This document shows positions 1 through 64,000 of a stretch of DNA of 64,000 nucleotides, one piece after another. The position numbers were made by a program, and so were the translations under genes. Under the pieces are notes generated by a model. That model had not been told where the DNA came from. It did not search any database and saw only the letters and a list, made by a program, of their open reading frames with translations. Where the stretch lies: IMG/VR virus record IMGVR_UViG_3300045988_146577, one strand, 5' to 3'. The stretch comes from a virus (lineage: Duplodnaviria > Heunggongvirae > Uroviricota > Caudoviricetes). Numbering within the stretch: position 1 is the stretch's first letter; each line of letters begins with the position of its first letter.

Positions 1-1042
1 TGTCCATTTCGTACTTTAGCCGCTCAACATAAACCCTGTTCTCAGAAGCAGGTGGTGTGTATCCAAACTCTTTTGTGGTAAGACGTTTACGCAGCCCTGC
101 AACAGCCAGTTTCATCAGCGTTGCAGGTTCGTCGTCTGCCATCTTGGGCAGTGCTGGTGGCAATTCATGCCAGCGCCATGTGCAGGCATCGATAATGGAG
201 TCCTGCGTTGTTGAGGCCATTGCAGCTGTTACCGGCACATCCATGCGAACGGAGAAGGCTTTAAGCGCCTCAAGGAGATGGCGACGACCATTGATGGCGT
301 TATCTCGCTGGTGGGGGATACGCAGACGATGCGGCTGGTCGATTTTTATGTTGTTCGTAACCATGTGCGCAATGTCTTTAATGTCTGCATCGTCGATCGA
401 TTCGTAATAAGCGGGATAGAACGCTACTGGCTCTATTTTCAGTGCGCTGGCTACTTTCATCGCTCGGACGTTAATCTGGTCGTAGAATGGGGTAGGGTGC
501 GGATAAACCACGCTATAGAAGTTGTCTTTCCCGCCCGCTGTAATCAGTGAGCTTATGATTTTTGCAAAATCGTTGCGTTGGAACACGCTACCGATGTCGG
601 AAGTGAGCAGGATGATGTTGCCTTTGGCATATGTAGAAACCAACTGTTCGAGCGAGAGACGCGGTACAAAGTAGAACTGTTCTCGTGTGTTGGCCACCGT
701 CATTAGTTCGCAGATGTCGCGATATCCTTGCTCATTTTTAATTAGAGCGGTAAACGAGTAGTTACGTCCCCGCTCTAATGATTCCATACATCTCATAGAT
801 TCTTTAGCAAGTTTAGCCCGGTGCTCGTATGTGGGATCATCAACGATATTTAGTTTCACACCACAAATAACCGCCATGTCGTCACCAGCGGCACGTTGTA
901 GTGGAATAACACTCGCAATATTCATGCTATCTGCTGAAATTACAGCGGTGTAGCCAGCTTCTCTGGCAATCTTCACCGCGTTTTCTGCTTTTAGAGCCGA
1001 CTCCCCAAGTGAGAAGTCAGTTCGAACCATCAGTGCTTTCAT
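1..1042 (-). CDS. DnaE-type DNA polymerase III alpha-like protein, N-terminal PHP-domain part (partial; continues past left edge)
   Basis: Hand translation from ATG at 1042 reads MKALMVRTDFSLGES...AVISADS...GVKLNIV... with no stop seen down to position 1; pattern resembles the PHP domain at the N-terminus of DnaE. Absent from ORF track, presumably because it runs off the window. Confidence 0.45.
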   Translation of the reverse strand, partial: MKALMVRTDFSLGESALKAENAVKIAREAGYTAVISADSMNIASVIPLQRAAGDDMAVICGVKLNIVDDPTYEHRAKLAKESMRCMESLERGRNYSFTALIKNEQGYRDICELMTVANTREQFYFVPRLSLEQLVSTYAKGNIILLTSDIGSVFQRNDFAKIISSLITAGGKDNFYSVVYPHPTPFYDQINVRAMKVASALKIEPVAFYPAYYESIDDADIKDIAHMVTNNIKIDQPHRLRIPHQRDNAINGRRHLLEALKAFSVRMDVPVTAAMASTTQDSIIDACTWRWHELPPALPKMADDEPATLMKLAVAGLRKRLTTKEFGYTPPASENRVYVERLKYEMD

Positions 1043-1222
1043 GTGTTTTTACCTTTATGGTTTTTTTGATTTTGTCATTGGGGAAGCCTACGAACTTCCC
1101 ATACATCGAAATCGCAACTTCTTTTGCTGATTGGTGACAATCGGGCTTGTCTGGACATACCAGACAAGCCTTACCAGTTTCAGAAGCAGCGATAAGAGAG
1201 CCGAAACATCCTTTACGCACGA

Positions 1223-2458
1223 TCAACCAAATATTTTTTGAACAACTTCACGAGCCGCTTGTGCAGAAGCTGAAGGGAGTTTGTTAATGAAAGAACGCTC
1301 AATACCTGTCACAAAGTCGCCTCGCATCATTCCAATCTTGGCCGACAACAAAAGTTCACGAGGGCCAATTGGCTGACTGATAAGGTGTTCTTCGTATCCA
1401 TCGCGAACGATACCGGCAAACTTAACCATCTTTTCTGCGTATTCATCCACGATACCGGCATTTATCAACATGTTGATCTCTGCCTCTTTGCTCATGTATT
1501 TCACATTCGAAACGATGCCAAAACGCGAAAAGTTCGCGGCGTTCTGGATGTTTGTACCCTGGTACAAGCCGGTTTCATCACCAGATCCGTTCGTGTTGCC
1601 AGTGCCAATGAAAGCAAACCGTTCATGCGGAGTAATGCGACGCCATTCTGGAGTCGCCTCTTTGATGACTAACGCTTCACCTTCCAGCACTGGCTGATAC
1701 ACGCCAAGAATTTGTGGAAACGCAAAGTCGTATTCATCCGCGAGGTAAACCCAGCCATGCTTCATTGCGAGCGCAAGCAAGCCAGGCTCGAAATACGTAG
1801 AGCCATCACGCGCCAGAATTTGCCCCGTAACATGTGCCTCTTCCATTGATGCTGTATGTTGGGCACGGATCAACGGACGATTGAGCAAAGCACATAGTTG
1901 TGTAGGCAATGACGATTTGCCTGTTCCTGCATGACCCCACAAATAGCCAGGTATGCCAAGTTCAAGCATCATGAAAATGTCTTTGATCAGTTCGAAGTCG
2001 CCATATACGTAGCCCTTCTTCACTTCTGGAACGAACTCTGGAAACGGCGTATTGACGTTGACGCTAACCATGAGCGGCGTCCCACGTTTTGTTCCGAGTT
2101 CTTTCACCGTTACATTTAGCAGTTCGTGAGCTGCGACCAGATCTGTCTTGTACTCAACTGTGCCTGTGTAGCCTGGGCTACTGGTCACGCCAGATGATTT
2201 GGCCATTTCGCTTTTTTGCTCGGCACGTTTAGCTTGAATTGCATCAAGTGCCTTTTTCGATAGCGTTGGCTCATCTGGAAACTGTGTTGTGTACATTTTC
2301 AGTACGGTGTCAGGATCGGCATCTTTTACTGACTCAGGAATGCCCTCGCAATTACCATTGGCAACATGGGACTTAAAATAGTGAAATGATTTTCCGCACC
2401 ACTTGCAAACAAGGTAATCAGAAGGATTTTTTTCATTTTGCAGTGCAGTAGTAGTCAT
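1223..2458 (-). CDS. AAA+ ATPase (MoxR/CobS-like) with N-terminal Cys-rich motif
   Basis: Walker A GHAGTGKSS, Walker B-like VYLADEYD, N-terminal CKWCGKSFHYF...C motif; 411 aa ORF. Confidence 0.75.
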   Translation of the reverse strand: MTTTALQNEKNPSDYLVCKWCGKSFHYFKSHVANGNCEGIPESVKDADPDTVLKMYTTQFPDEPTLSKKALDAIQAKRAEQKSEMAKSSGVTSSPGYTGTVEYKTDLVAAHELLNVTVKELGTKRGTPLMVSVNVNTPFPEFVPEVKKGYVYGDFELIKDIFMMLELGIPGYLWGHAGTGKSSLPTQLCALLNRPLIRAQHTASMEEAHVTGQILARDGSTYFEPGLLALAMKHGWVYLADEYDFAFPQILGVYQPVLEGEALVIKEATPEWRRITPHERFAFIGTGNTNGSGDETGLYQGTNIQNAANFSRFGIVSNVKYMSKEAEINMLINAGIVDEYAEKMVKFAGIVRDGYEEHLISQPIGPRELLLSAKIGMMRGDFVTGIERSFINKLPSASAQAAREVVQKIFG

Positions 2459-2553
2459 GCGTTTTTCCTTTGTTTTCTAATGAGCGTTCAACTTCTTATA
2501 TAAATATATCATTATCTATCGTAAGTGGTTACTTATCGTTAAGGCTGTTTTGT

Positions 2554-4662
2554 TCACTTTAAAATGATACGAGATAGTTCAGTAACTACAGATGAACCAA
2601 GACTATCAACGCTCGTTACCAGGGCATGATTTGCGTAAAATCTCTCCGGTGCATCAGTCATGATGCCAATTGCCATCAAATCAATGTCAGTCTGCGTTTC
2701 AATTTGCTTCGCAACCGAACGCAAATGAGCGTCAAAACCTCTCCCAACAGCCCACGGCTCGCCATCGCTCAGAACAAGCATGATCTTCCTGTCCTCCATG
2801 CGACCGGAAAATAACGATGCAAGGCTGGCTATGCTTTCACCATCCACGTTATTAAGAAGTGGGAATGTGTAGCCTACGCACCCCATACGTGAGCGAACTT
2901 CGCGAGAATTTGCTTTTTCATTCCAATTTTTGATGATAGGTAGCATTAAAGATTCAAAGCGAGAGAACTCATATTTGATAGCCTTAAGTTCTCCTGCTGC
3001 CATATGACTGCCAAATGTAGTGAAGCCGGTGATAATGTTGGGAACATTTATTCGATCAAGTGCATCGGCGATGGTATATGCACTTGCAAGAGCTAGTTTT
3101 ATCGTTTCGCCACTCATTGAACCCGATAAATCAATCACTTGTTGAACACAGGCGTTAACGGCTTTAGATTCTTCTTTTTTACGAAACACGCGATCATCAT
3201 TCATTGTTAATCTGTAGATACTTGAACCATGAATGCGCCCCCGACGCTGGCCAGGTATAAACTGAACTCTGTTTCTGCTTGCTATTGCACGTTCCAGGTC
3301 TTTTGCCAGCGTCGACGAAACACCTGACGAAAGGTGCTTTTCAATATATTTGTCGAAGAGTTGGTTGCCTTCAGGAACGATGCGATAACGGCTGATTGGA
3401 TATCCACCTAAATCAATATCGGAGAATGTTTTAATAAGCCGTTTGATATGGGCTTCTGCCTGATCAATCGAGCCGATGAAGTCGTATGAGCGATTGTATG
3501 GCCTGTATTCGCTTTTCGAGCTTTCTGTTAACTCGCTTTTAATCGTTTCGGATAGCGCATCTTCTGTCATGCCTCCGACTTCATCTTCCATGCTATCCAA
3601 CTCCTCTAAAGCCTCTTCCAGACTCATTTTTGACGGAGTTGGAATGTCTGAAGAGCCGTCTTCTGTCGTTTTTCTTTTTTCGTGGTCAGCGGTTAATGAT
3701 TCTGACGCCGCGTTATCAGAAGCATCAGAATCTGATACCGCTTTATCATTTTCTGTATCATCGAATATTGTTTCTGATGATTCAGGATTATCTGAATCAT
3801 CACTGTCGTTATTATCATGTTTGTGCTTACTATGTGACTCTGATTTAATAGATTTGTGATTATCTAACGATGAGGGTGTCTCATGATCTTCGTTGTCTTC
3901 ATTGTTTTCTCCAGAGGCATCCGTCTGGTCAGCGTCTGAAGGATCGGAAGTTTTTCCCGGAGCTGACTCCTTACCTTTGCTTTCACTTTCAGTGTCTTTG
4001 AGGATCTTAGCTATGGTCGCAGCCACCTTTACACAATCCTCGGTGCAAGACATGTTACGCACGGCCACATCGATACCATGTTCTTTTAATAATGAAATTG
4101 GTTTCTCAATGACAGGCCAATATTCATCCATGAAATCTACGAACGGTGCTTGGCCATCCCAGGCTCTTACAACCGGACAGAGAAAGAAGTTTAGAAAAAG
4201 CGCGCGCTGATCTTTGCCACAATAAGCAATAGCCTCTGAAGCCTTTGGTTTAAAGACTTTTTCGATTATAAGGCGCTGAGTTGCCATCAGATTACGTCTT
4301 GTTCCGTTAAAGACCTGACCCATTTTTCGCTCGATGAACACGTCTTCTAAGGCATTCCATAGCGACCAGGAAGGAACGCGTCCTTTTTCTCTCATTTTGT
4401 TGGACACACGAATATCGGTAAACAAAATGTGAGCAACCTCATGATCGAGAAATCCGCGCACAGCATTCATCAATGCCGGTGTTGCGTTATCCGGGATTGA
4501 TGGGATGTTTACGAGAATTGGCTCTCCATCATCGTTATAGCGTACATAAGCGTCGTCCCCTCGTTCTGCAACAGGGATGTTTTTACCTGAAAGGAGAGCG
4601 ACTACTCGTTTTACACTGTCACGGAAGTCCTGAACCTCTTTGATGGAACGTTTTTTAGACAT
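2554..4662 (-). CDS. von Willebrand factor A (vWA) domain protein with long acidic Ser/Asp/Glu-rich central region (CobT-like)
   Basis: C-terminal MIDAS-like motif VIDLSGSMSG; strongly acidic low-complexity middle; directly upstream of the AAA+ gene on same strand. Confidence 0.75.
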   Translation of the reverse strand: MSKKRSIKEVQDFRDSVKRVVALLSGKNIPVAERGDDAYVRYNDDGEPILVNIPSIPDNATPALMNAVRGFLDHEVAHILFTDIRVSNKMREKGRVPSWSLWNALEDVFIERKMGQVFNGTRRNLMATQRLIIEKVFKPKASEAIAYCGKDQRALFLNFFLCPVVRAWDGQAPFVDFMDEYWPVIEKPISLLKEHGIDVAVRNMSCTEDCVKVAATIAKILKDTESESKGKESAPGKTSDPSDADQTDASGENNEDNEDHETPSSLDNHKSIKSESHSKHKHDNNDSDDSDNPESSETIFDDTENDKAVSDSDASDNAASESLTADHEKRKTTEDGSSDIPTPSKMSLEEALEELDSMEDEVGGMTEDALSETIKSELTESSKSEYRPYNRSYDFIGSIDQAEAHIKRLIKTFSDIDLGGYPISRYRIVPEGNQLFDKYIEKHLSSGVSSTLAKDLERAIASRNRVQFIPGQRRGRIHGSSIYRLTMNDDRVFRKKEESKAVNACVQQVIDLSGSMSGETIKLALASAYTIADALDRINVPNIITGFTTFGSHMAAGELKAIKYEFSRFESLMLPIIKNWNEKANSREVRSRMGCVGYTFPLLNNVDGESIASLASLFSGRMEDRKIMLVLSDGEPWAVGRGFDAHLRSVAKQIETQTDIDLMAIGIMTDAPERFYANHALVTSVDSLGSSVVTELSRIILK

Positions 4663-4760
4663 GGCTAATCCTTTGTTATGAAAACAAATTATTTACTAGT
4701 GTGTTTAATGTAGCACTGCGCGAACAGGGAACTAAGCCATTCGCGCAGGGAGAAGAGGGG

Positions 4761-4973
4761 TTAACAGATTCTGACGGCTAAAGACCCGGAGCCGGTATTG
4801 AGAAGCGTGAAGCGTTTGTTGTTAAGTTCGAATATAAATCCAGTTGTGTCATTCACACCAACCTGAATCTGCTCATTCGGTAGATCGGTGAGGATGTCAG
4901 CTACACACTCATCAACTAATTTCTGTACGTGTCCGATCTCAAGAGCGATTAGGCTGGAAATAGTGGTGTTCAT
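4761..4973 (-). CDS. hypothetical small protein
   Basis: 70 aa ORF, no recognisable motif. Confidence 0.3.
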   Translation of the reverse strand: MNTTISSLIALEIGHVQKLVDECVADILTDLPNEQIQVGVNDTTGFIFELNNKRFTLLNTGSGSLAVRIC

Positions 4974-5224
4974 TCAATCAATCCATTCTAACTTATACTA
5001 TGGTAAGGAATACTACTAAAATTTATATCAATACTGAATACATTCATATCATATGCAAGTTGATTTTCTTACCTGTTTTGGGCTAATTTTTCTCCGTGCA
5101 ATGGCCTTTAACCGGTCTTTTAAGTGCCTATCGAAAAAAATGATAATAGCTTTACAACCCTAACCTTTGATGTAATATCGGTAAGCACTTACCAGAGAGA
5201 ATTGAACGCGCAAAGGTTGTAACC

Positions 5225-5611
5225 ATGTCTGATAACAAGATTGAATTTATAGAAAGTCGCTACGCTGCTTTTATCGCAGGGTTGATTGAATCCTCACCTA
5301 TGAGCCAGGCCCAGATAGCCAAAACAATTGGGTATAAAAACGCCAACAACCTTTCTTTAATTAAAAGCGGCAAAATTCCTTTGCCTATCGATAAGGTTCG
5401 TCCGCTGGCGCTGGCACTGGGCATTGAGCCAAGTCGTCTTATGATGATGGTGCTGGAAGAACGCCAACCCGAACTCGCAGCATTTTTATACAAAGAAGGC
5501 ACTGCTCCTCTTAACGAGGACGAAAAACAGGTTCTTGCTGCATATAACGAGCGATTCGGTAAAGAGAAAGGCGCATCACAAAAGGTTGTTGAGGCCATAA
5601 AGTCTCTATGA
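5225..5611 (+). CDS. HTH DNA-binding regulator (XRE-like), candidate repressor
   Basis: 128 aa; helix-turn-helix-like segment SQAQIAKTIGYKNANNLSLIKSGK; palindrome GGTAAGCACTTACC about 35 nt upstream. Confidence 0.55.
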   Translation: MSDNKIEFIESRYAAFIAGLIESSPMSQAQIAKTIGYKNANNLSLIKSGKIPLPIDKVRPLALALGIEPSRLMMMVLEERQPELAAFLYKEGTAPLNEDEKQVLAAYNERFGKEKGASQKVVEAIKSL

Positions 5612-6709
5612 AAAATTTACACGAATAAGCTCTGTTGATAGACGATCTCCCTTAAATTTGTGGTCAATTTCGTCTAAATCCGGTTGCTCTACGATTGATG
5701 CGATGTACGTCGAGAAACTTTCTAAGGCGTCTCGCATCTCGTCCATATAATCGTGCCGGTCGTAGACCCGATCTATCCCCTCAAGACTGTGGTTCATGAT
5801 TTTACGTGATACCTCCTGGCTTATGCCTAATGCTGGGAAGTAACTACGCGCAGTACGGCGCAAATCTCGGGGTGTAAATGGCTCAAGCTCCATCAGTTCT
5901 GGTCGTTCCAGAATACGACGTAATGCCTGGGCTATTGCCACTTTAGACATAGGAAGGTCTTTCCCGATTTTTTTATTCGAAGGCACGAGCCACTGGCTGT
6001 CTTTACCATATTCGAACAACTCTTCAATACAAGTGCGCATTAATGAGCTTAAAGGCAGAGAATGCTCACGGGCAGATTTGTTCCTCTTGCCTTGATTCCA
6101 AACCCCACGCTTAAGATTGAACTCACTTTTTTTAGCCCGCAGTACTTCGTCAGGTCGTCTTGCGGATACAAGACATAGCCTGGCCGCCCATTTTGTACCA
6201 GCACACACATTGAAGTAGTCCCATATATTCCAGAACACCCATACCTCTGCGTCAGTCAGCTTCCGCTCGCGGGGCGTGGGCTTTGCGCCACCGGCAACTT
6301 TGTTAAGTGACATATCGTTTAACGGTGACACGTCTATCATCCCCTGGAAGGCGCACCAGCTAAGGAACTGCTTCATCAGAGAGAAAACGCGGCGGCCCAT
6401 AACAATTTTGCCATCCAGTATTAGTGGGTTGACCAGTTGGTTCACCATGAACCTATTAATATCACTTACTTTTACATCGGCAATGTGCGGAAAAACATGT
6501 ATCAAAATACAATGAACAGCGATCTCTGGCCGACGTCTGGTTATGAGCAGAGATAAGCGAGTGAATAACATGAATGCGTCCGAGAATCTCATGTCATTGC
6601 TGACCTGGGAGATCATAACGGCCTGCATTTGAGATGCTCTTTCGAGATACTCTATCGCCTCTTTTGAGGTGTTCTCCGCAGCGCGTGCTCTGTCAAAGCT
6701 ATTTTTCAT
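5606..6709 (-). CDS. int: tyrosine recombinase / phage integrase
   Basis: 367 aa; C-terminal catalytic region with RDLRRTARS...HSLEGIDRVYDRHDY (R..H..R..Y pattern). Confidence 0.85.
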   Translation of the reverse strand: MKNSFDRARAAENTSKEAIEYLERASQMQAVMISQVSNDMRFSDAFMLFTRLSLLITRRRPEIAVHCILIHVFPHIADVKVSDINRFMVNQLVNPLILDGKIVMGRRVFSLMKQFLSWCAFQGMIDVSPLNDMSLNKVAGGAKPTPRERKLTDAEVWVFWNIWDYFNVCAGTKWAARLCLVSARRPDEVLRAKKSEFNLKRGVWNQGKRNKSAREHSLPLSSLMRTCIEELFEYGKDSQWLVPSNKKIGKDLPMSKVAIAQALRRILERPELMELEPFTPRDLRRTARSYFPALGISQEVSRKIMNHSLEGIDRVYDRHDYMDEMRDALESFSTYIASIVEQPDLDEIDHKFKGDRLSTELIRVNFS

Positions 6710-6725
6710 ATGACAATCACCGAGT

Positions 6726-6745
6726 TACGCCGATGTACTGTATAA
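6726..6745. promoter_or_regulatory. LexA (SOS) box-like site upstream of integrase
   Basis: TACTGTATAAGTAAACAGTA fits CTGT-N8-ACAG; 17-36 nt upstream of int start. Confidence 0.45.
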
Positions 6746-6889
6746 GTAAACAGTATATTAGGCATAGATTCTTATAGGATCAAGAGTAAAAGTAACTCAT
6801 TTTTACTAATGATTCCATACATAGTAGGTATGGAATCATTTTGACGTTGTTTTTTGAATTTTAAGGGAAATGGGAGTGAGTTTGGTGGG

Positions 6890-6916
6890 AATAAAAACGG
6901 CTCCTGTGAGCCGTTA
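6890..6916 (-). terminator. rho-independent terminator after glutaredoxin gene
   Basis: Hairpin ACGGCTCCTGTGAGCCGT followed by U-run on minus strand. Confidence 0.55.
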
Positions 6917-6919
6917 AAA

Positions 6920-7165
6920 TCAGAGGGTGCTGACGTATGCAGCCAGTTCTGTGTATCCGCCAATCGGCTGGCCATCGATCAGCACCTGGGGGATAGTCTC
7001 TACCGGTTTACCAACAATTTCACTTAGTTTTTCCTTGTCGATACCGGCAGTGGTGATGTCGATGTACTCATAATCACCGTAGCCATGTCCCTTTAGTTGC
7101 TTCGCCAGCTCGACCGCACGTTTGCAGTATGAGCAGTTATCTCGTCCGTAGATAGTGATCGTCAT
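6920..7165 (-). CDS. glutaredoxin-like protein
   Basis: 81 aa; CSYC active-site motif near N-terminus, glutaredoxin-like length and layout. Confidence 0.75.
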   Translation of the reverse strand: MTITIYGRDNCSYCKRAVELAKQLKGHGYGDYEYIDITTAGIDKEKLSEIVGKPVETIPQVLIDGQPIGGYTELAAYVSTL

Positions 7166-7512
7166 TGCTTTGCCTCATGCCACTTTTGCTTCAGGAGATA
7201 GCCTTCCAGGGGCCAGATTTGATCGATAGCATCTTTTCGAGCGTACTCGCGACCAACATCAAAGTTGAAGATTTCTGGTCTTACGCACGCAGATTTTCCC
7301 GTTACGGTATATCCATTTTTGAGAACCATAACGCAGAACGTTAAGAGTTTTAACGACTCATGACCTTTGTCGATATCTGTTTTTGAATTGTAAACAGAGA
7401 TGAAGTTATCCCCGTGGCTGGCATCATATGCAGTGAAATAATGTTCACTTTGAATGAGTTGTTCAATGTGTTCAGGGGTGACTTTTAGTGGTGTGTTATC
7501 TTTGCTGGTCAT
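7162..7512 (-). CDS. hypothetical protein
   Basis: 116 aa ORF overlapping glutaredoxin start by 4 nt (coupled). Confidence 0.5.
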   Translation of the reverse strand: MTSKDNTPLKVTPEHIEQLIQSEHYFTAYDASHGDNFISVYNSKTDIDKGHESLKLLTFCVMVLKNGYTVTGKSACVRPEIFNFDVGREYARKDAIDQIWPLEGYLLKQKWHEAKQ

Positions 7513-7555
7513 TATTTCTTCCTACAAAGTTCGTAGACTTGACTCTTTCAGTTGC

Positions 7556-7585
7556 AAAAAAGGGGCCGAAGCCCCTTTGAATTTT
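7556..7585 (-). terminator. rho-independent terminator (possibly bidirectional) after tRNA cluster
   Basis: GGGGCCGAAGCCCC hairpin flanked by A6 on one side and TTTGAATTTT on the other. Confidence 0.6.
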
Positions 7586-7732
7586 GCGCTGAAAAAAGTG
7601 TTGCTAGGATGTTAGCAAGCTATGGTTAAGAACGTCTGCCGTAATTGTCTATCACAGCGTTGAGCGGTCTGGTTTATGTTAGCGGAGTCTTAATCTGGGT
7701 GATTAAAAGGCCAAACCGCTCAACGCTGTGTC

Positions 7733-7819
7733 TGGCGGAGAGTAATGGAATCGAACCATCATCGCTTGCGCAATGGGACGGTTTTCAAGACCGCTTGAGC
7801 ACCATGCTCCCTACTCTCC
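7733..7819 (-). tRNA. tRNA-Ser (anticodon UGA), about 87 nt
   Basis: Acceptor stem GGAGAGT/ACTCTCC, discriminator G, encoded CCA, anticodon loop CUUGAAA, long variable arm; folded by eye. Confidence 0.6.
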
Positions 7820-8139
7820 AGCTATTGTGATGGTCGGTGCTGAACTCCGACACAGGGTTGTAGCAAGCCCCGCAAAGCGCGCACTACTGTAGTTGCGGCA
7901 CATCAGCCTGTGCATTCATCACAACGGTAAGATCACTACCTTTCGACCAGTCATTGTGCACATGAACGACGATTAACCGTAATGATCTTATCGTTGTGTT
8001 GTGAAGCCAGATGCTTATCTTCTGGTTGCTTCAAAGAGCTGCACTTCCTCACAACGGTAAGAGCACTGGTCTGACTCTATCGATTTACGGGCTTGTGGGT
8101 CAGTATCGCCGATTCGCCCAATGCTCTTACCTGTTGTGT

Positions 8140-8215
8140 TGGTGCCGGTTAACGGGATCGAACCGCTGACATCCTGCTTACAAGGCAGACGCTCTACCAA
8201 CTGAGCTAAACCGGC
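8140..8215 (-). tRNA. tRNA-Thr (anticodon UGU)
   Basis: Acceptor GCCGGTT/AACCGGC, anticodon loop CUUGUAA, T-loop GGTTCGATCC, encoded CCA. Confidence 0.65.
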
Positions 8216-8219
8216 AATT

Positions 8220-8306
8220 TGGTGGGGAGTGATGGAGTCGAACCACCCGAGTCGCAATGACAGTAGATTTACAGTCTACCCCGCTGCCCCTACGGACTAA
8301 CTCCCC
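8220..8306 (-). tRNA. tRNA-Tyr (anticodon GUA)
   Basis: Acceptor GGGGAGT/ACTCCCC, anticodon stem-loop GTAGA-CUGUAAA-TCTAC, T-loop GGTTCGACTCC, long variable arm, CCA. Confidence 0.65.
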
Positions 8307-8311
8307 TAAAT

Positions 8312-8386
8312 TGGCGATGGTGGGTGGATTCGAACCACCGACCAGTTGGTTAACAGCCAACTGCTCTACCGCTGAGCTACACCATC
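8312..8386 (-). tRNA. tRNA-Asn (anticodon GUU)
   Basis: Acceptor GATGGTG/CACCATC, anticodon stem-loop GTTGG-CUGUUAA-CCAAC, T-loop GGTTCGAATCC, CCA. Confidence 0.65.
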
Positions 8387-9164
8387 AATTCAGCACTGCC
8401 AGTATTTATTACTCAACAGTGCCAATCGCGACGGTTTAGTTTCTGCCAGGAAACGCACCGCTACTTGCACTTTTCGTTAGTGCCAGACGCTTTCGACTTC
8501 GCTCAATAGTAGAAGGCAAAATCTTTAAGTAGATGATGTTTCTGAGGACAGCACCTACTTTGTAATTTATACAATGTGATGTATGGAATCATTTGTTGTG
8601 AAAACAGGCACCAATGGCAACAGTGGTTAAACCTACACAACAATCCTGTCTTCACAACGTTGAGGCCACTACTCCGATTGAATGTTTGCCCAACATGTTA
8701 CATATCAACGCTCGCCGGTATCTCTGTGAATAGAACCTTAGAATTGATAAAAATGTAATGGCCTCAACGTTGTGTGCTGGCTAACCATACCAGCCGGGCT
8801 ACGTCGCCGCTTTTTAACCCAGTATAAACGACATAATTGAACAAAATGACGTAACAGGATGGGCGGTCAGTGGCTAAGAATCCGGGAGTCATATGGAGTT
8901 GAAAATATACCAACCACCCATTCTGTTACTTCATCGGAGGGAACATGAATGTTCCCTCCTGCGTTCTGCAATCACACTCGCTCAGTGTGTCCCATTTCGG
9001 TAACGAGGCTGGAAACTGACCTCGCTGGTGTTTGGCTTATTAGGCTACTGCCAGATAGACTTCTTCGTTTGCACTTGTATTTAAGTTCAAACAGTCGCGT
9101 CTCAACGAAAACAAAGTCATCTTATACATAAAAGATAAGTAAGTAAATACTTATCACCATGTTT

Positions 9165-9455
9165 TTATTCGGTTGTGACTTTTTTGATCAAGGCCACTCT
9201 ACGACTAGGTGTTCTTGTGATGGTGGCAGTGAATCGTTTCGCCTGGATAGTAATGGTTTCGTTCTCCTTAAGTTGCCCGTAGCGAGTTTCCACCAGGGTG
9301 CCAAGACGCCACAGACCATCATCGATACGTTTATGACTAGCAAATTTAATCAGCAACAGTTTTACGACTAACTGACCTACGTAAAAGGCGAATGCGACTC
9401 CGGCCGCTAAGAAATAGGTGGCCAACCACCAGTCCCAAGAAGTTAAATTGCTCAT
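9165..9455 (-). CDS. hypothetical membrane protein
   Basis: 96 aa; N-terminal hydrophobic helix WWLATYFLAAGVAFAFYV. Confidence 0.45.
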   Translation of the reverse strand: MSNLTSWDWWLATYFLAAGVAFAFYVGQLVVKLLLIKFASHKRIDDGLWRLGTLVETRYGQLKENETITIQAKRFTATITRTPSRRVALIKKVTTE

Positions 9456-9600
9456 TTTCTAACCTTTGTTTCATGAACTACCCGATACACACGCTTTCCG
9501 ATGCACAGTGTTTTGGTTTTAAGTTCCTGCTTAATTAAATCACGACAGATGCCGAAGCCGATAAGGAAGCCACCCATAAAAGCTAATGAGATGTATGGAA

Positions 9601-9816
9601 TCATTTTAACACTCCTGATTCTACTAATTGCTGTAGCAATACTTTCCCTTTATCAGTTAACTGGTAGTTGGCCGAACACTTCGTTTCAGAAACGTTTGCA
9701 ACCAACCCTAAACGCTCTAACTTAGCTCGCGTTTTAGGCTTCCAGTACTCAGGGAACTCCGGCCACTTACTGATTTCATGAAGCGTTTCCTTCTCCCGTT
9801 TACTTAATACGATCAT
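9601..9816 (-). CDS. hypothetical protein
   Basis: 71 aa ORF. Confidence 0.4.
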   Translation of the reverse strand: MIVLSKREKETLHEISKWPEFPEYWKPKTRAKLERLGLVANVSETKCSANYQLTDKGKVLLQQLVESGVLK

Positions 9817-9975
9817 CCTTAATCTCCTTCAGGGTGTTGGTTATTTCTACAATGCGATAAATACGACCGCGTCTTTCTATAACACCGCTTTTAATGTAGT
9901 CATTGATGCAACTGGACATCACCACAATACCTATGAAAAAACCAACTGCTAAAAATGCAATCATCCAGCCGAGCA

Positions 9976-11298
9976 TCATTCTTTATCTCCGATTCGATCT
10001 TCTGTATCGCGTAAGCAACGCGGCCATTTCAGTCGGGGGTGGCGTAAGCTGCCATCCGGTGTTTTCTCGTGACAATGAACCTCAACAATACGACCACGGT
10101 ACTTCTCTTTGTTGTTCCAGATCTCGTCCAGATATTTATGCTTAATGCCGCTCGCACGAACAATCACACCGTTTTCAAGGCGAATAACAATTTTTCCAAG
10201 CGTGTTGGCAAAACCAGAGTCCGGATCGCCCGGCTCAAAATCGATAATTTCACCATCTTCTGAATCTTCGTCTTTTAACTTCCACCAGCTGCGGGTACGT
10301 TTAAACTCGTAAACAGAGTTCGGATCTTTGCCCATCTCCCCTTCTTCGTTATCGTCCAGGCGTTTCATGAAGCGTTCGATGAAGTCTTCGTGGCTATGGA
10401 TGATATAGAACGGATGCAGGTGAATGTCTTGTGCGTAGCCTTCACTGCGATCGTTTTTGAACAACGCCACGAGAATAGCCAGGCGCTCTTTCAGCTTCAT
10501 ACCTGTCTTTGCATACTCTTTGGATTTAGCCTGTGCCCGCCATTCCGGTAGGAAGAAGTCGAAAACATGATAAATAGCGCCAATTGCCTGCACGTTCTTT
10601 TTGCGCAATGCAGATACGGACTGGTTAAATGAACCGGCTGTTCCTTCACCATCGAAGAAGATGTGTTTGTGGCCTGAAAGTTTGCCTAATTCGAGCATTG
10701 CTGGCTTTAGGTGATCGAGAGACGTGATTGGATTACCAGTACGAGAAAGGAAGTTAACCTCTTCCTCGTCAACAATAACCTCGCAAATTACTCGCAAACC
10801 ATCGAGCTTAAGACTGCCAATCATCGGCCATTTTGCTTTAGGATTTGGCTTGAAGGGGTATTTGTCGCCTTTTTCTTTATACGGTGACGCCAGCTGCACC
10901 TCGAATTTCGGAATGGGATTTTCAAAAACCTTGTTGCATAGGCTAATCCCAACACCTGCTTTCGGGTCTTTTAAGAGGAAACGACGGAACACGTCCTGCC
11001 CATCGGCGCACATTGACGCCACGATAGACTCAACAGCTGCTATTGCTGCGTTCCCCGTCAGCTCGCGAGAGGCCAGCTTATTCAGTACATCAATGGCTTT
11101 TTCGTCACTTGGGACGGACTCACTAAGCGGCTCTGCCACTTTGTATTTCTTTACCCCAAAACGGATGAAAGGGTTGAGCATCAATGAAACCATGCTTTGT
11201 TCAAAGTCATCCATGTTGGCCAATGCCTCTTTTTTTGCATTGGTTCCCATAGCTTTCATTTCGTCCAGCTTATGCTTAAGTGCGATCAACTTTTTCAT
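9976..11298 (-). CDS. ATP-dependent DNA ligase
   Basis: 440 aa; adenylation motif SLKLDGLRVI (KxDG), ligase-like size. Confidence 0.75.
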   Translation of the reverse strand: MKKLIALKHKLDEMKAMGTNAKKEALANMDDFEQSMVSLMLNPFIRFGVKKYKVAEPLSESVPSDEKAIDVLNKLASRELTGNAAIAAVESIVASMCADGQDVFRRFLLKDPKAGVGISLCNKVFENPIPKFEVQLASPYKEKGDKYPFKPNPKAKWPMIGSLKLDGLRVICEVIVDEEEVNFLSRTGNPITSLDHLKPAMLELGKLSGHKHIFFDGEGTAGSFNQSVSALRKKNVQAIGAIYHVFDFFLPEWRAQAKSKEYAKTGMKLKERLAILVALFKNDRSEGYAQDIHLHPFYIIHSHEDFIERFMKRLDDNEEGEMGKDPNSVYEFKRTRSWWKLKDEDSEDGEIIDFEPGDPDSGFANTLGKIVIRLENGVIVRASGIKHKYLDEIWNNKEKYRGRIVEVHCHEKTPDGSLRHPRLKWPRCLRDTEDRIGDKE

Positions 11299-11777
11299 TG
11301 TTGTTTTGCCTCCATATGTTGATCGATTTGCTCATGTGTTTCTTTTGTTGTTTCTTCAAGCAACGCCGCATACACGTCAGTGATCGCTGTTTGTGATGTG
11401 GCGCTCTTCTTAACCATGCTATTAATCGTTACACTGTCACGTTTTCGTTTTATAGTTCTGGCTTGTTTATTCCGTTCTTCAACCTCCTTAATGAGTGCGG
11501 TCATATCTTCGAAATACAGAGATTCTCCTTTACGAATCTCTTCAACCATCATTTTTAACGCCTTGCATTTGCCTGCTTTGATAGCGGTTGCGCACGACTG
11601 GAATGAAGTTCGAGGAAGACGGTTTTCTTTGAAGGCAAGAATGGTGTGCTGGCAAACGGAGTAGCTGCAATATGCCGACTCACCGTTTATCTTTACTTCC
11701 TCACAACGAAGTGAATAACCATTATTTCCTGAAATAGAGGGGATTTTTGACAAATCAGCTTTCACAACCACCGCCAC
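11295..11777 (-). CDS. hypothetical protein (Cys-containing)
   Basis: 160 aa ORF overlapping ligase start by 4 nt. Confidence 0.5.
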   Translation of the reverse strand: MAVVVKADLSKIPSISGNNGYSLRCEEVKINGESAYCSYSVCQHTILAFKENRLPRTSFQSCATAIKAGKCKALKMMVEEIRKGESLYFEDMTALIKEVEERNKQARTIKRKRDSVTINSMVKKSATSQTAITDVYAALLEETTKETHEQIDQHMEAKQQ

Positions 11778-11832
11778 AAATAATCTTGTACTTACCTATC
11801 ATTCTTTGCGTAAAAAACGACACACTGAGAGA

Positions 11833-12609
11833 TTACCAACTTCCCCAGCTAATCATCTTGCGCTGATTGCTTTCTAAGCGATAGGGGGCAAGAAGCTCTG
11901 TGACATGATTGGTGGCGTATGATTTAGCCTCTTGCTCTATCATCGGTAATTCGTTAGCAATCCTGACCACCTTCCAAGCAAATTCCGCCATTACGCCATC
12001 ACATGCCTTCCCAGCATCAATAACGATATGCACCAGATCCAACTGGCTTTTGCACATGTCGCAAAGAGACGCATACTCACTCTCTCTGATTACATTTACG
12101 GCATCATTAGCCCCTTTATTAAGCAAGACTTCCAACAGGTTTTTCGGGGTAACGAAATCTGCTTTCAGAGATAATGTCTTTTCACCACTTATCGAACGCA
12201 AGTACTCTTCGTAGTTATTCTTCATCAAACCGCTGCTGCGCATTGCTAGAACTGCTTCTTGAATGGCCGCTTCAATAGTTTCGTCGTTTGAAAGACAAAA
12301 AACGGTATTTGTGTAGATCACTTTGCCATCCATCCATGCACCAACCTGCACTTTAAGACTGAGCGGGTTTTCTTTGCTAATAAAAACAACTAATGCAGAA
12401 CGCCGTGCACAAGAAGGTTCACCCCATACGTGTAACTCAACTTTCAGATAAGGTAGCCCTGGTAGCGGGATCTCAACCAAACGAGTGGCGATATGATCCA
12501 TTGCTGTTTTTACCGCTTTTTCAATGATGTCTAGTCGATTGCTCTCGCTGATTTCTAAACCAGTTTTATCAATGATGTCGCAGGCTAATTTCTGAATTTC
12601 GTCTTTCAT
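11833..12609 (-). CDS. hypothetical protein
   Basis: 258 aa ORF; TAAGTA-N6-TACTTA palindrome 44-61 nt upstream. Confidence 0.5.
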   Translation of the reverse strand: MKDEIQKLACDIIDKTGLEISESNRLDIIEKAVKTAMDHIATRLVEIPLPGLPYLKVELHVWGEPSCARRSALVVFISKENPLSLKVQVGAWMDGKVIYTNTVFCLSNDETIEAAIQEAVLAMRSSGLMKNNYEEYLRSISGEKTLSLKADFVTPKNLLEVLLNKGANDAVNVIRESEYASLCDMCKSQLDLVHIVIDAGKACDGVMAEFAWKVVRIANELPMIEQEAKSYATNHVTELLAPYRLESNQRKMISWGSW

Positions 12610-12684
12610 ACCAACTCCTAGCTAACAGATGAAAGTATTCTTACAGAAAGATAAGTAATCATCTACTTATTTTAGCGGCACTTG

Positions 12685-13866
12685 TTACGATAGCGCCTTA
12701 ATGCCCAAAACCTTGCTTTGCAACTCCAACTGTTTGGTATACGGTTTTGCCCGATAATAGGCTTTGATAATTTGTTCTGGCGTTGCATCGCCTGGGTCGA
12801 GTCCTTCCTCGCCCAAACATGCTACTTTGACATTAAGACCAATACTGGTCAGTCGCCTGGCTGCGGCCATAGTGTTGCGTATAGCTTGCTTTTCACTATC
12901 CCACATCATGATCACATTACGTAATCCACGCGCCTTGAGCGTCAGGAACGCGCCCAACTGATCTTCTGCATCCTGAGTGGTGTTACCAGATAGATGCATC
13001 CCGAACGTTCCTATCGGTTCCACGTAATCACGTAATGTTTCTTCATCAAAAATAGCTCGTTTAACTCCCATAACATCGAACGCCCCCTCACAGACAACTA
13101 CAGTCTGTTTGCCGACCGCATTATGGCCGTTGTAGAGAAACTTACCTGAAGCTGGAAGCTGCATAGGAAAGAGGTAGCGACGTTCAGCTGTACCGGTAAT
13201 GTCTCGTCCCTGAAATGTCTTCATTACCCCATCCAGATCGTAAACCGGTATCAGTATTCGCATATCGAATATCTGTCCTTTAACCTGATCTGTATACGGA
13301 TCTACATAGGCGTGCTTGCCTTCGACGCAGTATCGTAGGTCAAAATACTTTGCCATTTCAGGCGATATGTTTCGTTCAACCAGATAGTCTGGAAGACGGC
13401 CATCTATAGGAAGCTCGTAATGACGAGGGAGTGCAACTGGCCCCTCTAACTCGACTGTGCTTGCAAGCACTATCTCTTCTTTCTTTGGTGCCCACCCCTG
13501 GGAAAGAAGGGCGTTCTGCACATATTCCTCGAACTGTCGTCGTGATTTGCCGCTGTAGTGCTTGAGGAAGACCAGCTTATTGAACTGAATCTCTTCGGGA
13601 TGATCACCAGCGAAGCATTTACCGACGCCACTGGTCAGATTGAAATATACCTTCCAGTTGGAGCTGCCACATACCGGACACTCCTTGATATTCACTTCAC
13701 GACCGCGAGTACTCACGCCTCCACGTCGATAAACGATACCTTCAGTATCCAACCATTGTTCAAAATCTAATTCGGTAATTAGCTCTTTCAGCTCGCTCAC
13801 GATAATTCCACTTTTAACAGGCAATATTGTGACCAACCTAAATGTTGATATAACATAAAGGCTCAT
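12685..13866 (-). CDS. DNA primase (zinc-ribbon + TOPRIM); start uncertain (track start 13938, alternative GTG near 13800)
   Basis: CPVCGSSNWKVYFNLTSGVGKCFAGDH zinc motif; TOPRIM-like VVVCEGAFDVMGV; track ORF start overlaps a hairpin. Confidence 0.7.
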   Translation of the reverse strand: MSLYVISTFRLVTILPVKSGIIVSELKELITELDFEQWLDTEGIVYRRGGVSTRGREVNIKECPVCGSSNWKVYFNLTSGVGKCFAGDHPEEIQFNKLVFLKHYSGKSRRQFEEYVQNALLSQGWAPKKEEIVLASTVELEGPVALPRHYELPIDGRLPDYLVERNISPEMAKYFDLRYCVEGKHAYVDPYTDQVKGQIFDMRILIPVYDLDGVMKTFQGRDITGTAERRYLFPMQLPASGKFLYNGHNAVGKQTVVVCEGAFDVMGVKRAIFDEETLRDYVEPIGTFGMHLSGNTTQDAEDQLGAFLTLKARGLRNVIMMWDSEKQAIRNTMAAARRLTSIGLNVKVACLGEEGLDPGDATPEQIIKAYYRAKPYTKQLELQSKVLGIKALS

Positions 13867-13919
13867 GTGTTTTTCTTTTGTGGTTTGGCAAAAGAAAAGT
13901 TGTTTCACCAATGAATCAA

Positions 13920-13949
13920 GCGTGGAGGTGTTCTCCACGCTTATTTTTT
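13920..13949. terminator. hairpin with T-run between helicase and primase genes (orientation ambiguous)
   Basis: GCGTGGAGGTGTTCTCCACGC followed by TTATTTTTT on plus strand; weaker U-tract on minus strand. Confidence 0.35.
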
Positions 13950-15288
13950 AGGTAACGTCTAAGATTCGCTCAATGAAGCGCATTTGTTCGAGGTTTTGTT
14001 TAACGCGAATGCTGATCCCTCCCTGCTGGTTACGTGAACCAGCAAAGTAGAGACGAGCCTCTCCTTTCGCTTCTTCTTCTTCGGTTTTGTTGATCGTTAT
14101 TACCAGGTCAGCAATACGTACTTTTTCGATGTTGTCGGCAGCGTGCATCATTGTGGCAACTTCTGACGCGCCACCTTCACGGTTTGTCTGCGATGCCGTG
14201 ATACCAGCAACGTTGTGTTTGTCATAAAGAGCACGTAAGTCGGTATAGATACTACGTATGTTGGCGCGATCATCACGAAGGTCATAACTGGCACGCATCA
14301 AATCTGCATAGTCGACAACAACCATGTCAGGCACCATGCCATTGGCTTTCATGCTGTTAAGCATACGATCCAGATCTGCCGGTGACATACTTCCTGACGG
14401 ACGCTCAACAACCCACAAACTACCAATCCCCTTCGTGGCTCCCAACTCTGCCAACTTACGATGAACCTCATCGCGCCGTTCCACCAGCTTGGACATTTCT
14501 GTCTCCGACAATCTTGCATCAAAACGGTCGGATAAAATGGTGGTGTGAACCTCCAGCGAGAGATACAGAACATTGTAGCCAGCAAGCGTTGCGTTTATGG
14601 AAAACTCACCCATTGCGGTCGATTTACCGGATTTAGCGAACCCCATGAAGAGCACCATTTCGCGCTTTGCCCAGCCTTTTTGGTACAGCAACCTATCGAG
14701 CAGAGGGAGTCCAGTTGTAATGCTGTTTGGCACATACTCCTCTGAAGCCTCATATTCACGCGCTTTCAATCGCTCACTTGCGGAGGTGTAGTAGTCATAG
14801 ATTCCGGTCGCTTCGTTCGATCCAATCTGCTGAACCTTGGCCATGATTGCCATCGCCCCCTGAAAGTCGCCTTTCTCTTTCAGTTCAGCAGCCTTAATCA
14901 GAGCATCATCAAACGCTACGCTTTTTGCGAAGGTTGATACCTGGTCAACCATGTACGAGGTATCGGACAATTTTTCTGCAAGGATGCGCTTAAACGCAGC
15001 AACAACATCGGCGAATAGTTCCTCACGGATAGTCTTATCGCGTTTCGCACGCTTAAGCATATCCAGAATTGCAGATGAAGAGGGCGCGCTCTTGTACATA
15101 CGGTAATAGCCCGAAACCATATTAACCAATATGGCATTGGCCACATTGGCAAATTGGCTAGGCACAACCAGATCTCCCGCACGAGTAAGAAACTCGTGAT
15201 CACGACAAAAATATGCCGTCAGTCTGTTCTGGAAATCTTCATCAAACTCTTCGGACAGCCCGCGTCCTGTATGGCAAAGTTCGGTCAT
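13948..15288 (-). CDS. DnaB-family / RecA-fold replicative helicase
   Basis: 446 aa; Walker A GFAKSGKST, Walker B VVVDYADLM. Confidence 0.75.
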   Translation of the reverse strand: MTELCHTGRGLSEEFDEDFQNRLTAYFCRDHEFLTRAGDLVVPSQFANVANAILVNMVSGYYRMYKSAPSSSAILDMLKRAKRDKTIREELFADVVAAFKRILAEKLSDTSYMVDQVSTFAKSVAFDDALIKAAELKEKGDFQGAMAIMAKVQQIGSNEATGIYDYYTSASERLKAREYEASEEYVPNSITTGLPLLDRLLYQKGWAKREMVLFMGFAKSGKSTAMGEFSINATLAGYNVLYLSLEVHTTILSDRFDARLSETEMSKLVERRDEVHRKLAELGATKGIGSLWVVERPSGSMSPADLDRMLNSMKANGMVPDMVVVDYADLMRASYDLRDDRANIRSIYTDLRALYDKHNVAGITASQTNREGGASEVATMMHAADNIEKVRIADLVITINKTEEEEAKGEARLYFAGSRNQQGGISIRVKQNLEQMRFIERILDVT

Positions 15289-15304
15289 GTGCTTTCCTTT
15301 GTTT

Positions 15305-15325
15305 TTTAAACAAATTGTTTTCTAG
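15305..15325 (-). promoter_or_regulatory. palindromic operator motif A (AAACAA-N-TTGTTT) upstream of helicase gene
   Basis: AAACAAATTGTTTTCT 15-30 nt upstream of start at 15288. Confidence 0.5.
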
Positions 15326-15331
15326 TATTAG

Positions 15332-16081
15332 TTAATTAGATAGGGGATCAATAAACCGCCGTGCTTCTTCCAGTTCTTCTGGAAAGTGGGCGGAAATAAG
15401 GCGCTCTGGAACGATTTCCATTAGCCAGATAGCGGAGAAAATTGCGCGTATGCGCTTGCTGCGGGGGATGGTGCGTAAACGCTCCAGAATCCACTCAAAA
15501 TAGCTTTCCTGAATCGGGTTGAACTGCATGTCTCCCATATGCTTAAAGCTAACGAGAGAGTCATCCAGACGGGTTGTTGCGCGTCTGGCTAATTTCTCTT
15601 CGAATATCTCAATCAGCTCTGGCTGCCACAAATGCTGTGGGCGCGGCAGCTTGTCCCACAGCCGTCGTGCAGCTGCGGAAAGAACGGTGGAGATAAAGTA
15701 GTCGTATGAGCAGCAATAGCGATCCGCAAACTGGCGTGCTTTCCATAGCGACGTTTTATTGGCAGTCGACAACTCCTGATAAGGCAGGCGTTTTAACCCG
15801 GTGGTGAACGGAGCTGTTTCAAAGTGTTCGCGACCGTGCGTCAGCATGATATTTGAGTACTGACGTTTGTATGCCTCCGTAAAAAGACAGGTGGCCATGA
15901 GAGGATGCATGTCGCGGTAATCAAACCACTTCGTCTCGAAGAGTTCAGCCTCGTCTTTACAGCGCGACAAACCAATGTTTTCAGCGACCCACTTGTCCAT
16001 AACAGCGGTATTCCACTCTGTCATGAAGTCGTACTGGTCGTTGTCGATGGTATCGAAAAAGATTTGGCTCATGTGGCTCAC
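15332..16081 (-). CDS. hypothetical protein (replication-module position)
   Basis: 249 aa ORF immediately upstream of helicase gene. Confidence 0.5.
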   Translation of the reverse strand: MSHMSQIFFDTIDNDQYDFMTEWNTAVMDKWVAENIGLSRCKDEAELFETKWFDYRDMHPLMATCLFTEAYKRQYSNIMLTHGREHFETAPFTTGLKRLPYQELSTANKTSLWKARQFADRYCCSYDYFISTVLSAAARRLWDKLPRPQHLWQPELIEIFEEKLARRATTRLDDSLVSFKHMGDMQFNPIQESYFEWILERLRTIPRSKRIRAIFSAIWLMEIVPERLISAHFPEELEEARRFIDPLSN

Positions 16082-16190
16082 CTGGTAGGTAGTTACTTAC
16101 TTATCACAATGAGCGGATGATAGCGACTGGTGGCAGTTTTTGGAAGTGGAAACGGAAGGGAGTTGTTCTGGTGGTGTCTTTTAAAAGACC

Positions 16191-16244
16191 TGCTTCCGTA
16201 TATATTTAATAAGTTACTTATTATTTATATATACAGAAGCAGGC
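16191..16244. repeat. 54-bp AT-rich palindromic element, copy 1 of 2
   Basis: CCTGCTTCCGTATATATTTAATAAGTTACTTATTATTTATATATACAGAAGCAGG; one mismatch to copy at 47801-47855; sits in a divergent intergenic region. Confidence 0.8.
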
Positions 16245-16348
16245 TCCTAATGGATACCAAGAACAACATAATTTGACTCCAACCCCAGATGCTATGTCAT
16301 TGACAGATTTATCAAGGGAGATCATGTTAGAATCAGTGTTTTAGCCTC

Positions 16349-17422
16349 GTGGATATTGTCACCATGCGCATGAATAGACTTCCAGGATATGGCCTTACCG
16401 AACTGGCTTTTTGGCCTCAGCCTAAATATGAACGGAATAAATGGTCGATGTTCTGTCTGAAACTCCGTAATGATGGAACCCTTGCTTGGTATCGGCGATA
16501 TGTTGATCGTGGTATGCCAAACCACGCTTTTGATGACGACTACGATAACTATCCTGAAGCAAGAAAAGCGGCATTAGAGCTGAATAAAAACGTGAGCTTT
16601 GACATTGAAAAACTTCCTCTATCTATGTTTCAAAAGAAGTCATTGCGTTTGAAAGTTGACAAAGCACTCAAAGCCAAATCACGTCTCATGGATGAAGAGC
16701 ATATAATGCTCAACGAAGCAATTAAGGCACACGCCAACGATCCGCGAGTGACATTAAATGAGTTAATAATTAACCCAGATTACGAAACTTTGCGTCAACC
16801 CCTTTTTGACGTGCTAAGCGAGATGCCTTACTTACATTTTGTTTTTCTTCCCAAATTCCAAGTTTCACTTCAACTCGTTGCTCCTAACACTTGGGAATGT
16901 TCATATAACAACAAAGCTAAGACAGCGAAGATCTGCTACCAAGAACGCATAGCCAGAGGTTTTGGTTTATCAGGCGCTGCACATTGGGGAAAAACAAAAG
17001 CGACTATTCGCTCAATGCTTCTGCCGCGTGCTAACCGGTTACTGCAACTCGCCAGCGTAAAAAGAATGCTGGATGAAGCTCTCAGGAATGGGCAAAAGGT
17101 ACTGGTTGTTGGCAACTTTGTTTTCTGGTTTGAGGACAAAAATCAGGTAGGTTGGAGTGTTAAAGTTGCTAGCGAAAGCGAAACCACCTCAAGAGGCAAT
17201 ACGCTCTGGAAAGAAGGAACTATCATTTCAAAAAATCACGGTCGAATTGTCGTGCTGCCGTATACAAAAGAAAACGGTAAACATGTAAAAGGTTATACCA
17301 AGAATGCCCCTAACGACGGCAACGCAATTCCGAGACATAAGGATGAGTATGTCGAGTTGCCCTTTGAAATTTTGGATGGTGACTTGATGTTCAGTCTGTT
17401 CGGTGAGCTTAACTACGAATAG
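16349..17422 (+). CDS. hypothetical protein (lone plus-strand gene)
   Basis: 357 aa ORF with no recognisable motif. Confidence 0.5.
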   Translation: MDIVTMRMNRLPGYGLTELAFWPQPKYERNKWSMFCLKLRNDGTLAWYRRYVDRGMPNHAFDDDYDNYPEARKAALELNKNVSFDIEKLPLSMFQKKSLRLKVDKALKAKSRLMDEEHIMLNEAIKAHANDPRVTLNELIINPDYETLRQPLFDVLSEMPYLHFVFLPKFQVSLQLVAPNTWECSYNNKAKTAKICYQERIARGFGLSGAAHWGKTKATIRSMLLPRANRLLQLASVKRMLDEALRNGQKVLVVGNFVFWFEDKNQVGWSVKVASESETTSRGNTLWKEGTIISKNHGRIVVLPYTKENGKHVKGYTKNAPNDGNAIPRHKDEYVELPFEILDGDLMFSLFGELNYE

Positions 17423-17482
17423 CTTTCATAGAACGAAATATTTCTAAGGCTGTCCAATGCAGACCAGCCTTAGAGATTTATA

Positions 17483-17842
17483 TCAACCTTTCTTCATCAA
17501 CTCTCGTTTGATTTCATCGGTACGCATCGTGACATCGGCAGCGGTGATCGCCTCATTCAATTTCACGATGTCCTCGATTTCCTGCGGTGACTTCTCTGCC
17601 AGATGGAAAATGGCTGCTCGAATCACGTCAGAACGAGTGAACTTCTCGAAGCGAGGGATGAACTTCATCATCTCCAGCAGTTCGAAGTATTCGTCCTCCA
17701 GTGACATTGTGCGGCTTTTAATTTTCTCTTTGCCACGAGTCGGGCGTCCCTGTGGTCTGACTGGTTGGCGCAAAGGAGTTGTGTTCTTAGCCGGTGCATC
17801 AGGCTCTTTGCGCTTTGCTAGGTCACCCATTTTCATGGACAT
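17483..17842 (-). CDS. putative partition centromere-binding protein (ParG/ParB-like small partner of ParA)
   Basis: 119 aa ORF directly downstream of and abutting ParA; basic N-terminus; assigned by position only. Confidence 0.4.
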   Translation of the reverse strand: MSMKMGDLAKRKEPDAPAKNTTPLRQPVRPQGRPTRGKEKIKSRTMSLEDEYFELLEMMKFIPRFEKFTRSDVIRAAIFHLAEKSPQEIEDIVKLNEAITAADVTMRTDEIKRELMKKG

Positions 17843-18510
17843 TATTCTTCTTCCTCCAGACTCAACAGATAATCTACAAATTCTTCAAACTCGGCTTCCG
17901 CCTTTTTGTCGCGCTCGCTACCGGTCATTTCAAAGATAGAACGACCAGACTCTTCCGCATCATCATAGACGTTGCGGTTATATAGATTGACTGGCGCAGA
18001 CTCGATTCCAAACGTCTCAACAATCTCTTTAGCCGCCAGAATGCGAGACACTTGTGATGGCAAAGCCGGGCACTGGTTCATGACCGCGCGGACCTTCACT
18101 TTATCGTTTACATTGCGAACATTGTCGATAATAGGATCGATGTCACGTAAAGATTTCAAATCACGACGCTTAGGACGCAGCGGGATAATGATAACGTCAG
18201 CCATCAGCATCGCTTGTCGCTGAATTTCGGAGTCGAAGCCACCAGCATCTACCACTACAAACTCAGCTCTACCCTGAAGCGATTTTAGGTGCTTAATGAT
18301 GTCATCCTGAACGTATGCAAAAGGAATCAGCTCAAGGTCTTCGTTCTGTCGACGGTCTTCACACCAGCTCGTTGTCGTGCGCTGAATATCTATATCGGTA
18401 ATATAAACCTTCTTCTTCTTTTTGACTTTCATGCAAACGGCAATTTGCTGGGCAACGGTGGATTTGCCAGGCCCGCCCTTTGTGCCGCCAACCACAAAGA
18501 TCTTGGTCAT
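17842..18510 (-). CDS. parA: ParA/Soj-family partition ATPase
   Basis: 222 aa; deviant Walker A GGTKGGPGKST at N-terminus. Confidence 0.8.
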   Translation of the reverse strand: MTKIFVVGGTKGGPGKSTVAQQIAVCMKVKKKKKVYITDIDIQRTTTSWCEDRRQNEDLELIPFAYVQDDIIKHLKSLQGRAEFVVVDAGGFDSEIQRQAMLMADVIIIPLRPKRRDLKSLRDIDPIIDNVRNVNDKVKVRAVMNQCPALPSQVSRILAAKEIVETFGIESAPVNLYNRNVYDDAEESGRSIFEMTGSERDKKAEAEFEEFVDYLLSLEEEE

Positions 18511-18545
18511 TGGAGAGTTCCCTTTGCGTATATAATTATCGTCTG

Positions 18546-18562
18546 AAACAACTTGTTTTCTT
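18546..18562 (-). promoter_or_regulatory. palindromic operator motif A upstream of parA
   Basis: AAACAACTTGTTTTCTT 36-52 nt upstream of parA start. Confidence 0.5.
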
Positions 18563-18828
18563 ATATGTGATATAGCCTAAATGCCTACGGCTGCGGTGTA
18601 AAGGTTAAATGGTAGGTTGTGATTAACAATTGGCAATCATAGCTTGTATTTGTCTGTTGAAAAAAGTAACAATGACCTCTATATTACAAGTACGGTGATA
18701 TGCCGTACACAATTTGATAATGCACACGTAATGGGCTATAGCCTTTTAAAGTAATTTTTGAGTCGAAAACTCAGTTTGAACAGAGGAGATTGATGGCCTT
18801 CCTACATCACGGCCATCAGGAGGAATAC

Positions 18829-19098
18829 ATGTCAGCACTAAAAAAGCAGCGCATCGATTTGAGATTAACCGATGACGATAAAAGCATCATCGAGGAAGCT
18901 GCCGCAATGTCTAACCAGAGCATTACTCAGTTTATGGTTAGCAGTGCATCTGAACGTGCCGTGAAAGTTATAGAGCAACACCGTAGACTAGTTCTGAATG
19001 AAGAATCCTGGAATCTGGTTATGGACGCTATAAGCAATCCTCCGGCACCGAACGACAAGCTGAAACGAGCTGCTGATCGTCTGAAAAGCATGGAGTAG
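18829..19098 (+). CDS. DUF1778/TacA-like antitoxin (partner of GNAT toxin)
   Basis: Start at ATG 18829 after SD AGGAGG (track ORF begins at 18790); about 89 aa; sits directly upstream of GNAT gene. Confidence 0.65.
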   Translation: MSALKKQRIDLRLTDDDKSIIEEAAAMSNQSITQFMVSSASERAVKVIEQHRRLVLNEESWNLVMDAISNPPAPNDKLKRAADRLKSME

Positions 19099-19105
19099 TT
19101 TACTC

Positions 19106-19627
19106 GTGAGCAATACAACGATAGAGATTTTCTCTGGAGAGAAAGATTATGATCTAAACGGTTTTGATTGCGGCGAAGAGTCACTAAACGCCTTTTTAGC
19201 CAACCACTTAAAAAGGCAGCATGAGGGAAAAATTCTTCGTGCTTATGTGCTTTGCACTCAAGAAGAAAGGCCAAAAGTGTTAGGATATTACACTTTGTCA
19301 GGTAGTTGTTTTGAAAAGGAGTCCTTACCTTCAAGAAGCAAACAAAAGAAGGTTCCTTATCGGAATGTTCCAAGTGTTACTTTGGGTAGGCTGGCTTTGG
19401 ACAAGTCCCTTCAAGGTCAAGGATTTGGCTCAATGCTTGTAACACATGCAATGCGCGTTGTGTACAATGCATCTCTTGCTGTAGGCATTCATGGACTTTT
19501 CGTTGAGGCGTTAAATGACAAAGCCAAGGCGTTTTATAAAAGTTTAGGCTTTATCCAGCTGGTTGGTAACAACGAGCGTTCTTTGTTCTATCCTACAAAA
19601 TCTATCGAAAAATTGTTCGAAGAATAA
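19106..19627 (+). CDS. GNAT-family acetyltransferase toxin (TacT/AtaT-like)
   Basis: 173 aa; acetyl-CoA binding motif RLALDKSLQGQGFGSMLV; 8 nt after antitoxin stop. Confidence 0.7.
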   Translation: MSNTTIEIFSGEKDYDLNGFDCGEESLNAFLANHLKRQHEGKILRAYVLCTQEERPKVLGYYTLSGSCFEKESLPSRSKQKKVPYRNVPSVTLGRLALDKSLQGQGFGSMLVTHAMRVVYNASLAVGIHGLFVEALNDKAKAFYKSLGFIQLVGNNERSLFYPTKSIEKLFEE

Positions 19628-19795
19628 TGTGTTCCCCTCATTTGAGGGGAACTTCGACATCACCAACCACAAACCCTCTCTCCCATCGTATTGTGAAAAA
19701 GGATTTGGCGTTCGGTTTCTTCAGTCATTACATCATTATTGCTGATATAGATAGGCTCAGCCCCATCGCAGAACAACACGCTGGCTGTTTGTGGT

Positions 19796-20047
19796 TTAAT
19801 GACGCACCCACTTATCATACAACTCACGATGAACGGCAGAAGCATCTTTCTGACGTATTTTACTGCTCGTCTCATTCACCACTTTCACTGTGTTTTGAAG
19901 TCGTTTTCTGTCTTCCTGTTTTGCCTTCTCTTCCATTGCTCGTCGCGCCGCATTCCCGCCCATCGTGTAAGCGCCGACAAGAACGAAAAGAACGGCAGCC
20001 AGCGTAATCAAAGCAACTTTTAGCTTTGTCATCAGGCTGCCTAGCAT
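19796..20047 (-). CDS. putative spanin / lysis accessory protein
   Basis: 83 aa; N-terminal TM helix then charged coiled-coil-like region; immediately downstream of endolysin-like gene. Confidence 0.4.
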   Translation of the reverse strand: MLGSLMTKLKVALITLAAVLFVLVGAYTMGGNAARRAMEEKAKQEDRKRLQNTVKVVNETSSKIRQKDASAVHRELYDKWVRH

Positions 20048-20048
20048 A

Positions 20049-20768
20049 TTAGACCATCCCTTTCTGGTGTTTTCTTACCTGCGACCAGGCAATGAATCCT
20101 GCCACAACAATAGTGGCAATACCGAAGATGATGCGTACTGTATCCCCGCTAGAGATATGACCTTGTGCTTTATCCATAGCAGCGGAAACCTGCGGCATAA
20201 CATCGGCCAGCTGCGCCAGACCAATACCTGCTGTAACAGTTGCGCCTGCGGTTTCTTTAGTTACAGGAACAGCCTTCACGGTTTTCACCGGCTTAACAAC
20301 GCCAGCTCGACGCAGACCTTCCTCAATAACTTCTGCCGCATACCAGGTGTTCAGCGTTTTTAGCGGACCTCGCCCATTCTCATGGCGAATGATTGCCTCA
20401 ACCAAAGGTCGAAGAATGTCGTAATCATGCAGATCGATAATCATGTCTGCGGTTACACCAACGGCTTTAGACACCTCATTAATGTAGGCGTCAGTATTAT
20501 TTTCATTCGGCGGTGCCCAGCGTTCAATAACTTCACGAATGGTATCGATACTTGAGCCGTCTTTTGCGCGACGTTTGTCGTGGTAGGTAATTAGAGTCAC
20601 CGCCAGCGCACGAATCCCCCAAACAGGGTCTTTAAACGTGCAAAAGCGCGGTTCGTCTGGATTCGCAACCAGACCTTGCCACGGTGATCCTTTATCAAGA
20701 TTACCGGGGTTATTATTACGAATGCCTCTCGGAGTCTTCATCCTTGATCTCCTGTTATTGCAGTCCAT
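20049..20768 (-). CDS. putative endolysin with C-terminal transmembrane segment
   Basis: 239 aa; N-terminal RGIRNNNPGNL motif, C-terminal hydrophobic helix; between holin-like and spanin-like genes. Confidence 0.45.
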   Translation of the reverse strand: MDCNNRRSRMKTPRGIRNNNPGNLDKGSPWQGLVANPDEPRFCTFKDPVWGIRALAVTLITYHDKRRAKDGSSIDTIREVIERWAPPNENNTDAYINEVSKAVGVTADMIIDLHDYDILRPLVEAIIRHENGRGPLKTLNTWYAAEVIEEGLRRAGVVKPVKTVKAVPVTKETAGATVTAGIGLAQLADVMPQVSAAMDKAQGHISSGDTVRIIFGIATIVVAGFIAWSQVRKHQKGMV

Positions 20769-21090
20769 TTTTTACGCCATACGCGGCTAACCCCAAAAGC
20801 AGTGCAGTAATAATGAACGACGTTATTTTAGAAACAATGCCGCCAAAGAACCCACTGGAGATGGAATCTAACCGGTTAAGGAGTTTGTCCAGATTGGAGT
20901 GTTGAATACTATGTTGCGCCGGGGTCATATCACCAAAGTAGGTTTTCAGCTGATCATTGACCTCCTGGCCAATTTCTTCACGTAGCTCTTTACCTAATTT
21001 ACCAACAACCTCCCGAGCAACGATCGCGGCAATACGCTCAACTTGCTCTGTTGTAACGCCCGCCATCTCGTTCGACATGTTTTCCTCCAT
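20755..21090 (-). CDS. putative holin
   Basis: 111 aa; C-terminal TM helix FGGIVSKITSFIITALLLGLAAYGV; first gene of cassette. Confidence 0.45.
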   Translation of the reverse strand: MEENMSNEMAGVTTEQVERIAAIVAREVVGKLGKELREEIGQEVNDQLKTYFGDMTPAQHSIQHSNLDKLLNRLDSISSGFFGGIVSKITSFIITALLLGLAAYGVKNGLQ

Positions 21091-21280
21091 GAAAAGTCAA
21101 ATCGGGATGGCGGATTTATATCACATTTCACCCTTTTGTTGTAGGTGTGTACTTACCTATCTATGTATATACCGTTTAACGGCTGTTCAAATTCGTATCT
21201 AGTAACTCACTAATATATCCCTATGATTGCGGCTGTGAGATCGCATTTTAAACCTCACAGCCATATAAATAATGTCTAAA

Positions 21281-24200
21281 TCAGTTACTTGTTGCCCCAA
21301 CAGTACCGGCAAATTTCAGCCATTGACCTGACGGACTTCTATTACTGCGGTAGTGATAAACGAGGATTGCGTTTGTCACTCCACCGTAATCAGCTTTATG
21401 TGACGTTGTTAAACGAATTGTATAATCACCGTTAGGTAGATTAAAAACTTCGATTATAGATTCTGCTAATTCTACAGCACCAAATCCCGTTATATTGTTG
21501 ATACTGCCAGCATTGAATCCCATAGCATCGCCAAAGCCAATCCAATATCTTTTGCTAAACGCCCCATTTGATTTAAGGTGGCTAATGAATGTGGACAAAC
21601 TCATGCCCATATCCCCACCTGAAATAGAGGAAGTTCGCACAGTCATGCTTGGAAGAGCACTGCTCTTCACATAGGAACTTAGAAGATTCGTTACCTCTGT
21701 TTTCGTATAAGCATTAAGGTTAGCCGCAGTCAAAGTAATATCGGCAGAGCCATCAAACGCCACACCAGCAATTTTCCTTGCTGTCTGCAATTTTGTGGCG
21801 GTTGCAGCATTACCAGTAGTGTTCTGGTTCCCATCTGCATTCACACCTGGGATGCTGTCTTTTTTAGTATATATCTGAGTCCAGTCCTCTTCGAACCCAT
21901 AGCCATCACGTGATGAACGGTAATACAATCCACCATTTTTATAATGCGCTCGGATTTGGAGAGTCCGACAACTACCTACGCCTATATAAAAATTTGCAAC
22001 GATATAAGAATCCCCGGAGCGTGTAACATTATACGCACCTGATTCGGCATTCCACGGGACCGCACCACTAGTATCGGCATAAGTTCCAGTAGCGCGTCGA
22101 GCAAAAGCAGATACATTTGCAGCTGTTAGTGTTATATCAGCAGAACCATCAAAAGACACGCCGCTTATTTTTCTAGCAGTTTGCAACTTCGTAGCTGTTG
22201 AAGCATTACCGTTCAAACTACCATTTACGCCACCAGTAACATTTAGTCCATTACCAATGGACACAGCACCGCTGGTATTATTAATTGTAATAGGTCGCAA
22301 ACCGTTCCATGAACCTAATGTGTTTCCTGATGCTGTTAGCATGAAATATGTGTTCGATCCATCATTACGGATAAAGAACCCAAAGCTACCGTAAGCAATG
22401 CGGAAACCATTTGCATATTTTGAAACGATCTCACCAGAAGACGTTAATCCGCCAGTTAACGCTCCTCCAGATAGTGGTAAAGCTCCGACATCAGCCGCAG
22501 TAGGCTTGTTTTTAGTGTTATACGCTCTGCGCCATCCTGGTGAATAGCTCGTCCCGTTAAATACATAGATAAACTCCGCATTAGTGAGAGCACCAGAGAC
22601 ACTCGTCGTTGTGGCCGTTGTTATACGGATCGTATAATTGTTTGAGCTACTACCGTTATTAAATACCTCAATAACTGCGCCAGCCAGTGGAATAATGCCG
22701 CATCCTGTTTCGCTGTCTGGTATGGATGCACTATTTGCATACGCCCAAGCACAACGCGCTATCCATGCCTTTGCATTAAAAGCACCATTATTTTGCAATA
22801 ACGTCACTAACTGTGCTGTTGTTATTGCTCCGCCATTACTTCCTGTAGTTAACCAACCAGTAGGAGATGCCGGGCAACCTATATTTGTTGGCGACAAGGA
22901 AATATTTGCCGAGCCGTCAAACGACACCCCATTGATAGTACGCGCAGTCTGCAACTTCGTAGCAGTAGCCGCGTTGCCCGTTGTATTCTGATTACCAGTC
23001 GTATTAACACCTGGCAAATTAATATTCGCAGTACCATCAAAGCTCACGCCGCCGATAGTTCTTGCCGTCTGAAGTTTTGTAGCAGTTGCAGCATTACCAG
23101 TGGTGTTCTGATTACCCGTAGTATTTACACCTGGAAGGTTGATATTTGCAGAACCGTCGAAACCAACTCCACCGATAGATCTTGCCGTCTGCAATTTCGT
23201 TGCTGTACTTGCATTACCATTTAATGTTCCGGTGATCCCACCAGTAACAGACAACGGACCTGAAACTGTTCCTCCGGTTGTTGGCAGTGCTCCAATATCT
23301 AACGGCGTCGGTTTCTGATGTGTGCTATACATCGTATAAACAACACCATCGGTAACGCTGGAAGGCTTACTAGCTGAATATGTTGGCGATGTATAAATAG
23401 AAACTGTCGCATTTGCAGTACAATCCCAATGGATATTTACACGAGTCGCATAATTGCCAATCTCAACGTAAATATCATATGTATCGCCGGATGTGTTGAT
23501 CCAGGCGAAATTCGTTAATCCGACAGCTGTACGCTTCCACAAAGCACCTGTAATCCCTTTGGGGTTTCCATTGCCTGCTCGTAGAACCAGTTCTGAAATG
23601 CCTGCCTGATGTGGGGAGCCGACGTTGTAACCAGCGCCACCAATCAATGCGATGTAAACGATGGAACTCGCTTGTGGCATTGTAACAGTAGCCAGTTTGA
23701 ACCACCCGGCCCCGCCAGAGAAAGACATCGTTATTGAATTTAAAGTACCAATATCTTTCGGCGTTAATGTGATATCCGCAGTCAGTGCTTTACCGTTAAC
23801 TTTTCGGTTAGATGGCACCCTGCTATTCGCATTGTCATTGGCTGCTTTAACTGCTTTTGGCGTTGCGGCCAGCGATTCACTGGTGCTATCAACAGCACTG
23901 CTAAGTTTCACAACACCTTTAGTTGTAAGGCTTGCGTCTTCCATCGCAACTGCACCGGCAATCTCTTCAGCACGATCAGCAGCAGCTTCCGCACGGGTCG
24001 CAGCGGATTCAGCAGCAGTTTTGCTCTGAGATGCTGCCGTCGCACTGCCTGCCGCCTCTGTCGCCTTCGTGGATGCTGTCGTGGCGCTGCCCTTCGCTGC
24101 GGACGCTTGTCTGGTCGCCTCATCTTTTGAAGCAGACGCCGATGATGCCGATGACGCCGCCGAACTGGCGGACGATGCGGCAGCCGTTTTTGAGGATTCT

Positions 24201-25306
24201 GCGCTGGTTTCCGACGCTTTCGCGTTCGTTTCGGATGTCTTCGCTGCGGAAGCTGACCTCGCTGCTGCGCTGGCCTGTTCAGTGGCTTCGCCAGCCTTCG
24301 TTGTGGCTGTTGAAGCGGATGATGCGGCGCTTTCTGCCGATTTTCCGGCGGCGGTGGCACTGGCTGAGGCCTGCCCGGCACTTGTTGACGCGGCACTGGC
24401 AGACGACGCAGCCGCTGTTTTTGAGCCTGCCGCAGCTGAGGCGCTCTGTCCCGCTGCCGTCTCAGAAGACCTGGCGTTCGCCTCGGACTTTTTTGCCGCC
24501 TTCGCGGAATTTCCTGCCGCCGTTGCCGAGGAAGCGGCACTACTGGCGCTCGAGGATGCGTTCGTTTCTGATGATTTCGCTGCCTCTTTTGAGGCCGCCG
24601 CATCCCGGGCTGAGGTGGCAGCTTCTGACGCCTTCGTGGTCGCGGTGGATGCAGAAGTGGCTGCAGATTTTTGTGACGCTGCAGCATTCGTTTCAGACGT
24701 TTTCGCGGCACCGGCACTGGTGGCCGCCGCGCTTTTTGAGGACTCTGCAGCGGATGCACTTTGAGACGCTTGAGAGGCTTTTTCTCCAGCGGTATTGGCG
24801 CTTTCTGCTGCTGCGGCAGCACTGGCCGCCGCCTCACGAGCTTTGTCGCCAGCAGCATCAATCGCGTCAGTGTTATTTTTATACCACTCAACGTTTTCGT
24901 TGTGCTCGTTGACGATCTGCATTAGCGGCTTAACGGTCACTTCTGTACCGTCTTCACGCTCGATTGTCACCTCATCCAGAGCAGTCAACCAACTGCGCAT
25001 GGACTTGGAATCAGCCGACATACGCGACATTAGTGCTGTAAAGCGCGCGCTAAACTGTGTTAAGTCGCCTTCATAGGTCGTAATGATTCGGCACGGAACT
25101 TCAGACTGAGTTTCGCCGGTATAAGGTTCTGAGAGAACAATGTTCGTATCGCTTATTACGCGCTTGATCTCATACAGCTTATTGTCGGGGCCAATGACGA
25201 TCATCCCCGGCAACACACCATTAGCTGTTACGTTCCAGGCTGTCCCTGCCCCAACCAGAGTATTGCTACCCTGTGTAAATGTGATAGTACCTTCCCTGTA
25301 CCACAT
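21281..25306 (-). CDS. stf: side tail fibre protein (lambda Stf-like) with Ala/Ser-rich repeat region and tail-fibre repeats
   Basis: 1341 aa; long ETNA...ASxSA low-complexity stretch; multiple GNAATATKLQTAR...GVxFDGSA repeats. Confidence 0.85.
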   Translation of the reverse strand: MWYREGTITFTQGSNTLVGAGTAWNVTANGVLPGMIVIGPDNKLYEIKRVISDTNIVLSEPYTGETQSEVPCRIITTYEGDLTQFSARFTALMSRMSADSKSMRSWLTALDEVTIEREDGTEVTVKPLMQIVNEHNENVEWYKNNTDAIDAAGDKAREAAASAAAAAESANTAGEKASQASQSASAAESSKSAAATSAGAAKTSETNAAASQKSAATSASTATTKASEAATSARDAAASKEAAKSSETNASSSASSAASSATAAGNSAKAAKKSEANARSSETAAGQSASAAAGSKTAAASSASAASTSAGQASASATAAGKSAESAASSASTATTKAGEATEQASAAARSASAAKTSETNAKASETSAESSKTAAASSASSAASSASSASASKDEATRQASAAKGSATTASTKATEAAGSATAASQSKTAAESAATRAEAAADRAEEIAGAVAMEDASLTTKGVVKLSSAVDSTSESLAATPKAVKAANDNANSRVPSNRKVNGKALTADITLTPKDIGTLNSITMSFSGGAGWFKLATVTMPQASSIVYIALIGGAGYNVGSPHQAGISELVLRAGNGNPKGITGALWKRTAVGLTNFAWINTSGDTYDIYVEIGNYATRVNIHWDCTANATVSIYTSPTYSASKPSSVTDGVVYTMYSTHQKPTPLDIGALPTTGGTVSGPLSVTGGITGTLNGNASTATKLQTARSIGGVGFDGSANINLPGVNTTGNQNTTGNAATATKLQTARTIGGVSFDGTANINLPGVNTTGNQNTTGNAATATKLQTARTINGVSFDGSANISLSPTNIGCPASPTGWLTTGSNGGAITTAQLVTLLQNNGAFNAKAWIARCAWAYANSASIPDSETGCGIIPLAGAVIEVFNNGSSSNNYTIRITTATTTSVSGALTNAEFIYVFNGTSYSPGWRRAYNTKNKPTAADVGALPLSGGALTGGLTSSGEIVSKYANGFRIAYGSFGFFIRNDGSNTYFMLTASGNTLGSWNGLRPITINNTSGAVSIGNGLNVTGGVNGSLNGNASTATKLQTARKISGVSFDGSADITLTAANVSAFARRATGTYADTSGAVPWNAESGAYNVTRSGDSYIVANFYIGVGSCRTLQIRAHYKNGGLYYRSSRDGYGFEEDWTQIYTKKDSIPGVNADGNQNTTGNAATATKLQTARKIAGVAFDGSADITLTAANLNAYTKTEVTNLLSSYVKSSALPSMTVRTSSISGGDMGMSLSTFISHLKSNGAFSKRYWIGFGDAMGFNAGSINNITGFGAVELAESIIEVFNLPNGDYTIRLTTSHKADYGGVTNAILVYHYRSNRSPSGQWLKFAGTVGATSN

Positions 25307-25399
25307 GTTGAATATGCTCCTTGATTTGGCGGGCTATCCTTGCCCGCCATTAAGTAAATACTTACCTATTTTTACCGATATAAAATTTTTTTTCCACCA

Positions 25400-28300
25400 T
25401 CACAGACGGCCAATTCTTACTCGTAGGACGTTGTTATCGTCATAAACGTCAATCCGCTGACCATTTATAACCAATCGCCCATTGCCGCCGCTATTACCGT
25501 TGATCTCAAGCGTTCCATTTTTGCCGAACCGCCATCCAGATCTACCGCTAACAAAATTGGTAGATTGCAGATCGCCTACTTTTGCATTGGTGATTGTGCC
25601 ATCCTTGATATACGCTCCATTCATATAGGCGATACTGTTTTCGATAACAAATGGCGTTGTGATCTTCCCGTTAACAGAGTTGACCAAACCAAACCTGTCC
25701 GCCTGAACCAAAAACTGAGATAGCCCAGTGGTGTCAATACCAAGAGCAATACCGGCAACATACTTCTGCCCTCCGCTCGTTGAAGTCTCCATTTTCAACG
25801 TCCACGCGGTTGAGACTTTTTTGTTGGTATCAGCAATGGCTGTTGCCTGCTGTTGAATTGTCGCGGTATTTCCATCCACCTCTGCTTTCAGAGTATCGAT
25901 TCGCCCACTTAGAGCATTATCTGCCTGCGTTCTCGCTGTCGTTTCAGTTGTGACCGCCGCAGAAATGTTGGCTGCCGTTTGAGACTCTAAGTTTGTGATT
26001 TGAGTCGCCAGTGCCGCATCTTGCTCTGTACGCGTTTTCGTTTCGGTTGCTACAGCCGCTTTAATATCCTCTTTGTATTGAGAGGTCAGCTTGGTGATCT
26101 GAGACGACAACGCCGAGTCAGCATCAGTTCGAGCCTGCGTTTCAACTGCAACGGCCGCACTAATATCTTTCGCAGTCTGTGCTTTTAAACTTGAAACCTC
26201 TTTTGTTAAAGCGGTATCACCATCTGCACGAGCCGTTGTTTCTCTGGCAAGAGATGCCTCAAGATCATTAGCTTTTGCTGTAAGAGACGTAATCTGAGTG
26301 GACAATGCACTATCGGCATCAGTCCTTGCCTTTGTCTCTACAGCAACCGCTGCGGCAATATCAGTTCCGGTCTGTGCTCGCAGGCTGTTAATTTCTCGTG
26401 AGAGCGCCTGGTCAGCACTTGCCCTGGCCTCCTGCTCCTGAGTGATGGCAGCGGATATATCACCGTCAACCTTTGACTGAAGCTGGTTTATTTGTTTGGC
26501 TAACGCAGAGTCCCCGCTTGCTCGAGCCTCCTGCTCACTACGTATTGCAGCAGAAATATCATCATCAACCTTTGCCTGAAGTTGTGTGATCTGGCTTGCC
26601 AGAGCCGAATCTTCCGTTGCTCGGGCTTCTTGCTCTTCCTTAATAGCTGCGACGATATCGTTGCTTACTTTCGACTCAAGCTGAGTGATCTGTGTCGTCA
26701 GAGCTTCATCGGCAGATGTACGAGCCTCCTGCTCTGTACTAATCGCCGCGCTGATATCTCCTTCAAACTTAGATTGCAGCTGAGTGACACGCTTTGCCAA
26801 CGCTTCATCGCCATCGGCACGAGCGGTGGACTCTTCCAGAATACTGGCCTTAATGTCTTCGCCAATTTCTACGCGAATTTCCTCAACCTTCGTGGCCATT
26901 GCAGACATATCATCAGCAAAGGTTTTCTGTGTTGTTGCGATCTTCGCGTTATTGACCATCTGCTTGTGCTGGTCTTCATCTTGACGAAGAGCCAGGTCAA
27001 TATTTGTTTTGGCCAACGCCTCAATGTTCGTAGTCAGTTCTGCACTGGCACGATCGACCTCTGCAACCGTCTTTTTCATTTCTTCAACGGCAGCGGAGCT
27101 TTCCTCTACCGTTGACTGCAACACTTCCAGTTGTTTAGCGTTTGCAGCATCGCCTTCAACACGAGCCTCGCTTTCCTTAGCAATAAGAGCCGCCGCTTCA
27201 TCTCTTGCAGCCTTTATTGCCTCGACTGTATTAGCGAGAGCTTTATCGTGTTCAGATACGGTGTTTTCGATTTCAACAATTGCAGCATCAGTAGCATCAA
27301 TTTTTTCAAACGCTTCATTGACCTTGTCGATCGTTGCCGAAACCTCACCTTTAAGCTCGGTTTGTGCGTTCTCCAAAGCATCGCTACGCTCGTTGAATTT
27401 TATTTCAAAATCCGCGAGGTTATCGCTGAACTGCTTATCTAATTCAGCTATATCTTCCTTAACGTCGTTTACCGACCCCTCCAAAGATTCGACGCTCTGG
27501 TTGATATGCTCATTTAACTCGTCAACTGCTTCTTGAGAGGCTTTGCTGTTGATGTCCTCAAGCAGAGCCTGACCAAGCTCGGAAGATGTAATTTTGCCAG
27601 TCAGGAACGACAGTACATCGCGAGTTGTCGCCTCTGTACCCAAGTTTGAGTTCGGAGGACTTAACATACCTCGCTTGTTCGATGCTCGAACCCAGTAATA
27701 CCACGTTTCGCTATCCCCAAGACCAGCATGTGTAAAGGTGGTGCTTGCAGACTCTGCGATCAGTTTCGCCGTATCCAGATTGTTGGTCTGGGATGCGTAA
27801 ACATTAATGTGATCAAGGTCTACCGAATCTGGATTAACCCAATTCAGTATCACATTACGATAGTCTCCAACGGCCGTTAATGACGTTGGTGCATCCGGCG
27901 GTGTCATTGTGCCCAGCACCTGATAAACGGCACTGATAATTTCTGTTTTTTTACCGTTGAATGAAACCGCATACAGTTGGAAGTCGTAGCGTCCATTCTC
28001 CGCGACATTAACGATTTCGTATTGCTCTTCGGTTACACGCGCCGATTGCCAGTTCGATACATTGTTTTCATCAGAACGTCGCCAACTGATCCAATACTCT
28101 GGAGATTTCCCTTCCCATGTTGCAGTCAGTTTTACTGACAGGTTGCCAGGGCTTGAGAGATAAGTCCCTTCGGTGATTTGCAAATTAGACGGCTTGGAGT
28201 AAGTCGGGTCCAATACCGTCGTATTTTGCGGGATAAGCGTTGCACCATTGTCGATCGCCTCATATTTAGACGGATTGTTCTCAACAGCGGTGATGTCAAA

Positions 28301-30133
28301 GCTACCCGGCGTTTCCCCCTGCGCGATGTTAACGATGCGAACGCGCATAGGTTCGAGGTCTGGTTCTGTAATAGTCCAGACGCCGTTCAAAACAGGCGTT
28401 TCAGCCGAAGACAGGGATTTTGAAAACGTAACTTTTGTTATATTTTCGCCAGTTTCAAGAACATCGCGTTCAACGATTTTGCCTTCCTGATTCAGTATTC
28501 GAATAAAGCAGCCGCCTTTGGCTAACGACACCGGCGCATCGAGTGTGACGCTGTTTTTGGTAAACGCCACAATTCGACCTGAGTTACGTTTGCCTGCGCG
28601 ATATTTGTTCTGAATCAGAACGGTTTCACCAGGCATCAGAAATGACGCGTCTAAGCCGGCAGTAAATGTAATTACATCCGACTCCATTCTGGCGGTATAT
28701 AAAAGCCACAAACCAACTCGGTGAGCCTGCCCTCGGCTTGTACAGCCAAATGCTACGACTTCTGTCTTACGCTCACCATAACGGCGCATTGCGTCCTGAT
28801 CTTCAACGTACTCGATGTTTTGCTTATAACCGTCCTCCTTGTTGTTGTAGGTTACGAGCGCAACGGATGGGCGATCTTTACGCGCAGAACCTTTATAGGT
28901 AAACAATCCATCTTTGACGTTAGAGTTGGTAAACATCATTACCGGATCTGATGGGCTATCCTGCATGATGTTAACCATCCCACCAGCCCAAAACACCATG
29001 CCGCGGAATGCTCCAGCAATATCCTGAATTAGTCGGTATGCGTCCTGTCGACTGGTGATCTGCGTATTGATTGCAAAGCGTTTCTCTTTGCCACCAAAGC
29101 CATCATCGACCTCTTCGTCACAATATCGACCAATCTGGTACAACTGGCCAAGGTCAATCATAGATTCCGACACATACTGACCAAGGCCATATCGAGCATT
29201 GGTCAGCAAATCAAAGAGAATCCACGCGGGGTTCGAAGAAGACAACAGCTTAAAAGTGCCATCCCATACCCCAGCGTAAGTGTTACTGGACTCGTTATAG
29301 TTTGAAGGTACTCGAATTTTTAGGCCACGCACCAGATAAGAGCGAGATGGCATGGTGCTGCCGAATTGCTCAGAGTTTACCTTCAATCCAACTAAAACAG
29401 AGTTTGGATAGTTCATCGGTGTATCGACAATTTCCCCGATTGAATCCACCCATGTATCGTTATAGAGATACTGGCTACTGTTATCATCGGTAATACGGAC
29501 TACACGAACCTTGTATGCGCGTCCAGGCTTAGGCAGCTTCAGCTCGTAGCTACGGTAATAAACGCCGGTCTTCTTTGCTGTTAGCTTAATGCCAACGCTT
29601 TTTTCACCTTCCGCGACCACATCTACAAATGTTGAGTCGCCATTTGCTATCTGGAACTTGTACTCAACAGTCGTACCGTTCGTGTCACCAGTTTTTTTAT
29701 CTATGCTTCGCAAAGAAGGAAACTTCATGATGACACGAACCCGATCAGCTTCATCGTTATCGATTGAAACCGTTACATAATGTGTTTTTTTTAACTGGAT
29801 ATTGACGGATTTAGGCGTTTCAACGAAATCAAAGCCAGACATTGGAGTTTGGTCTTGCGAACCGTCGCGAAAATCCCATGTGATTCCGCTGAAGTTGGAG
29901 GAACCGTCTTCATTTACAATCGGCAGATCGTCGATAAAAATAGATCTTGCGCCATTTACCAAGCCGCCAATTACACCTTCCCCAAGAAGATCGAGGATAG
30001 CGGCCATTGCACGAGAATTTACGGTATCGTCGGCTTCAACCGGTGTACGGCTAGAGCTTTTGCTGCTTTTTTTACCACCCGCACCTGCAATAAACAGCGG
30101 TAACTTTTTCTTCTTGAACTGTTCCATGTTCAA
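25400..30133 (-). CDS. host-specificity / central tail fibre protein (lambda J-like) with expanded coiled-coil repeat insert
   Basis: 1577 aa; J-like N-terminus and C-terminal QKYVAGIALGID...SQFLV motif; residues ~950-1400 are tandem ~27-aa heptad-like repeats. Confidence 0.85.
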   Translation of the reverse strand: MNMEQFKKKKLPLFIAGAGGKKSSKSSSRTPVEADDTVNSRAMAAILDLLGEGVIGGLVNGARSIFIDDLPIVNEDGSSNFSGITWDFRDGSQDQTPMSGFDFVETPKSVNIQLKKTHYVTVSIDNDEADRVRVIMKFPSLRSIDKKTGDTNGTTVEYKFQIANGDSTFVDVVAEGEKSVGIKLTAKKTGVYYRSYELKLPKPGRAYKVRVVRITDDNSSQYLYNDTWVDSIGEIVDTPMNYPNSVLVGLKVNSEQFGSTMPSRSYLVRGLKIRVPSNYNESSNTYAGVWDGTFKLLSSSNPAWILFDLLTNARYGLGQYVSESMIDLGQLYQIGRYCDEEVDDGFGGKEKRFAINTQITSRQDAYRLIQDIAGAFRGMVFWAGGMVNIMQDSPSDPVMMFTNSNVKDGLFTYKGSARKDRPSVALVTYNNKEDGYKQNIEYVEDQDAMRRYGERKTEVVAFGCTSRGQAHRVGLWLLYTARMESDVITFTAGLDASFLMPGETVLIQNKYRAGKRNSGRIVAFTKNSVTLDAPVSLAKGGCFIRILNQEGKIVERDVLETGENITKVTFSKSLSSAETPVLNGVWTITEPDLEPMRVRIVNIAQGETPGSFDITAVENNPSKYEAIDNGATLIPQNTTVLDPTYSKPSNLQITEGTYLSSPGNLSVKLTATWEGKSPEYWISWRRSDENNVSNWQSARVTEEQYEIVNVAENGRYDFQLYAVSFNGKKTEIISAVYQVLGTMTPPDAPTSLTAVGDYRNVILNWVNPDSVDLDHINVYASQTNNLDTAKLIAESASTTFTHAGLGDSETWYYWVRASNKRGMLSPPNSNLGTEATTRDVLSFLTGKITSSELGQALLEDINSKASQEAVDELNEHINQSVESLEGSVNDVKEDIAELDKQFSDNLADFEIKFNERSDALENAQTELKGEVSATIDKVNEAFEKIDATDAAIVEIENTVSEHDKALANTVEAIKAARDEAAALIAKESEARVEGDAANAKQLEVLQSTVEESSAAVEEMKKTVAEVDRASAELTTNIEALAKTNIDLALRQDEDQHKQMVNNAKIATTQKTFADDMSAMATKVEEIRVEIGEDIKASILEESTARADGDEALAKRVTQLQSKFEGDISAAISTEQEARTSADEALTTQITQLESKVSNDIVAAIKEEQEARATEDSALASQITQLQAKVDDDISAAIRSEQEARASGDSALAKQINQLQSKVDGDISAAITQEQEARASADQALSREINSLRAQTGTDIAAAVAVETKARTDADSALSTQITSLTAKANDLEASLARETTARADGDTALTKEVSSLKAQTAKDISAAVAVETQARTDADSALSSQITKLTSQYKEDIKAAVATETKTRTEQDAALATQITNLESQTAANISAAVTTETTARTQADNALSGRIDTLKAEVDGNTATIQQQATAIADTNKKVSTAWTLKMETSTSGGQKYVAGIALGIDTTGLSQFLVQADRFGLVNSVNGKITTPFVIENSIAYMNGAYIKDGTITNAKVGDLQSTNFVSGRSGWRFGKNGTLEINGNSGGNGRLVINGQRIDVYDDNNVLRVRIGRL

Positions 30134-30145
30134 AAAAATCCTTGT

Positions 30146-30739
30146 TTACATTAGCTGGTCAATCGTGATTGAAGAACTCACAACCTGTGAGCCAACCAGA
30201 ATTTCCTCGCCGTAGATAAGTTGTACTGGGTTTCCCTGGTTTTCTGTATTTTGAGGGCCGTCGAAATAATATGAGTTCGAATTATCCGCTTGCCTCACAC
30301 TTTCGTTAGTGGCTTGCGGCGATATGATTTGTGATATACCGCCCATCATCAGTGACAAACCGAGAGGTGCTAAAGCAGGCATCATTACCGCCGATACAAC
30401 CAACAAAGCGGCCCCTACTACCGTCTGAAACCACCCAAAAGCAGATCCGCCGCTCCCTCGCGGAACAGGGGTAATGCGTATTTTGGCAATGTTGTCAGAC
30501 TGCCCCATCATCTGATATTCACTCTCGTCCACAGACCACTTGTGACCCTGTTTATTGGTGATCTGGATGTGGTATCTGTCATAGGTTTTGATGTTGCGCT
30601 TCATCCATGCTTTAAACCCAGGCTTGTTAGCCTCAATTAAATCCAGAGCCTGTTTTGTATTACGCACCTTTAGATGCCAGTGGCGGCCAAAATGTTTGGC
30701 CATAGGGCCGCCAAGCTGCACATGAACTAACTCAGACAC
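30146..30739 (-). CDS. tail assembly protein (lambda I-like)
   Basis: 197 aa; Gly/Ala-rich hydrophobic middle and conserved C-terminal YGE..VGS motif; position between K and J. Confidence 0.8.
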   Translation of the reverse strand: MSELVHVQLGGPMAKHFGRHWHLKVRNTKQALDLIEANKPGFKAWMKRNIKTYDRYHIQITNKQGHKWSVDESEYQMMGQSDNIAKIRITPVPRGSGGSAFGWFQTVVGAALLVVSAVMMPALAPLGLSLMMGGISQIISPQATNESVRQADNSNSYYFDGPQNTENQGNPVQLIYGEEILVGSQVVSSSITIDQLM

Positions 30740-31551
30740 GTCTCATCTCCCTTGAGCAAGTCTCTGTGACGCAAGTGATGCGTCGTATGTTTCTGATACA
30801 TTCCGCCGTAATAAGCACGACAACTAAGGCGGTCGATCTGGTGATGAAGAATCATTCCATCGCCGATATAAACCGCGCAGTGGTCAGGCATTTTCCCGTA
30901 TTGGATAAAGAAGATGTCCCCACGTTGAGGCTCTGTTCCGGGCGCAAGACGCACCAATCCCTCGTTACGGTAGTTCTGATCGAGAATGTCGTTATCGCCG
31001 GTGTACCACGATGGAATATGCAGGTGTGCGTTCGGGTTTAGTTCGACGTTAAACTCACGCTTCAAATAGTCCCGACACAACATCCAGCAATCGAATACGC
31101 CAAATACATACGGTCTGCCCAGATATGGCATTTCGAAACCATCAGGTGTGATCACATTCATCTCGCTAAAATGGAAAGGGGCATCTCCCTCAACATTCTT
31201 GCGAATAGCCAGAATCATCCACGGAACTTCCGTCGCTTCGCAGCCTGCACGATCGGCATCAGATGCTTCTGCTGATTCATCAGTATGTGAATGCCAGATT
31301 GCGATAACATCACCCGCATCCTCTGCCGCCATAATGTCGTCAACGTGCATTACAAAAGTGTTCTGCGGGTTCTCCGAAACATTCCGCGCTTCCATAAAGC
31401 GATATTTGTCGCCATTAGTTCTAACCAGAAAGCCACACGCTTCATTAGGGTAGCGATTTATGGCGCAGAGATAGATTTGCTGCATAACGTCAGAGCCAAG
31501 CTCAGGGATTGCTTTATTACCCATACCGCGTAGCTCCAATAAATCCGCCAA
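30727..31551 (-). CDS. tail assembly protein (lambda K-like; JAB/MPN + NlpC/P60)
   Basis: 274 aa; HSHTDES...D JAMM-like motif and DCWMLCRDY...H NlpC/P60 Cys-His. Confidence 0.8.
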   Translation of the reverse strand: MADLLELRGMGNKAIPELGSDVMQQIYLCAINRYPNEACGFLVRTNGDKYRFMEARNVSENPQNTFVMHVDDIMAAEDAGDVIAIWHSHTDESAEASDADRAGCEATEVPWMILAIRKNVEGDAPFHFSEMNVITPDGFEMPYLGRPYVFGVFDCWMLCRDYLKREFNVELNPNAHLHIPSWYTGDNDILDQNYRNEGLVRLAPGTEPQRGDIFFIQYGKMPDHCAVYIGDGMILHHQIDRLSCRAYYGGMYQKHTTHHLRHRDLLKGDETCLS

Positions 31552-32248
31552 AATGGATCACACCGTCGGCAAAATAATTCCGACGCGCATTACAGGCGTC
31601 ATAACGTTTTGTGCAGTAATCCGCACCAGACATAGACGTCTGCTGGTTATTTTTGTCGAAATATGGACCGGTATAGCCGCATTCTGGCCCTCGGTATTTC
31701 CACGGGCAGGTGTTTTTAATGATCTGACGATACGGCAGTTGCACCCCCATCAAATCGAACACACTGGACAATTCAAACTCGACAACCTGATGAGTTTCGA
31801 GAGTTTTCTGTTCGATAAACCACATTTCATCCGGGAAATGTTGGTTTGGATCTGCTGTTGGGTTGCCATCTTTAAAATTAACGGCATCGAGGAAGCGAGC
31901 CAGCGTCATCTTGCGAATAATGCGGCAGCCAACAAGATCGTCGTTTGCCTGAACTTCCGCAGAGACAGTTCCGGCAAAGTTCGATACCTGAATTTTTGGA
32001 CGTGGCAACGTTCCCTGGCCAGTTTTGTCAAAGCCTGATGCTTTGATTGGCCACGGCTCGTATGTCACTCCTTGCCAGACGACCGGTTGCATCAGTTCGT
32101 TTGTTCCGGCGTGGAAGAATAGCTCCCCCCCTGAAGTTGTGTTCGACATATCCAGTACGAACAACTCAATGAGTGCAGAGGGAGATAAGCTCTGAATATC
32201 AGCTTTAATTCCCATTGTTTCATCCTTGAAATAAGTAGGCGCTAACAT
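31517..32248 (-). CDS. minor tail protein (lambda L-like)
   Basis: 243 aa; C-terminal Cys cluster CPWKYRGPECGY...C; position between M and K. Confidence 0.75.
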   Translation of the reverse strand: MLAPTYFKDETMGIKADIQSLSPSALIELFVLDMSNTTSGGELFFHAGTNELMQPVVWQGVTYEPWPIKASGFDKTGQGTLPRPKIQVSNFAGTVSAEVQANDDLVGCRIIRKMTLARFLDAVNFKDGNPTADPNQHFPDEMWFIEQKTLETHQVVEFELSSVFDLMGVQLPYRQIIKNTCPWKYRGPECGYTGPYFDKNNQQTSMSGADYCTKRYDACNARRNYFADGVIHFGGFIGATRYG

Positions 32249-32297
32249 CCTGTCAGCGCCACAATGATAGTAAATTAGTACTTACTTATCCAGATAC

Positions 32298-32633
32298 TTA
32301 AGCCTCAAATACTTGTCTGAATGTAGCAGTTAAGACACAGTACCCCTGATATCGCTTGACCGTATGACTGTCACATACAACTACAATCCGTTTTCCTCTT
32401 GGATTAACCCAATAGAACGACTCAACGCCTGCTCGCTCAGTCAGGAAGTCATCGATTGCATTAATTTCGTTGTATGATCTGGTAAAGGTTAACGACCATT
32501 CTTCTTTAATACGATTAAGACCTTGAGCCTGTCGCTGCTCGTAGTCATCACCAAAATTAAGTATCGTTACATTCGGTTTTACGCTTTTTTCAGATTCGTA
32601 ATCTGGATACCAATTAAACGTTTGTCTTTCCAT
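32298..32633 (-). CDS. minor tail protein (lambda M-like)
   Basis: 111 aa; position between tape measure and L. Confidence 0.65.
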   Translation of the reverse strand: MERQTFNWYPDYESEKSVKPNVTILNFGDDYEQRQAQGLNRIKEEWSLTFTRSYNEINAIDDFLTERAGVESFYWVNPRGKRIVVVCDSHTVKRYQGYCVLTATFRQVFEA

Positions 32634-32675
32634 CTCACATCCTTGTGAGACTGCCCCGGTCGGGGCAGTCGATAG

Positions 32676-35600
32676 TTAGTTACGTTGAGTGTTTGGGTTG
32701 AGTGATCCGCCAGGGCGTTTCTCTTGAGCGATAGTCTCAAGCGCGATTGCTTTCATCCGTTGAGCGGCATTGTTCCATATGCTTTCTGTATCGCCGGATT
32801 CAGTTGCGCTACCGTCACTATGGACGTTGATCTCAATTGATACCGGAGAAAGAACATTTCCTCCTCCACTCATGCCATCGGTACTGAGCGTTACAGGGAT
32901 TGTTCGACCATCAGGCAATGGAACATACGCCTCATTCATATCGCCTTCCCCAAACAACGCCAATTGAGGTGAGTTGGCGATACCGCCTTTCTGGTATGCC
33001 CGGAGCGGGATCACGCCGTCTTTTCCGAATATGCCACCATTTGCAAACTTCGGAATTGCAGGAATACCATTCGTGCCATCGGCAGCAGAACTGGTCAGAT
33101 TGTTGAACCCGGAAGTTGAACCAGAAGAACCGGACATCAATCCATCGAATCCACCACTAGCCCATACTGAAACCAAACCAGATGCAACTGTCGCGCCGAA
33201 ATTCAACCACTTATTACCAGAGCCGGAAGCATTAGCTCCAAGCATTGCAAACGCGGCAGACAGCGCGCCGGTAACAGAACTGAGGTTCTGCATCGAGAAG
33301 ATGGAGTCCTTCACGGCTTTTGTCTCGGCATCTTTGGCTTCAGTGCTATCAAATAGCCCTGATACCCAGCTACCAATCGCATTTGTTGCAGTGCCAATTG
33401 CGCTGGTGGTCTGCTGTGTTGTTTGCCCCAATCCAGTTACCGAACTGGACGTCTCCTTCGTGGCTTCTCCTACCGACTTGTCGCCATTAACAGTGTTGCT
33501 TATGCGCACACCTTGATTGGCAACTGCGGAAGCAACCCCGGTGAGCAAATTACCACTCTGTGAACTACCAGCTGCGGTGGCTCCCATCCCCAACATGTTC
33601 ATTAGAGGCAGCGTGATTTGCGACTTCACGACCATATTGGTGATATCTTTCAAAATGGACTGAGACAGGCTGGAGAAGCTCATCTTCCCGTTAATAACGA
33701 AATCAGTCAGGACATCAGTTAAGCCACTAAACAAATCAGTCCAGGTGCTTTCGATCTGCTCTGCCAGGTTTTCGTATTCCAGTGCCAACTTCTGCGTCGC
33801 AGTCCCCGTCTCTTTAATAAGCGCGGTATTGCCAGCAGCAATCAGTTGATTGATTTTCTTTGTATAAAGCGCCACAACTTTAGGATCAGACGCCTTATCA
33901 CGAAGTTCTATCAACGCTTTGAGATTGCGGTTGTAGGTGTCTTCGAAATCAGCAACTTTATCTTCGCGAGACGGCGTATAGCCAGCACTAATAATGGAAT
34001 CCGCCTTCGGTGCCCAAGTGGAGATCATCTGCTCAACATTGCGGCGATTAAACATCTCGCGATATTCAGGTGTCGCATTTTTGAGGTCTTCAAGACGTTT
34101 TTTCGCCTTGTCGATCATCTCTTGAGTGATGAACTCGTTAGGAACCGCATTAGCCAAATCTGTCAGCGATTTCGTTGTATCGCGAAGAGACTGATCAAAC
34201 GATACCGTAGCCTTAGAGCTTTCACCCATTTGCCCCATAAGCTGATCGGCTTTATCCAGAGCCTTCTGGTATCCGGCTGCCAGTTTCTGTTGCGCTGCCT
34301 GTTCCTTCTTGGCCGCACGCTGCGAGGCGTTAGCTGATCGTTGGGCTGCTTTCTCGGCAGCTGCTGCATCCTGTTCACGAGCTTTAGTCAGTGCAGCAAT
34401 GGCTGCGGCACGCTCTTCATCGCTCATTTTCTCCAGAGAGCTGGCACTGGATGCTTTCTGCAAATTAAGCTGCGTCTTGAGTTGTTTAGGCCCAATAATC
34501 GGCTTACCTTCGAAGTCCATCATCGGAGTGCCGTCAGGCAGAGTACGCTGATAAGTCGCAGAATCCATCTGGTTTCGCATATATTGCGCCAGCGCCTTCT
34601 GAGCTGCTTTATCAGTTGTACCTAACCCCAGAACATCTCCATTGATTGACACTAAGCCATTACCACTTTTGGCCGCGTTATCCCTCTTAAACTCTGCCTG
34701 AGTCAGTTCCTGAGCGACGACTTCCAAATTCTCCTGATAACCACGAATACTGCCTTGCAGTTTCTTGATCTGCTCGGTGTTTCCTTCCCTTTTCGCTTTT
34801 TCAAGCTGATCATTAAGAGTGGCTATTTGCCCCTCGACAGCATTCTTACGAGAAGAAAGTGAATCAACCAATTCTTGCGCTGGTTTCAGATAGCTTTTGT
34901 TTACCGTTTCACGTAACGGTGCCAATAGCTTGTTCTTTTCGTCATCTGAAAGTGAACCGTCATCCTTGATTTTCTGAATCTTCTCCAGAGCCTCCTGACG
35001 AGATTTAACGAATGTTGCCGCAAAGTCTCTATTCTCTTCGAGTATTTTCTCTATCTGTGATTCTGCCGCATCTTTTGCAAGACGTTTTGCAACAGCTGTG
35101 TCTCCACGTTCAATAGCCCCAGTAGTTTTATCGAGTTCCTTACGAAGATCATTTAACCCAGTTTCTATTCGCTTCCGTTCATCCTGATCAATCTTTACTG
35201 TGGTTCCAGCCATACCCGGCCCATAAACCACCTTTTCGCCAGATTTTAACTGTTGTTCCTTTTGCGTGATTTGTTGCTCGAGACGCGCTTTATACTCCGC
35301 CATCTGTGCACGTTTGGCCGCCGTCATCGCTTCTGGTATTTTCCTAATCTCGTCAACGACCTTTGAAGTTTCGCTACGAAGCATGGTCATATACGTGATT
35401 AAGCCAGCAACAGCGGTCATTGCAGCAGTGAAAACAAAACCTATCGGATTCGCCGCAATAAACGCAGTCAAGCCAGCAAAAGCGCCTTTAAGCCCCGTAA
35501 TCGCCCCACGGATGGCGAAAATAAGAGAGGGGATCGGAGCCAGCCCCATACGTGCCGCACGATTGAATCGGGTTACTGCTGTAGCGCCGAGGTTAAATGG

Positions 35601-37274
35601 AGTCTGTATGGCGGTCGCCATCGTGGCAAAGGTGCTAACCATCTGGCTGCCTGCGCCAACTACCCCCATGATCCCTGCTCGCATCAGTTTGAACGCAACC
35701 ATCGCGGCCACGACCTTACCGAGATTAATTACCAGCTCTTGGTTCTTTGCTAACCATTGAGCAAGCTGACGCAACCCATCGATTGCCGTTGTTAACCCCG
35801 AACCTAAAGAATTGGCAAACGAAATCCCTTCGGCGCTATTCATGATTGAAGCCAGTTCTTTCATCCCCTTCGATAGAGAATCCAGATATCCGGCCTGACC
35901 AACCCGATCAGCAAATAACGAGAATGACGTCTGAAGTTGCGCCAGCGCACCTGTGTAGGTTTGCATCATGTCTTTCGCTGCGTTCTCATTCTCCGCACGC
36001 AGACCAACAAACATCAGAGACAACGCCTGTTTTGCCTCAACCATACCGCTGGCAACGGCTTTAGTCAGTTCCCCCATAGTGATGCCTGCGGCGTCTGCCA
36101 TTGCCTGCATCGCGTTAGGAACGGCTTCACCTAATTGCTGACGTAGCTCTTCCATTGACACAACGCCCTTACCGGACATCTGCTGAACGGCCACAGCCGC
36201 ACGTTTCAACAGCTCACTATCACCACCAAAACGAGCAACGGAGTCCACCAGCGCCTTCAGAGAACCATCGGTTGGATCTAAGCCAGCAGAACGAAACTTC
36301 ACGAAGGAGTCTGTTAACGCCTGCATCGCGAACGGCGCATTTTGAGCCATGTCTACGATGTACTTCATATCATCAGCGGCAGCCTGGCCCGGGTTGGACT
36401 TCTCCTTATTCAACCCTCGAAGCATCACCCGCATACGTTCCATTTCGGCCGCAGCTTCAACAATAGGCTTCTGCCACCCAAACATGATGTCAGTAACCGT
36501 TCTGGCTGCATCTCCGATCTCGCCAAGCAGGAAAATGTTGCCACGAAGGCCAGAGAACATACCTCCTTCGTTACTTTTACCGCTATGGCCAGAAGCGCCG
36601 CTACGCCGCCCGCTACCACCATCGCCACTTCCAGATGTACGAACGCGTACCGGCTTGCTAATCAGTTGCTGACGTCCGATAACTTCGTCCATCTGCTCAC
36701 GAACCTTTTTCAGTCCCTCGGCAGCCTGACTCGTTGTGACACCCCAATTACTGAGTCGCTTCGTCGTGGTATTAAGGCGCGTATTCATGCCACTCACGGA
36801 CGCAGAGGCTTCTTTGACCTCCGTACCAAAGCGGCTTGCGCTTTTGCTTGCATAGGTCGCCCAATCAGAGAAATCATTTAGCTCTGATTGCACTTTACGT
36901 AATGACGCGGTGAGTTTATCTACTGAAGAAGTTGTCGTATCGACGCGCTCAATCAGGGCTTTAAGACCAGAATTGAGGCTGGTGATGTTGCCACGCATTT
37001 TACGCGTAGCATCTGAAGCAAGCTCAAAACCGGCAGCTACATCCTGTAGTTTATCTGCCGTAGAATCGAGCTTGCTTTCCAGAACGCCAATGATACGGGC
37101 GACCGAACCCAAAGAGCGTTCAAAGGTTTGGATTTTTTGAGCAGGCTTTGTTACCTGCTCACCAAATCGAGTAAGCAGTTTCCCCGCACGATCGATTGAC
37201 GCTGTAAACTGTTTGTCTTCCAGCGACAGGATAAACTCTACGTTTTGTGACATTCCCTTGTCATCCTCTGCCAA
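32676..37274 (-). CDS. tail tape measure protein
   Basis: 1532 aa; coiled-coil-rich with Gly/Ala-rich hydrophobic segments; follows G/T chaperone pair. Confidence 0.9.
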   Translation of the reverse strand: MAEDDKGMSQNVEFILSLEDKQFTASIDRAGKLLTRFGEQVTKPAQKIQTFERSLGSVARIIGVLESKLDSTADKLQDVAAGFELASDATRKMRGNITSLNSGLKALIERVDTTTSSVDKLTASLRKVQSELNDFSDWATYASKSASRFGTEVKEASASVSGMNTRLNTTTKRLSNWGVTTSQAAEGLKKVREQMDEVIGRQQLISKPVRVRTSGSGDGGSGRRSGASGHSGKSNEGGMFSGLRGNIFLLGEIGDAARTVTDIMFGWQKPIVEAAAEMERMRVMLRGLNKEKSNPGQAAADDMKYIVDMAQNAPFAMQALTDSFVKFRSAGLDPTDGSLKALVDSVARFGGDSELLKRAAVAVQQMSGKGVVSMEELRQQLGEAVPNAMQAMADAAGITMGELTKAVASGMVEAKQALSLMFVGLRAENENAAKDMMQTYTGALAQLQTSFSLFADRVGQAGYLDSLSKGMKELASIMNSAEGISFANSLGSGLTTAIDGLRQLAQWLAKNQELVINLGKVVAAMVAFKLMRAGIMGVVGAGSQMVSTFATMATAIQTPFNLGATAVTRFNRAARMGLAPIPSLIFAIRGAITGLKGAFAGLTAFIAANPIGFVFTAAMTAVAGLITYMTMLRSETSKVVDEIRKIPEAMTAAKRAQMAEYKARLEQQITQKEQQLKSGEKVVYGPGMAGTTVKIDQDERKRIETGLNDLRKELDKTTGAIERGDTAVAKRLAKDAAESQIEKILEENRDFAATFVKSRQEALEKIQKIKDDGSLSDDEKNKLLAPLRETVNKSYLKPAQELVDSLSSRKNAVEGQIATLNDQLEKAKREGNTEQIKKLQGSIRGYQENLEVVAQELTQAEFKRDNAAKSGNGLVSINGDVLGLGTTDKAAQKALAQYMRNQMDSATYQRTLPDGTPMMDFEGKPIIGPKQLKTQLNLQKASSASSLEKMSDEERAAAIAALTKAREQDAAAAEKAAQRSANASQRAAKKEQAAQQKLAAGYQKALDKADQLMGQMGESSKATVSFDQSLRDTTKSLTDLANAVPNEFITQEMIDKAKKRLEDLKNATPEYREMFNRRNVEQMISTWAPKADSIISAGYTPSREDKVADFEDTYNRNLKALIELRDKASDPKVVALYTKKINQLIAAGNTALIKETGTATQKLALEYENLAEQIESTWTDLFSGLTDVLTDFVINGKMSFSSLSQSILKDITNMVVKSQITLPLMNMLGMGATAAGSSQSGNLLTGVASAVANQGVRISNTVNGDKSVGEATKETSSSVTGLGQTTQQTTSAIGTATNAIGSWVSGLFDSTEAKDAETKAVKDSIFSMQNLSSVTGALSAAFAMLGANASGSGNKWLNFGATVASGLVSVWASGGFDGLMSGSSGSTSGFNNLTSSAADGTNGIPAIPKFANGGIFGKDGVIPLRAYQKGGIANSPQLALFGEGDMNEAYVPLPDGRTIPVTLSTDGMSGGGNVLSPVSIEINVHSDGSATESGDTESIWNNAAQRMKAIALETIAQEKRPGGSLNPNTQRN

Positions 37275-37530
37275 ATATTTGCATCAGTTGCTCTTTGGCG
37301 TCAGGGTCTGCCTTATCCTGGCTTGGATCGTAGACTTTATCTGTTACGACTGGTCTTCCAATCCTGAGTTGCAAACCCTCCATGAACGCCTTCACAGCCT
37401 CGCCATCCGCCTGGGACGCACGAGCGACTTGTAAGTTGCGGACATCCTCTTCCGCACGCAGACGGTCTATATTGCGACTGAGCATCCAGAACATCGTGAG
37501 AGGAACGTTCAGTAGCTCTAATGGCGACAC
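37261..37530 (-). CDS. tail assembly chaperone T-like (frameshift extension of G)
   Basis: ORF in -1 frame relative to the upstream chaperone gene; this frame is open upstream to about 37647, overlapping the chaperone 3' end. Confidence 0.55.
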   Translation of the reverse strand: MSPLELLNVPLTMFWMLSRNIDRLRAEEDVRNLQVARASQADGEAVKAFMEGLQLRIGRPVVTDKVYDPSQDKADPDAKEQLMQIFGRG

Positions 37531-37610
37531 GGCGTAGTGAGCAACTACACGACTGAAATAGAATCCGAGATCTATTGAGACGGTCCTTGTCCCGGATTCA
37601 TCGCGGGAAA

Positions 37611-37928
37611 TTACTTTGCCCCTTCGCCAGCCGCTTTTTCGTTTTCTTCATCAATCACTTCCATAGCGAAGGTGAAGATCTGCTGGAGTTGCGGAACAGT
37701 CAGTTTTTCAAGAACTTCGTCAGGTACTGAAGGGATAACCTTACGAACCAGATCTGCATAAGCTGTCACTTGCTCAACAGGAGACATGTTCATGAGATCT
37801 TTGCCTTCCATCTGCTTGATGGAAACGAACAGACCTACCGTCATTTCAACGATGGGATATTCCTGACCGCCAAATTTGATGCTTTTCTTCGGAGGCAGAA
37901 TGGAATCGAGATCGAGTAATTTGGTCAT
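37611..37928 (-). CDS. tail assembly chaperone (lambda G-like)
   Basis: 105 aa acidic protein between major tail and tape measure genes. Confidence 0.65.
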   Translation of the reverse strand: MTKLLDLDSILPPKKSIKFGGQEYPIVEMTVGLFVSIKQMEGKDLMNMSPVEQVTAYADLVRKVIPSVPDEVLEKLTVPQLQQIFTFAMEVIDEENEKAAGEGAK

Positions 37929-37983
37929 TGGTTAAAATCCTTTTAAAAGAGAGGCCCATCCTGAGCCTCTGCTTAATTACTGA

Positions 37984-38766
37984 TTAATCTGCGGGGTTAA
38001 TCGTTACTGACTTAGTTGCCTTCTTACCACCGCTATTGCTGGTGAAGGAAATATTTGTAGAACCCTGCGCCACACCACGTACCAGACCCGTTTGATCTAC
38101 CGTGGCCTTTTCCTGGTCTTCGGATTCCCAAACACCGGTTTTGTCTGCGGCATCAGCTGGAGTGATTTCGGCTGTCAGTTGCACAGTTTCTCCAGCTTTT
38201 ACGGTTGGAGATTCCGGTGAGATCGACACAGTTTTTACCGGTTTAGGACCGCTCATTTTGCCCAGAACGCCTTCATCATCCGGGTATGCGCTGAACTGAA
38301 CAGAGAACACACGAACATCATCAGACTGGTAGGTCATAGTGAAGTTGCCCGCGGTTGCCGCTTTCGGGATGGTCAACACATAGTCGGTGGTGTCCTGCGG
38401 AGTCAGAACCAGCTCCTTCGCCACATCAATCAGGTTAACGCCCTGTGCAGATGTGATCGTGACAGAGTTGTCATCTTCGCTCAGAGTAGAACCAGGCATC
38501 AGGTCAACCATGTTTTGGAGTACAGACTCAGCCAGAGGCGCGGTGATGGTAATGTTGCGCCCCTGAACTAATTCGGAAATTACGGTCTGCCCCAACTGAT
38601 CGACGGTGACTTTCAGCGTTTCAGTGGCTACTTCAACCTGAACACCACCTTTGGTGTAACCCAAATCCACACCACCAAACGACACCTTACAGGCACCAAG
38701 TTTGATGTTTTTTACATGGGTATTAGACATTGATGGAAAACTCCTTTTTCCGTTAATTCTACGCAT
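37984..38766 (-). CDS. major tail protein with C-terminal Ig-like (Big_2-type) domain
   Basis: 260 aa (likely start MSNTHVK near 38730); C-terminal segment VQLTAEITPADAADKTGVWESEDQEKATVDQTGLV typical of Ig-like domains. Confidence 0.75.
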   Translation of the reverse strand: MRRINGKRSFPSMSNTHVKNIKLGACKVSFGGVDLGYTKGGVQVEVATETLKVTVDQLGQTVISELVQGRNITITAPLAESVLQNMVDLMPGSTLSEDDNSVTITSAQGVNLIDVAKELVLTPQDTTDYVLTIPKAATAGNFTMTYQSDDVRVFSVQFSAYPDDEGVLGKMSGPKPVKTVSISPESPTVKAGETVQLTAEITPADAADKTGVWESEDQEKATVDQTGLVRGVAQGSTNISFTSNSGGKKATKSVTINPAD

Positions 38767-38804
38767 TCATTGCGCTAATAGTAAGTATATACTTACTAAT
38801 TGAG

Positions 38805-39188
38805 TTAATTCAATAAATAGCCAGCAAATTCAACAGGAATGCCTGCTTCTATTAATGCCCCATCATTTTTGGGATAAATGATTGGCATCGCCATCGGTCG
38901 TACAAGTCGAAAATAAACACCACCAGATTCCGTTTCCTCTACTGGAAACATCTCAATGATTTTATTGGCTTTCTCAACCGTCGTAGTAATTGACGAACCA
39001 CGCACAATGATTGTGAATGATTCGAGATAAAAGCCCTGTAGCTCATGATCGATGCTGATACCGGTATTTGGGTTAATAAGCAGGACGCCAGATTTCACAT
39101 TGGCAGGCAAGTAGTGACAGAAAATGTCAGTCCCGACCGTGCCAATCTTTGCCTTCTGCATCAAACTTGCAAACGCTTCAATAAACAC
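38805..39188 (-). CDS. tail terminator / tail completion protein
   Basis: Start re-assigned to GTG at 39188 abutting upstream stop (track start 39311 would overlap upstream gene by ~120 nt). Confidence 0.45.
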   Translation of the reverse strand: MFIEAFASLMQKAKIGTVGTDIFCHYLPANVKSGVLLINPNTGISIDHELQGFYLESFTIIVRGSSITTTVEKANKIIEMFPVEETESGGVYFRLVRPMAMPIIYPKNDGALIEAGIPVEFAGYLLN

Positions 39189-39189
39189 A

Positions 39190-39663
39190 TTAACCTCTCG
39201 TAAATCCGGCTTTTCTGGCAGCCTCAAGAATCGCTTCTGAGAACTGCTTCTCGCTAATTTCCACCGCTCTTTCCAGAAAGTGTGGCCCAACACGGGGTTT
39301 AACACCGGCAATTGGTGGGTTTGTCACGTTCTTCATTCGAGAAAGATAACCGAGTCGGTATTTACCCAGCTCCATGTACTTAGCATAGTCACCTACTTCT
39401 ACGCCCGGATGCCCCTGACGTGGTTTTGCTCCAGACACAGAAAGCTCAATACGCAGCCCTGAATAACCTTCTTTAATCACCCTGGCAAAGATGGCTGTCT
39501 CCAGAGATCCGGTTTCCAGCGGGGCCATTGCACGGCTGAGACGCTCAACCAAACGCGCCAGCTTTTCCATGTCCCGAATAAGATATCGCTTAAATGCTTT
39601 CTGGCTGTTGTTGAGTCGATTCCCCGCACGTTTGAACTGATGCGCATCGTATTTCAGACCCAT
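39190..39663 (-). CDS. head-tail joining / tail completion protein
   Basis: 157 aa ORF in the head-tail connector region. Confidence 0.45.
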   Translation of the reverse strand: MGLKYDAHQFKRAGNRLNNSQKAFKRYLIRDMEKLARLVERLSRAMAPLETGSLETAIFARVIKEGYSGLRIELSVSGAKPRQGHPGVEVGDYAKYMELGKYRLGYLSRMKNVTNPPIAGVKPRVGPHFLERAVEISEKQFSEAILEAARKAGFTRG

Positions 39664-40094
39664 ATATTCGCCCCTACTTCAAGATGCCCAGGTCTTCCTC
39701 GTAGCCCCCAGCGGCGATGAACACTGGACACCTTTAATTTTTGACCTTCAAGGATCAGTACATCATCAAGTTGTACAGCCGCTTCCAAAGGGACAACTAA
39801 CACAGCATCAAACAGCTCCAGACTCGCCTTACCACGACTACCAGAGCTATCAGCACGAACTGACGATTTCTCATTACTCTGTTCGAACTTAACCACGCCG
39901 ACATTCGTCTTCCTGACGAATTGTAATTGCGCCTCACCGTAAACGTTCTTTGCGCCAAAGCGGTAGATCGCAATTTCTGTTTGCCATGAAATATTCATGC
40001 TCTCTCCCTGTTGTTGTCGGTCGCTCTCATTACTGGCCAAAAACCCTTTAGACCAAAAGTAAATAATGCGACTGGCGTTACGCACGGCGAACAA
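39654..40094 (-). CDS. head-tail adaptor / head closure protein
   Basis: 146 aa ORF; start may be internal (MNISWQ...) since it overlaps upstream gene. Confidence 0.4.
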   Translation of the reverse strand: MFAVRNASRIIYFWSKGFLASNESDRQQQGESMNISWQTEIAIYRFGAKNVYGEAQLQFVRKTNVGVVKFEQSNEKSSVRADSSGSRGKASLELFDAVLVVPLEAAVQLDDVLILEGQKLKVSSVHRRWGLRGRPGHLEVGANIWV

Positions 40095-40911
40095 TCATAC
40101 GGTTGTTGATGTAACTGACCAGCAAGCGCCAGGTACTACGAGCCACATGCACGTTTGCAGCTTTACCGGTACGGTACATATTGGTTGTTTCACCGATGGA
40201 CTCTGACAAAATGCCATCCTCTCGTGCTGCGGCTACATCATTGCCATTTGCGATCTCACACGCTTCGTTGACAACGGCAAGCATCAACGCTTCTTTGAAG
40301 TAGTCAGGGAACTCTTCAAACTTCTCCTGCGTCATCTTTTCCCAATCGACTAAATCATGCCGGTACGCTCCATCTGCTCCCCACGGAATGTCATACACAT
40401 TCAGCATATTTTGAGGGCGATCGTATCGGTCAAAGTCGATACGTAGAATTTTGCGGATTGAGAACGGTAAAGTTTTAATTCGTCTGGTAGCCTCAATGAG
40501 ACGCTTGCGCATTAAGCCTTCACCATCCGACAGCAAAGTGTCCCCATTCAGCATATCGATCGCCTGCATTTGAGCATCAGCGACAGTTGCAAACGACTGT
40601 TCTGGTATCGACAGTTCAAAACTATTCAGCAGAACATACATTTGCCGCTCTTCATGCGTCAGACCCGATGCAACAGCCTTCACAATGACGTACCGCAGAT
40701 CGCGTTCTTTCTCAGAGAGCTGGTTATATTCAGCCGACACGACAACCGGAATCGACATTTGACCGCTGGTAATTTCTAGCGGCTCGCCATCAACGAGAAT
40801 AGCCCCGGTGCTGTCCTTTACTGTGTAGGTAGCAGATTCGATATCCAGCACGTTGAAGGCAAATGAAAGGGAAACAGCTTCACCGCTACGATACGAGTCG
40901 ATCTGCGCCAT
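40078..40911 (-). CDS. hypothetical virion-associated protein
   Basis: 277 aa ORF in head-tail connector region. Confidence 0.4.
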   Translation of the reverse strand: MAQIDSYRSGEAVSLSFAFNVLDIESATYTVKDSTGAILVDGEPLEITSGQMSIPVVVSAEYNQLSEKERDLRYVIVKAVASGLTHEERQMYVLLNSFELSIPEQSFATVADAQMQAIDMLNGDTLLSDGEGLMRKRLIEATRRIKTLPFSIRKILRIDFDRYDRPQNMLNVYDIPWGADGAYRHDLVDWEKMTQEKFEEFPDYFKEALMLAVVNEACEIANGNDVAAAREDGILSESIGETTNMYRTGKAANVHVARSTWRLLVSYINNRMIVRRA

Positions 40912-41345
40912 TACTCACCGCCTTGTGCTTTCAGGATGCCTTCAATCATCTCGACAATTCCTTTCGCTTTGACACCAACCTGATTACCAATCACACGTAG
41001 ACCGGCAATGCCTTCATTGTCTGCAATTGACTCCAACTCTTCTCGTGTGAAAGTCTGGATCTGTTTGGCCGGTTCATCTGGTGTCCCACGTTTCATTGGC
41101 ACAATGTCAGGTGCTGCTGGCTCGGTAATCAGGTCTGCGGTCAACTCGCCACGATCACTGTATGCGGCAGACGGAGAAACATTTTTGCCCTCGACTGTTG
41201 ATGCTCGCATTGAGGCACAAATCCTTTGCTGATCGATAAAAGGCAACTCCGCTACGGACACCCCGTTCTCGAACTGAACGCCGCACAACATTCCCGAATA
41301 ACCGGAAAATTGCGGTTCTAATAAAACAATTTTTGCTGGTTTCAT
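40911..41345 (-). CDS. hypothetical head protein
   Basis: 144 aa ORF abutting downstream gene. Confidence 0.4.
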   Translation of the reverse strand: MKPAKIVLLEPQFSGYSGMLCGVQFENGVSVAELPFIDQQRICASMRASTVEGKNVSPSAAYSDRGELTADLITEPAAPDIVPMKRGTPDEPAKQIQTFTREELESIADNEGIAGLRVIGNQVGVKAKGIVEMIEGILKAQGGE

Positions 41346-41389
41346 AACGCATTCTCTCTACATGGGCGGCTTTCGCCGCCCAATATTGA

Positions 41390-42310
41390 TTATTCCTGTG
41401 CAGCAGTGACTTCTACAGTTGCTGTCGCTTTGTGGCTACCATCTTGGGTAGTAACCTCGATTGTGGCAGTACCAGCCGCAACACCAGTTACAACACCGGT
41501 TTCGCTGTCAACCGTTGCAAACTCGGTATTTTTGGATTCCCAAGTAACGGTTTTATTTGTGGCTCCTGCCGGCTCGACATTTGCGGTCAGCTGAACAGTT
41601 TTGTTTGCCTCAACGGTTGTGCTATTTGGGTCGATTTCGACGGCGGTAACAGCCACAACAGGCGCAGTTACTTCCACCGTTGCAGTTGCCTTTTTGCTGC
41701 CATCTTGGGAAACGATCTCAATCGTCGCAGTGCCAACTTCTACACCAGTAACGTTCCCGCTCTGGTCTACCGTTGCCTTATCTTCATTTTTTGAAGACCA
41801 GGTAACAGCCTTATTCGTCGCATTTGACGGCTGAACATTCGCTTTCAGACTGACTGATTTCCCTTTCTCAACAGAGGTTGAGTCTGGCGTTACCGTTACG
41901 GATTGAACGGCTACCGGATTTACGGTGACTTCCACTGACGCGGAAAGCTGGGTTTCCTGATCAGTTGCAGTAATTTTTACTTTGCCTGGTGCTACACCAG
42001 TTACTAATCCAGTGCCGTTAACGGTTGCAATTTGATCATTCGCTGACTTCCAGGTGAATGAACTGGCACTCTTACCCATACTAATACCTGCACTAAGTTG
42101 AACAGTTTTCCCAACCAAAACTGACGGTGAAGCCGGGGTTATGTTTACGGATTGGGAGAGGGGAACCGCCTGCAAACAAGCAGATAGCTGACTTTGTTGC
42201 CGCTCGGTTAAAGGTTCATCGGAGATAGAATTGGTAAATCCGGCGCGGCACATATGCCCCGTAAAATCCGAAAATGCCTCTTCCGTAATCTTCATCTTTT
42301 GTTCTGGCAT
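41390..42310 (-). CDS. capsid decoration protein with three Ig-like (Big_2-type) repeats
   Basis: 306 aa; three repeats of ~85 aa with VTxxS..TVxxGKTVQL..AN..PxxATNKxVTW pattern; downstream of major capsid gene. Confidence 0.65.
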   Translation of the reverse strand: MPEQKMKITEEAFSDFTGHMCRAGFTNSISDEPLTERQQSQLSACLQAVPLSQSVNITPASPSVLVGKTVQLSAGISMGKSASSFTWKSANDQIATVNGTGLVTGVAPGKVKITATDQETQLSASVEVTVNPVAVQSVTVTPDSTSVEKGKSVSLKANVQPSNATNKAVTWSSKNEDKATVDQSGNVTGVEVGTATIEIVSQDGSKKATATVEVTAPVVAVTAVEIDPNSTTVEANKTVQLTANVEPAGATNKTVTWESKNTEFATVDSETGVVTGVAAGTATIEVTTQDGSHKATATVEVTAAQE

Positions 42311-42383
42311 TTCTTGCTCCTACAAAAAGGGTGGGCGTATAGCCCACCCTTTAACATAGATAACTACTTATCTACTACACTGA

Positions 42384-43259
42384 TTAAATTTTTACATTGG
42401 TCAGTGCAGCGATAGCCTTATCATGCTTATTCGCCAGAGAGCAGTACCACTTCACACGGGTACGTACTGCGTCTTTGTTCTGTACAGTGCCAATGTTTTC
42501 AACAACGATACCTGCGTTGTCGCCGCCATACAGACCAGTAACGCCGTTCTCTTCTGACAGGTGCAGGCAGTAGATGCTTGCTTTGCCAGAATCGGTCGGG
42601 ATGAAGTCGTTGATGATGAACGGAACGCCGTTATGACACAGCATCGGACGACCGAAGTTCTCCATCATGATTTCAGACGGGCCTACGTTTACTGTACGCA
42701 GCAGCGCACGGTAAGCACGCAGGTGCTCTGAACGCATCATGATGCAGTCAGCACCAAGATCTTTCACCGCATCGACCAGTTCGTCGAACATAGAGAAAGT
42801 CATAGATGCACCGGCGATATCGATCTTCTGATCTGCGTGCATCAGGCGTGGAATGCCGTCAAACGCCTTGTTGTTGGAGCTGGAGTCACCCAAAATCAGG
42901 TTGCGACGGAACGCACGAGCCAGACCTTTAACTTTCTGACGAACCTGAATAGCCAACTGGTTGTTGGTGTCGGCCATAGTGGTCGCCAGGAATTTATCAA
43001 CGTCTACGTCACCAGCCAGAATACGCAGTTTCGCAACGCATTCTTCGAAGGTTGCTGCACCTTCAGGGATGGTGTCGTTAACGTCGATGAAGGTAGCTTC
43101 ACTCAGCGTTTTTTCACGGTTGTACAGATATGCCTTTGAATTAATTTTCATAAAAGGCAGGATGGCAAACAGGTCATCGCGATCGATGATGGTTTCAATC
43201 ACGCCCTGTTCAAGTTCGTTGTTAGACAGCTTTTCAGCTTCTTCACGCAGTAATGGCAT
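42384..43259 (-). CDS. major capsid protein
   Basis: 291 aa; position between scaffold and decoration genes. Confidence 0.65.
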   Translation of the reverse strand: MPLLREEAEKLSNNELEQGVIETIIDRDDLFAILPFMKINSKAYLYNREKTLSEATFIDVNDTIPEGAATFEECVAKLRILAGDVDVDKFLATTMADTNNQLAIQVRQKVKGLARAFRRNLILGDSSSNNKAFDGIPRLMHADQKIDIAGASMTFSMFDELVDAVKDLGADCIMMRSEHLRAYRALLRTVNVGPSEIMMENFGRPMLCHNGVPFIINDFIPTDSGKASIYCLHLSEENGVTGLYGGDNAGIVVENIGTVQNKDAVRTRVKWYCSLANKHDKAIAALTNVKI

Positions 43260-43284
43260 CTATCAATTCCCTTTGATTTAGATG

Positions 43285-44172
43285 TTACTTAAGTCCAATT
43301 TTCCCCAGACCGGAGGCCAACTTATCCATAGTCGACTTGTTCTTCGGTTGGGATATTGTGTAGGTCGATTTGGAATGTGAGCCTACACCCTGCTTGGCTT
43401 CGCTACGCATCAATGCGTCAGCTTCCGGATCTGCCCGCACAATGCGTTCAATCGCGGATTCAAACGGCAACGGCTTACCTTCACCGTCAACCAGAACAGC
43501 TCGTTCTTTATGACCTGCCGGTTTGTCATAACCCACTACGCTACCGTCTTCACCCACTTCAAAATGAGAACCGTAGATCACGCGGGCTTTTGCCGGAGTC
43601 ATCAGAACTTTGTCACGTAGGAAGAGAGAGTTACTGAAGGAAGCGCCCACGGTCATCTCGACTAATTGAGATTTCAGTGATGCGTTTTCACTTTCCAGTG
43701 CTGCATAACGTTCGTCACGCTGTGCCAGCTCTGCCTGGTGTGCTTCGATCATCTGTTTTTTAACAGCATCGAACTCACCACGACGCTCCAGTTCAGCTTG
43801 CTCCGCCTCACGACGTGCGTTTTCTGCGGCCTGTTCAGCTTCTAAAAGCTGGCGAGCACGCGCCGGGTCGATATCACCGTACTGAGCAAGCTGATCGGCC
43901 AATGTGCGCTCTTTCTCTTTGCGCTTCATGTTCTCTTTCAGCAGTTCAGCACCAGCTTTCTTGGTTTTGCGAAGTTCGGCCAGTAACTCTTCATGAGTCA
44001 TGCCAGCGTATTCGTCATCACCCTTCGGCTGCTCTTTTTGTTCACCCTGTTTGTCAGGATCTTGTGTACTCTGCTCATTATCAGCAGCTACACCGCCAGC
44101 GCCTCCACGCTCATGCGCTTCAGCAACACCCATCAGACCACGACGGGCCAAAAGCATTTGCCACAGTTGCAT
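43285..44172 (-). CDS. scaffolding protein
   Basis: 295 aa; charged coiled-coil-rich central region; between portal and capsid genes. Confidence 0.65.
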   Translation of the reverse strand: MQLWQMLLARRGLMGVAEAHERGGAGGVAADNEQSTQDPDKQGEQKEQPKGDDEYAGMTHEELLAELRKTKKAGAELLKENMKRKEKERTLADQLAQYGDIDPARARQLLEAEQAAENARREAEQAELERRGEFDAVKKQMIEAHQAELAQRDERYAALESENASLKSQLVEMTVGASFSNSLFLRDKVLMTPAKARVIYGSHFEVGEDGSVVGYDKPAGHKERAVLVDGEGKPLPFESAIERIVRADPEADALMRSEAKQGVGSHSKSTYTISQPKNKSTMDKLASGLGKIGLK

Positions 44173-44193
44173 AAAAATTCCCTTTGTTACTTA

Positions 44194-45768
44194 TCACTCG
44201 TTCTCTTGAGTAGATGAGTCCCCATTCCCTCGGGGTTGATCTTGCCCGCTTTCTTGGGCTGCGCCTTGATCATAAGTAAGTACTGACTTATTTTCAAGAG
44301 TATTTAGATCATTTTTTGGCGGAAAATTCAAGAGATCTTTATCAAATTCCTTCTTCATCGCCTCAGTGATGTTCGGGAAAATCTTCTCAATCAGCATTTC
44401 CATCTGGTGACGACGTACAGAGTCCGGTGCCTGAAGTAACGACAGTTTCTCGGCAACAGAAAATTCATCAGTAAGGCCACGAATATCGAAACTTTCTGGA
44501 TACGCAATTAATGAGTGGTCTTCGTCCAGATCTACCCCCATCCATTTCGCAACCAGTAGCATGATTTGGCGTTCAGCCCTTTCCAGACGCTCTGCTTTTG
44601 TGACAAGCAAGCTATTTACACGCTGGAAGTCATACATTTTTGCGGCACCAGATGAGTTATCGATTCCCTGTGCGTTGTCCTGCTTCGTTCGCTCACCAGC
44701 TACACCAACTGAATGGTAGATTTCGTTAATCACCGTCTTAATCGTAGTGATGATCATCTGAGCTTGTTTCGGGTCTGGTGACAGATAAAACGGCTGGTTT
44801 CCACCTTCAGAATCGTAGGTGAAGACTCGCTTTGTGCCCATTTCAAGCACTTTAGTGTGGTTTTCATCACCAGGTAAAAGCGACTGTACCGGTATAGCCA
44901 ACTGGCTAAATGTCTGATCCTGAATAATGGCATCAAGGTTTGACAGATAGTTTGCAACCGCACGATCAAGATAAGCGATATCATCGATCAACGATGGGCT
45001 GAAATACGGTGATTCACTTTCTCCAATACAATCAACAGGAAACACAGGAACTACGCCGAGATTATGCTCACCGCTATCCTCTAAAATAACTTTTGCCTGA
45101 CGGCGACCTGCTCCACCAGCGCCCTTCTTCACTTCCTCACGGAACAGATACCACTCGTTTTGTGTCCACAGACGATAACGTTGGTATTCCTGACCTGTAG
45201 AAGTAAAAGGATCTGCGTCATCACGAGCGACTTCCACAATTAACGCCCACAACATATTCCCGTCGTCGTCCCATGCCACATCCAGCATTTGCTGAGGTGA
45301 AATCCAGTAGGCGTAGGCGCGAGCATCTTTCTTTTTCTCGTCAGCTACTGACTCAACATCACCACTCATCGTGCTATCGACAACAACCCATATGCGACCG
45401 TAAATAGACGACTGCAAATCAATAGCGGCCATAAATGAGTCAATAGAGGCATTCTGGCGAGTCGCACGTTTCCAGAAATTGCGGATCTGCTCTGGTGCCT
45501 CTTCGATATTTCTATGAATGTCTTCTTTAAAGAGATATTTGTTGATGAGGTTTACCACCTCACGAGTGTGGTTGAAGCGATAAGCACGCTCAACTCGCTC
45601 CTTAAACTCCTGATCTCCCTCTTTAAAGTAACGAAAGATATTGTCTGTAAACCAACCACGCCCGCCAGCGTAAGTGCTGGCGAGGAAGTCCCAATGTTCT
45701 TTTTTCTTTTCGTATTCCGGGTGGCGTCGCGCCACCAGATCCTTAATTTGTTTGTCGTTCAATTCCAT
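44194..45768 (-). CDS. portal protein
   Basis: 524 aa ORF directly downstream of terminase large subunit. Confidence 0.75.
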   Translation of the reverse strand: MELNDKQIKDLVARRHPEYEKKKEHWDFLASTYAGGRGWFTDNIFRYFKEGDQEFKERVERAYRFNHTREVVNLINKYLFKEDIHRNIEEAPEQIRNFWKRATRQNASIDSFMAAIDLQSSIYGRIWVVVDSTMSGDVESVADEKKKDARAYAYWISPQQMLDVAWDDDGNMLWALIVEVARDDADPFTSTGQEYQRYRLWTQNEWYLFREEVKKGAGGAGRRQAKVILEDSGEHNLGVVPVFPVDCIGESESPYFSPSLIDDIAYLDRAVANYLSNLDAIIQDQTFSQLAIPVQSLLPGDENHTKVLEMGTKRVFTYDSEGGNQPFYLSPDPKQAQMIITTIKTVINEIYHSVGVAGERTKQDNAQGIDNSSGAAKMYDFQRVNSLLVTKAERLERAERQIMLLVAKWMGVDLDEDHSLIAYPESFDIRGLTDEFSVAEKLSLLQAPDSVRRHQMEMLIEKIFPNITEAMKKEFDKDLLNFPPKNDLNTLENKSVLTYDQGAAQESGQDQPRGNGDSSTQENE

Positions 45769-45794
45769 TTGAATAACCTTAGATAATTACTTAC

Positions 45795-47051
45795 CTATCG
45801 AGAGCCACCAAGAATAACACGGTTTTTGACTGGATACCTACGATGTACTGGATAGCCCAATGCGTCTGCACTATGCTCAATGCCACCTGTCTTATCCATA
45901 TCTCGTGTTCCAGGCTTGTAGATGACTTTTTCCAGTGAATCAATCAAATGCTTGCACTTCGGATCGATATACAGCCGGATATCTCCAGATGCGGTCATCA
46001 GCATTCGGTTAACAGCATTAACACGATCCGCAATTGGCGGGTGCTTTTTCGAATAATCGACACGTAAGAATCCCTTCTCTTTGAATATGTCGACGTCAGA
46101 CTCCCCGCGAGCATGTTGGCGATAAGCACCTGCCGGATCTGGAAATACCGTTATCTGTGATTTCCAGCGCCAGAAGCGTCTCTCAAGCTCATCACAAACC
46201 TCTGCCGTGTTAGAGGAAAAGAGCACCAATTCATCAATTGCCCATAGCTCACCATTTGGCTGAGGTTGCAAAATTACTGAAGACATCGGGTCAATGTTGA
46301 AGTCCTGCCCTACCCATATAGGCAACCGAGGGTTGAACTGAAGCGGTTTTACATGCACGTTACGATCGAACGGGTAGTAAACGCGCCCGGACATGTTCTC
46401 AAAGCTCGCCAGGTACTCCTGAGCGAACGATTTCGGGTCCATATCGTTCTTAGCAGCTTCAATTTCCGCCGTAGGTACAAACGGAGAATCGGCAGTTACA
46501 AACTGCCAGCTCTTCCACTGTCCCTTTCTTTGCAGCTCTACGTTCTGGCCTATAGTCCACAGTTTGTGAAATTCCGAGAAGCCTTTTGGCGTACCAATGA
46601 TCAGTGCACCGCCGCGTGTCGATGAAAGAGTAGGTCGTAACACCTTGTACCAGGTGTCAGCCTTCATATCCTGAAATTCATCAAGCACTACAAAATGCAA
46701 CGCTACGCCGCGCAGAGTGTCAGGCTTATCAGCACCTTTGAGGGCGATCTCCGAACCGTTCTTCAACACGATTGTCATCGTGGTGTCGTTCTTTCTCCTA
46801 ACCCACTTACGAGGCAGAACTTCCTGTAGATCGTCCCACAAAATCTGGCGAGCCATCTGGTAAGTAGGAGCGACATACCAGACCCTTTGCTTTTTTTCCT
46901 TTGCCGCCGCACGAATAATAGTGGAGATCGACAACCGGGATTTTCCCCAGCGTCGACCAGCACAAACAACTTTAAATCGATGCGGAGACTGGAAGACTTT
47001 CATCTGTCCAGAATGCAGTTGCACAAGACTGAGCGAGGACGGGATTGCCAT
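45795..47051 (-). CDS. terminase large subunit
   Basis: 418 aa; Walker A VVCAGRRWGKS, Walker B-like VVLDEFQDM, C-terminal nuclease-like region. Confidence 0.8.
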   Translation of the reverse strand: MAIPSSLSLVQLHSGQMKVFQSPHRFKVVCAGRRWGKSRLSISTIIRAAAKEKKQRVWYVAPTYQMARQILWDDLQEVLPRKWVRRKNDTTMTIVLKNGSEIALKGADKPDTLRGVALHFVVLDEFQDMKADTWYKVLRPTLSSTRGGALIIGTPKGFSEFHKLWTIGQNVELQRKGQWKSWQFVTADSPFVPTAEIEAAKNDMDPKSFAQEYLASFENMSGRVYYPFDRNVHVKPLQFNPRLPIWVGQDFNIDPMSSVILQPQPNGELWAIDELVLFSSNTAEVCDELERRFWRWKSQITVFPDPAGAYRQHARGESDVDIFKEKGFLRVDYSKKHPPIADRVNAVNRMLMTASGDIRLYIDPKCKHLIDSLEKVIYKPGTRDMDKTGGIEHSADALGYPVHRRYPVKNRVILGGSR

Positions 47052-47683
47052 TATTCGTCCTCCCCTTCACTTCCATCATCTGTCGCATCAAATTCGCTTA
47101 GAGCTTCTTCTTCCAACGTCTCAAGCAATTCGTCATCGATGATTTCAGGCTCGTCGTCTTCCTGACGTAATTTCGCCACCTGGGAAGGCGTAAGCTCACC
47201 AAATACCAGGTTCGGAATTTCTTCCTCGTCATTTTCCGCATGATCCATGCCCAATGCTTTGGACGAAACTTCAAAGCATTTTGCAAGGGTATTACTGGCT
47301 CTCTGTAAGCTCTTGAGAGAATCCTCAATCGCCCCTAAAGGCTTACCCTCACGTTTGGCCGTAGTGACTTCGACCATCACCATCTGCCCCAACGCATACG
47401 CCCAGCCGTCATAACGTGTACGACGTTCTTCTATCTTTTCCGCACGGGCTTTAGCGCGAAGCTCTGCGTCAGATTTAAGAGACTCACGAACCATCTTCCC
47501 AACAGAGTCCGCGCCTTTCTCTAATCCTCGCTTTTTGAAATGTCTGGAGAGTGTTTCACGACGAATGCCGTACTCTTCCTCCAGCTTTGAGAGTGTATAT
47601 TCGCCTGACGTCCATTTGGCTTCAGCTTCGGCCCACTCCGCTGGTGTCAGGCGAGTTTTTACCTCGTCTTTTTCGACCGTCAT
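47051..47683 (-). CDS. terminase small subunit (HTH)
   Basis: 210 aa; N-terminal HTH-like region, acidic C-terminus; abuts terminase large subunit. Confidence 0.6.
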   Translation of the reverse strand: MTVEKDEVKTRLTPAEWAEAEAKWTSGEYTLSKLEEEYGIRRETLSRHFKKRGLEKGADSVGKMVRESLKSDAELRAKARAEKIEERRTRYDGWAYALGQMVMVEVTTAKREGKPLGAIEDSLKSLQRASNTLAKCFEVSSKALGMDHAENDEEEIPNLVFGELTPSQVAKLRQEDDEPEIIDDELLETLEEEALSEFDATDDGSEGEDE

Positions 47684-47723
47684 AGATCCCTCTAAAACAC
47701 ACAGAGCGCGTCCATGCGCTCTA

Positions 47724-47764
47724 AAACAACTTGTTTACTGCATCTTCTAACCAACTTGTTTTCT
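47724..47764 (-). promoter_or_regulatory. operator motif A, two half-site copies upstream of terminase small subunit
   Basis: AAACAACTTGTTT and CCAACTTGTTTTCT 40-80 nt upstream of start at 47683. Confidence 0.5.
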
Positions 47765-47800
47765 GGGGTGTTTAATTAGGTCTGGGCATGTCTTACTAAG

Positions 47801-47855
47801 CCTGCTTCCGTATATATTTAATAAGTTACTTATTATTTATATATACAGATGCAGG
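47801..47855. repeat. 54-bp AT-rich palindromic element, copy 2 of 2
   Basis: One mismatch to copy at 16191-16244; lies between the ParB/ATPase/GNAT/wHTH operon and the terminase operon. Confidence 0.8.
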
Positions 47856-47879
47856 TCTTTAAATAAGCTCCCAGACCGA

Positions 47880-48146
47880 TTACATCACCAGTAACTTCGC
47901 TTTGGCTCGACCTAAAGTGGTTAACCCAAGAGTTCGGCGGTGATAGCGATTGTCACTGCGTTGGCGCGTATGCCCTTTCTCCACCAGCCCCTTTTTTATC
48001 AGAGCGCGAATTGAGAACTGGATACTTTGCTTGGTTGTCTTGTACGGCAAAACTTCAAGCAATTCGTCCAGATCAAGTAGATGACCTCGCTCATAACCGA
48101 GATTGAGCGTTTTGATGATGTCCTTTTGTTTATCGGTTAACGTCAT
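47880..48146 (-). CDS. small winged-HTH-like DNA-binding protein (last gene of ParB-ATPase-GNAT operon)
   Basis: 88 aa basic protein; 10 nt downstream of GNAT-fold gene. Confidence 0.5.
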   Translation of the reverse strand: MTLTDKQKDIIKTLNLGYERGHLLDLDELLEVLPYKTTKQSIQFSIRALIKKGLVEKGHTRQRSDNRYHRRTLGLTTLGRAKAKLLVM

Positions 48147-48155
48147 GGCAAATCC

Positions 48156-49046
48156 TTATGCCGGTAAAGCAATTTCTAACGGTTTATCCAAAGGTTGTTT
48201 GTCGAATGCCAGCAGTGGCAGCGTGTCAGGCAGTCGACGGCCAAAGTCAGGGTTTCGGTACACACCATACAACGGAGACGTAAAGCTCAGGTTGTGAATG
48301 TCCTTGAGCAGCTTCACAATGCTGGCCTCGTCCACCAGACTGTCGGCAATGTCCTGAATCGTCGTGCCACGATTCCGCCCAGCTTTTGCCAGGGAACTGT
48401 TCTTGTGGTAGTCCGCCACCAGATCACGCAATGCACGGCGACGACGAGACTCGCTCATTGCGAACAACTCTTTGACGATCGCCTCGTTATCACCCGGGTC
48501 GGAACGGAAATGGCGCTGGAATACACGCAGTGCACTTTCATAGCTCTTCGGTCGCTCAGGGCGGATGAACTTAAACCCTGCTTTCATGGCGAAGGGATTG
48601 TATTTGCTCATCGAGGACTGGATCTCAATGATTGGCCGGTCATGCATCCTGCTAACCAGGTTAATCATTCGATAAGAGACGCCTACGCCACGATACTGAG
48701 TATCCACAACTGAGCGACTGATCACCGCAAAGTTGTTATTCACGTACCGACCCCAGTACTGGTTAGCCACGGTGGTATTAGTGGTTGGTTTCAACTTAGG
48801 AAACATGCGGTGGCGAGGTGCCAACAGTAGTTTCGGGTAAGCCATAACCACGACGCCCACCAGACGGTCATCAAGTTCGCAGCGATAGTAAGTTGGCGCG
48901 AAAGGTTTGCCGTCTGTTTTGTAGTGAAGCGACTTAAGAGCGTGCCAGTCCTCTACAGTTCCCTTTGTGACAGTCATTCGCTCCAGAAAGTCCAGATGAC
49001 GCGGAAACTCTTCAGGGCGGTAGCGTTTAATGATGATGTCCGTCAT
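48156..49046 (-). CDS. GNAT-fold (acyl-CoA N-acyltransferase-like) protein with extra C-terminal domain
   Basis: 296 aa; motif-A-like RSVVDTQYRGVGVSYRMINL; 4-nt overlap with upstream ATPase gene. Confidence 0.55.
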   Translation of the reverse strand: MTDIIIKRYRPEEFPRHLDFLERMTVTKGTVEDWHALKSLHYKTDGKPFAPTYYRCELDDRLVGVVVMAYPKLLLAPRHRMFPKLKPTTNTTVANQYWGRYVNNNFAVISRSVVDTQYRGVGVSYRMINLVSRMHDRPIIEIQSSMSKYNPFAMKAGFKFIRPERPKSYESALRVFQRHFRSDPGDNEAIVKELFAMSESRRRRALRDLVADYHKNSSLAKAGRNRGTTIQDIADSLVDEASIVKLLKDIHNLSFTSPLYGVYRNPDFGRRLPDTLPLLAFDKQPLDKPLEIALPA

Positions 49047-49708
49047 AAATGAACCTCATCATGACTACCATTGTGATATTCCACCTTCACGCGTTCTTTG
49101 TAGTGCTTGGTGATCTGCATATCCGGGCGCAGCGCGTTCTTCAGGTCTTCGTGAGTCGTCGCCACCATTACCGTTGCACCAACCTTTCGAGCGGCACGCT
49201 GGAGGTTAGATGCCACAACCTGAGCGGTTACACGGTCTAGAACAGCACCGAACTCGTCAGCAGCCCACACTTTAGCGCCTGACTCAATCAGTTTGGCAAT
49301 CTTGAGACGATATTTCTGACCGTCTGACATTTCAGAAGGCTTGCGAACAAACAGATATGCATCGTTCAGACCAGCCATAGATAACAACCCAAGCGCATCG
49401 CTGGTCGTTTTGCCCAACTGATCGATGACGTTAACCTCATTATCGAAGGTAAAATCATCGATGGAGGCTACAGACAGCCCTTCATCCTTCATCTGTCGTT
49501 GCAACTCGCGCAGCACAACGGATTTGCCGGAACCGGATTGGCCGGTGATGTACACCACATCGCCCTGCTTCACTTCCAGCTCCAGATTGTCGTAAAGCGT
49601 CCACTCTTTTTCGTCCAGGCCAAGCCCGAACGACTCAGCGATTTCCAACGTGCGAGTGGTTTTATTTACGCGTGTCTGAAACGATACGTTGATGATGTAT
49701 TTGCTCAT
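49043..49708 (-). CDS. ABC-type ATPase (nucleotide-binding domain only)
   Basis: 221 aa; Walker A GQSGSGKS, signature-like MSDGQKYRL, Walker B VWAADEFG, H-loop-like TTHEDL. Confidence 0.7.
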   Translation of the reverse strand: MSKYIINVSFQTRVNKTTRTLEIAESFGLGLDEKEWTLYDNLELEVKQGDVVYITGQSGSGKSVVLRELQRQMKDEGLSVASIDDFTFDNEVNVIDQLGKTTSDALGLLSMAGLNDAYLFVRKPSEMSDGQKYRLKIAKLIESGAKVWAADEFGAVLDRVTAQVVASNLQRAARKVGATVMVATTHEDLKNALRPDMQITKHYKERVKVEYHNGSHDEVHL

Positions 49709-50406
49709 GCAGCCATCTCCCCGGAAGAGATCTTCTCCGCATATGCCACAAATGCGTCTACCCCGCTTTCTCCCGTCATTTCTTCCATGTGGGCAAGCAA
49801 ATCACCAACAACAATGGCAGAGCCAGCAGGGAGCGTTTTAAAGCCCAATACGTCGACAACACGTACTTCTTCCGCTGCAACTTCACGACTGATCTCGGTG
49901 TGTTCATCCTTCTGTCGTTTAGTTTCTTCGCCAAGATCGATAACTAGCGAGTCGGTGTCCATTTCTTCTGTCATGCTGCCAACGAGAACATTCAACTCAC
50001 GCTCTTCAAAGCCGAAAACCTCGATATCGTCCAGAACAAGCGACTCAAGCTCTTTCTGTAGCTTAATTGCATCGTAATCAATGCTGGCAAGTCGGTTATC
50101 TTCAAGGCGCTTCGCACGAACCTCGTCATCACTGAGATCATCGCGAACAATAACCGGTACGCGCTCAAGTCCAGCAAAAATTGCAGCCTCACGGCGGCCG
50201 TGGCCAGTAATAATTACGTCGTTCTTATCGACCGTAATTGGCTGGTCAAATCCGCGCTTTTTAATGGCTGCGGCCAGATCTCGGATCTGCTGTTCATCAT
50301 GCTTTTTGGCATTCATCTCATAGGGAATAAGATCTGCCGGGTCGCGATATACGATTTCAAACTTTTTGGTCATTACATACGCTCCTTGTAGTAGTCGACC
50401 AGCCAC
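49705..50406 (-). CDS. ParB N-terminal-domain (ParB/Srx-like) protein, paralog 1
   Basis: 233 aa; ParB-box-like ITGHGRREAA; no obvious HTH; acidic C-terminus. Confidence 0.65.
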   Translation of the reverse strand: MAGRLLQGAYVMTKKFEIVYRDPADLIPYEMNAKKHDEQQIRDLAAAIKKRGFDQPITVDKNDVIITGHGRREAAIFAGLERVPVIVRDDLSDDEVRAKRLEDNRLASIDYDAIKLQKELESLVLDDIEVFGFEERELNVLVGSMTEEMDTDSLVIDLGEETKRQKDEHTEISREVAAEEVRVVDVLGFKTLPAGSAIVVGDLLAHMEEMTGESGVDAFVAYAEKISSGEMAA

Positions 50407-51071
50407 ACCAGAGCCTCACCAGCGTTCTCCATTTCATTACCGGTGTTAATAGCCTGCTCTTTGATGATGTTTTTTATGGTTTCTGCAACACGATCTGACG
50501 CATCGAAAGTTACTTTGAAGCGCATGGTCTGATGTTCCGCACCCACACGTTCGGTTTTCTCTCGTTTGTCGGTATCGACAGGCTCATCACTACCACGAGA
50601 CAACGCCTCCAGTGCTTCAAGGTCGATTGCCGCCTCTTTTGCTAAAACCATCGAGATTTCGTCGTCATACGGGGCGATTTCAGACAGTTGATAGTCAAGT
50701 TCTGACTGAATTTCTTCAATGAAGCGTTGCAATGCGATTTGGTCGTCTTCACCGTATCGCTCGTTGTCCACCAGTGACATCTGTTTAGCTACGACATCGC
50801 TAATTTTGCCCACAGAAAGCACCGGAACCGTTGAAATTCCTTGCTCAATAGCAGCACGCCAGCGATGTTCGCCGCCGAGGATTTCAAAAAATCCATCTTC
50901 AAGTTCACGAGCCAAAATTGGCTTAAAAAAGCCCAATTTTTCGATAGAACCTTTCAGTTTTTCAAAATTCTGCGCACCAACCGAATTGGTGTTCCAGGTA
51001 TTCGGGCGAAGGTTGGCAACATCAACCTGCAAAATCGTGATTTTTACATCCATTTTATTGCTACAATCCAC
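50373..51071 (-). CDS. ParB N-terminal-domain (ParB/Srx-like) protein, paralog 2
   Basis: 232 aa; classic ParB box ILGGEHRWRAAIEQG; first gene of operon. Confidence 0.7.
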   Translation of the reverse strand: MDCSNKMDVKITILQVDVANLRPNTWNTNSVGAQNFEKLKGSIEKLGFFKPILARELEDGFFEILGGEHRWRAAIEQGISTVPVLSVGKISDVVAKQMSLVDNERYGEDDQIALQRFIEEIQSELDYQLSEIAPYDDEISMVLAKEAAIDLEALEALSRGSDEPVDTDKREKTERVGAEHQTMRFKVTFDASDRVAETIKNIIKEQAINTGNEMENAGEALVWLVDYYKERM

Positions 51072-51135
51072 TAAGTAATCACTTACTTATTATAATAGCC
51101 AAATAACATACAAAAGGCACTAAGGAAAGAGGTTT

Positions 51136-52695
51136 ATGACTGTTCGGATTGTATCTAACGCAGTTAATGCGCTTATTTCTGGCGCAGATGACAAGGTAAA
51201 GCAAATGGTGCAACAGATGTTGAGCTACGAAGTCGAGACTGGCGACTGGAAGGGCACAAGCACGATGTTCAACTGGAGTAAAAACTCGTTCCCTGCTGGC
51301 TTTGCCAAGCCTGTAGCGGCGAACTTGAACAAGGCGGGCATAAAATGTGTTCATATCCGCAAAGACAAAGCCCCGGCGCTTGGTAAACCAAATCCGGCGG
51401 TTAACCCATTCCCATGCAATCCTGATTATGCGTATCAGGATCAGACTGTGGAAACACTAGTTCGAGAGGGAATGATGATTGCGCAGATCGCTACTGGTGG
51501 CGGGAAATCTAATGTTGCCTGCAAAGCAGCTGCACGTATCGGTCGAATGACATTATTTTTAACAACCCGCTCTGTTCTGATGTTTCAGATGGCCGAAAAC
51601 TTCCAGAGATCCATCGACTACCGCGCCGAAAATGGCGAACCGTGGTTAAAAGACCAAAAGGTTGGAGTCATTGGCTCGGGTGAGTTCCAGGTATCACGAC
51701 ATATCAACGTCGCTACAGTTCAAACTCTTGCAAGTTTCCTCGAAGAACCACCACGCGATGCAACACCAGATAAGAAAAGCTTCCACCTCAAACGTCGGGA
51801 GTTGGTGAAACGCTTCCTTTCAAGTGTCTCTCTTCTTATTCTGGAAGAGGCGCATGAGTCTTCAGGCTCAAATTTCTATGACATTGCCAGATTATGTGTG
51901 AACGCAGACTATCGTCTGGCACTTACGGCCACGCCGTTCATGAAGGATTCTACAGAAGCCAACATGCGTCTGATGGCTGTGGCTGGGCGAATTGAAATCA
52001 AAGTCACAGAAAAGTACCTGATTGATCGAGGCATTCTGGCAAAACCGTACTTCCTTTATCATAAAGTTGCCTACAAGCCAGACGAGGTCAGAATAAAGGC
52101 GGAACTTGCCAACAAACACCTCAATTTTAGAGTTGGTATGAGCACCGCCTACCAAAAGGCTTATCAGTTGGGGATCGTGTATAATTTGGGACGTAACGAG
52201 GCCATTGTGCGCGAAGCATTGCTCTATAAGCAACATTCTCTCAATTGTATGACTCTGGTTCGTCTTAAACGCCACGGGCAAATCCTGATGGAAATGATGA
52301 AAGAGTCCGGCCTTAGAGTTGACTTCATTTATGGGGAATCGAACCAGTCGACAAGGCAAGCAAAGCTGAACAGTTTAGCGTCTGGTGAAATAGATGTTTT
52401 AATAGGCTCGACTATTCTGGATGTTGGTGTTGATGTGCCAAGCGTTGGTGCGGTCATTCTTGCTGGTGGTGGGAAAGCAGAAGTTGAAATGAGACAGCGT
52501 GTCGGTCGTGGCTTACGAGCCAAGAAGAATCAGGCAAACGTGTGTTTTATCACTGATTTCATTGACATTAGCAACAAATACCTGTTGTCTCACTCTTATG
52601 AGCGAAAACACATCATCGACACCACACCTGGCTTTGCAGAAGGTGTATTGCCTATTGATGGCGCATTCGATTTTGGAGTTCTGAAACGAGATTAG
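51136..52695 (+). CDS. superfamily-2 helicase (DEAH-like)
   Basis: 519 aa; motif I ATGGGKS, motif II LEEAHE, motif III TATP, motif VI QRVGRGLR. Confidence 0.8.
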   Translation: MTVRIVSNAVNALISGADDKVKQMVQQMLSYEVETGDWKGTSTMFNWSKNSFPAGFAKPVAANLNKAGIKCVHIRKDKAPALGKPNPAVNPFPCNPDYAYQDQTVETLVREGMMIAQIATGGGKSNVACKAAARIGRMTLFLTTRSVLMFQMAENFQRSIDYRAENGEPWLKDQKVGVIGSGEFQVSRHINVATVQTLASFLEEPPRDATPDKKSFHLKRRELVKRFLSSVSLLILEEAHESSGSNFYDIARLCVNADYRLALTATPFMKDSTEANMRLMAVAGRIEIKVTEKYLIDRGILAKPYFLYHKVAYKPDEVRIKAELANKHLNFRVGMSTAYQKAYQLGIVYNLGRNEAIVREALLYKQHSLNCMTLVRLKRHGQILMEMMKESGLRVDFIYGESNQSTRQAKLNSLASGEIDVLIGSTILDVGVDVPSVGAVILAGGGKAEVEMRQRVGRGLRAKKNQANVCFITDFIDISNKYLLSHSYERKHIIDTTPGFAEGVLPIDGAFDFGVLKRD

Positions 52696-52697
52696 TT

Positions 52698-52976
52698 ATG
52701 AGCGAAAAGAAAACAACTTATTGCCAAGTGGCATTGTCTGATAAGGCCAATGAAAAACTTGGAAAATTCCAAATAAAACTCAAAGAGAAAAAAATCAAGA
52801 TGTCTAAGGCTGAAGTTATCAATGCCATTCTGGAGACGATGACTATGGCTGAATTTGACAAAGTCACATCTGCCGTTGGGGTTTCCGCTAAGACGCGTGA
52901 GAAAATCATGCGCATCTATGAAAACTCCAATATGACAAAAAAAGATCTAGAGGAAATACTGAGCAGGTTGCCGTAA
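52698..52976 (+). CDS. hypothetical protein
   Basis: 92 aa Lys-rich ORF 3 nt after helicase stop. Confidence 0.45.
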   Translation: MSEKKTTYCQVALSDKANEKLGKFQIKLKEKKIKMSKAEVINAILETMTMAEFDKVTSAVGVSAKTREKIMRIYENSNMTKKDLEEILSRLP

Positions 52977-53008
52977 CATTTCATATTTACCCCCTATCTA
53001 CTAATTCT

Positions 53009-53608
53009 ATGATGTGCTCACTTGTTAGAAAGGAGCACATCATGAGTTGGTTAAAAGAATTATCATTTGTTGACACCACTGGCGCTAAGAAAAATCATTC
53101 TTTCTGGAAAGTCAGCGATCCTTCTGATTTTCTTGTTGGTGCTAATGCTGCTTTTGAATTGCTTAACTTTTATCAACGTTATCCAGAAATGAAACACAGT
53201 CCACTCCTGTACAGAATAACAAACGATATGAATAGGTCTGGTTTATTATCAAGTGAGTCAGCGAAAGGCTTTTTTAGCAAAATTACGCCACACATATCAT
53301 TCGATGCTGCAAACGAAATTGATTATCTATCCACGAAACCTCAAGAACAATTATCTGTACCACCTGAGAAAAAAGAAAGACGAATTGCCAGCATTGAAAA
53401 TATATCGAAAGAGCTTCGCACAACAACGTTGAGGCTGCTGAACTTTCTTACGCTGCTTAATTGGATAGATGATCAAACATTGATTCCATCAACAGATGCG
53501 TTGGATAACAGAGTCCTTAGGCTGAACAAAAAATCGCAATTTGGTTTTGTGTTCACCAAAAAAGGTGAAGATTTAATCAAAAGAAAATATAGATTATTGA
53601 ATGATTAA
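53009..53608 (+). CDS. hypothetical protein
   Basis: 199 aa ORF (start possibly MSWLK at 53042); AT-rich. Confidence 0.45.
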   Translation: MMCSLVRKEHIMSWLKELSFVDTTGAKKNHSFWKVSDPSDFLVGANAAFELLNFYQRYPEMKHSPLLYRITNDMNRSGLLSSESAKGFFSKITPHISFDAANEIDYLSTKPQEQLSVPPEKKERRIASIENISKELRTTTLRLLNFLTLLNWIDDQTLIPSTDALDNRVLRLNKKSQFGFVFTKKGEDLIKRKYRLLND

Positions 53609-53992
53609 TAGTCTACATGCAGGTGTATGAGAGCACCTGCATGTGACATTCATCACATTTTTGAATGTATATACCTTCGGCTGAAAAAGATCTTGATAGG
53701 CTGAATGATATTTGTAGGCTTCGCCTCCGAAGAAATTCGGAGGATATATGCGACAATTTATAAAAACGTGTGACCTAAGAAATATAGTAGATGATATTGC
53801 ATGTGATGAAATTAGCAAAAAAGAGAAGAACAAAAACGCCAATTAACGCTATCTACCTATAAATCTGAAGAGTTCAATAGGATGCATATCTGAAACACGC
53901 CCTCGACAATACCAAAAAGATTTGTCGAGGGCGTCGGGCTTTCCCTATGTCTGAACGATTAAATTTTACAGCAATTAAATATTTTGTATATG

Positions 53993-54793
53993 TTATTCTT
54001 CTGGTGGCACGACAAAATCATCGAGCTTATTCTTTTCGTCTCGAAGCAACTTGATTTCTTCTTCTGTTATACATTTGTCATAATCTGTTTGTTCAGAATG
54101 GCACAGTGTAACCGCGAATGGATAGCCGGTATAAGACAGTCCCCTAACAGGTTCTAGTTCACCGTTGTCTTTTTTCCTAAATTTGTAAAAGTCAGGAGTG
54201 TCATAATTGGTGACGCTAACAAGAGCATATTTATCATTTTCTCTTGCATACACTTCACTAACACCTCTCGATTCGCCCAACTCTCTACTCACATATGTCG
54301 AATCACTTGCAGCATCAAACACAGCCTGACCTAATGGAGTTTTTTTTAAATCATCTATTTTCTCTTTTTCCTTCCTGATTTTAGATTCGTTTTCCAGATA
54401 AAGTTTCACACCGTTTTCTTTGCATGCTAGATTTTGGCGTTCAAAACGTAATCGTTCTCTTGCCGAGTTGGTACTTTTATCCATTGTAACGAATACAATC
54501 GGGTTACGTTCACGAACATCAAAGATGTGCGCATTGAATGCGGTCGCACCTGTATAGGCATTCAAGACGTTTTTGCCATTCACTTCTCCACATACCATAT
54601 ATGAATAGCTATTTTCACCTAACTGAATAGCTCGCATATTCGTGAACCGACCAGCATCAGGATCTAGCAGTGTAGAGCGAATATCCTTTTCAACTAGATC
54701 TATGGCTCGCTCTTCATCAGAATCACAACCTGTTAATAGTAAAGCCGCTATTAACAATGCTAATGAGTATTTTTTATTCACCCCATTCTTCAT
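53993..54793 (-). CDS. putative lipoprotein
   Basis: 266 aa; signal peptide with lipobox LLLTGC. Confidence 0.6.
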   Translation of the reverse strand: MKNGVNKKYSLALLIAALLLTGCDSDEERAIDLVEKDIRSTLLDPDAGRFTNMRAIQLGENSYSYMVCGEVNGKNVLNAYTGATAFNAHIFDVRERNPIVFVTMDKSTNSARERLRFERQNLACKENGVKLYLENESKIRKEKEKIDDLKKTPLGQAVFDAASDSTYVSRELGESRGVSEVYARENDKYALVSVTNYDTPDFYKFRKKDNGELEPVRGLSYTGYPFAVTLCHSEQTDYDKCITEEEIKLLRDEKNKLDDFVVPPEE

Positions 54794-54895
54794 GAAACTT
54801 ATTCCATAATCAATTTTTGGTGGAATGTACGGTTAGTCTGTCTACGCATCATAGAGATGTATATAATGACCAAAAAAGACTTAAAAAGGTAGACT

Positions 54896-55417
54896 ATGGT
54901 TAAAGACATCACCTACGGCATACCGGCTGAAGTATGGCCGCGAGACTACGAACATGCTGAACGCACCTTGCTCTTCTGGCGGAGAGCTAAATTTCCTGTA
55001 AGAGTCACTCTCGAAGACGGCCAAGTGTTTTGCATGTACGTTTATGGTCTCATGTCATCTCGTAACAAAGTTGACCTTTGTCCAACTCCATTTGACAAAG
55101 AAAATCGTATAAGGCTCCCACTTGAGCGCATTAGCACAATTGAATCAGGCGTAATTGATGGCATTGATTACGATTTCAAAGGGAGACTAACAATACACCC
55201 TGACTATGTAGACAACCAGCCATCACGTCGTGACTTTTTTAAGATATGTCGTCAGGCTTACCAAAACGGCAAATCTATAAGGGTCTACATGGCAGACGGT
55301 CGCGAAATTGAGGGAACGTCAGATGGCGTTGACGCCTGTCTAGTCACACTTAAGTTGGAAGACGGTAGAAAAATACTTATTTTCTTCGATTGGGTTGAAC
55401 GAATCCTTCCGTTTTAG
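54896..55417 (+). CDS. hypothetical protein
   Basis: 173 aa ORF. Confidence 0.45.
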   Translation: MVKDITYGIPAEVWPRDYEHAERTLLFWRRAKFPVRVTLEDGQVFCMYVYGLMSSRNKVDLCPTPFDKENRIRLPLERISTIESGVIDGIDYDFKGRLTIHPDYVDNQPSRRDFFKICRQAYQNGKSIRVYMADGREIEGTSDGVDACLVTLKLEDGRKILIFFDWVERILPF

Positions 55418-55426
55418 GATATTGAT

Positions 55427-55726
55427 ATGAAAACTGTAGCAGCATTCACATTCTTAACTTTCATTTTTAGCTCTTCCGCATTTCCTCAAGAAAATAGCAT
55501 TGAACGAGTGCAACGTGTCTCTACAGAGTTGTGTTCAAAGGCGGAAGACTACGATTTGTGCATGTTAGACCTAAGCATGGCTTTAGGCGCTGCATATCAA
55601 GATGGACTGATCGTTGCGGGATGCAAGTTGGGACTTGATGAGCCTTCGAAAGACAAATGCGAAAACTCGGAGCGTTTTCAGGAATATATAATAAAAGAAA
55701 TCAGGAACTATGCAAAAAAGATGTAA
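55427..55726 (+). CDS. small secreted Cys-containing protein
   Basis: 99 aa; N-terminal signal-peptide-like MKTVAAFTFLTFIFSSSAF; four Cys. Confidence 0.5.
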   Translation: MKTVAAFTFLTFIFSSSAFPQENSIERVQRVSTELCSKAEDYDLCMLDLSMALGAAYQDGLIVAGCKLGLDEPSKDKCENSERFQEYIIKEIRNYAKKM

Positions 55727-56009
55727 ATTCCTATAAGGGTAATAACCGGCTAAGTCCGGTTATTATTTTACATGCCATTCGTTTAACACTCATTCAATTC
55801 TCCCCCGTATAAATATATATAAGGTCAAAAGCCGGAATTTATTATTTATTTAGGGAACACCTTCGACGATCTCGCTTTTATTTCTAGGGCTTTCATCCCT
55901 GCAAAAAACTTAAAAAAATACTTGCAATCTTTTTTCGCGTGTCGATAATTGGACTCATCGAAAGCGAAATTGCTAACGATAATTAAATTTTATACTAAGG
56001 ATTGAAATC

Positions 56010-56660
56010 ATGACTAACATTATCATTTCTAAAAAATCCATCATTGAAGCTGCTGCCATTGTATCCGACGAGCTGCGCGAAAAAGCAGATCTGGCAACTC
56101 AAACATATAACGAACATTATAAAAATGGTACGCACACAAAAGCAGACAAAGCAAATATGCAAGCTGCGACCACCAAACTTGCTTACTTCATCAACAACGT
56201 CGTAAACGCAGTAGAAGACGAAAAATTGTGCTCTGTTTTCTACTATGCGATCAAAGCAAGCAAACAAGCGCCAGAAGTATTTTTCCGTGATGCAATGACT
56301 AATAGTTATTCTCTGGAAAAACTGGTTTATCTGGTTAAATCCATTAAAGCTGGAAAGTGTGTTTATTCCGTCGCTGATATGTCCGGATCTCGTGTATTCG
56401 CATTAATCGATATGATTAACGACGAGATCGAGACGTTCACAAATGGCGCTGTTTTCGATTTAATGAATGAAGCGAAAAAAGCCAACGAAATAAAATTAGA
56501 CGCAGGATACACTCAAGCCAACCAGCTTATCAATCTTTGCGAACGTCTTGGACTTGTTGAGAAAGTCAAAGGAATGGGAAGCGCAAAAGCTGGTACGCAG
56601 CAATATCGCTTTATTAAAAATGATTTCTATAACTATCTGGCTGATGCTTTCAAAGCGTAA
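56010..56660 (+). CDS. hypothetical protein
   Basis: 216 aa ORF followed by terminator at 56674. Confidence 0.5.
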   Translation: MTNIIISKKSIIEAAAIVSDELREKADLATQTYNEHYKNGTHTKADKANMQAATTKLAYFINNVVNAVEDEKLCSVFYYAIKASKQAPEVFFRDAMTNSYSLEKLVYLVKSIKAGKCVYSVADMSGSRVFALIDMINDEIETFTNGAVFDLMNEAKKANEIKLDAGYTQANQLINLCERLGLVEKVKGMGSAKAGTQQYRFIKNDFYNYLADAFKA

Positions 56661-56673
56661 TTAATGGAATCTG

Positions 56674-56694
56674 GCGCCCACTATGGGCGCTTTT
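56674..56694 (+). terminator. rho-independent terminator
   Basis: GCGCCCACTATGGGCGC + TTTT. Confidence 0.7.
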
Positions 56695-56707
56695 AAGGAG
56701 CTTAATC

Positions 56708-56938
56708 ATGTTTATTCTTATCGCTGGCGTTAACGTGCGCAATGAATATTTTGTTAATCGCATCGCTGGGATCGCTGGTTACGCTGGGCGCGCAGTCGAG
56801 CTTATAGATGAAACGACGCGCAAAATTGACTTATTGAGCGACCAGGAGCGAAAAAAAGCAGACGTGAATGACGCTGATATATTTTTAATGTTAAAAGCGT
56901 TTGTAGAAATGGGATTTGAAATCAGTTTACATAAATAA
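56708..56938 (+). CDS. hypothetical small protein
   Basis: 76 aa ORF followed by identical terminator hairpin. Confidence 0.45.
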   Translation: MFILIAGVNVRNEYFVNRIAGIAGYAGRAVELIDETTRKIDLLSDQERKKADVNDADIFLMLKAFVEMGFEISLHK

Positions 56939-56944
56939 AATCGA

Positions 56945-56967
56945 GCGCCCACTATGGGCGCTTTTTT
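56945..56967 (+). terminator. rho-independent terminator (identical hairpin to 56674)
   Basis: GCGCCCACTATGGGCGC + TTTTTT. Confidence 0.7.
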
Positions 56968-56991
56968 CGTTTCCAATACTTCCACCATAAC

Positions 56992-57017
56992 GCGCCAATG
57001 ATGGCGCTTTTTTTATT
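56992..57017 (+). terminator. rho-independent terminator
   Basis: GCGCCAATGATGGCGC + TTTTTTT. Confidence 0.6.
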
Positions 57018-57424
57018 GTCTTTGACTCAAGCCAACAACATAAAAATAAGCGCCAAAATAACGCCATAGACGCGCTTTTATATCCTTACCAGTACATACC
57101 CATTACTTAGCGCATTAACGCGCTTAAATCGCGTTATATTGCGTTATGGTGTATGGTTAATCATTGGCTTTTATTCTTGCTATGTGATCCGCGTTTAATT
57201 GTCGGCGCGGATCGGCATTTTGTTTTGTTCCGTATCCGCTCGCGTATTATGTGCGCGTGATTTTTCACATAATCACACCACTTAATCACATATGTGATTA
57301 CGCTACGAAAGAAATCTGGATGTCTCAGGCGACGAAAGTCATCATAATTTTCCCCGCTCACCTGTCCGACAACCGCTGGTTGGATTCCACCAGCTTCCCG
57401 ATGTTTTTTCTATATAAAGGCGAA

Positions 57425-57545
57425 TGCAGCCGTTTCCCGAAAAAATCCTGGCCGTTTCCCGTCGGCTCATGAATACGTTCCTCGCCGTTTCTGAAAATTT
57501 CCCTGCGGCAGCTGGTGGCTATATAGAAAGGGCCGTTTCTGGCCC
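57425..57545. repeat. iteron cluster 1 (4 copies of GCCGTTTCC/TG-like motif)
   Basis: AGCCGTTTCCCG, GGCCGTTTCCCG, CGCCGTTTCTG, GGCCGTTTCTGG spaced 20-50 nt. Confidence 0.6.
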
Positions 57546-57554
57546 TCTTCTCAG

Positions 57555-58037
57555 TTACACGCCATCAAGGATGTGGATGCGGTTGCTTGCGTATACATTC
57601 AGCATAAAGTTAGCGCAAAACAGTTTCCATGTATCAACGCCAGCGGTATACGTAATGTTTTTGCATTTAATCGCATTGTTGGCGATCCGCATCCCCTGCG
57701 ATACTGCTTCATCGTCGGAAAATTTGAACGACGATTGAGTTTTAATCCAGACAGAAATCTGCGTAGCGAACTCAATCAGCTTGGACTGGCAGAATCGCCC
57801 GGAGCGCACCGGAAAGACGAACGTTCCGAATCCAGAATTTACCACATACGCTTTCTCAAATACCCGCGAGTAACGACGATTGCCAATGATGTCGCGTGCA
57901 ATAATGCATTTTTCTTGTGCTGACAGTTCTACCGTCTCATTGTCGCGCCATGCACCAAGTACTCGTTTTTCAATGTCAGAGAACGTTACAGCGATATTGC
58001 CATGTGCGGGTGCGTTTACAGTAGCGATAAAATTCAT
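57555..58037 (-). CDS. hypothetical protein
   Basis: 160 aa ORF; motif-A promoter-operator immediately upstream. Confidence 0.5.
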   Translation of the reverse strand: MNFIATVNAPAHGNIAVTFSDIEKRVLGAWRDNETVELSAQEKCIIARDIIGNRRYSRVFEKAYVVNSGFGTFVFPVRSGRFCQSKLIEFATQISVWIKTQSSFKFSDDEAVSQGMRIANNAIKCKNITYTAGVDTWKLFCANFMLNVYASNRIHILDGV

Positions 58038-58054
58038 GATTAATTCCTTATCGT

Positions 58055-58092
58055 AAATAACAAATTGTTTTCTTGTTGGTGTTAATTATCGT
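58055..58092 (-). promoter_or_regulatory. promoter-operator motif A (GATAAT -10-like box plus AACAAATTGTT palindrome)
   Basis: minus-strand CGATAATTAACACCAACAAGAAAACAATTTGTT just upstream of start at 58037. Confidence 0.55.
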
Positions 58093-58241
58093 TGTACGAA
58101 TAAGGCGTCAAAGTGGAAAGTTGCGGTAGCCGGACGGGAACAGGTGGGTTTGTCGGTTGCCTGGAGGTAAGAGGTTGGTGTTTTTAGCCTGCGGGAAACA
58201 GGATGGTCATTTAAGGCCACCAGCATTGGTGGCCTTACTCT

Positions 58242-58528
58242 TTAGTGGAGCAGACCGATGTCGATGGTATCCCCTGAATCATCCACACGGATCATCAGCA
58301 TGGCGAAGGCGTTTAGTGGATAGCTTGCGTGCCATTCAGGGAAGCGGTCATCTCGCATGAAGTCGGCAATGTCGTAAACGCAGCCCTCAAAGTGGAAGAA
58401 TCGCGTGCTTACCTGCTCGTCATATTCCACATGATCCATTTCTTGCTGTTCTGTTTCCGGCAAGTCCAGCCATGATTCAAGGAATACATTTTGTGCTTTA
58501 GGGGTAATGGTGAAATCAGTCATGAGCA
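58242..58528 (-). CDS. small acidic protein
   Basis: Start re-assigned to ATG near 58528 after SD GAGGAT (track start 58655 lies upstream of the promoter motif); about 95 aa. Confidence 0.5.
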
Positions 58529-58542
58529 TATCCTCACTGCGT

Positions 58543-58575
58543 AAACATATTGTTTTCTTGTTGGTGTAATTATCG
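58543..58575 (-). promoter_or_regulatory. promoter-operator motif A
   Basis: minus-strand TGCGATAATTACACCAACAAGAAAACAATATGTTT (extended -10-like TGnGATAAT). Confidence 0.55.
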
Positions 58576-58858
58576 CAGTGTAGATAAGGCATAAAAGAAG
58601 TTAATACAGGCTGAATACACAAGAAAGGTTCTGGAAGTTGATAGCCAGGTTTCAAACTAACCTTCGGTTATTAAAAGTCATTTAAGACCACCAATGCTGG
58701 TGGCCTTAATAATTATCGCCCGATTACGCTAAGGATCTTTTCCTCAACTGATTTGTTGTTGCGACTAAACTGCCTTGCGTATCTGATGACAGAAGAGGCG
58801 TTTTGCTTTCTGACCATCTCGACTCTTTCCTTCAGGCGTTTCTTGAAATCGCCCATAT

Positions 58859-59233
58859 TTACCACCAGGCGCAGAAGGTCAGTCTGTTATTGTGAAAGTC
58901 GTGGTTCTTAATCAGATCTTCCACAAGCTCTTTCAACTCCCCCACATCATGCCAGTAACCTTCATCGTACTCCTGACTGCCGAAGAAAAAACCTTCCCGG
59001 GTAGGCAAGTACTCTTCGCAATTACTTTCGTTTATGTGCATCAAATGAGCCTTCAGAAAACAAATGTCATTCATCGTTAATTCTAAAAGCTCACAATTTT
59101 CGACTTCACCTACGTTGCGCTCCATCCACCCAACGAGCGCATTGAACTTACGGAAGTAAGCAACCTGCTTTCTGGATGCCTCGTTATTCAGATCGTTTTT
59201 AGGCTGTGTCTCGATATAGATATCAAGTCCCAT
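58859..59233 (-). CDS. hypothetical protein
   Basis: Start re-assigned to ATG near 59233 after SD AAGGAAA; about 124 aa. Confidence 0.45.
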   Translation of the reverse strand: MGLDIYIETQPKNDLNNEASRKQVAYFRKFNALVGWMERNVGEVENCELLELTMNDICFLKAHLMHINESNCEEYLPTREGFFFGSQEYDEGYWHDVGELKELVEDLIKNHDFHNNRLTFCAWW

Positions 59234-59310
59234 GATGGTTTCCTTATTAAGTTGCTTCAGTGAAATCATTTTCACAAATCAGATAAGGCAGAAAACAAAT
59301 TGTTATCGGG

Positions 59311-59339
59311 CATAATAAAATGGCGCGGTTTGCGCGCCA
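59311..59339 (-). terminator. rho-independent terminator
   Basis: GGCGCG/CGCGCC hairpin followed by U-run on minus strand, just after the stop at 59351. Confidence 0.5.
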
Positions 59340-59350
59340 TTTAAAGAGGA

Positions 59351-59746
59351 TTAAGCGAATACGCTTTCAGGGATTAAGGTGTCGGCAGGAATGCCAGAGG
59401 TAATGCGCAGACCGTACTGGCCAATCCAGGTGGTGCTGGTGTTCAGGCTGGAGGCGAATACGGTGTTAACCATATTCATCATGGTTTCAAACACCTCTTC
59501 ATCAACCTGGCGGAAGTAGTTCTCGATTTTCAGCAGCAGAGGGTCAGTTGCATCGAGAATGGACTGGTATTGAGTCGCGTACTCGCCGCCGGAGGCATCA
59601 CCTTTACGCACGATCGTACTGGCCTGGACTTCGGCACCAGTTTCGGTGTTGTACGTAACAACGGTGATTTTTGCCACATTCTTACCTTCGGCGGTTTCAG
59701 AGGCATAGTAAACATCAACTGTCAGTTTTTCGCGTTTAACGGTCAT
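59351..59746 (-). CDS. hypothetical protein
   Basis: Start re-assigned to ATG near 59746 after SD GGAGAG; about 131 aa; TAAGTATGTACTTA palindrome upstream. Confidence 0.5.
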   Translation of the reverse strand: MTVKREKLTVDVYYASETAEGKNVAKITVVTYNTETGAEVQASTIVRKGDASGGEYATQYQSILDATDPLLLKIENYFRQVDEEVFETMMNMVNTVFASSLNTSTTWIGQYGLRITSGIPADTLIPESVFA

Positions 59747-59810
59747 TTCACTCTCCGTAGTGTTTTGGTTATTTTTATATTCTATGATCGTAAGTATGTA
59801 CTTACAATAC

Positions 59811-59837
59811 AAAAAAGCCCCGTAAGGATGGCGGGGC
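59811..59837 (-). terminator. rho-independent terminator
   Basis: GCCCCGCCATCCTTACGGGGC hairpin + U6 on minus strand. Confidence 0.65.
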
Positions 59838-59872
59838 TGTCGTACTGTCGACTAATTACCACTTGCACATTA

Positions 59873-60187
59873 TCAGGCTATTGCCATCACTGATGCTCTC
59901 TGAATTTCTTGCTGGGCCACGCGGTTAACTTCCATCAAAGCCAGTTCGAGCTGATGTTCCGGCCACATTCTTTGAAATGCCATCCAGCCTTTTCCACGCT
60001 GGCGACGAACATTCATTACATAACGAGTAAAGGTGTTTTTATCGAAAGACACCGCTGTTTCACGGAACAGACGAATAGAGGTTCCATTGGCAACGATGTC
60101 CAGCAAAGTTAATTGAGCAACCAGCGCAGGCTTCTCTTTTCTCTTCTGGTCTTTGTCCAGACCAAGAACCAATGATTTTTTCATCAC
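59873..60187 (-). CDS. small basic protein, possible DNA-binding regulator
   Basis: Start re-assigned to ATG near 60187 after SD GGAG; about 104 aa, Lys/Arg-rich. Confidence 0.45.
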   Translation of the reverse strand: MMKKSLVLGLDKDQKRKEKPALVAQLTLLDIVANGTSIRLFRETAVSFDKNTFTRYVMNVRRQRGKGWMAFQRMWPEHQLELALMEVNRVAQQEIQRASVMAIA

Positions 60188-60195
60188 AACTCCGT

Positions 60196-60211
60196 AAACA
60201 ACTTGTTTTCT
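60196..60211 (-). promoter_or_regulatory. operator motif A
   Basis: AAACAACTTGTTTTCT just upstream of start at 60187. Confidence 0.5.
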
Positions 60212-60337
60212 CAATGGCGTAAATAATACCAGTAAGAAAACGGCTACAAAGCATATTGATCAGGTGCATGAGCGATATGCAGGTTCTTCCCTGCGGCTAT
60301 AGAGAAATTAAGCCAGCAATGCTGGCTTTGGTTGGGA

Positions 60338-60667
60338 TTACTCGAATACTTCAAGAAACTCCTGAACGTCCCAATGCTGGACGAGGTGAAGATAGACCTT
60401 AGAAATCACGTCATTTTCGCTATCGCATGTGAAGTAGTACTTCTGGCTGCGGTTGTATGTGTCCACACAAAATTCGCTCATATCCATAAAGTCAGCATCT
60501 TCACCCATGTCGCAAATCATCAAAGCAGGTGCGTCATCACGAGTCATCAGCTCAAGCACCCACCGCGAATTGATCAGAGTGGAAGACCAACCTTCCAGCT
60601 CATAGAACTGGTCAAACTCTTTTTGAGTCAATTTCTTGATTTGGTTGATGTCGATATGTGCAAACAT
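60338..60667 (-). CDS. small acidic protein
   Basis: Start re-assigned to ATG near 60667 after SD AAGGA; about 109 aa; Asp/Glu-rich. Confidence 0.5.
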   Translation of the reverse strand: MFAHIDINQIKKLTQKEFDQFYELEGWSSTLINSRWVLELMTRDDAPALMICDMGEDADFMDMSEFCVDTYNRSQKYYFTCDSENDVISKVYLHLVQHWDVQEFLEVFE

Positions 60668-60679
60668 AAAGCAATCCTT

Positions 60680-60712
60680 AAACAACATGTTTTCTTGTTG
60701 GTGTTATTATCG
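60680..60712 (-). promoter_or_regulatory. promoter-operator motif A
   Basis: minus-strand TGCGATAATAACACCAACAAGAAAACATGTTGTTT directly upstream of SD and ATG. Confidence 0.55.
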
Positions 60713-60994
60713 CAATAACGCACAGGCGAAAAAGGATTTTATTCCGGTGAATGTGGTTTTGGCAGTGAGTTTTCAGGTTCAGTACCGAGTACACTTTTTA
60801 CATTATTCTGATTTAGTGGCCGAAGGTGGCTGGTGGGCAGAATAATCATCTCCCCGAAAACCTACTGAAATCGATTGTGACCCGTTGGCTGTCTGGCACA
60901 ATTACGCTGTAACTGGGCATTCAGAGGGAATCCAGCGGTAAGTAAGTTCGCCTGCACGTGAGCGCCTCTCTTCTTCCCGCACATTACAGGTGGG

Positions 60995-61185
60995 TAGCCG
61001 CAACTCTCCCTCTCGCTATACCGGTACGCCGCCGTTCCTGAACCGGCATCGAGCCTTTTCCCGAAATCCACACAGGCAACTCGACCGTTTCCCTGAAAAC
61101 CTCCAGCCGTTCCCCGAAGGCAACCCAGCCGTTTCTGTAGCGGGATGCAGCCTTTTCCCTGTATGGACCGAAGGCTGACCGTAGG
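60995..61185. repeat. iteron cluster 2 (6 copies of CCGTTTCC-like motif)
   Basis: CGCCGTTCCTG, AGCCTTTTCCCG, GACCGTTTCCCTG, AGCCGTTCCCCG, AGCCGTTTCTG, AGCCTTTTCCCTG at ~20-30 nt spacing. Confidence 0.6.
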
Positions 61186-61225
61186 GGTGTTACGGGGGGG
61201 TAAAATCAGGAGTTGAATAAATACG

Positions 61226-61248
61226 AAAAAGGAGGCGACACCCCTCCT
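61226..61248 (-). terminator. terminator-like hairpin ending the transcript of the GT-skewed region
   Basis: AGGAGG/CCTCCT stem with 7-nt loop followed by U5 on minus strand. Confidence 0.4.
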
Positions 61249-61249
61249 T

Positions 61250-62110
61250 CCCTCCCCACTTATACATACCTGTCTTGTTCGCTATACATGTTGTGTTTTC
61301 TTCGTGTTTTATCTGTCTCAACCTCTCTATAGGCGTTAATGCTCACTCCTTCCAGAACGTTCTATACGGCGACTATTTCTGTTGGTGAATTGGGTGTGTT
61401 GTTTTCTCTGTCGGTGTATGTAGTTTCATTAGTTTTGCGGTGGTTCTTCTATGGGGTGTTCTCGTCGTTTTGGTGATTGTTCTTCTCCGTGTATGGAGTA
61501 ATGACAGGTGGGCGATTGCTTTCGTTATTGTGTTTGAGTTGTTTGTCTGGAGTGTGAAAGGCTTTTGTAGTTATTCGTGTATTGGGTAATGGCGTTTCCC
61601 GTGATTGTTATGTTTCGTGTCTTTTGGGATTGAGAGAAACCTTGCGGTTACAGGCTTCGTTGGGGTTTCAGTGATTCTGATGTTTCTTCGCTGTTTGGGT
61701 AATGGCGTGTCGTGAGTATCGCGCGTATGGAAGTTTCGAATTGCCTGTGAAAGTTAGGTTGGTTGTCCGGTAGCCTGGGAAGAAGAGGTGGGTCTTTTCG
61801 GTAGCCTGCCATAAAGAGGTTGGTTGTTTTGGGAATGGCATATGTGTTATTTAGTTGTTTTGTTATGCCTGAAAATAAGTTGTTTATATGGTTATGTAAC
61901 GCAACGGGAACGATTTTGAGCGTGTGTTTTTGTTGGTAGTGTGTTGGGTCGTCTGTGGTGAAAATTGGACGCTGTGGCGCTGTCTGCTGCGTAGAATTAC
62001 GGGTATAAGCTGTGATGTGTGGAAACGTCAATTTTTTAGACCAAATCGGGTGAAAGCGTTGATGTTTCGTTGATCTGTTATTCAGTTGTTTTCTTGATTG
62101 TATAAACAAC
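61250..62110 (-). ncRNA. candidate long non-coding transcript from GT-skewed (plus strand) region; transcript would be CA-rich and G-poor
   Basis: ~860 bp with strong G+T skew on plus strand, internal short repeats, no credible ORF; promoter-like motif near 62080-62110 and terminator at 61226-61248, both minus-strand. Confidence 0.3.
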
Positions 62111-62219
62111 TATAACTTATTGATATTTAAGGATGTGATTGCGGGTATGGAAGGGGAGTAGTGGCGATCAACGGATTCTTATAGAAAAGAATCAAATTGT
62201 GACCGCCATTATCAATGTT

Positions 62220-62954
62220 TTACTTAGTTTTGTTTAGCAGAGAGAGAATTTCATCACTAATTTCACTCGCCTGTTTGATAGCCAATGCAGTTACCTCTTC
62301 TATGGTTGGTGACTGTTGATGCTCATGTTTGGTTTCAGTTATGACAATGTGTTCTTCACCTGAATTTGCGCATAGTGCCGCATTGACTATAAGGTTTGAG
62401 TAAGAATTTAGCAGAGCACTGTTGATAAACGCTTTCACGGTATTACTGTCTGCACCAAATACATCTTTTCTGACCGCTTCAGCCTCACAGCGAACCCCTG
62501 CAGCAACATCGTGAAGAACATGTATGGCCTTGGAGCTTGTTTGTTCACAGTACTCAATCATTATTGTCGAATTGTTCTGTTCAACAAATGATCTGATGCC
62601 TGACGATTCACCCATAGCATCGAAGGCAGCGTGACTCGCACTAGTAGAGATATCTTCATAGAGTTCTTCATCGCTATCTTTTTCTTCAGGTGTCGAGGTG
62701 TCTTCATCGTCGTAATAGATATTGCCTTTAATCAGTGTTTTGGATACTTGATATAAACAATAAGAGACAAGATTTAAGCATTGGATTTTAGCTGTATTGT
62801 CCTTTGTCGCCTCGCTCTTCAGTTCTTTCGCTTCTTCAGTAAGGCTGTTGATAAGACTTTGTATTTTTTCCAACGCGTTAGGTGCACACTCCGCGTTGTC
62901 CATAAAGAATTTATAACCAGTTCCAGGGATTTCTAAACTTTTCAACTTTTTCAT
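62220..62954 (-). CDS. hypothetical protein
   Basis: 244 aa ORF, acidic. Confidence 0.5.
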   Translation of the reverse strand: MKKLKSLEIPGTGYKFFMDNAECAPNALEKIQSLINSLTEEAKELKSEATKDNTAKIQCLNLVSYCLYQVSKTLIKGNIYYDDEDTSTPEEKDSDEELYEDISTSASHAAFDAMGESSGIRSFVEQNNSTIMIEYCEQTSSKAIHVLHDVAAGVRCEAEAVRKDVFGADSNTVKAFINSALLNSYSNLIVNAALCANSGEEHIVITETKHEHQQSPTIEEVTALAIKQASEISDEILSLLNKTK

Positions 62955-62999
62955 TTCTTTGATAATCCTAAAAACAAACTACCAATGCTTTAATATCTG

Positions 63000-63296
63000 T
63001 TACCAGTTCCAGCACTCAAGCCCTTCAACGACCGGTGCACCACAATCAAAATGTACAGAGTCAAAGCCTACATCAAGTACTTTCTGAATGTTAGCAATCG
63101 CGCCTTCGGATATACCATATCGACGCAAGTCGTCTTTCCAGACATCATCCTGTAACCCGGCGTGGACAATACAACCGCCATCAATTTGTGAAACCCAATC
63201 CAGCTCATTGCTTGCGATCATGAATCGGCGAGCATCTTCCTCTGATGTATGAGATGAGCTGATCAATGCCACCTGGTAGGCTTGGGTAATGTTCAA
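63000..63296 (-). CDS. hypothetical protein
   Basis: Start re-assigned to ATG near 63296 after SD GGAGTGG; about 98 aa; two motif-A copies upstream. Confidence 0.5.
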   Translation of the reverse strand: MNITQAYQVALISSSHTSEEDARRFMIASNELDWVSQIDGGCIVHAGLQDDVWKDDLRRYGISEGAIANIQKVLDVGFDSVHFDCGAPVVEGLECWNW

Positions 63297-63310
63297 CATT
63301 TCAACCACTC

Positions 63311-63376
63311 CAAAACAAGTTGTTTTCTTATGTGGTTTATTATCTCCATCAACAAAAGGCAGAAAACAAATTGTTT
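63311..63376 (-). promoter_or_regulatory. two copies of operator motif A
   Basis: AAAACAAGTTGTTTTCTT and AGAAAACAAATTGTTTT. Confidence 0.5.
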
Positions 63377-63460
63377 TAGGTACTGTGTAAATCAGAAGGG
63401 ATTGTGTCTATATGAAAATGCCCGGCGTGTTGCCGGGCATTGCGAAGAGAGGTTGTTTAA

Positions 63461-64000
63461 TTACTTAACCTGGTGGCCAGGTTTAGCACCAGCATCCGGG
63501 CTTAACAGGAAGATATCTTTCCCACCGGGGCCAGCAGCCATCACCATACCTTCGGAGATACCGAAGCGCATTTTACGCGGAGCCAGGTTAGCCACCATAA
63601 TGGTGTGACGACCAATCAGTGCCTGTGGGTCTGGATAAGCAGAACGGATGCCTGAGAAGACATTGCGTTTTTCACCACCTAGATCCAGCGTCAGACGCAG
63701 CAGTTTGTCAGAGCCTTCAACAAACTCCGCGTTTTCAATCAGCGCCACGCGCAGGTCAACTTTGGCGAAGTCATCAAAGGTGATGGTTTCCTGAATCGGA
63801 TCGTCTGCCAGCGGGCCAGTAACTGGCGCGGCAGTGGCTTTCACTTCTTCTTTAGAGGCTTCCACCAGTGCTTCAACCTGCTTCATGTCGATGCGGTTAT
63901 ACAGTGCTTTGAACGGATTAACTTTGTGCGCCAGCAGCGGTTGCTGGATGCCATCCCAGGTCAGTTCCGTATTGAGGAATGCTTCTGCACGCTCGGTCAG
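63461..64000 (-). CDS. metG: methionyl-tRNA synthetase, C-terminal part (partial; 5' end beyond window)
   Basis: Translation ...[30 protein letters not shown]...[19 protein letters not shown]...PGHQVK matches enterobacterial MetG C-terminal tRNA-binding domain from memory; GCCCGGCAACACGCCGGGC hairpin just downstream. Confidence 0.85.

Follow-up and report, generated by a model that had tools for sequence, protein, structure and literature searches.

The sequence analysed (64,000 nt, referred to as the window) belongs to an E. coli phage-plasmid of the SSU5/pHCM2 type. It aligned at 95–99% with 242 E. coli plasmids of ~105–125 kb, matched no chromosome, and matched phage Cyrano at 98.5%. Elements of this type occur commonly in E. 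coli, Shigella, Salmonella Typhi and Klebsiella. Positions 57555–60667 contain seven ORFs (g1, g2, g3, g4, g4b, g5 and g6) in six transcription units, all on the minus strand. An earlier note had described five short genes of about 95–160 aa, each preceded by a common motif (motif A) and separated by terminators; the genes are indeed small and individually regulated, but the count rises to seven ORFs of 47–160 aa. All seven have a Shine-Dalgarno-like sequence upstream, as judged by direct reading, and they are listed as CDS in the annotations of relatives. Full-length PHROG family matches were obtained for six of the seven proteins, in every case to families of "unknown function". Each of the six cassettes is self-contained, with its own promoter, ORF(s) and hairpin.

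The first unit encodes g1 (60338–60667), an acidic protein of 109 aa (pI 4.29, net charge -14) matching phrog_7645. Motif search placed its promoter-operator at 60679–60716 (GATAAT at 60706–60711, operator core at 60681–60694), and folding predicted a hairpin, AAGCCAGCATTGCTGGCTT followed by AAUUUCUCU, at 60310–60328. The product of g2 (59873–60184; 103 aa, phrog_5125) is basic, with a pI of 10.5; its promoter-operator lies at 60195–60228 (TATTAT at 60223–60228, core at 60197–60210), and the unit ends in a canonical intrinsic terminator, AGCCCCG...CGGGGCT then UUUUUUG, at 59816–59838. The third gene, g3 (59351–59746; 131 aa, acidic, pI 4.48, phrog_2473), has a sigma-70-like promoter, TTGTAA-17-TAGAAT (59779–59807), that was found by a sigma-70 scan and carries no operator; it is likewise followed by a canonical terminator, ATGGCGCG-CAAA-CCGCGCCAT then UUUAUUAU (59320–59342).

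The fourth unit contains two ORFs. The larger, g4 (58859–59233), encodes an acidic protein of 124 aa (pI 4.69, net charge -12, phrog_7971), and its operator (59291–59307) overlies the -35 region of a putative extended -10 promoter, TGTGAAAAT. A basic ORF of 47 aa, g4b (58713–58856), starts 2 nt past the g4 stop and is followed by a hairpin at 58682–58709. The g5 gene encodes the most acidic product of all tabulated window ORFs (pI 4.13, net charge -15, phrog_1845). It extends from 58242 to 58523 or 58529 (93 or 95 aa), and the end at 58528 given in the earlier note is one base out of frame. Its promoter-operator occupies 58541–58574 (GATAAT at 58569–58574, core at 58544–58557) and its hairpin 58211–58237. 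Finally, g6 (57555–58037; 160 aa, basic, pI 9.2, phrog_1641) is preceded by a promoter-operator at 58057–58090 (candidate -35 TTGACG, GATAAT at 58085–58090, core at 58059–58072) and followed by the hairpin AGGGCC-agaaac-GGCCCT then UUCUAUAU (57529–57546).

Each of the six units thus ends in a GC-rich hairpin, with folding energies of -17 to -24 kcal/mol. The separation by terminators proposed earlier holds in that a strong hairpin ends each unit, but a canonical U tract occurs only at g2 and g3; it is partial at g1 and g6, and absent from the near-identical g5 and g4b hairpins.

A shared operator at dispersed promoters

Motif A consists of a GATAAT -10 element beside the palindrome AAAACAAnTTGTTTT, an operator of 15–17 bp. 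Its core, GAAAACANNTTGTT, had 20 matches in the window with at most one mismatch, against 0.72 ± 0.91 in shuffled sequence. The claim that motif A precedes each gene was correct for five units (g1, g2, g4, g5 and g6) and failed for g3, the sole unit without the operator. The operator was also absent upstream of g3 in SSU5, Klebsiella and the distant contig L013 (relatives checked: L003, L004 and L013). The spacing is fixed: GATAAT, 11–12 nt, operator, 12–21 nt, start codon, the last interval being measured from the end of the 14-nt matched core in g1, g2, g5 and g6. Only at g4, as described above, is the operator placed differently. A generic sigma-70 scan found 10 promoters versus 17.2 expected, with no overall enrichment, and missed the GATAAT promoters; these were therefore assigned from the conservation of GATAAT and its constant placement.

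The operator was also enriched in SSU5 (8 versus 0.10 expected), in another relative, L085 (13 versus 0.10 expected), and in Klebsiella pJN2-26, and it was found upstream of small genes in L013. One operator sequence therefore marks numerous promoters, much more often than chance predicts, and is kept in relatives. Beyond the array it precedes a DnaB-like helicase gene followed by a primase gene, a ParA/MipZ-like gene, a CobT/VWA gene, and the gene immediately upstream of TerL in the terminase operon. Because helicase-primase, ParA-like and terminase operons carry it, regulon membership does not mark an "early" class. Another member is an acidic DUF5983 protein of 102 aa (ORF 63000–63308 within 63000–63378, minus strand), where two operators 51 bp apart surround GATAAT; paired operators also bracket the -10 element at g5 in Klebsiella. 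The genes united by this palindromic operator form a regulon that had not been described before in the SSU5/pHCM2-type group. Candidate operator-binding proteins are an 88-aa basic winged-helix-like protein (47880–48146), two ParB-like proteins, the basic g2, and the product of the DUF5983 gene, whose own gene has the paired operators.

Cassette turnover and protein families

Comparison of 38 related loci showed that the composition of the array varies and that g3 alleles are mosaic (roughly 90–100%, 50–61% and 33–36% identity in relatives). The propagating phage PhiR41_1 lacks exactly 58238–58677, the g5 cassette, with breakpoints in both repeated hairpins; repeat comparison identified the g5 hairpin as one of the two repeats bounding this gain or loss, and the g4b hairpin as its near-identical counterpart. 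The same phage has an additional cassette inserted exactly at the g1 operator. In relatives, the g1 slot alternates between g1 and an acidic gene of 72–77 aa (p77). The array is thus a hot spot of cassette gain and loss, and its units combine a private promoter and terminator around an ORF with presence/absence polymorphism among relatives.

Part of the array is stable. A backbone of g2, g3, g5 and g6 is about as conserved as neighboring genes (64–82% versus SSU5 and Klebsiella), and in L013 g3 and g5 are still adjacent at 33–42% identity. The identity of g2 is 58–65% in SSU5, Klebsiella and other relatives. This conservation suggests that the backbone has a conserved life-cycle role rather than being arms-race cargo. 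Presence across relatives gives a narrower set: g2, g3 and g6 occur in nearly all of them, whereas g1, g4/g4b and g5 are dispensable or lineage-specific. The g1 family comprises 10 clusters only, the named ones all from E. coli, and is confined to the E. coli lineage. The g6 family is limited to SSU5-like elements. In E. coli relatives g4b accompanies g4, and in Klebsiella-type arrays it was not detected beside g4.

The families of g4 and g5 extend much further. That of g4 is broad and uncharacterized, with members in phages (virulent-type and jumbo), ICEs and plasmids, including Gram-positive ones. Its conserved positions include an invariant N-terminal MGLD, YFRKxN, PT..GFFFG and two C-terminal aromatic residues (WW in g4), and such sharp motifs are more suggestive of a binding pocket or an active site than of charge mimicry. 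An AF2 model of g4 (pLDDT 93.8) showed fold matches to the DapD N-terminal domain, YfbM and DMP12. The wider g5 family consists of proteins of ~90–100 aa in ~89 representative clusters and reaches into virulent-type and jumbo phage genomes.

Other searches of the array proteins were negative. None of the seven matched Pfam at E ≤ 0.1 (including ArdA PF07275, Ocr PF08684 and Antirestrict PF03230), the six scanned had no NCBIfam match, and PADLOC matched no array protein. Sequence searches of PDB found no relative of the array proteins, g2 included. Neither Rep, ParB, HTH or other DNA-binding domains in the seven proteins nor signal peptides or membrane segments (by inspection) were evident.

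Candidate roles of the cassettes

Several observations bear on an anti-defence role. In an E. coli ICE, a g4 homolog (37% identity) is located two genes from ardA in a same-strand array of the order hyp-g4h-hyp-ArdA-hyp-hyp-LPD29-DUF1281. A promoter-guided search of relatives of the element turned up a 562-aa DUF4942 protein that has EPEAGRGD and NPPY methyltransferase motifs and is preceded by the same promoter-operator. Few known anti-defence genes have been detected in SSU5-group elements (doi 10.1101/2025.09.12.675607), and this scarcity suggests that there is room for unrecognized ones. The varying cassette content among relatives, with g5 missing from PhiR41_1, and the acidity of g5 and g1 are further circumstantial hints. 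Against the role stand the lack of any Pfam, NCBIfam or PADLOC match, the sharp g4 motifs, the conserved g2, g3, g5 and g6 backbone, the operator ahead of the terminase operon, and the Ivy and TerB-like cargo found under the operator in L085. An anti-defence role of the cassettes is plausible, but unproven.

The earlier note had singled out two markedly acidic genes, and this was confirmed: g5 and g1 are the most negative per residue among the 63 tabulated window ORFs (net -15 over 93 aa and -14 over 109 aa), while g2, g4b and g6 are basic. In a more specific reading, g5 and g1, perhaps with g4, would be Ocr/ArdA-like DNA mimics, made on entry and binding type I R-M enzymes or further proteins of host defence that bind DNA. 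With 21.5% (g5) and 20.2% (g1) Asp+Glu, both have the size and charge of such mimics (pI about 4 or lower and at least 20% Asp+Glu, features that are necessary but not specific), and the ardA gene beside the g4 homolog is in line with this idea. However, the ArdA, Ocr and ArdB profiles were unmatched, the structure model of g5 (pLDDT 48) is unusable for fold reading, and what the g5 family conserves is aromatic and hydrophobic (F42, F73, FFRY, AFSG) rather than an acidic array. The resemblance of g4 to DMP12 is weak and not significant by Foldseek (E 0.39), and DMP12 itself is reported to bind HU, not a restriction enzyme. In addition, PhiR41_1, whose listed host is E. coli K-12 MG1655, a strain that carries EcoKI, lacks g5. 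We consider a DNA-mimic function rather improbable.

The cassettes could also be maintenance or regulatory factors of the plasmid state, serving replication control, incompatibility, partition or silencing, with the basic g2, g4b and g6 binding DNA and the acidic members modulating them. Such functions would be tied to repeats around the array. A repeat search found four GGAAACGGC-type repeats directly downstream of g6 (57429–57540, minus strand) and five to six more, with a spacing of ~22 bp, upstream of the g1 unit (61030–61160, minus strand); three ~30-bp repeats separate the g5 hairpin from the g6 promoter (58121–58213), with related copies at 61764–61830. Both types recur in L013, and these iteron-like flanking repeats fit a maintenance function equally well. 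The presence of g2, g3 and g6 in nearly all relatives, the ParA-like and helicase genes in the regulon and the two ParB-like genes near the array point the same way. This explanation is nevertheless unlikely: no DNA-binding domain (Rep, ParB, HTH or any other) was detected in the seven proteins, g1, g4/g4b and g5 can be dispensed with or are confined to certain lineages, and relatives of g4 occur in virulent-type phage contigs and ICEs that lack such repeats. Defence, as opposed to anti-defence, would be the function if the cassettes were moron-like lysogenic-conversion or exclusion cargo, benefiting the host or blocking competing phages and plasmids, or toxin-antitoxin-like pairs. A promoter-gene-terminator arrangement, as found here, is reportedly the classical moron layout, and the operator-free g3 promoter may be constitutive. 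Ivy and a TerB-like protein, neither of which serves anti-defence, are among the operator-linked cargo in L085. In Cyrano, transcription during lysogeny is reported for ten genes, which the accessible text does not name. DUF5983 proteins, represented in the regulon, occur beside CbtA toxins (PMC10790755). On the other hand, PADLOC and the inspection for signal peptides and membrane segments gave no sign of such cargo in the array, and five of the six units share their operator with terminase and helicase operons, which speaks for their being silent while the element is resident. The Cyrano morons named in the LF82 study are the toxins KacT, RelE and HicA and the antitoxin HicB, not array genes. 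Moron-like or toxin-antitoxin cargo thus appears quite unlikely.

We regard this region of the element as an accessory array of operator-controlled cassettes with anti-defence as a candidate role. For those cassettes that vary, namely g1, g4/g4b and possibly g5, counter-defence is the leading candidate role. The explanation as a whole, including the mechanism proposed next, is held tentatively and at somewhat less than an even chance. A single dimeric, putatively element-encoded DNA-binding protein would occupy the operators in the resident state and repress the cassettes. Upon entry into a cell lacking this repressor, or upon induction, all operator cassettes would fire together, and the helicase-primase, ParA-like and terminase operons would fire alongside them. 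The products, which are small, non-enzyme-like and mostly acidic, would most likely bind host proteins. Gain and loss of cassettes probably proceed by recombination at the common promoter-operator and hairpin sequences. A more ambitious version of the counter-defence reading, which we consider doubtful, is a plug-and-play array in which unrelated small inhibitor genes sit on a standard chassis of repressor-controlled promoter-operator and hairpin and are expressed in a single burst at entry into a cell without the repressor. As part of this joint claim, exchange would proceed by integrase-free homologous recombination at the standard flanks, and g4, g5, g1, p77 and p78 would be new anti-defence families.

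Relation to known systems

The closest parallels differ from the array in informative ways. Among systems with small, strongly negative proteins, Ocr, ArdA and DMP12 share these two properties with g5 and g1, and g4 resembles DMP12 weakly in fold, below significance by Foldseek; no array protein gave a profile match. Phage morons have a similar cassette anatomy and presence/absence polymorphism among close relatives; however, they are by definition repressor-independent, whereas all units except g3 carry the element's operator. The P1 C1 regulon also belongs to a phage-plasmid and places one operator type at dispersed replication, accessory and morphogenesis-related promoters. P1 operators are asymmetric 17-mers, whereas the operator described here is palindromic (15–17 bp), and no C1 homolog was identified in the present element. 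P1 late genes are controlled indirectly, via Lpa, whereas here the operator directly precedes the terminase operon.

In the kil-kor system of IncP plasmids (RK2), small kle and klc genes, including that for the ArdB homolog KlcA, are under KorA/KorB/KorC palindromic operators. As in the present element, the operators overlap or follow the -10 region of small obscure genes as well as of replication and partition genes, and ParB-family proteins are encoded nearby. However, no relationship by sequence was detected between the array proteins and Kor, Kle or Klc proteins, the present element is a phage, and its cassettes are described as monocistronic, each with its own hairpin. Leading regions of plasmids and ICEs contain anti-defence islands with ardA, orphan methyltransferases, ssb and psiB (Samuel and Burstein 2024, PMC11541004). 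Like the array, these islands are same-strand arrays of small, mostly uncharacterized genes; the g4 homolog is found in such an array near ardA, and relatives of the present element carry the DUF4942 protein with methyltransferase motifs. Island genes are expressed when DNA enters a new cell, which for the array is a proposal. The present element, in contrast, enters as double-stranded DNA by phage injection, its array has ordinary promoters with a palindromic operator as the control element and holds no recognized anti-defence gene in the window, and neither oriT, a relaxase nor Frpo single-strand promoters were found around it.

SSU5/pHCM2-type elements have spread across hosts although almost no known anti-defence genes are detected in them with current tools, and if some of the cassettes counter defence, this would explain that spread. 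New inhibitor families would then be added, including those of g4, found in ICEs, Gram-positive plasmids and jumbo phages, and of g5, with its many representative clusters. Whatever the function of this accessory cargo, the shared operator offers a simple route to enumerating it across the group.

The element and its array of small genes

In searches against E. coli, the segment 57000-61500 matched 242 records at 95-99% identity, all of which were plasmids of ~105-125 kb (no chromosome was among them). The phage matches were Cyrano (the pLF82 phage-plasmid, 98.5%), other E. coli phages, and Klebsiella phages at ~80%. The plasmid-only matches in E. coli, together with the match to Cyrano, identify the window, by sequence, as a portion of an SSU5/pHCM2-type phage-plasmid. 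Cyrano is an SSU5-like siphovirus, which is present as an episome at ~3 copies and is induced 39-fold by ciprofloxacin (doi 10.1101/2022.10.28.514194). A plasmid-borne metG gene (methionyl-tRNA synthetase; 63461-63886, minus strand) is cut off by the end of the window; in relatives, it is followed by an apbC/minD-like gene, an S24 peptidase and a Pol III theta-like gene; a type I restriction-modification M subunit was found near the metG region in one relative.

An earlier note on this DNA described five short genes separated by terminators. Small minus-strand genes were indeed present, but we counted seven ORFs in six units (promoter, one or two ORFs and a hairpin): g1 (60338-60667, 109 aa), g2 (59873-60184, 103 aa), g3 (59351-59746, 131 aa), g4 (58859-59233, 124 aa), g4b (58713-58856, 47 aa, starting 2 nt past the g4 stop), g5 (58242-58523/58529, 93/95 aa) and g6 (57555-58037, 160 aa), all on the minus strand. 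Every ORF is preceded by a Shine-Dalgarno-like sequence, and six of the seven had full-length matches to PHROG families, all of unknown function. A strong hairpin (-17 to -24 kcal/mol) follows each of the six units, but canonical terminators were found only for g2 and g3; the g1 and g6 hairpins are partial, and those of g5 and g4b, almost identical in sequence, have no U tract. Three cassette hairpins (58211-58237, 58683-58709 and 60310-60328) have a common core, CCAGCAnTGSTGG, and two of them are 96% complementary copies of each other. These hairpins are breakpoints of deletion/insertion and may have a role beyond that of a terminator.

The marked acidity noted for two of the genes was borne out (g5, pI 4.13 and net charge -15; g1, pI 4.29 and net charge -14): these were the top two among 63 ORFs tabulated from the window, and g4 ranked fifth. 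None of the array proteins could be assigned a function from Pfam, NCBIfam, PHROGs or PADLOC scans, and neither single-sequence searches (g1-g6) nor profile searches with the g4 and g5 families found anything credible in PDB. A multicystatin match for g1 (E 1e-4, no passing stretch) was taken as noise. In relatives, the genes are annotated as hypothetical, with the sole exception of g5, whose label "ABC transporter" we judged spurious. g1 was found in only 10 clusters, the named ones all from E. coli, g6 is restricted to SSU5-like elements, and the close relatives of g5 are all on SSU5-like plasmids, from Enterobacteriaceae and Yersinia pestis. An exhaustive profile search extended the g5 family to 89 representative clusters of proteins of ~90-100 aa with no Pfam or PDB relative. 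All ten of the clusters looked up were metagenomic only. The family occurs in phage-like arrays of small genes; IMG/VR searches with single remote members found no loci.

Next to the array, ~1.35 kb (60850-62200) is without a convincing ORF, and short hypothetical CDSs are annotated there in some relatives. This region contains several repeat families and an operator-like site at 61871. It shows a strong strand asymmetry, being A/C-rich on the minus strand; the bin 60001-62000, which holds most of it, has an AT skew of -0.158 and a GC skew of +0.094. An Rfam scan of 55500-63600 gave no match.

A shared promoter-operator and its regulon

The sequence motif previously noted upstream of these genes proved genuine, with 20 occurrences of its core, GAAAACANNTTGTT, in the window versus 0.72 expected. 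The element is a palindrome, AAAACAAnTTGTTTT, and aligned sites consist of GATAAT, 11-12 nt (often ACACCAACAA), GAAAACAAnTTGTTTA and then 12-21 nt to the start codon. It was said to precede each of five genes, and it does precede g1, g2, g4, g5 and g6; the exception is g3. The g3 gene has no operator in the window, SSU5, Klebsiella or a distant metagenomic contig (L013), and has instead a separate TTGTAA-17-TAGAAT site. The operator is a short way downstream of the -10 in g1, g2, g5 and g6, and lies over the -35 position in g4. At the DUF5983 gene (63000-63308) and Klebsiella g5, paired operators ~51 bp apart bracket the -10, which suggests an ancestral two-operator promoter. Since a generic promoter scan showed no enrichment (10 found versus 17.2 expected), the promoter calls rest on conservation and geometry.

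The operator was also found upstream of a DnaB-like helicase gene (13948-15288), which is followed by a primase, a ParA/MipZ-like gene (17842-18510), and a gene for a 702 aa CobT/VWA-domain protein (2554-4662, minus strand; site at 4680), the last an unexpected member of such a regulon. Two operators (47722-47763) precede a 210-aa gene that immediately adjoins, on the upstream side, the gene for the large terminase subunit. These are 28 bp apart, are followed by a GC hairpin, and lie between that gene and an 88-aa basic winged-helix-like gene (47880-48146), whose product is one candidate for the operator-binding protein. The DUF5983 gene (63000-63378 with its promoter region, minus strand; two operators 51 bp apart) codes for a 102-aa protein, the third most acidic among the tabulated ORFs; DUF5983 proteins are found downstream of CbtA toxins in E. 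coli (PMC10790755). Because the packaging operon carries the operator too, membership in this regulon does not define the class of "early" genes to which the array had been assigned.

The operator is kept in SSU5 (8 sites versus 0.10 expected), in the IMG/VR relative L085 (13 versus 0.10) and in Klebsiella pJN2-26, and it also occurs in L013, whose g3 and g5 homologs are only 33-42% identical. On the strength of this conservation, it is predicted to be the binding site of a conserved, presumably dimeric protein of SSU5-type phage-plasmids, and where it sits with respect to the -10 points to repression. A literature search found no description of any SSU5 repressor or of this operator. A repressor role for g3 was discarded, since this protein is acidic and falls to 33-36% identity even as the operator is constant. 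Also dropped was the idea that the conserved 5' region is an RNA target of a nearby FljA-like protein. A DNA operator is simpler, because the motif, a palindrome, is found in both orientations and as pairs bracketing the -10, and is upstream of the -10 in g4. The FljA-like gene itself (54896-55417, plus strand) codes for a full-length homolog of the phase-1 flagellin repressor (PF03614, E 3.5e-80) and is kept in SSU5 and Klebsiella relatives; given this conservation, the phage-plasmid may silence host flagellin.

Gain, loss and exchange of cassettes

The related phage PhiR41_1, whose listed host is E. coli K-12 MG1655, is without exactly 58238-58677, i.e., the g5 cassette, with the alignment breakpoints lying in the two repeated hairpins. 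Precisely at its g1 operator, a further cassette of 219 nt is inserted. PhiR41_1 is also without 62222-62999; a gene for a 244-aa acidic coiled-coil protein (62220-62954), downstream of the DUF5983 gene, is absent from it. We compared the array order across 38 related loci. Read from the upstream end, it comprises an optional methyltransferase-like gene, optional p78 (small acidic cargo), the DUF5983 gene and the optional coiled-coil gene, and then g1 or p77 (an acidic gene of 72-77 aa), g2, g3, optional g4 (with or without g4b), optional g5 and g6. The g3 alleles (roughly 90-100%, 50-61% and 33-36% identity) occur in mosaic combinations with their neighbors. By presence and absence across these loci and the mosaic g3 alleles, the backbone consists of g2, g3 and g6; the exchangeable cassettes are g1/p77, g4/g4b and g5. 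Recombination is anchored by the promoter-operator and hairpin sequences that the cassettes have in common.

An IMG/VR search with the promoter-operator 16-mer revealed the cargo carried on this chassis in relatives: g2, g4, g5, g6, the two small acidic proteins p77 and p78, and a 562-aa protein. The latter has a DUF4942 domain, to which its Pfam match is confined, and visible EPEAGRGD and NPPY methyltransferase motifs; orphan methyltransferases belong to leading-region anti-defence islands (PMC11541004). At least 8 operator-preceded cassettes share one strand in L085 (2400-11400); among their products are the lysozyme inhibitor Ivy, a TerB-like protein and a DUF4942 protein that has methyltransferase motifs. 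With Ivy and the TerB-like protein among its cargo, the chassis is not dedicated to anti-defence.

In L013, g3 and g5 are adjacent (4177-5036) at only 33-42% protein identity, and this retained adjacency hints that they act together. The operator is upstream of small genes neighboring this pair. An 83-aa gene occupies the position of g2 there; we dropped the idea that it is the counterpart of g2, because the match between them was not significant (E 0.18).

Possible functions of the array

The reading with the best support is an array of accessory cassettes under operator control. A DNA-binding protein of the element itself would hold the cassettes down, and these would be released together upon entry into a naive cell or upon induction. 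An anti-defence role of the variable acidic cassettes, as proposed in the earlier note, is plausible because the cassettes turn over and are extremely acidic, because they are co-regulated with a methyltransferase-like protein in relatives, because recognizable anti-defence genes are reportedly scarce in SSU5-group elements, and because of the ardA neighborhood of the g4 family. This neighborhood was found in an E. coli chromosomal ICE, where a g4 homolog (37% identity) is in a same-strand array adjoining conjugation genes (hypothetical, g4-like, hypothetical, ArdA, two hypothetical, LPD29 and DUF1281). Further g4 homologs occur in small-gene arrays on Lactococcus and Macrococcoides plasmids, one near radC, and, on a phage contig of 165 kb, in its DNA-metabolism region.

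The DNA-mimic version of this proposal received no structural support. The g5 AF2 model (13-sequence alignment) failed, with pLDDT 48. The g4 family is broad (79 clusters, identity down to 29%) and has sharply conserved motifs (N-terminal MGLD, YFRKxN, PT..GFFFG and two C-terminal aromatics, WW in g4), and the g4 model was confident (pLDDT 93.8). With Foldseek, it had no PDB match at E <= 1e-3 (the DNA mimic DMP12 was at E 0.39), and its matches among viral models were uncharacterized proteins, including several from jumbo phages. The modeled likeness of g4 to DMP12 therefore counts as a lead and no more.

A rival role in maintenance or regulation would be tied to two kinds of iteron-like direct repeats, which lie on either side of the array and within it. 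Units of the first kind are of the GGAAACGGC type and ~22 bp apart, and those of the second are ~30 bp long (ACCnACC...GGCTACCG-like). The first kind is at 57429-57540 and 61030-61160 and the second at 58121-58213 and 61764-61830, with similar repeats in L013 (1590-1621, 5865-5941, 2440-2456 and 6663-6713); these repeats may serve as origin, centromere or incompatibility sites. Both this role and that of moron-like or exclusion cargo are rivals to the anti-defence reading, and the present results are compatible with either. The anti-defence label is unproven but reasonable, and the anatomy of the array is real and fairly interesting.

Follow-up and report, generated by a model that had tools for sequence, protein, structure and literature searches.

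An SSU5/Cyrano-type phage-plasmid, represented here by a stretch of 64,000 nucleotides (hereafter "the window"), carries on its minus strand an element whose physical properties match those of a Rho-dependent termination tract, and which is unusual for such a tract in its size, its conservation and its internal organisation. Comparison of its copies indicates that we are dealing with an undescribed, widely distributed and selected non-coding module, whose function we infer. Our tentative reading, which we hold with less than even confidence, is that the region is a Rho-type transcription barrier shielding the iterons next to it and the early genes beyond.

A conserved element at the border of the cargo genes

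Over the 1.55 kb that surround the finding, identity is 98% to Escherichia phage Cyrano (the pLF82 phage-plasmid) and 91-96% to other SSU5-type phage-plasmids. The region is present in 240 of 5426 complete E. coli genomes, every copy lying on a plasmid of ~105-120 kb, and a search in distant mode finds it at ~68-74% identity on 835 plasmids of Klebsiella, Escherichia, Enterobacter, Salmonella, Citrobacter, Cronobacter and other genera, SSU5 itself included. A scan of a genome collection with one conserved block returned four matches only and no additional lineages, and H64, considered for a time as a plasmid without the region, carries it. In a Klebsiella IncFIB/IncU plasmid of 237 kb (L005), a fragment of the element is enclosed by IS copies. 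In every record examined the element is without annotation: the NCBI pipeline places no feature at all in 60688-62220, while other annotators have called differing ORFs, on differing strands, in the relatives. Our search of the literature found nothing on this region. A reading made from the sequence only had delimited it as 61250-62110; a region of this kind is indeed there, but the conserved element is larger, running from 62207 to ~61226 and then on into iterons at 61032-61161.

The minus strand is the sense strand of almost all genes, both neighbours of the finding included. The gene just upstream (in the sense of the minus strand) varies between plasmids and is often defence or moron cargo, and in most annotated relatives it is directed into the element; the Klebsiella lineage, with its cargo oriented divergently, still keeps the element. 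The element sits, in other words, at the border between a hot spot of exchangeable cargo and a conserved block of early genes. A full-length host-like metG (methionyl-tRNA synthetase) and apbC/mrp adjoin this hot spot (63461-64000 and beyond; L002 8765-12056), and elsewhere the phage-plasmid has three tRNA genes, nrdAB, thyA, dfrA51 and rnhA. Two independent IS3-family insertions (in L185, which is pECAZ155_2, at 1808-2970, and in L007 at 1748-2961) have hit this part of the plasmid, one within the C/A-rich body of the element and the other between its hairpin and the iterons; since the plasmids with these insertions in or next to the region survive, the element is dispensable for plasmid maintenance.

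Composition, coding capacity and selection

On the plus strand, 61250-62110 contains A 0.173, C 0.145, G 0.285 and T 0.397 (G+T 0.682), and G+T reaches up to 0.716 in 61380-62100. For a sliding segment of 861 nt the maximum is 0.693, at 61289, the mean and SD of the window being 0.503 and 0.029, and the rest of the 64 kb stays well below that level. The extreme G+T richness remarked upon in the sequence-only reading is thus genuine (0.68-0.72, more than 6 SD over the window mean), and it recurs, at 0.65-0.68 over 0.8-0.95 kb, in all lineages fetched. Read as RNA, the minus strand has a median C/G of 2.4 over the region, against 0.89 for the window. C/G exceeds 1.5 in 86% of 78-nt windows over the region, the runs above this value covering 62232-62054 (179 nt) and 62115-61347 (769 nt), and the longest such run elsewhere in the window is 219 nt. 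The stretch from 61347 to 62115 (minus strand), with C/G > 1.5 in every 78-nt window, is the body of the element: a C/A-rich, G-poor, structure-poor and untranslated tract of the rut type. Its minus-strand RNA has a minimum free energy of -0.155 kcal/nt (z = -0.63), and the RNAalifold consensus shows only a few 3-bp helices in it. The expectation that a minus-strand RNA would be CA-rich and G-poor, with the composition that Rho prefers, has therefore held up; like a rut tract, the region is C-rich and G-poor over at least 70-80 nt, has little structure and is untranslated. Two other candidates were rejected, namely a structured RNA (there is excess stability on neither strand, and there are almost no consensus helices) and curved DNA (A-tract phasing at 10.5 bp is absent). 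As to whether composition is under selection, the substitution spectrum was uninformative. Short C-rich, G-poor tracts also lie downstream of other genes in the window.

As regards coding capacity, our alignment of 27 non-redundant copies of the region (A2) contains no ORF, on either strand, that is common to the lineages. The ends of ORFs differ even among E. coli copies that are 92-97% identical, indels of 1, 2 and 11 nt are frequent and shift the frame, and 3-nt periodicity is absent in the region. Zero matches were found for the internal ORFs in Pfam and PHROG, whereas each of the flanking genes has a PHROG match; a scan of 56000-64000 with the covariance models of Rfam 15 (E <= 1) gave no match. 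The doubts already expressed about the ORF at 61648-62109 were well founded, as its frame is not conserved and no Pfam or PHROG family matches it. Identity between lineages is nevertheless 0.57-0.70 in the body, versus 0.37-0.48 at third codon positions of the neighbouring genes, and, being far above this third-position level, it points to a constraint about equal to that of first codon positions. The region is thus shown both to be non-coding and to be under purifying selection.

Arrangement of the parts

Followed along the minus strand, the element opens with a two-tier stem-loop at 62163-62207 (outer stem GGCGGUCA/UGAUCGCC, inner stem GAUUCUU/AAGAAUC, loop UUUCUAUAAG; RNAalifold helix at columns 67-74/104-111), which begins ~10 nt or less from the stop codon of the variable upstream gene. 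It folds lineage by lineage, at -13 to -21 kcal/mol, its inner stem covaries between lineages, and its loop motif has a single occurrence in the window. Further on, a promoter had been proposed at 62080-62110. A consensus scan reports nothing there, and what the alignment contains is a cassette-like TACAAT with a AGAAAACAA half-operator (62086-62101, minus strand), the TACAAT itself (62096-62101) being confined to the E. coli lineage. To judge from the 27 sequences, in which it is nearly invariant, the better conserved promoter-like element is TTGACG-N17-TTATAC at 62003-62031 (minus strand); there is one such site in the window, for 0.02 expected by chance, and it is flanked by a local cluster of CGTTGA/TCAACG motifs. 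Its -10 reads TTATAC/TATACC and, without the consensus A-11/T-7, fails the rule of the scan, so that any promoter activity at this place is putative.

An operator-like palindrome, AAACAAnTTGTTT, has an internal copy at 61872-61885 (minus strand; alignment columns 389-404, nearly invariant), which is degenerate in this window and perfect in the SSU5 lineage, and a motif of the same type also stands within the promoter cassettes of neighbouring genes. These cassettes (TG-n-GATAAT, ~10 nt, a AGAAAACAAnnTGTTT palindrome, then a Shine-Dalgarno) are repeated upstream of many minus-strand genes, for example at 60681-60714, 60198-60230, 58058-58095 and 63313-63345. AGAAAACAA occurs 16 times for 1.4 expected, and its cassette probably serves a global phage regulator as operator.

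Two short internal repeats had been noticed in the body. Both are real and each lies inside a larger family, GGGTAATGGCGT in a 28-nt unit present three times and CGGTAGCCTG in a 31-nt tandem unit. The first family (the A repeats, GCCATTACyCnATAyRCGGAGAAGAAC, 61483-61711, minus strand) has copies at 61684-61711, 61571-61598 and 61483-61510, with a degenerate one at 61832-61840; relatives have 4-6 copies in a single orientation, and on the whole plasmid A repeats are found at this locus only. The second (the B repeats, CAGGCTACCGAAAAGACCCACCTCTTnnnnn, 61747-61830, minus strand) has 2-3 copies, the number varying between plasmids. A and B repeats are the best conserved columns of the alignment and keep one orientation throughout; the spacing of the repeats is variable (41-145 nt). 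The whole body is bracketed by CTTATAC (62003-62009) and its inverted partner GTATAAG (61259-61265, minus strand), which would give seven invariant pairs; one compensatory change from C-G to U-A, a single event in the Klebsiella lineage, is weak evidence that the pairing is a real feature. An invertible segment or a MITE, which a 7-bp inverted repeat might have suggested, was rejected on the same orientation in all of the 27 or more relatives and on there being this one compensatory event only.

A second array of B repeats is found at 58107-58212 (minus strand), after a gene-end hairpin and before the promoter cassette of the gene at 57555-58037 (blastn, E = 2.6e-8). It is conserved in other lineages, is likewise C-rich and G-poor, and occupies -45 to -110 of the promoter with a spacing of 30-31 bp. 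A condensed B-like unit (GGCTACCCACCTGTA) lies at 60990-61003, at the far end of the first iteron array.

At its 3' end the element has a polypurine G-cluster (GGGGAGGGAAGGAGGGG), which makes up the 5' arm of a hairpin, and then a U-run (61226-61257, minus strand; terminator-like). That a minus-strand hairpin with a U-run closes the region, as had been claimed, is confirmed by the terminator scan (at 61226-61252, 10 pairs and then the U-run UUUUUCGUAUUUAUU), and the GC-rich hairpin with its immediate U-run is of the kind seen in intrinsic terminators. The hairpin is kept in all lineages via G-C/G-U changes, and conservation of the U-run does not extend beyond the E. coli lineage. A conserved AT-rich box of 13 nt separates the hairpin from the iterons. 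Iteron array 1 (61032-61161, minus strand; 5-6 copies of YCRGGGAAAMGG, not of the RepA type) lies directly downstream, and array 2, of the same family, at 57420-57520 (minus strand), 3.6 kb from array 1 and in the same orientation. Array 2 (GGGAAACGG-type) is conserved in all lineages (SSU5, Klebsiella, Cronobacter) and is flanked by outward-facing Chi sites (57511-57518 on the plus strand and 57387-57394 on the minus strand); seven small genes with no assigned function stand between the two arrays. There are thus two units with the order B array, X, hairpin, iterons; the place of X is taken in one by an ordinary gene of 483 nt and in the other by the C/A-rich body, and neither blastn nor tblastx detects any similarity between body and gene. 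A scan of viral contigs with the iteron pattern was too unspecific for use.

Chi (GCTGGTGG) has 16 sites in the 64 kb, on both strands, for 1.3 expected, a density close to that of the E. coli chromosome. After the gene at 58242-58655 there is a hairpin (GGCCACCAATGCTGGTGGCC, 58215-58234) whose stem consists of a Chi site, and this arrangement is conserved in relatives. A further candidate for a control or origin region is the AT-rich, non-coding stretch at 56940-57420, where plus- and minus-strand transcription converge and where there are several hairpins, palindromes (ATCACATATGTGAT) and TGTGATTA repeats.

A divergent relative is instructive in this respect. The contig L078 was reached through a neighbouring protein at only 51% identity, and BLAST finds no similarity between it and the body, yet its order of parts is that of the window. 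In its boundary stem-loop the whole stem is replaced by GUCAACCUCUC/GAGAGGUUGAU and the loop UUUCUAUAAG is kept; TTGACA-N17-TTATAC has its spacing unchanged; and the body, of 670 nt, has A+C 0.68, -0.154 kcal/nt and variant A and B repeats. In place of the short polypurine hairpin there is a G-rich zone of 240 nt (3090-3330; G 0.33, ten runs of at least 3 G), the strand composition flipping abruptly where the C-rich body meets it, and the downstream end has an AT box, GGGAAACGG iterons and a Chi site. That composition and layout outlast sequence similarity argues that the strand-specific, structure-free character would itself be selected.

A proposed transcription barrier and its rivals

Rho loads on untranslated, unstructured RNA of ~80 nt or more in which C exceeds G. 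In the barrier that we tentatively propose, the minus strand would be transcribed into a C/A-rich, G-poor, near structure-free RNA of ~0.8-0.95 kb, which would amount to an exceptionally long Rho-loading (rut-like) tract. A polymerase arriving from lysogenically expressed cargo, or from the weak or repressed promoter of the element itself, would be released by Rho; the upstream mRNA would be trimmed back to the 5' stem-loop; a polymerase escaping Rho would be stopped by the 3' G-cluster hairpin/terminator; and the iteron array and the repressed early-gene cluster would thereby be kept free of read-through.

The available expression data come from the LF82 study, in which RNA-seq was re-analysed on the Cyrano genome, with values given as log2(FPKM+5) (PMC9928086, S1 table); they are gene-level data, from lysogen samples only, and are read here without regard to strand. 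CYRAN_103, which corresponds to 61755-62110 of the window (the Cyrano lysogen being 98% identical), is at 2.32, that is, zero, in both LB samples and at 2.7-4.3 in other conditions, or at most ~14 FPKM, whereas CYRAN_102, ending 110 nt upstream, is at 5.6-9.2, or 45-590 FPKM (PMC9928086). At this resolution, RNA does not accumulate over the region in lysogens, though polymerase probably reaches its boundary. The sequence-only reading had suggested a decoy or regulatory RNA, and this finds no support in a region at 0-14 FPKM lying just downstream of 45-590 FPKM; such values mean that there is no abundant decoy RNA during lysogeny.

It is the combination of the Rho-loading composition, the boundary stem-loop, this RNA-seq cliff and the 3' barrier that makes a transcription firewall the best supported explanation; we infer from it that Rho is the agent and insulation the selected function. 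A miniature of the same design is present at 58036-58254 (gene stop, hairpin, C-rich B-repeat tract, next promoter). Known Rho-dependent terminators and rut sites (lambda tR1, or the intergenic hairpin-plus-rut type) likewise have an untranslated, C-rich, G-poor and structure-poor RNA downstream of a gene, a stable stem-loop where the trimmed 3' ends would lie, and, to judge from the gene-level values in the case of the element, a sharp fall of RNA in vivo. However, the element is ~10 times longer than a typical rut, its sequence is conserved across genera, and it includes two repeat families, a promoter-like element and its own 3' hairpin/terminator. Several observations speak against the barrier. 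The drop in RNA-seq takes place within ~110 nt of the upstream stop, so that a short rut would suffice; ~800 nt of conserved sequence, with A and B repeats and a palindrome, is more than bulk composition would require; a promoter-like element that is conserved is odd inside a pure terminator; and the barrier leaves unexplained why Klebsiella plasmids with divergent cargo keep the element.

The main rival, which we regard as unlikely, is that a repressed lytic non-coding transcript, directed toward iteron array 1, activates or primes a second (lytic) origin. TTGACR-N17-TTATAC would fire on induction, and either transcription itself or an R-loop, started at the 3' G-cluster/polypurine tract and processed by an RNase HI of the phage-plasmid's own, would open or prime this origin. 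The promoter-like element, conserved at a fixed spacing with operator-like motifs around it, and the silence of the region in lysogens are both compatible with such a transcript, but the -10 of the promoter-like element is non-consensus and a hairpin/terminator stands before the iterons. The G-poor body, with G clusters on the non-template strand in its last ~40-240 nt, then the AT-rich box and iterons unlike those of RepA, would also fit, as would the plasmid-encoded RNase HI, 5'-3' exonuclease, DnaE, DnaB-like helicase and ligase, and RNA-based origins have a precedent in extrachromosomal mycobacteriophage prophages (PMC7157519). On the other hand, the iterons do not require this RNA, given that what stands before array 2 is an ordinary protein gene, no initiator gene for them was found among the family matches of the neighbouring genes, and IS3 insertions that split or separate the parts are tolerated (in plasmids whose lytic competence may or may not be intact). 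No conserved DnaA box is seen on visual inspection of the alignment.

The location of the known replicon also weighs against this rival, as the cumulative GC skew of the whole plasmid has its extremes at repA only; GC skew was accordingly rejected as an origin indicator here. With its own 21-bp iterons (ATCCACTATAGAGAG), repA is ~33 kb from the finding, and a link of the element to the RepA replicon was rejected on this distance and on the difference between the iterons; an 11-mer resemblance to the latter (CTATAGAGAGG) is at chance level and restricted to the E. coli lineage. An origin-associated region had been put forward at the outset as the alternative, in view of the adjacent iterons: these are real, and the idea survives only for a non-RepA origin, for example a lytic one.

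The element may also be compared with RNA-primed or transcription-activated origins (ColE1 RNA II, T4 oriF/oriG, lambda pR-ori, mycobacteriophage prophages, PMC7157519). The likeness is that of a 0.5-0.8 kb non-coding unit pointing at a repeat/AT-rich region, with G clusters at the 3' end of the RNA and an RNase H encoded by the phage-plasmid itself. The differences are that the RNA is here unstructured instead of highly folded, that no antisense regulator was found, that the region is silent in the prophage state, and that the plasmid replicates from a distant RepA origin, the iterons next to the element being a putative origin. Of the features of the ColE1 type, the 3' G cluster and a plasmid-borne rnhA are present and an antisense promoter is absent by promoter scan.

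Rather less probable, we think, is a platform of double-stranded DNA, in which the A and B repeats, the CGTTGA cluster and the palindromes would bind phage regulators or partition-like proteins and form a nucleoprotein complex with both iteron arrays, the skew being a by-product of many sites in the same orientation. The single orientation of the repeats and their being the best conserved columns could be read in this way, as could the position of the second B array (-45 to -110 of a promoter, 30-31 bp spacing) and the two iteron arrays, whose distance of 3.6 kb suggests looping. However, the skew is also present in non-repeat sequence and persists in L078, where the repeats are changed; the repeats vary in number and spacing; helical periodicity is absent; and no binding protein is known. 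As for the flanking arrays, clusters of one repeat family that lie kilobases apart in the same orientation are also a feature of split iteron systems (P4 ori/crr; R6K alpha/beta/gamma). No cognate binding protein is known in the present case, and the likeness covers the neighbours of the skewed body, not the body itself.

We find it quite improbable that the element works in trans, as an abundant C/A-rich RNA of the lytic phase that would titrate Rho or another RNA-binding protein. Such an RNA would be unstructured, with repeated single-stranded motifs and a composition ideal for Rho, but no RNA is seen in lysogens (0-14 FPKM) and no Rfam family matches. Rho moreover translocates along its substrates and releases them, which makes stoichiometric titration unlikely; it is more plausibly at work here as a terminator than as a titrated factor. 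Sponge RNAs (CsrB/RsmZ, CrcZ) and ToxI do share with the element short repeated motifs in a non-coding RNA, such as its tandem 31-nt unit, but here there is no enrichment of GGA or A-rich motifs, no presentation of the motifs in hairpin loops and no expression in lysogens. A sponge for CsrA or Hfq was rejected since GGA (5 observed for 5.7 expected), (ARN)n and AANAANAA (z from -0.9 to +1.1 for ARN and AANAANAA) show no enrichment, and a type III antitoxin array because there are just 2-3 units of 31 nt and no ToxN-like family among the downstream genes.

We give equally little credence to a second origin that would be primed by an R-loop and gated by Rho. During lysogeny the leader would load Rho, and the transcript would be stripped before an R-loop could form at the G-cluster/polypurine tract; on induction, a de-repressed promoter or a phage anti-Rho or antitermination activity would let the RNA reach the G cluster, where plasmid RNase HI would make of the stable hybrid a primer from which lytic replication starts. 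The complex would be organised by both iteron arrays together with the A and B repeats. Finally, a protein-coding gene, a pseudogene or neutral filler with a purely mutational skew is highly improbable and effectively excluded: a 153-aa ORF is present and annotators have called various ORFs in relatives, but these ORFs lie on different strands and vary in their ends among near-identical relatives, indels shift the frame, periodicity and family matches are lacking, and conservation is well over the level of synonymous sites.

Clinical E. coli, Klebsiella, Salmonella and Enterobacter commonly harbour phage-plasmids of the SSU5 type, whose cargo includes resistance and defence genes. If the element is indeed a portable, orientation-specific firewall of the Rho type, arbitrary cargo could be swapped in and expressed while the lytic genes stay asleep, and the element would be a useful insulator part. 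If it gives rise instead to the RNA of a lytic origin, it would locate the start of lytic replication in this family of phage-plasmids.
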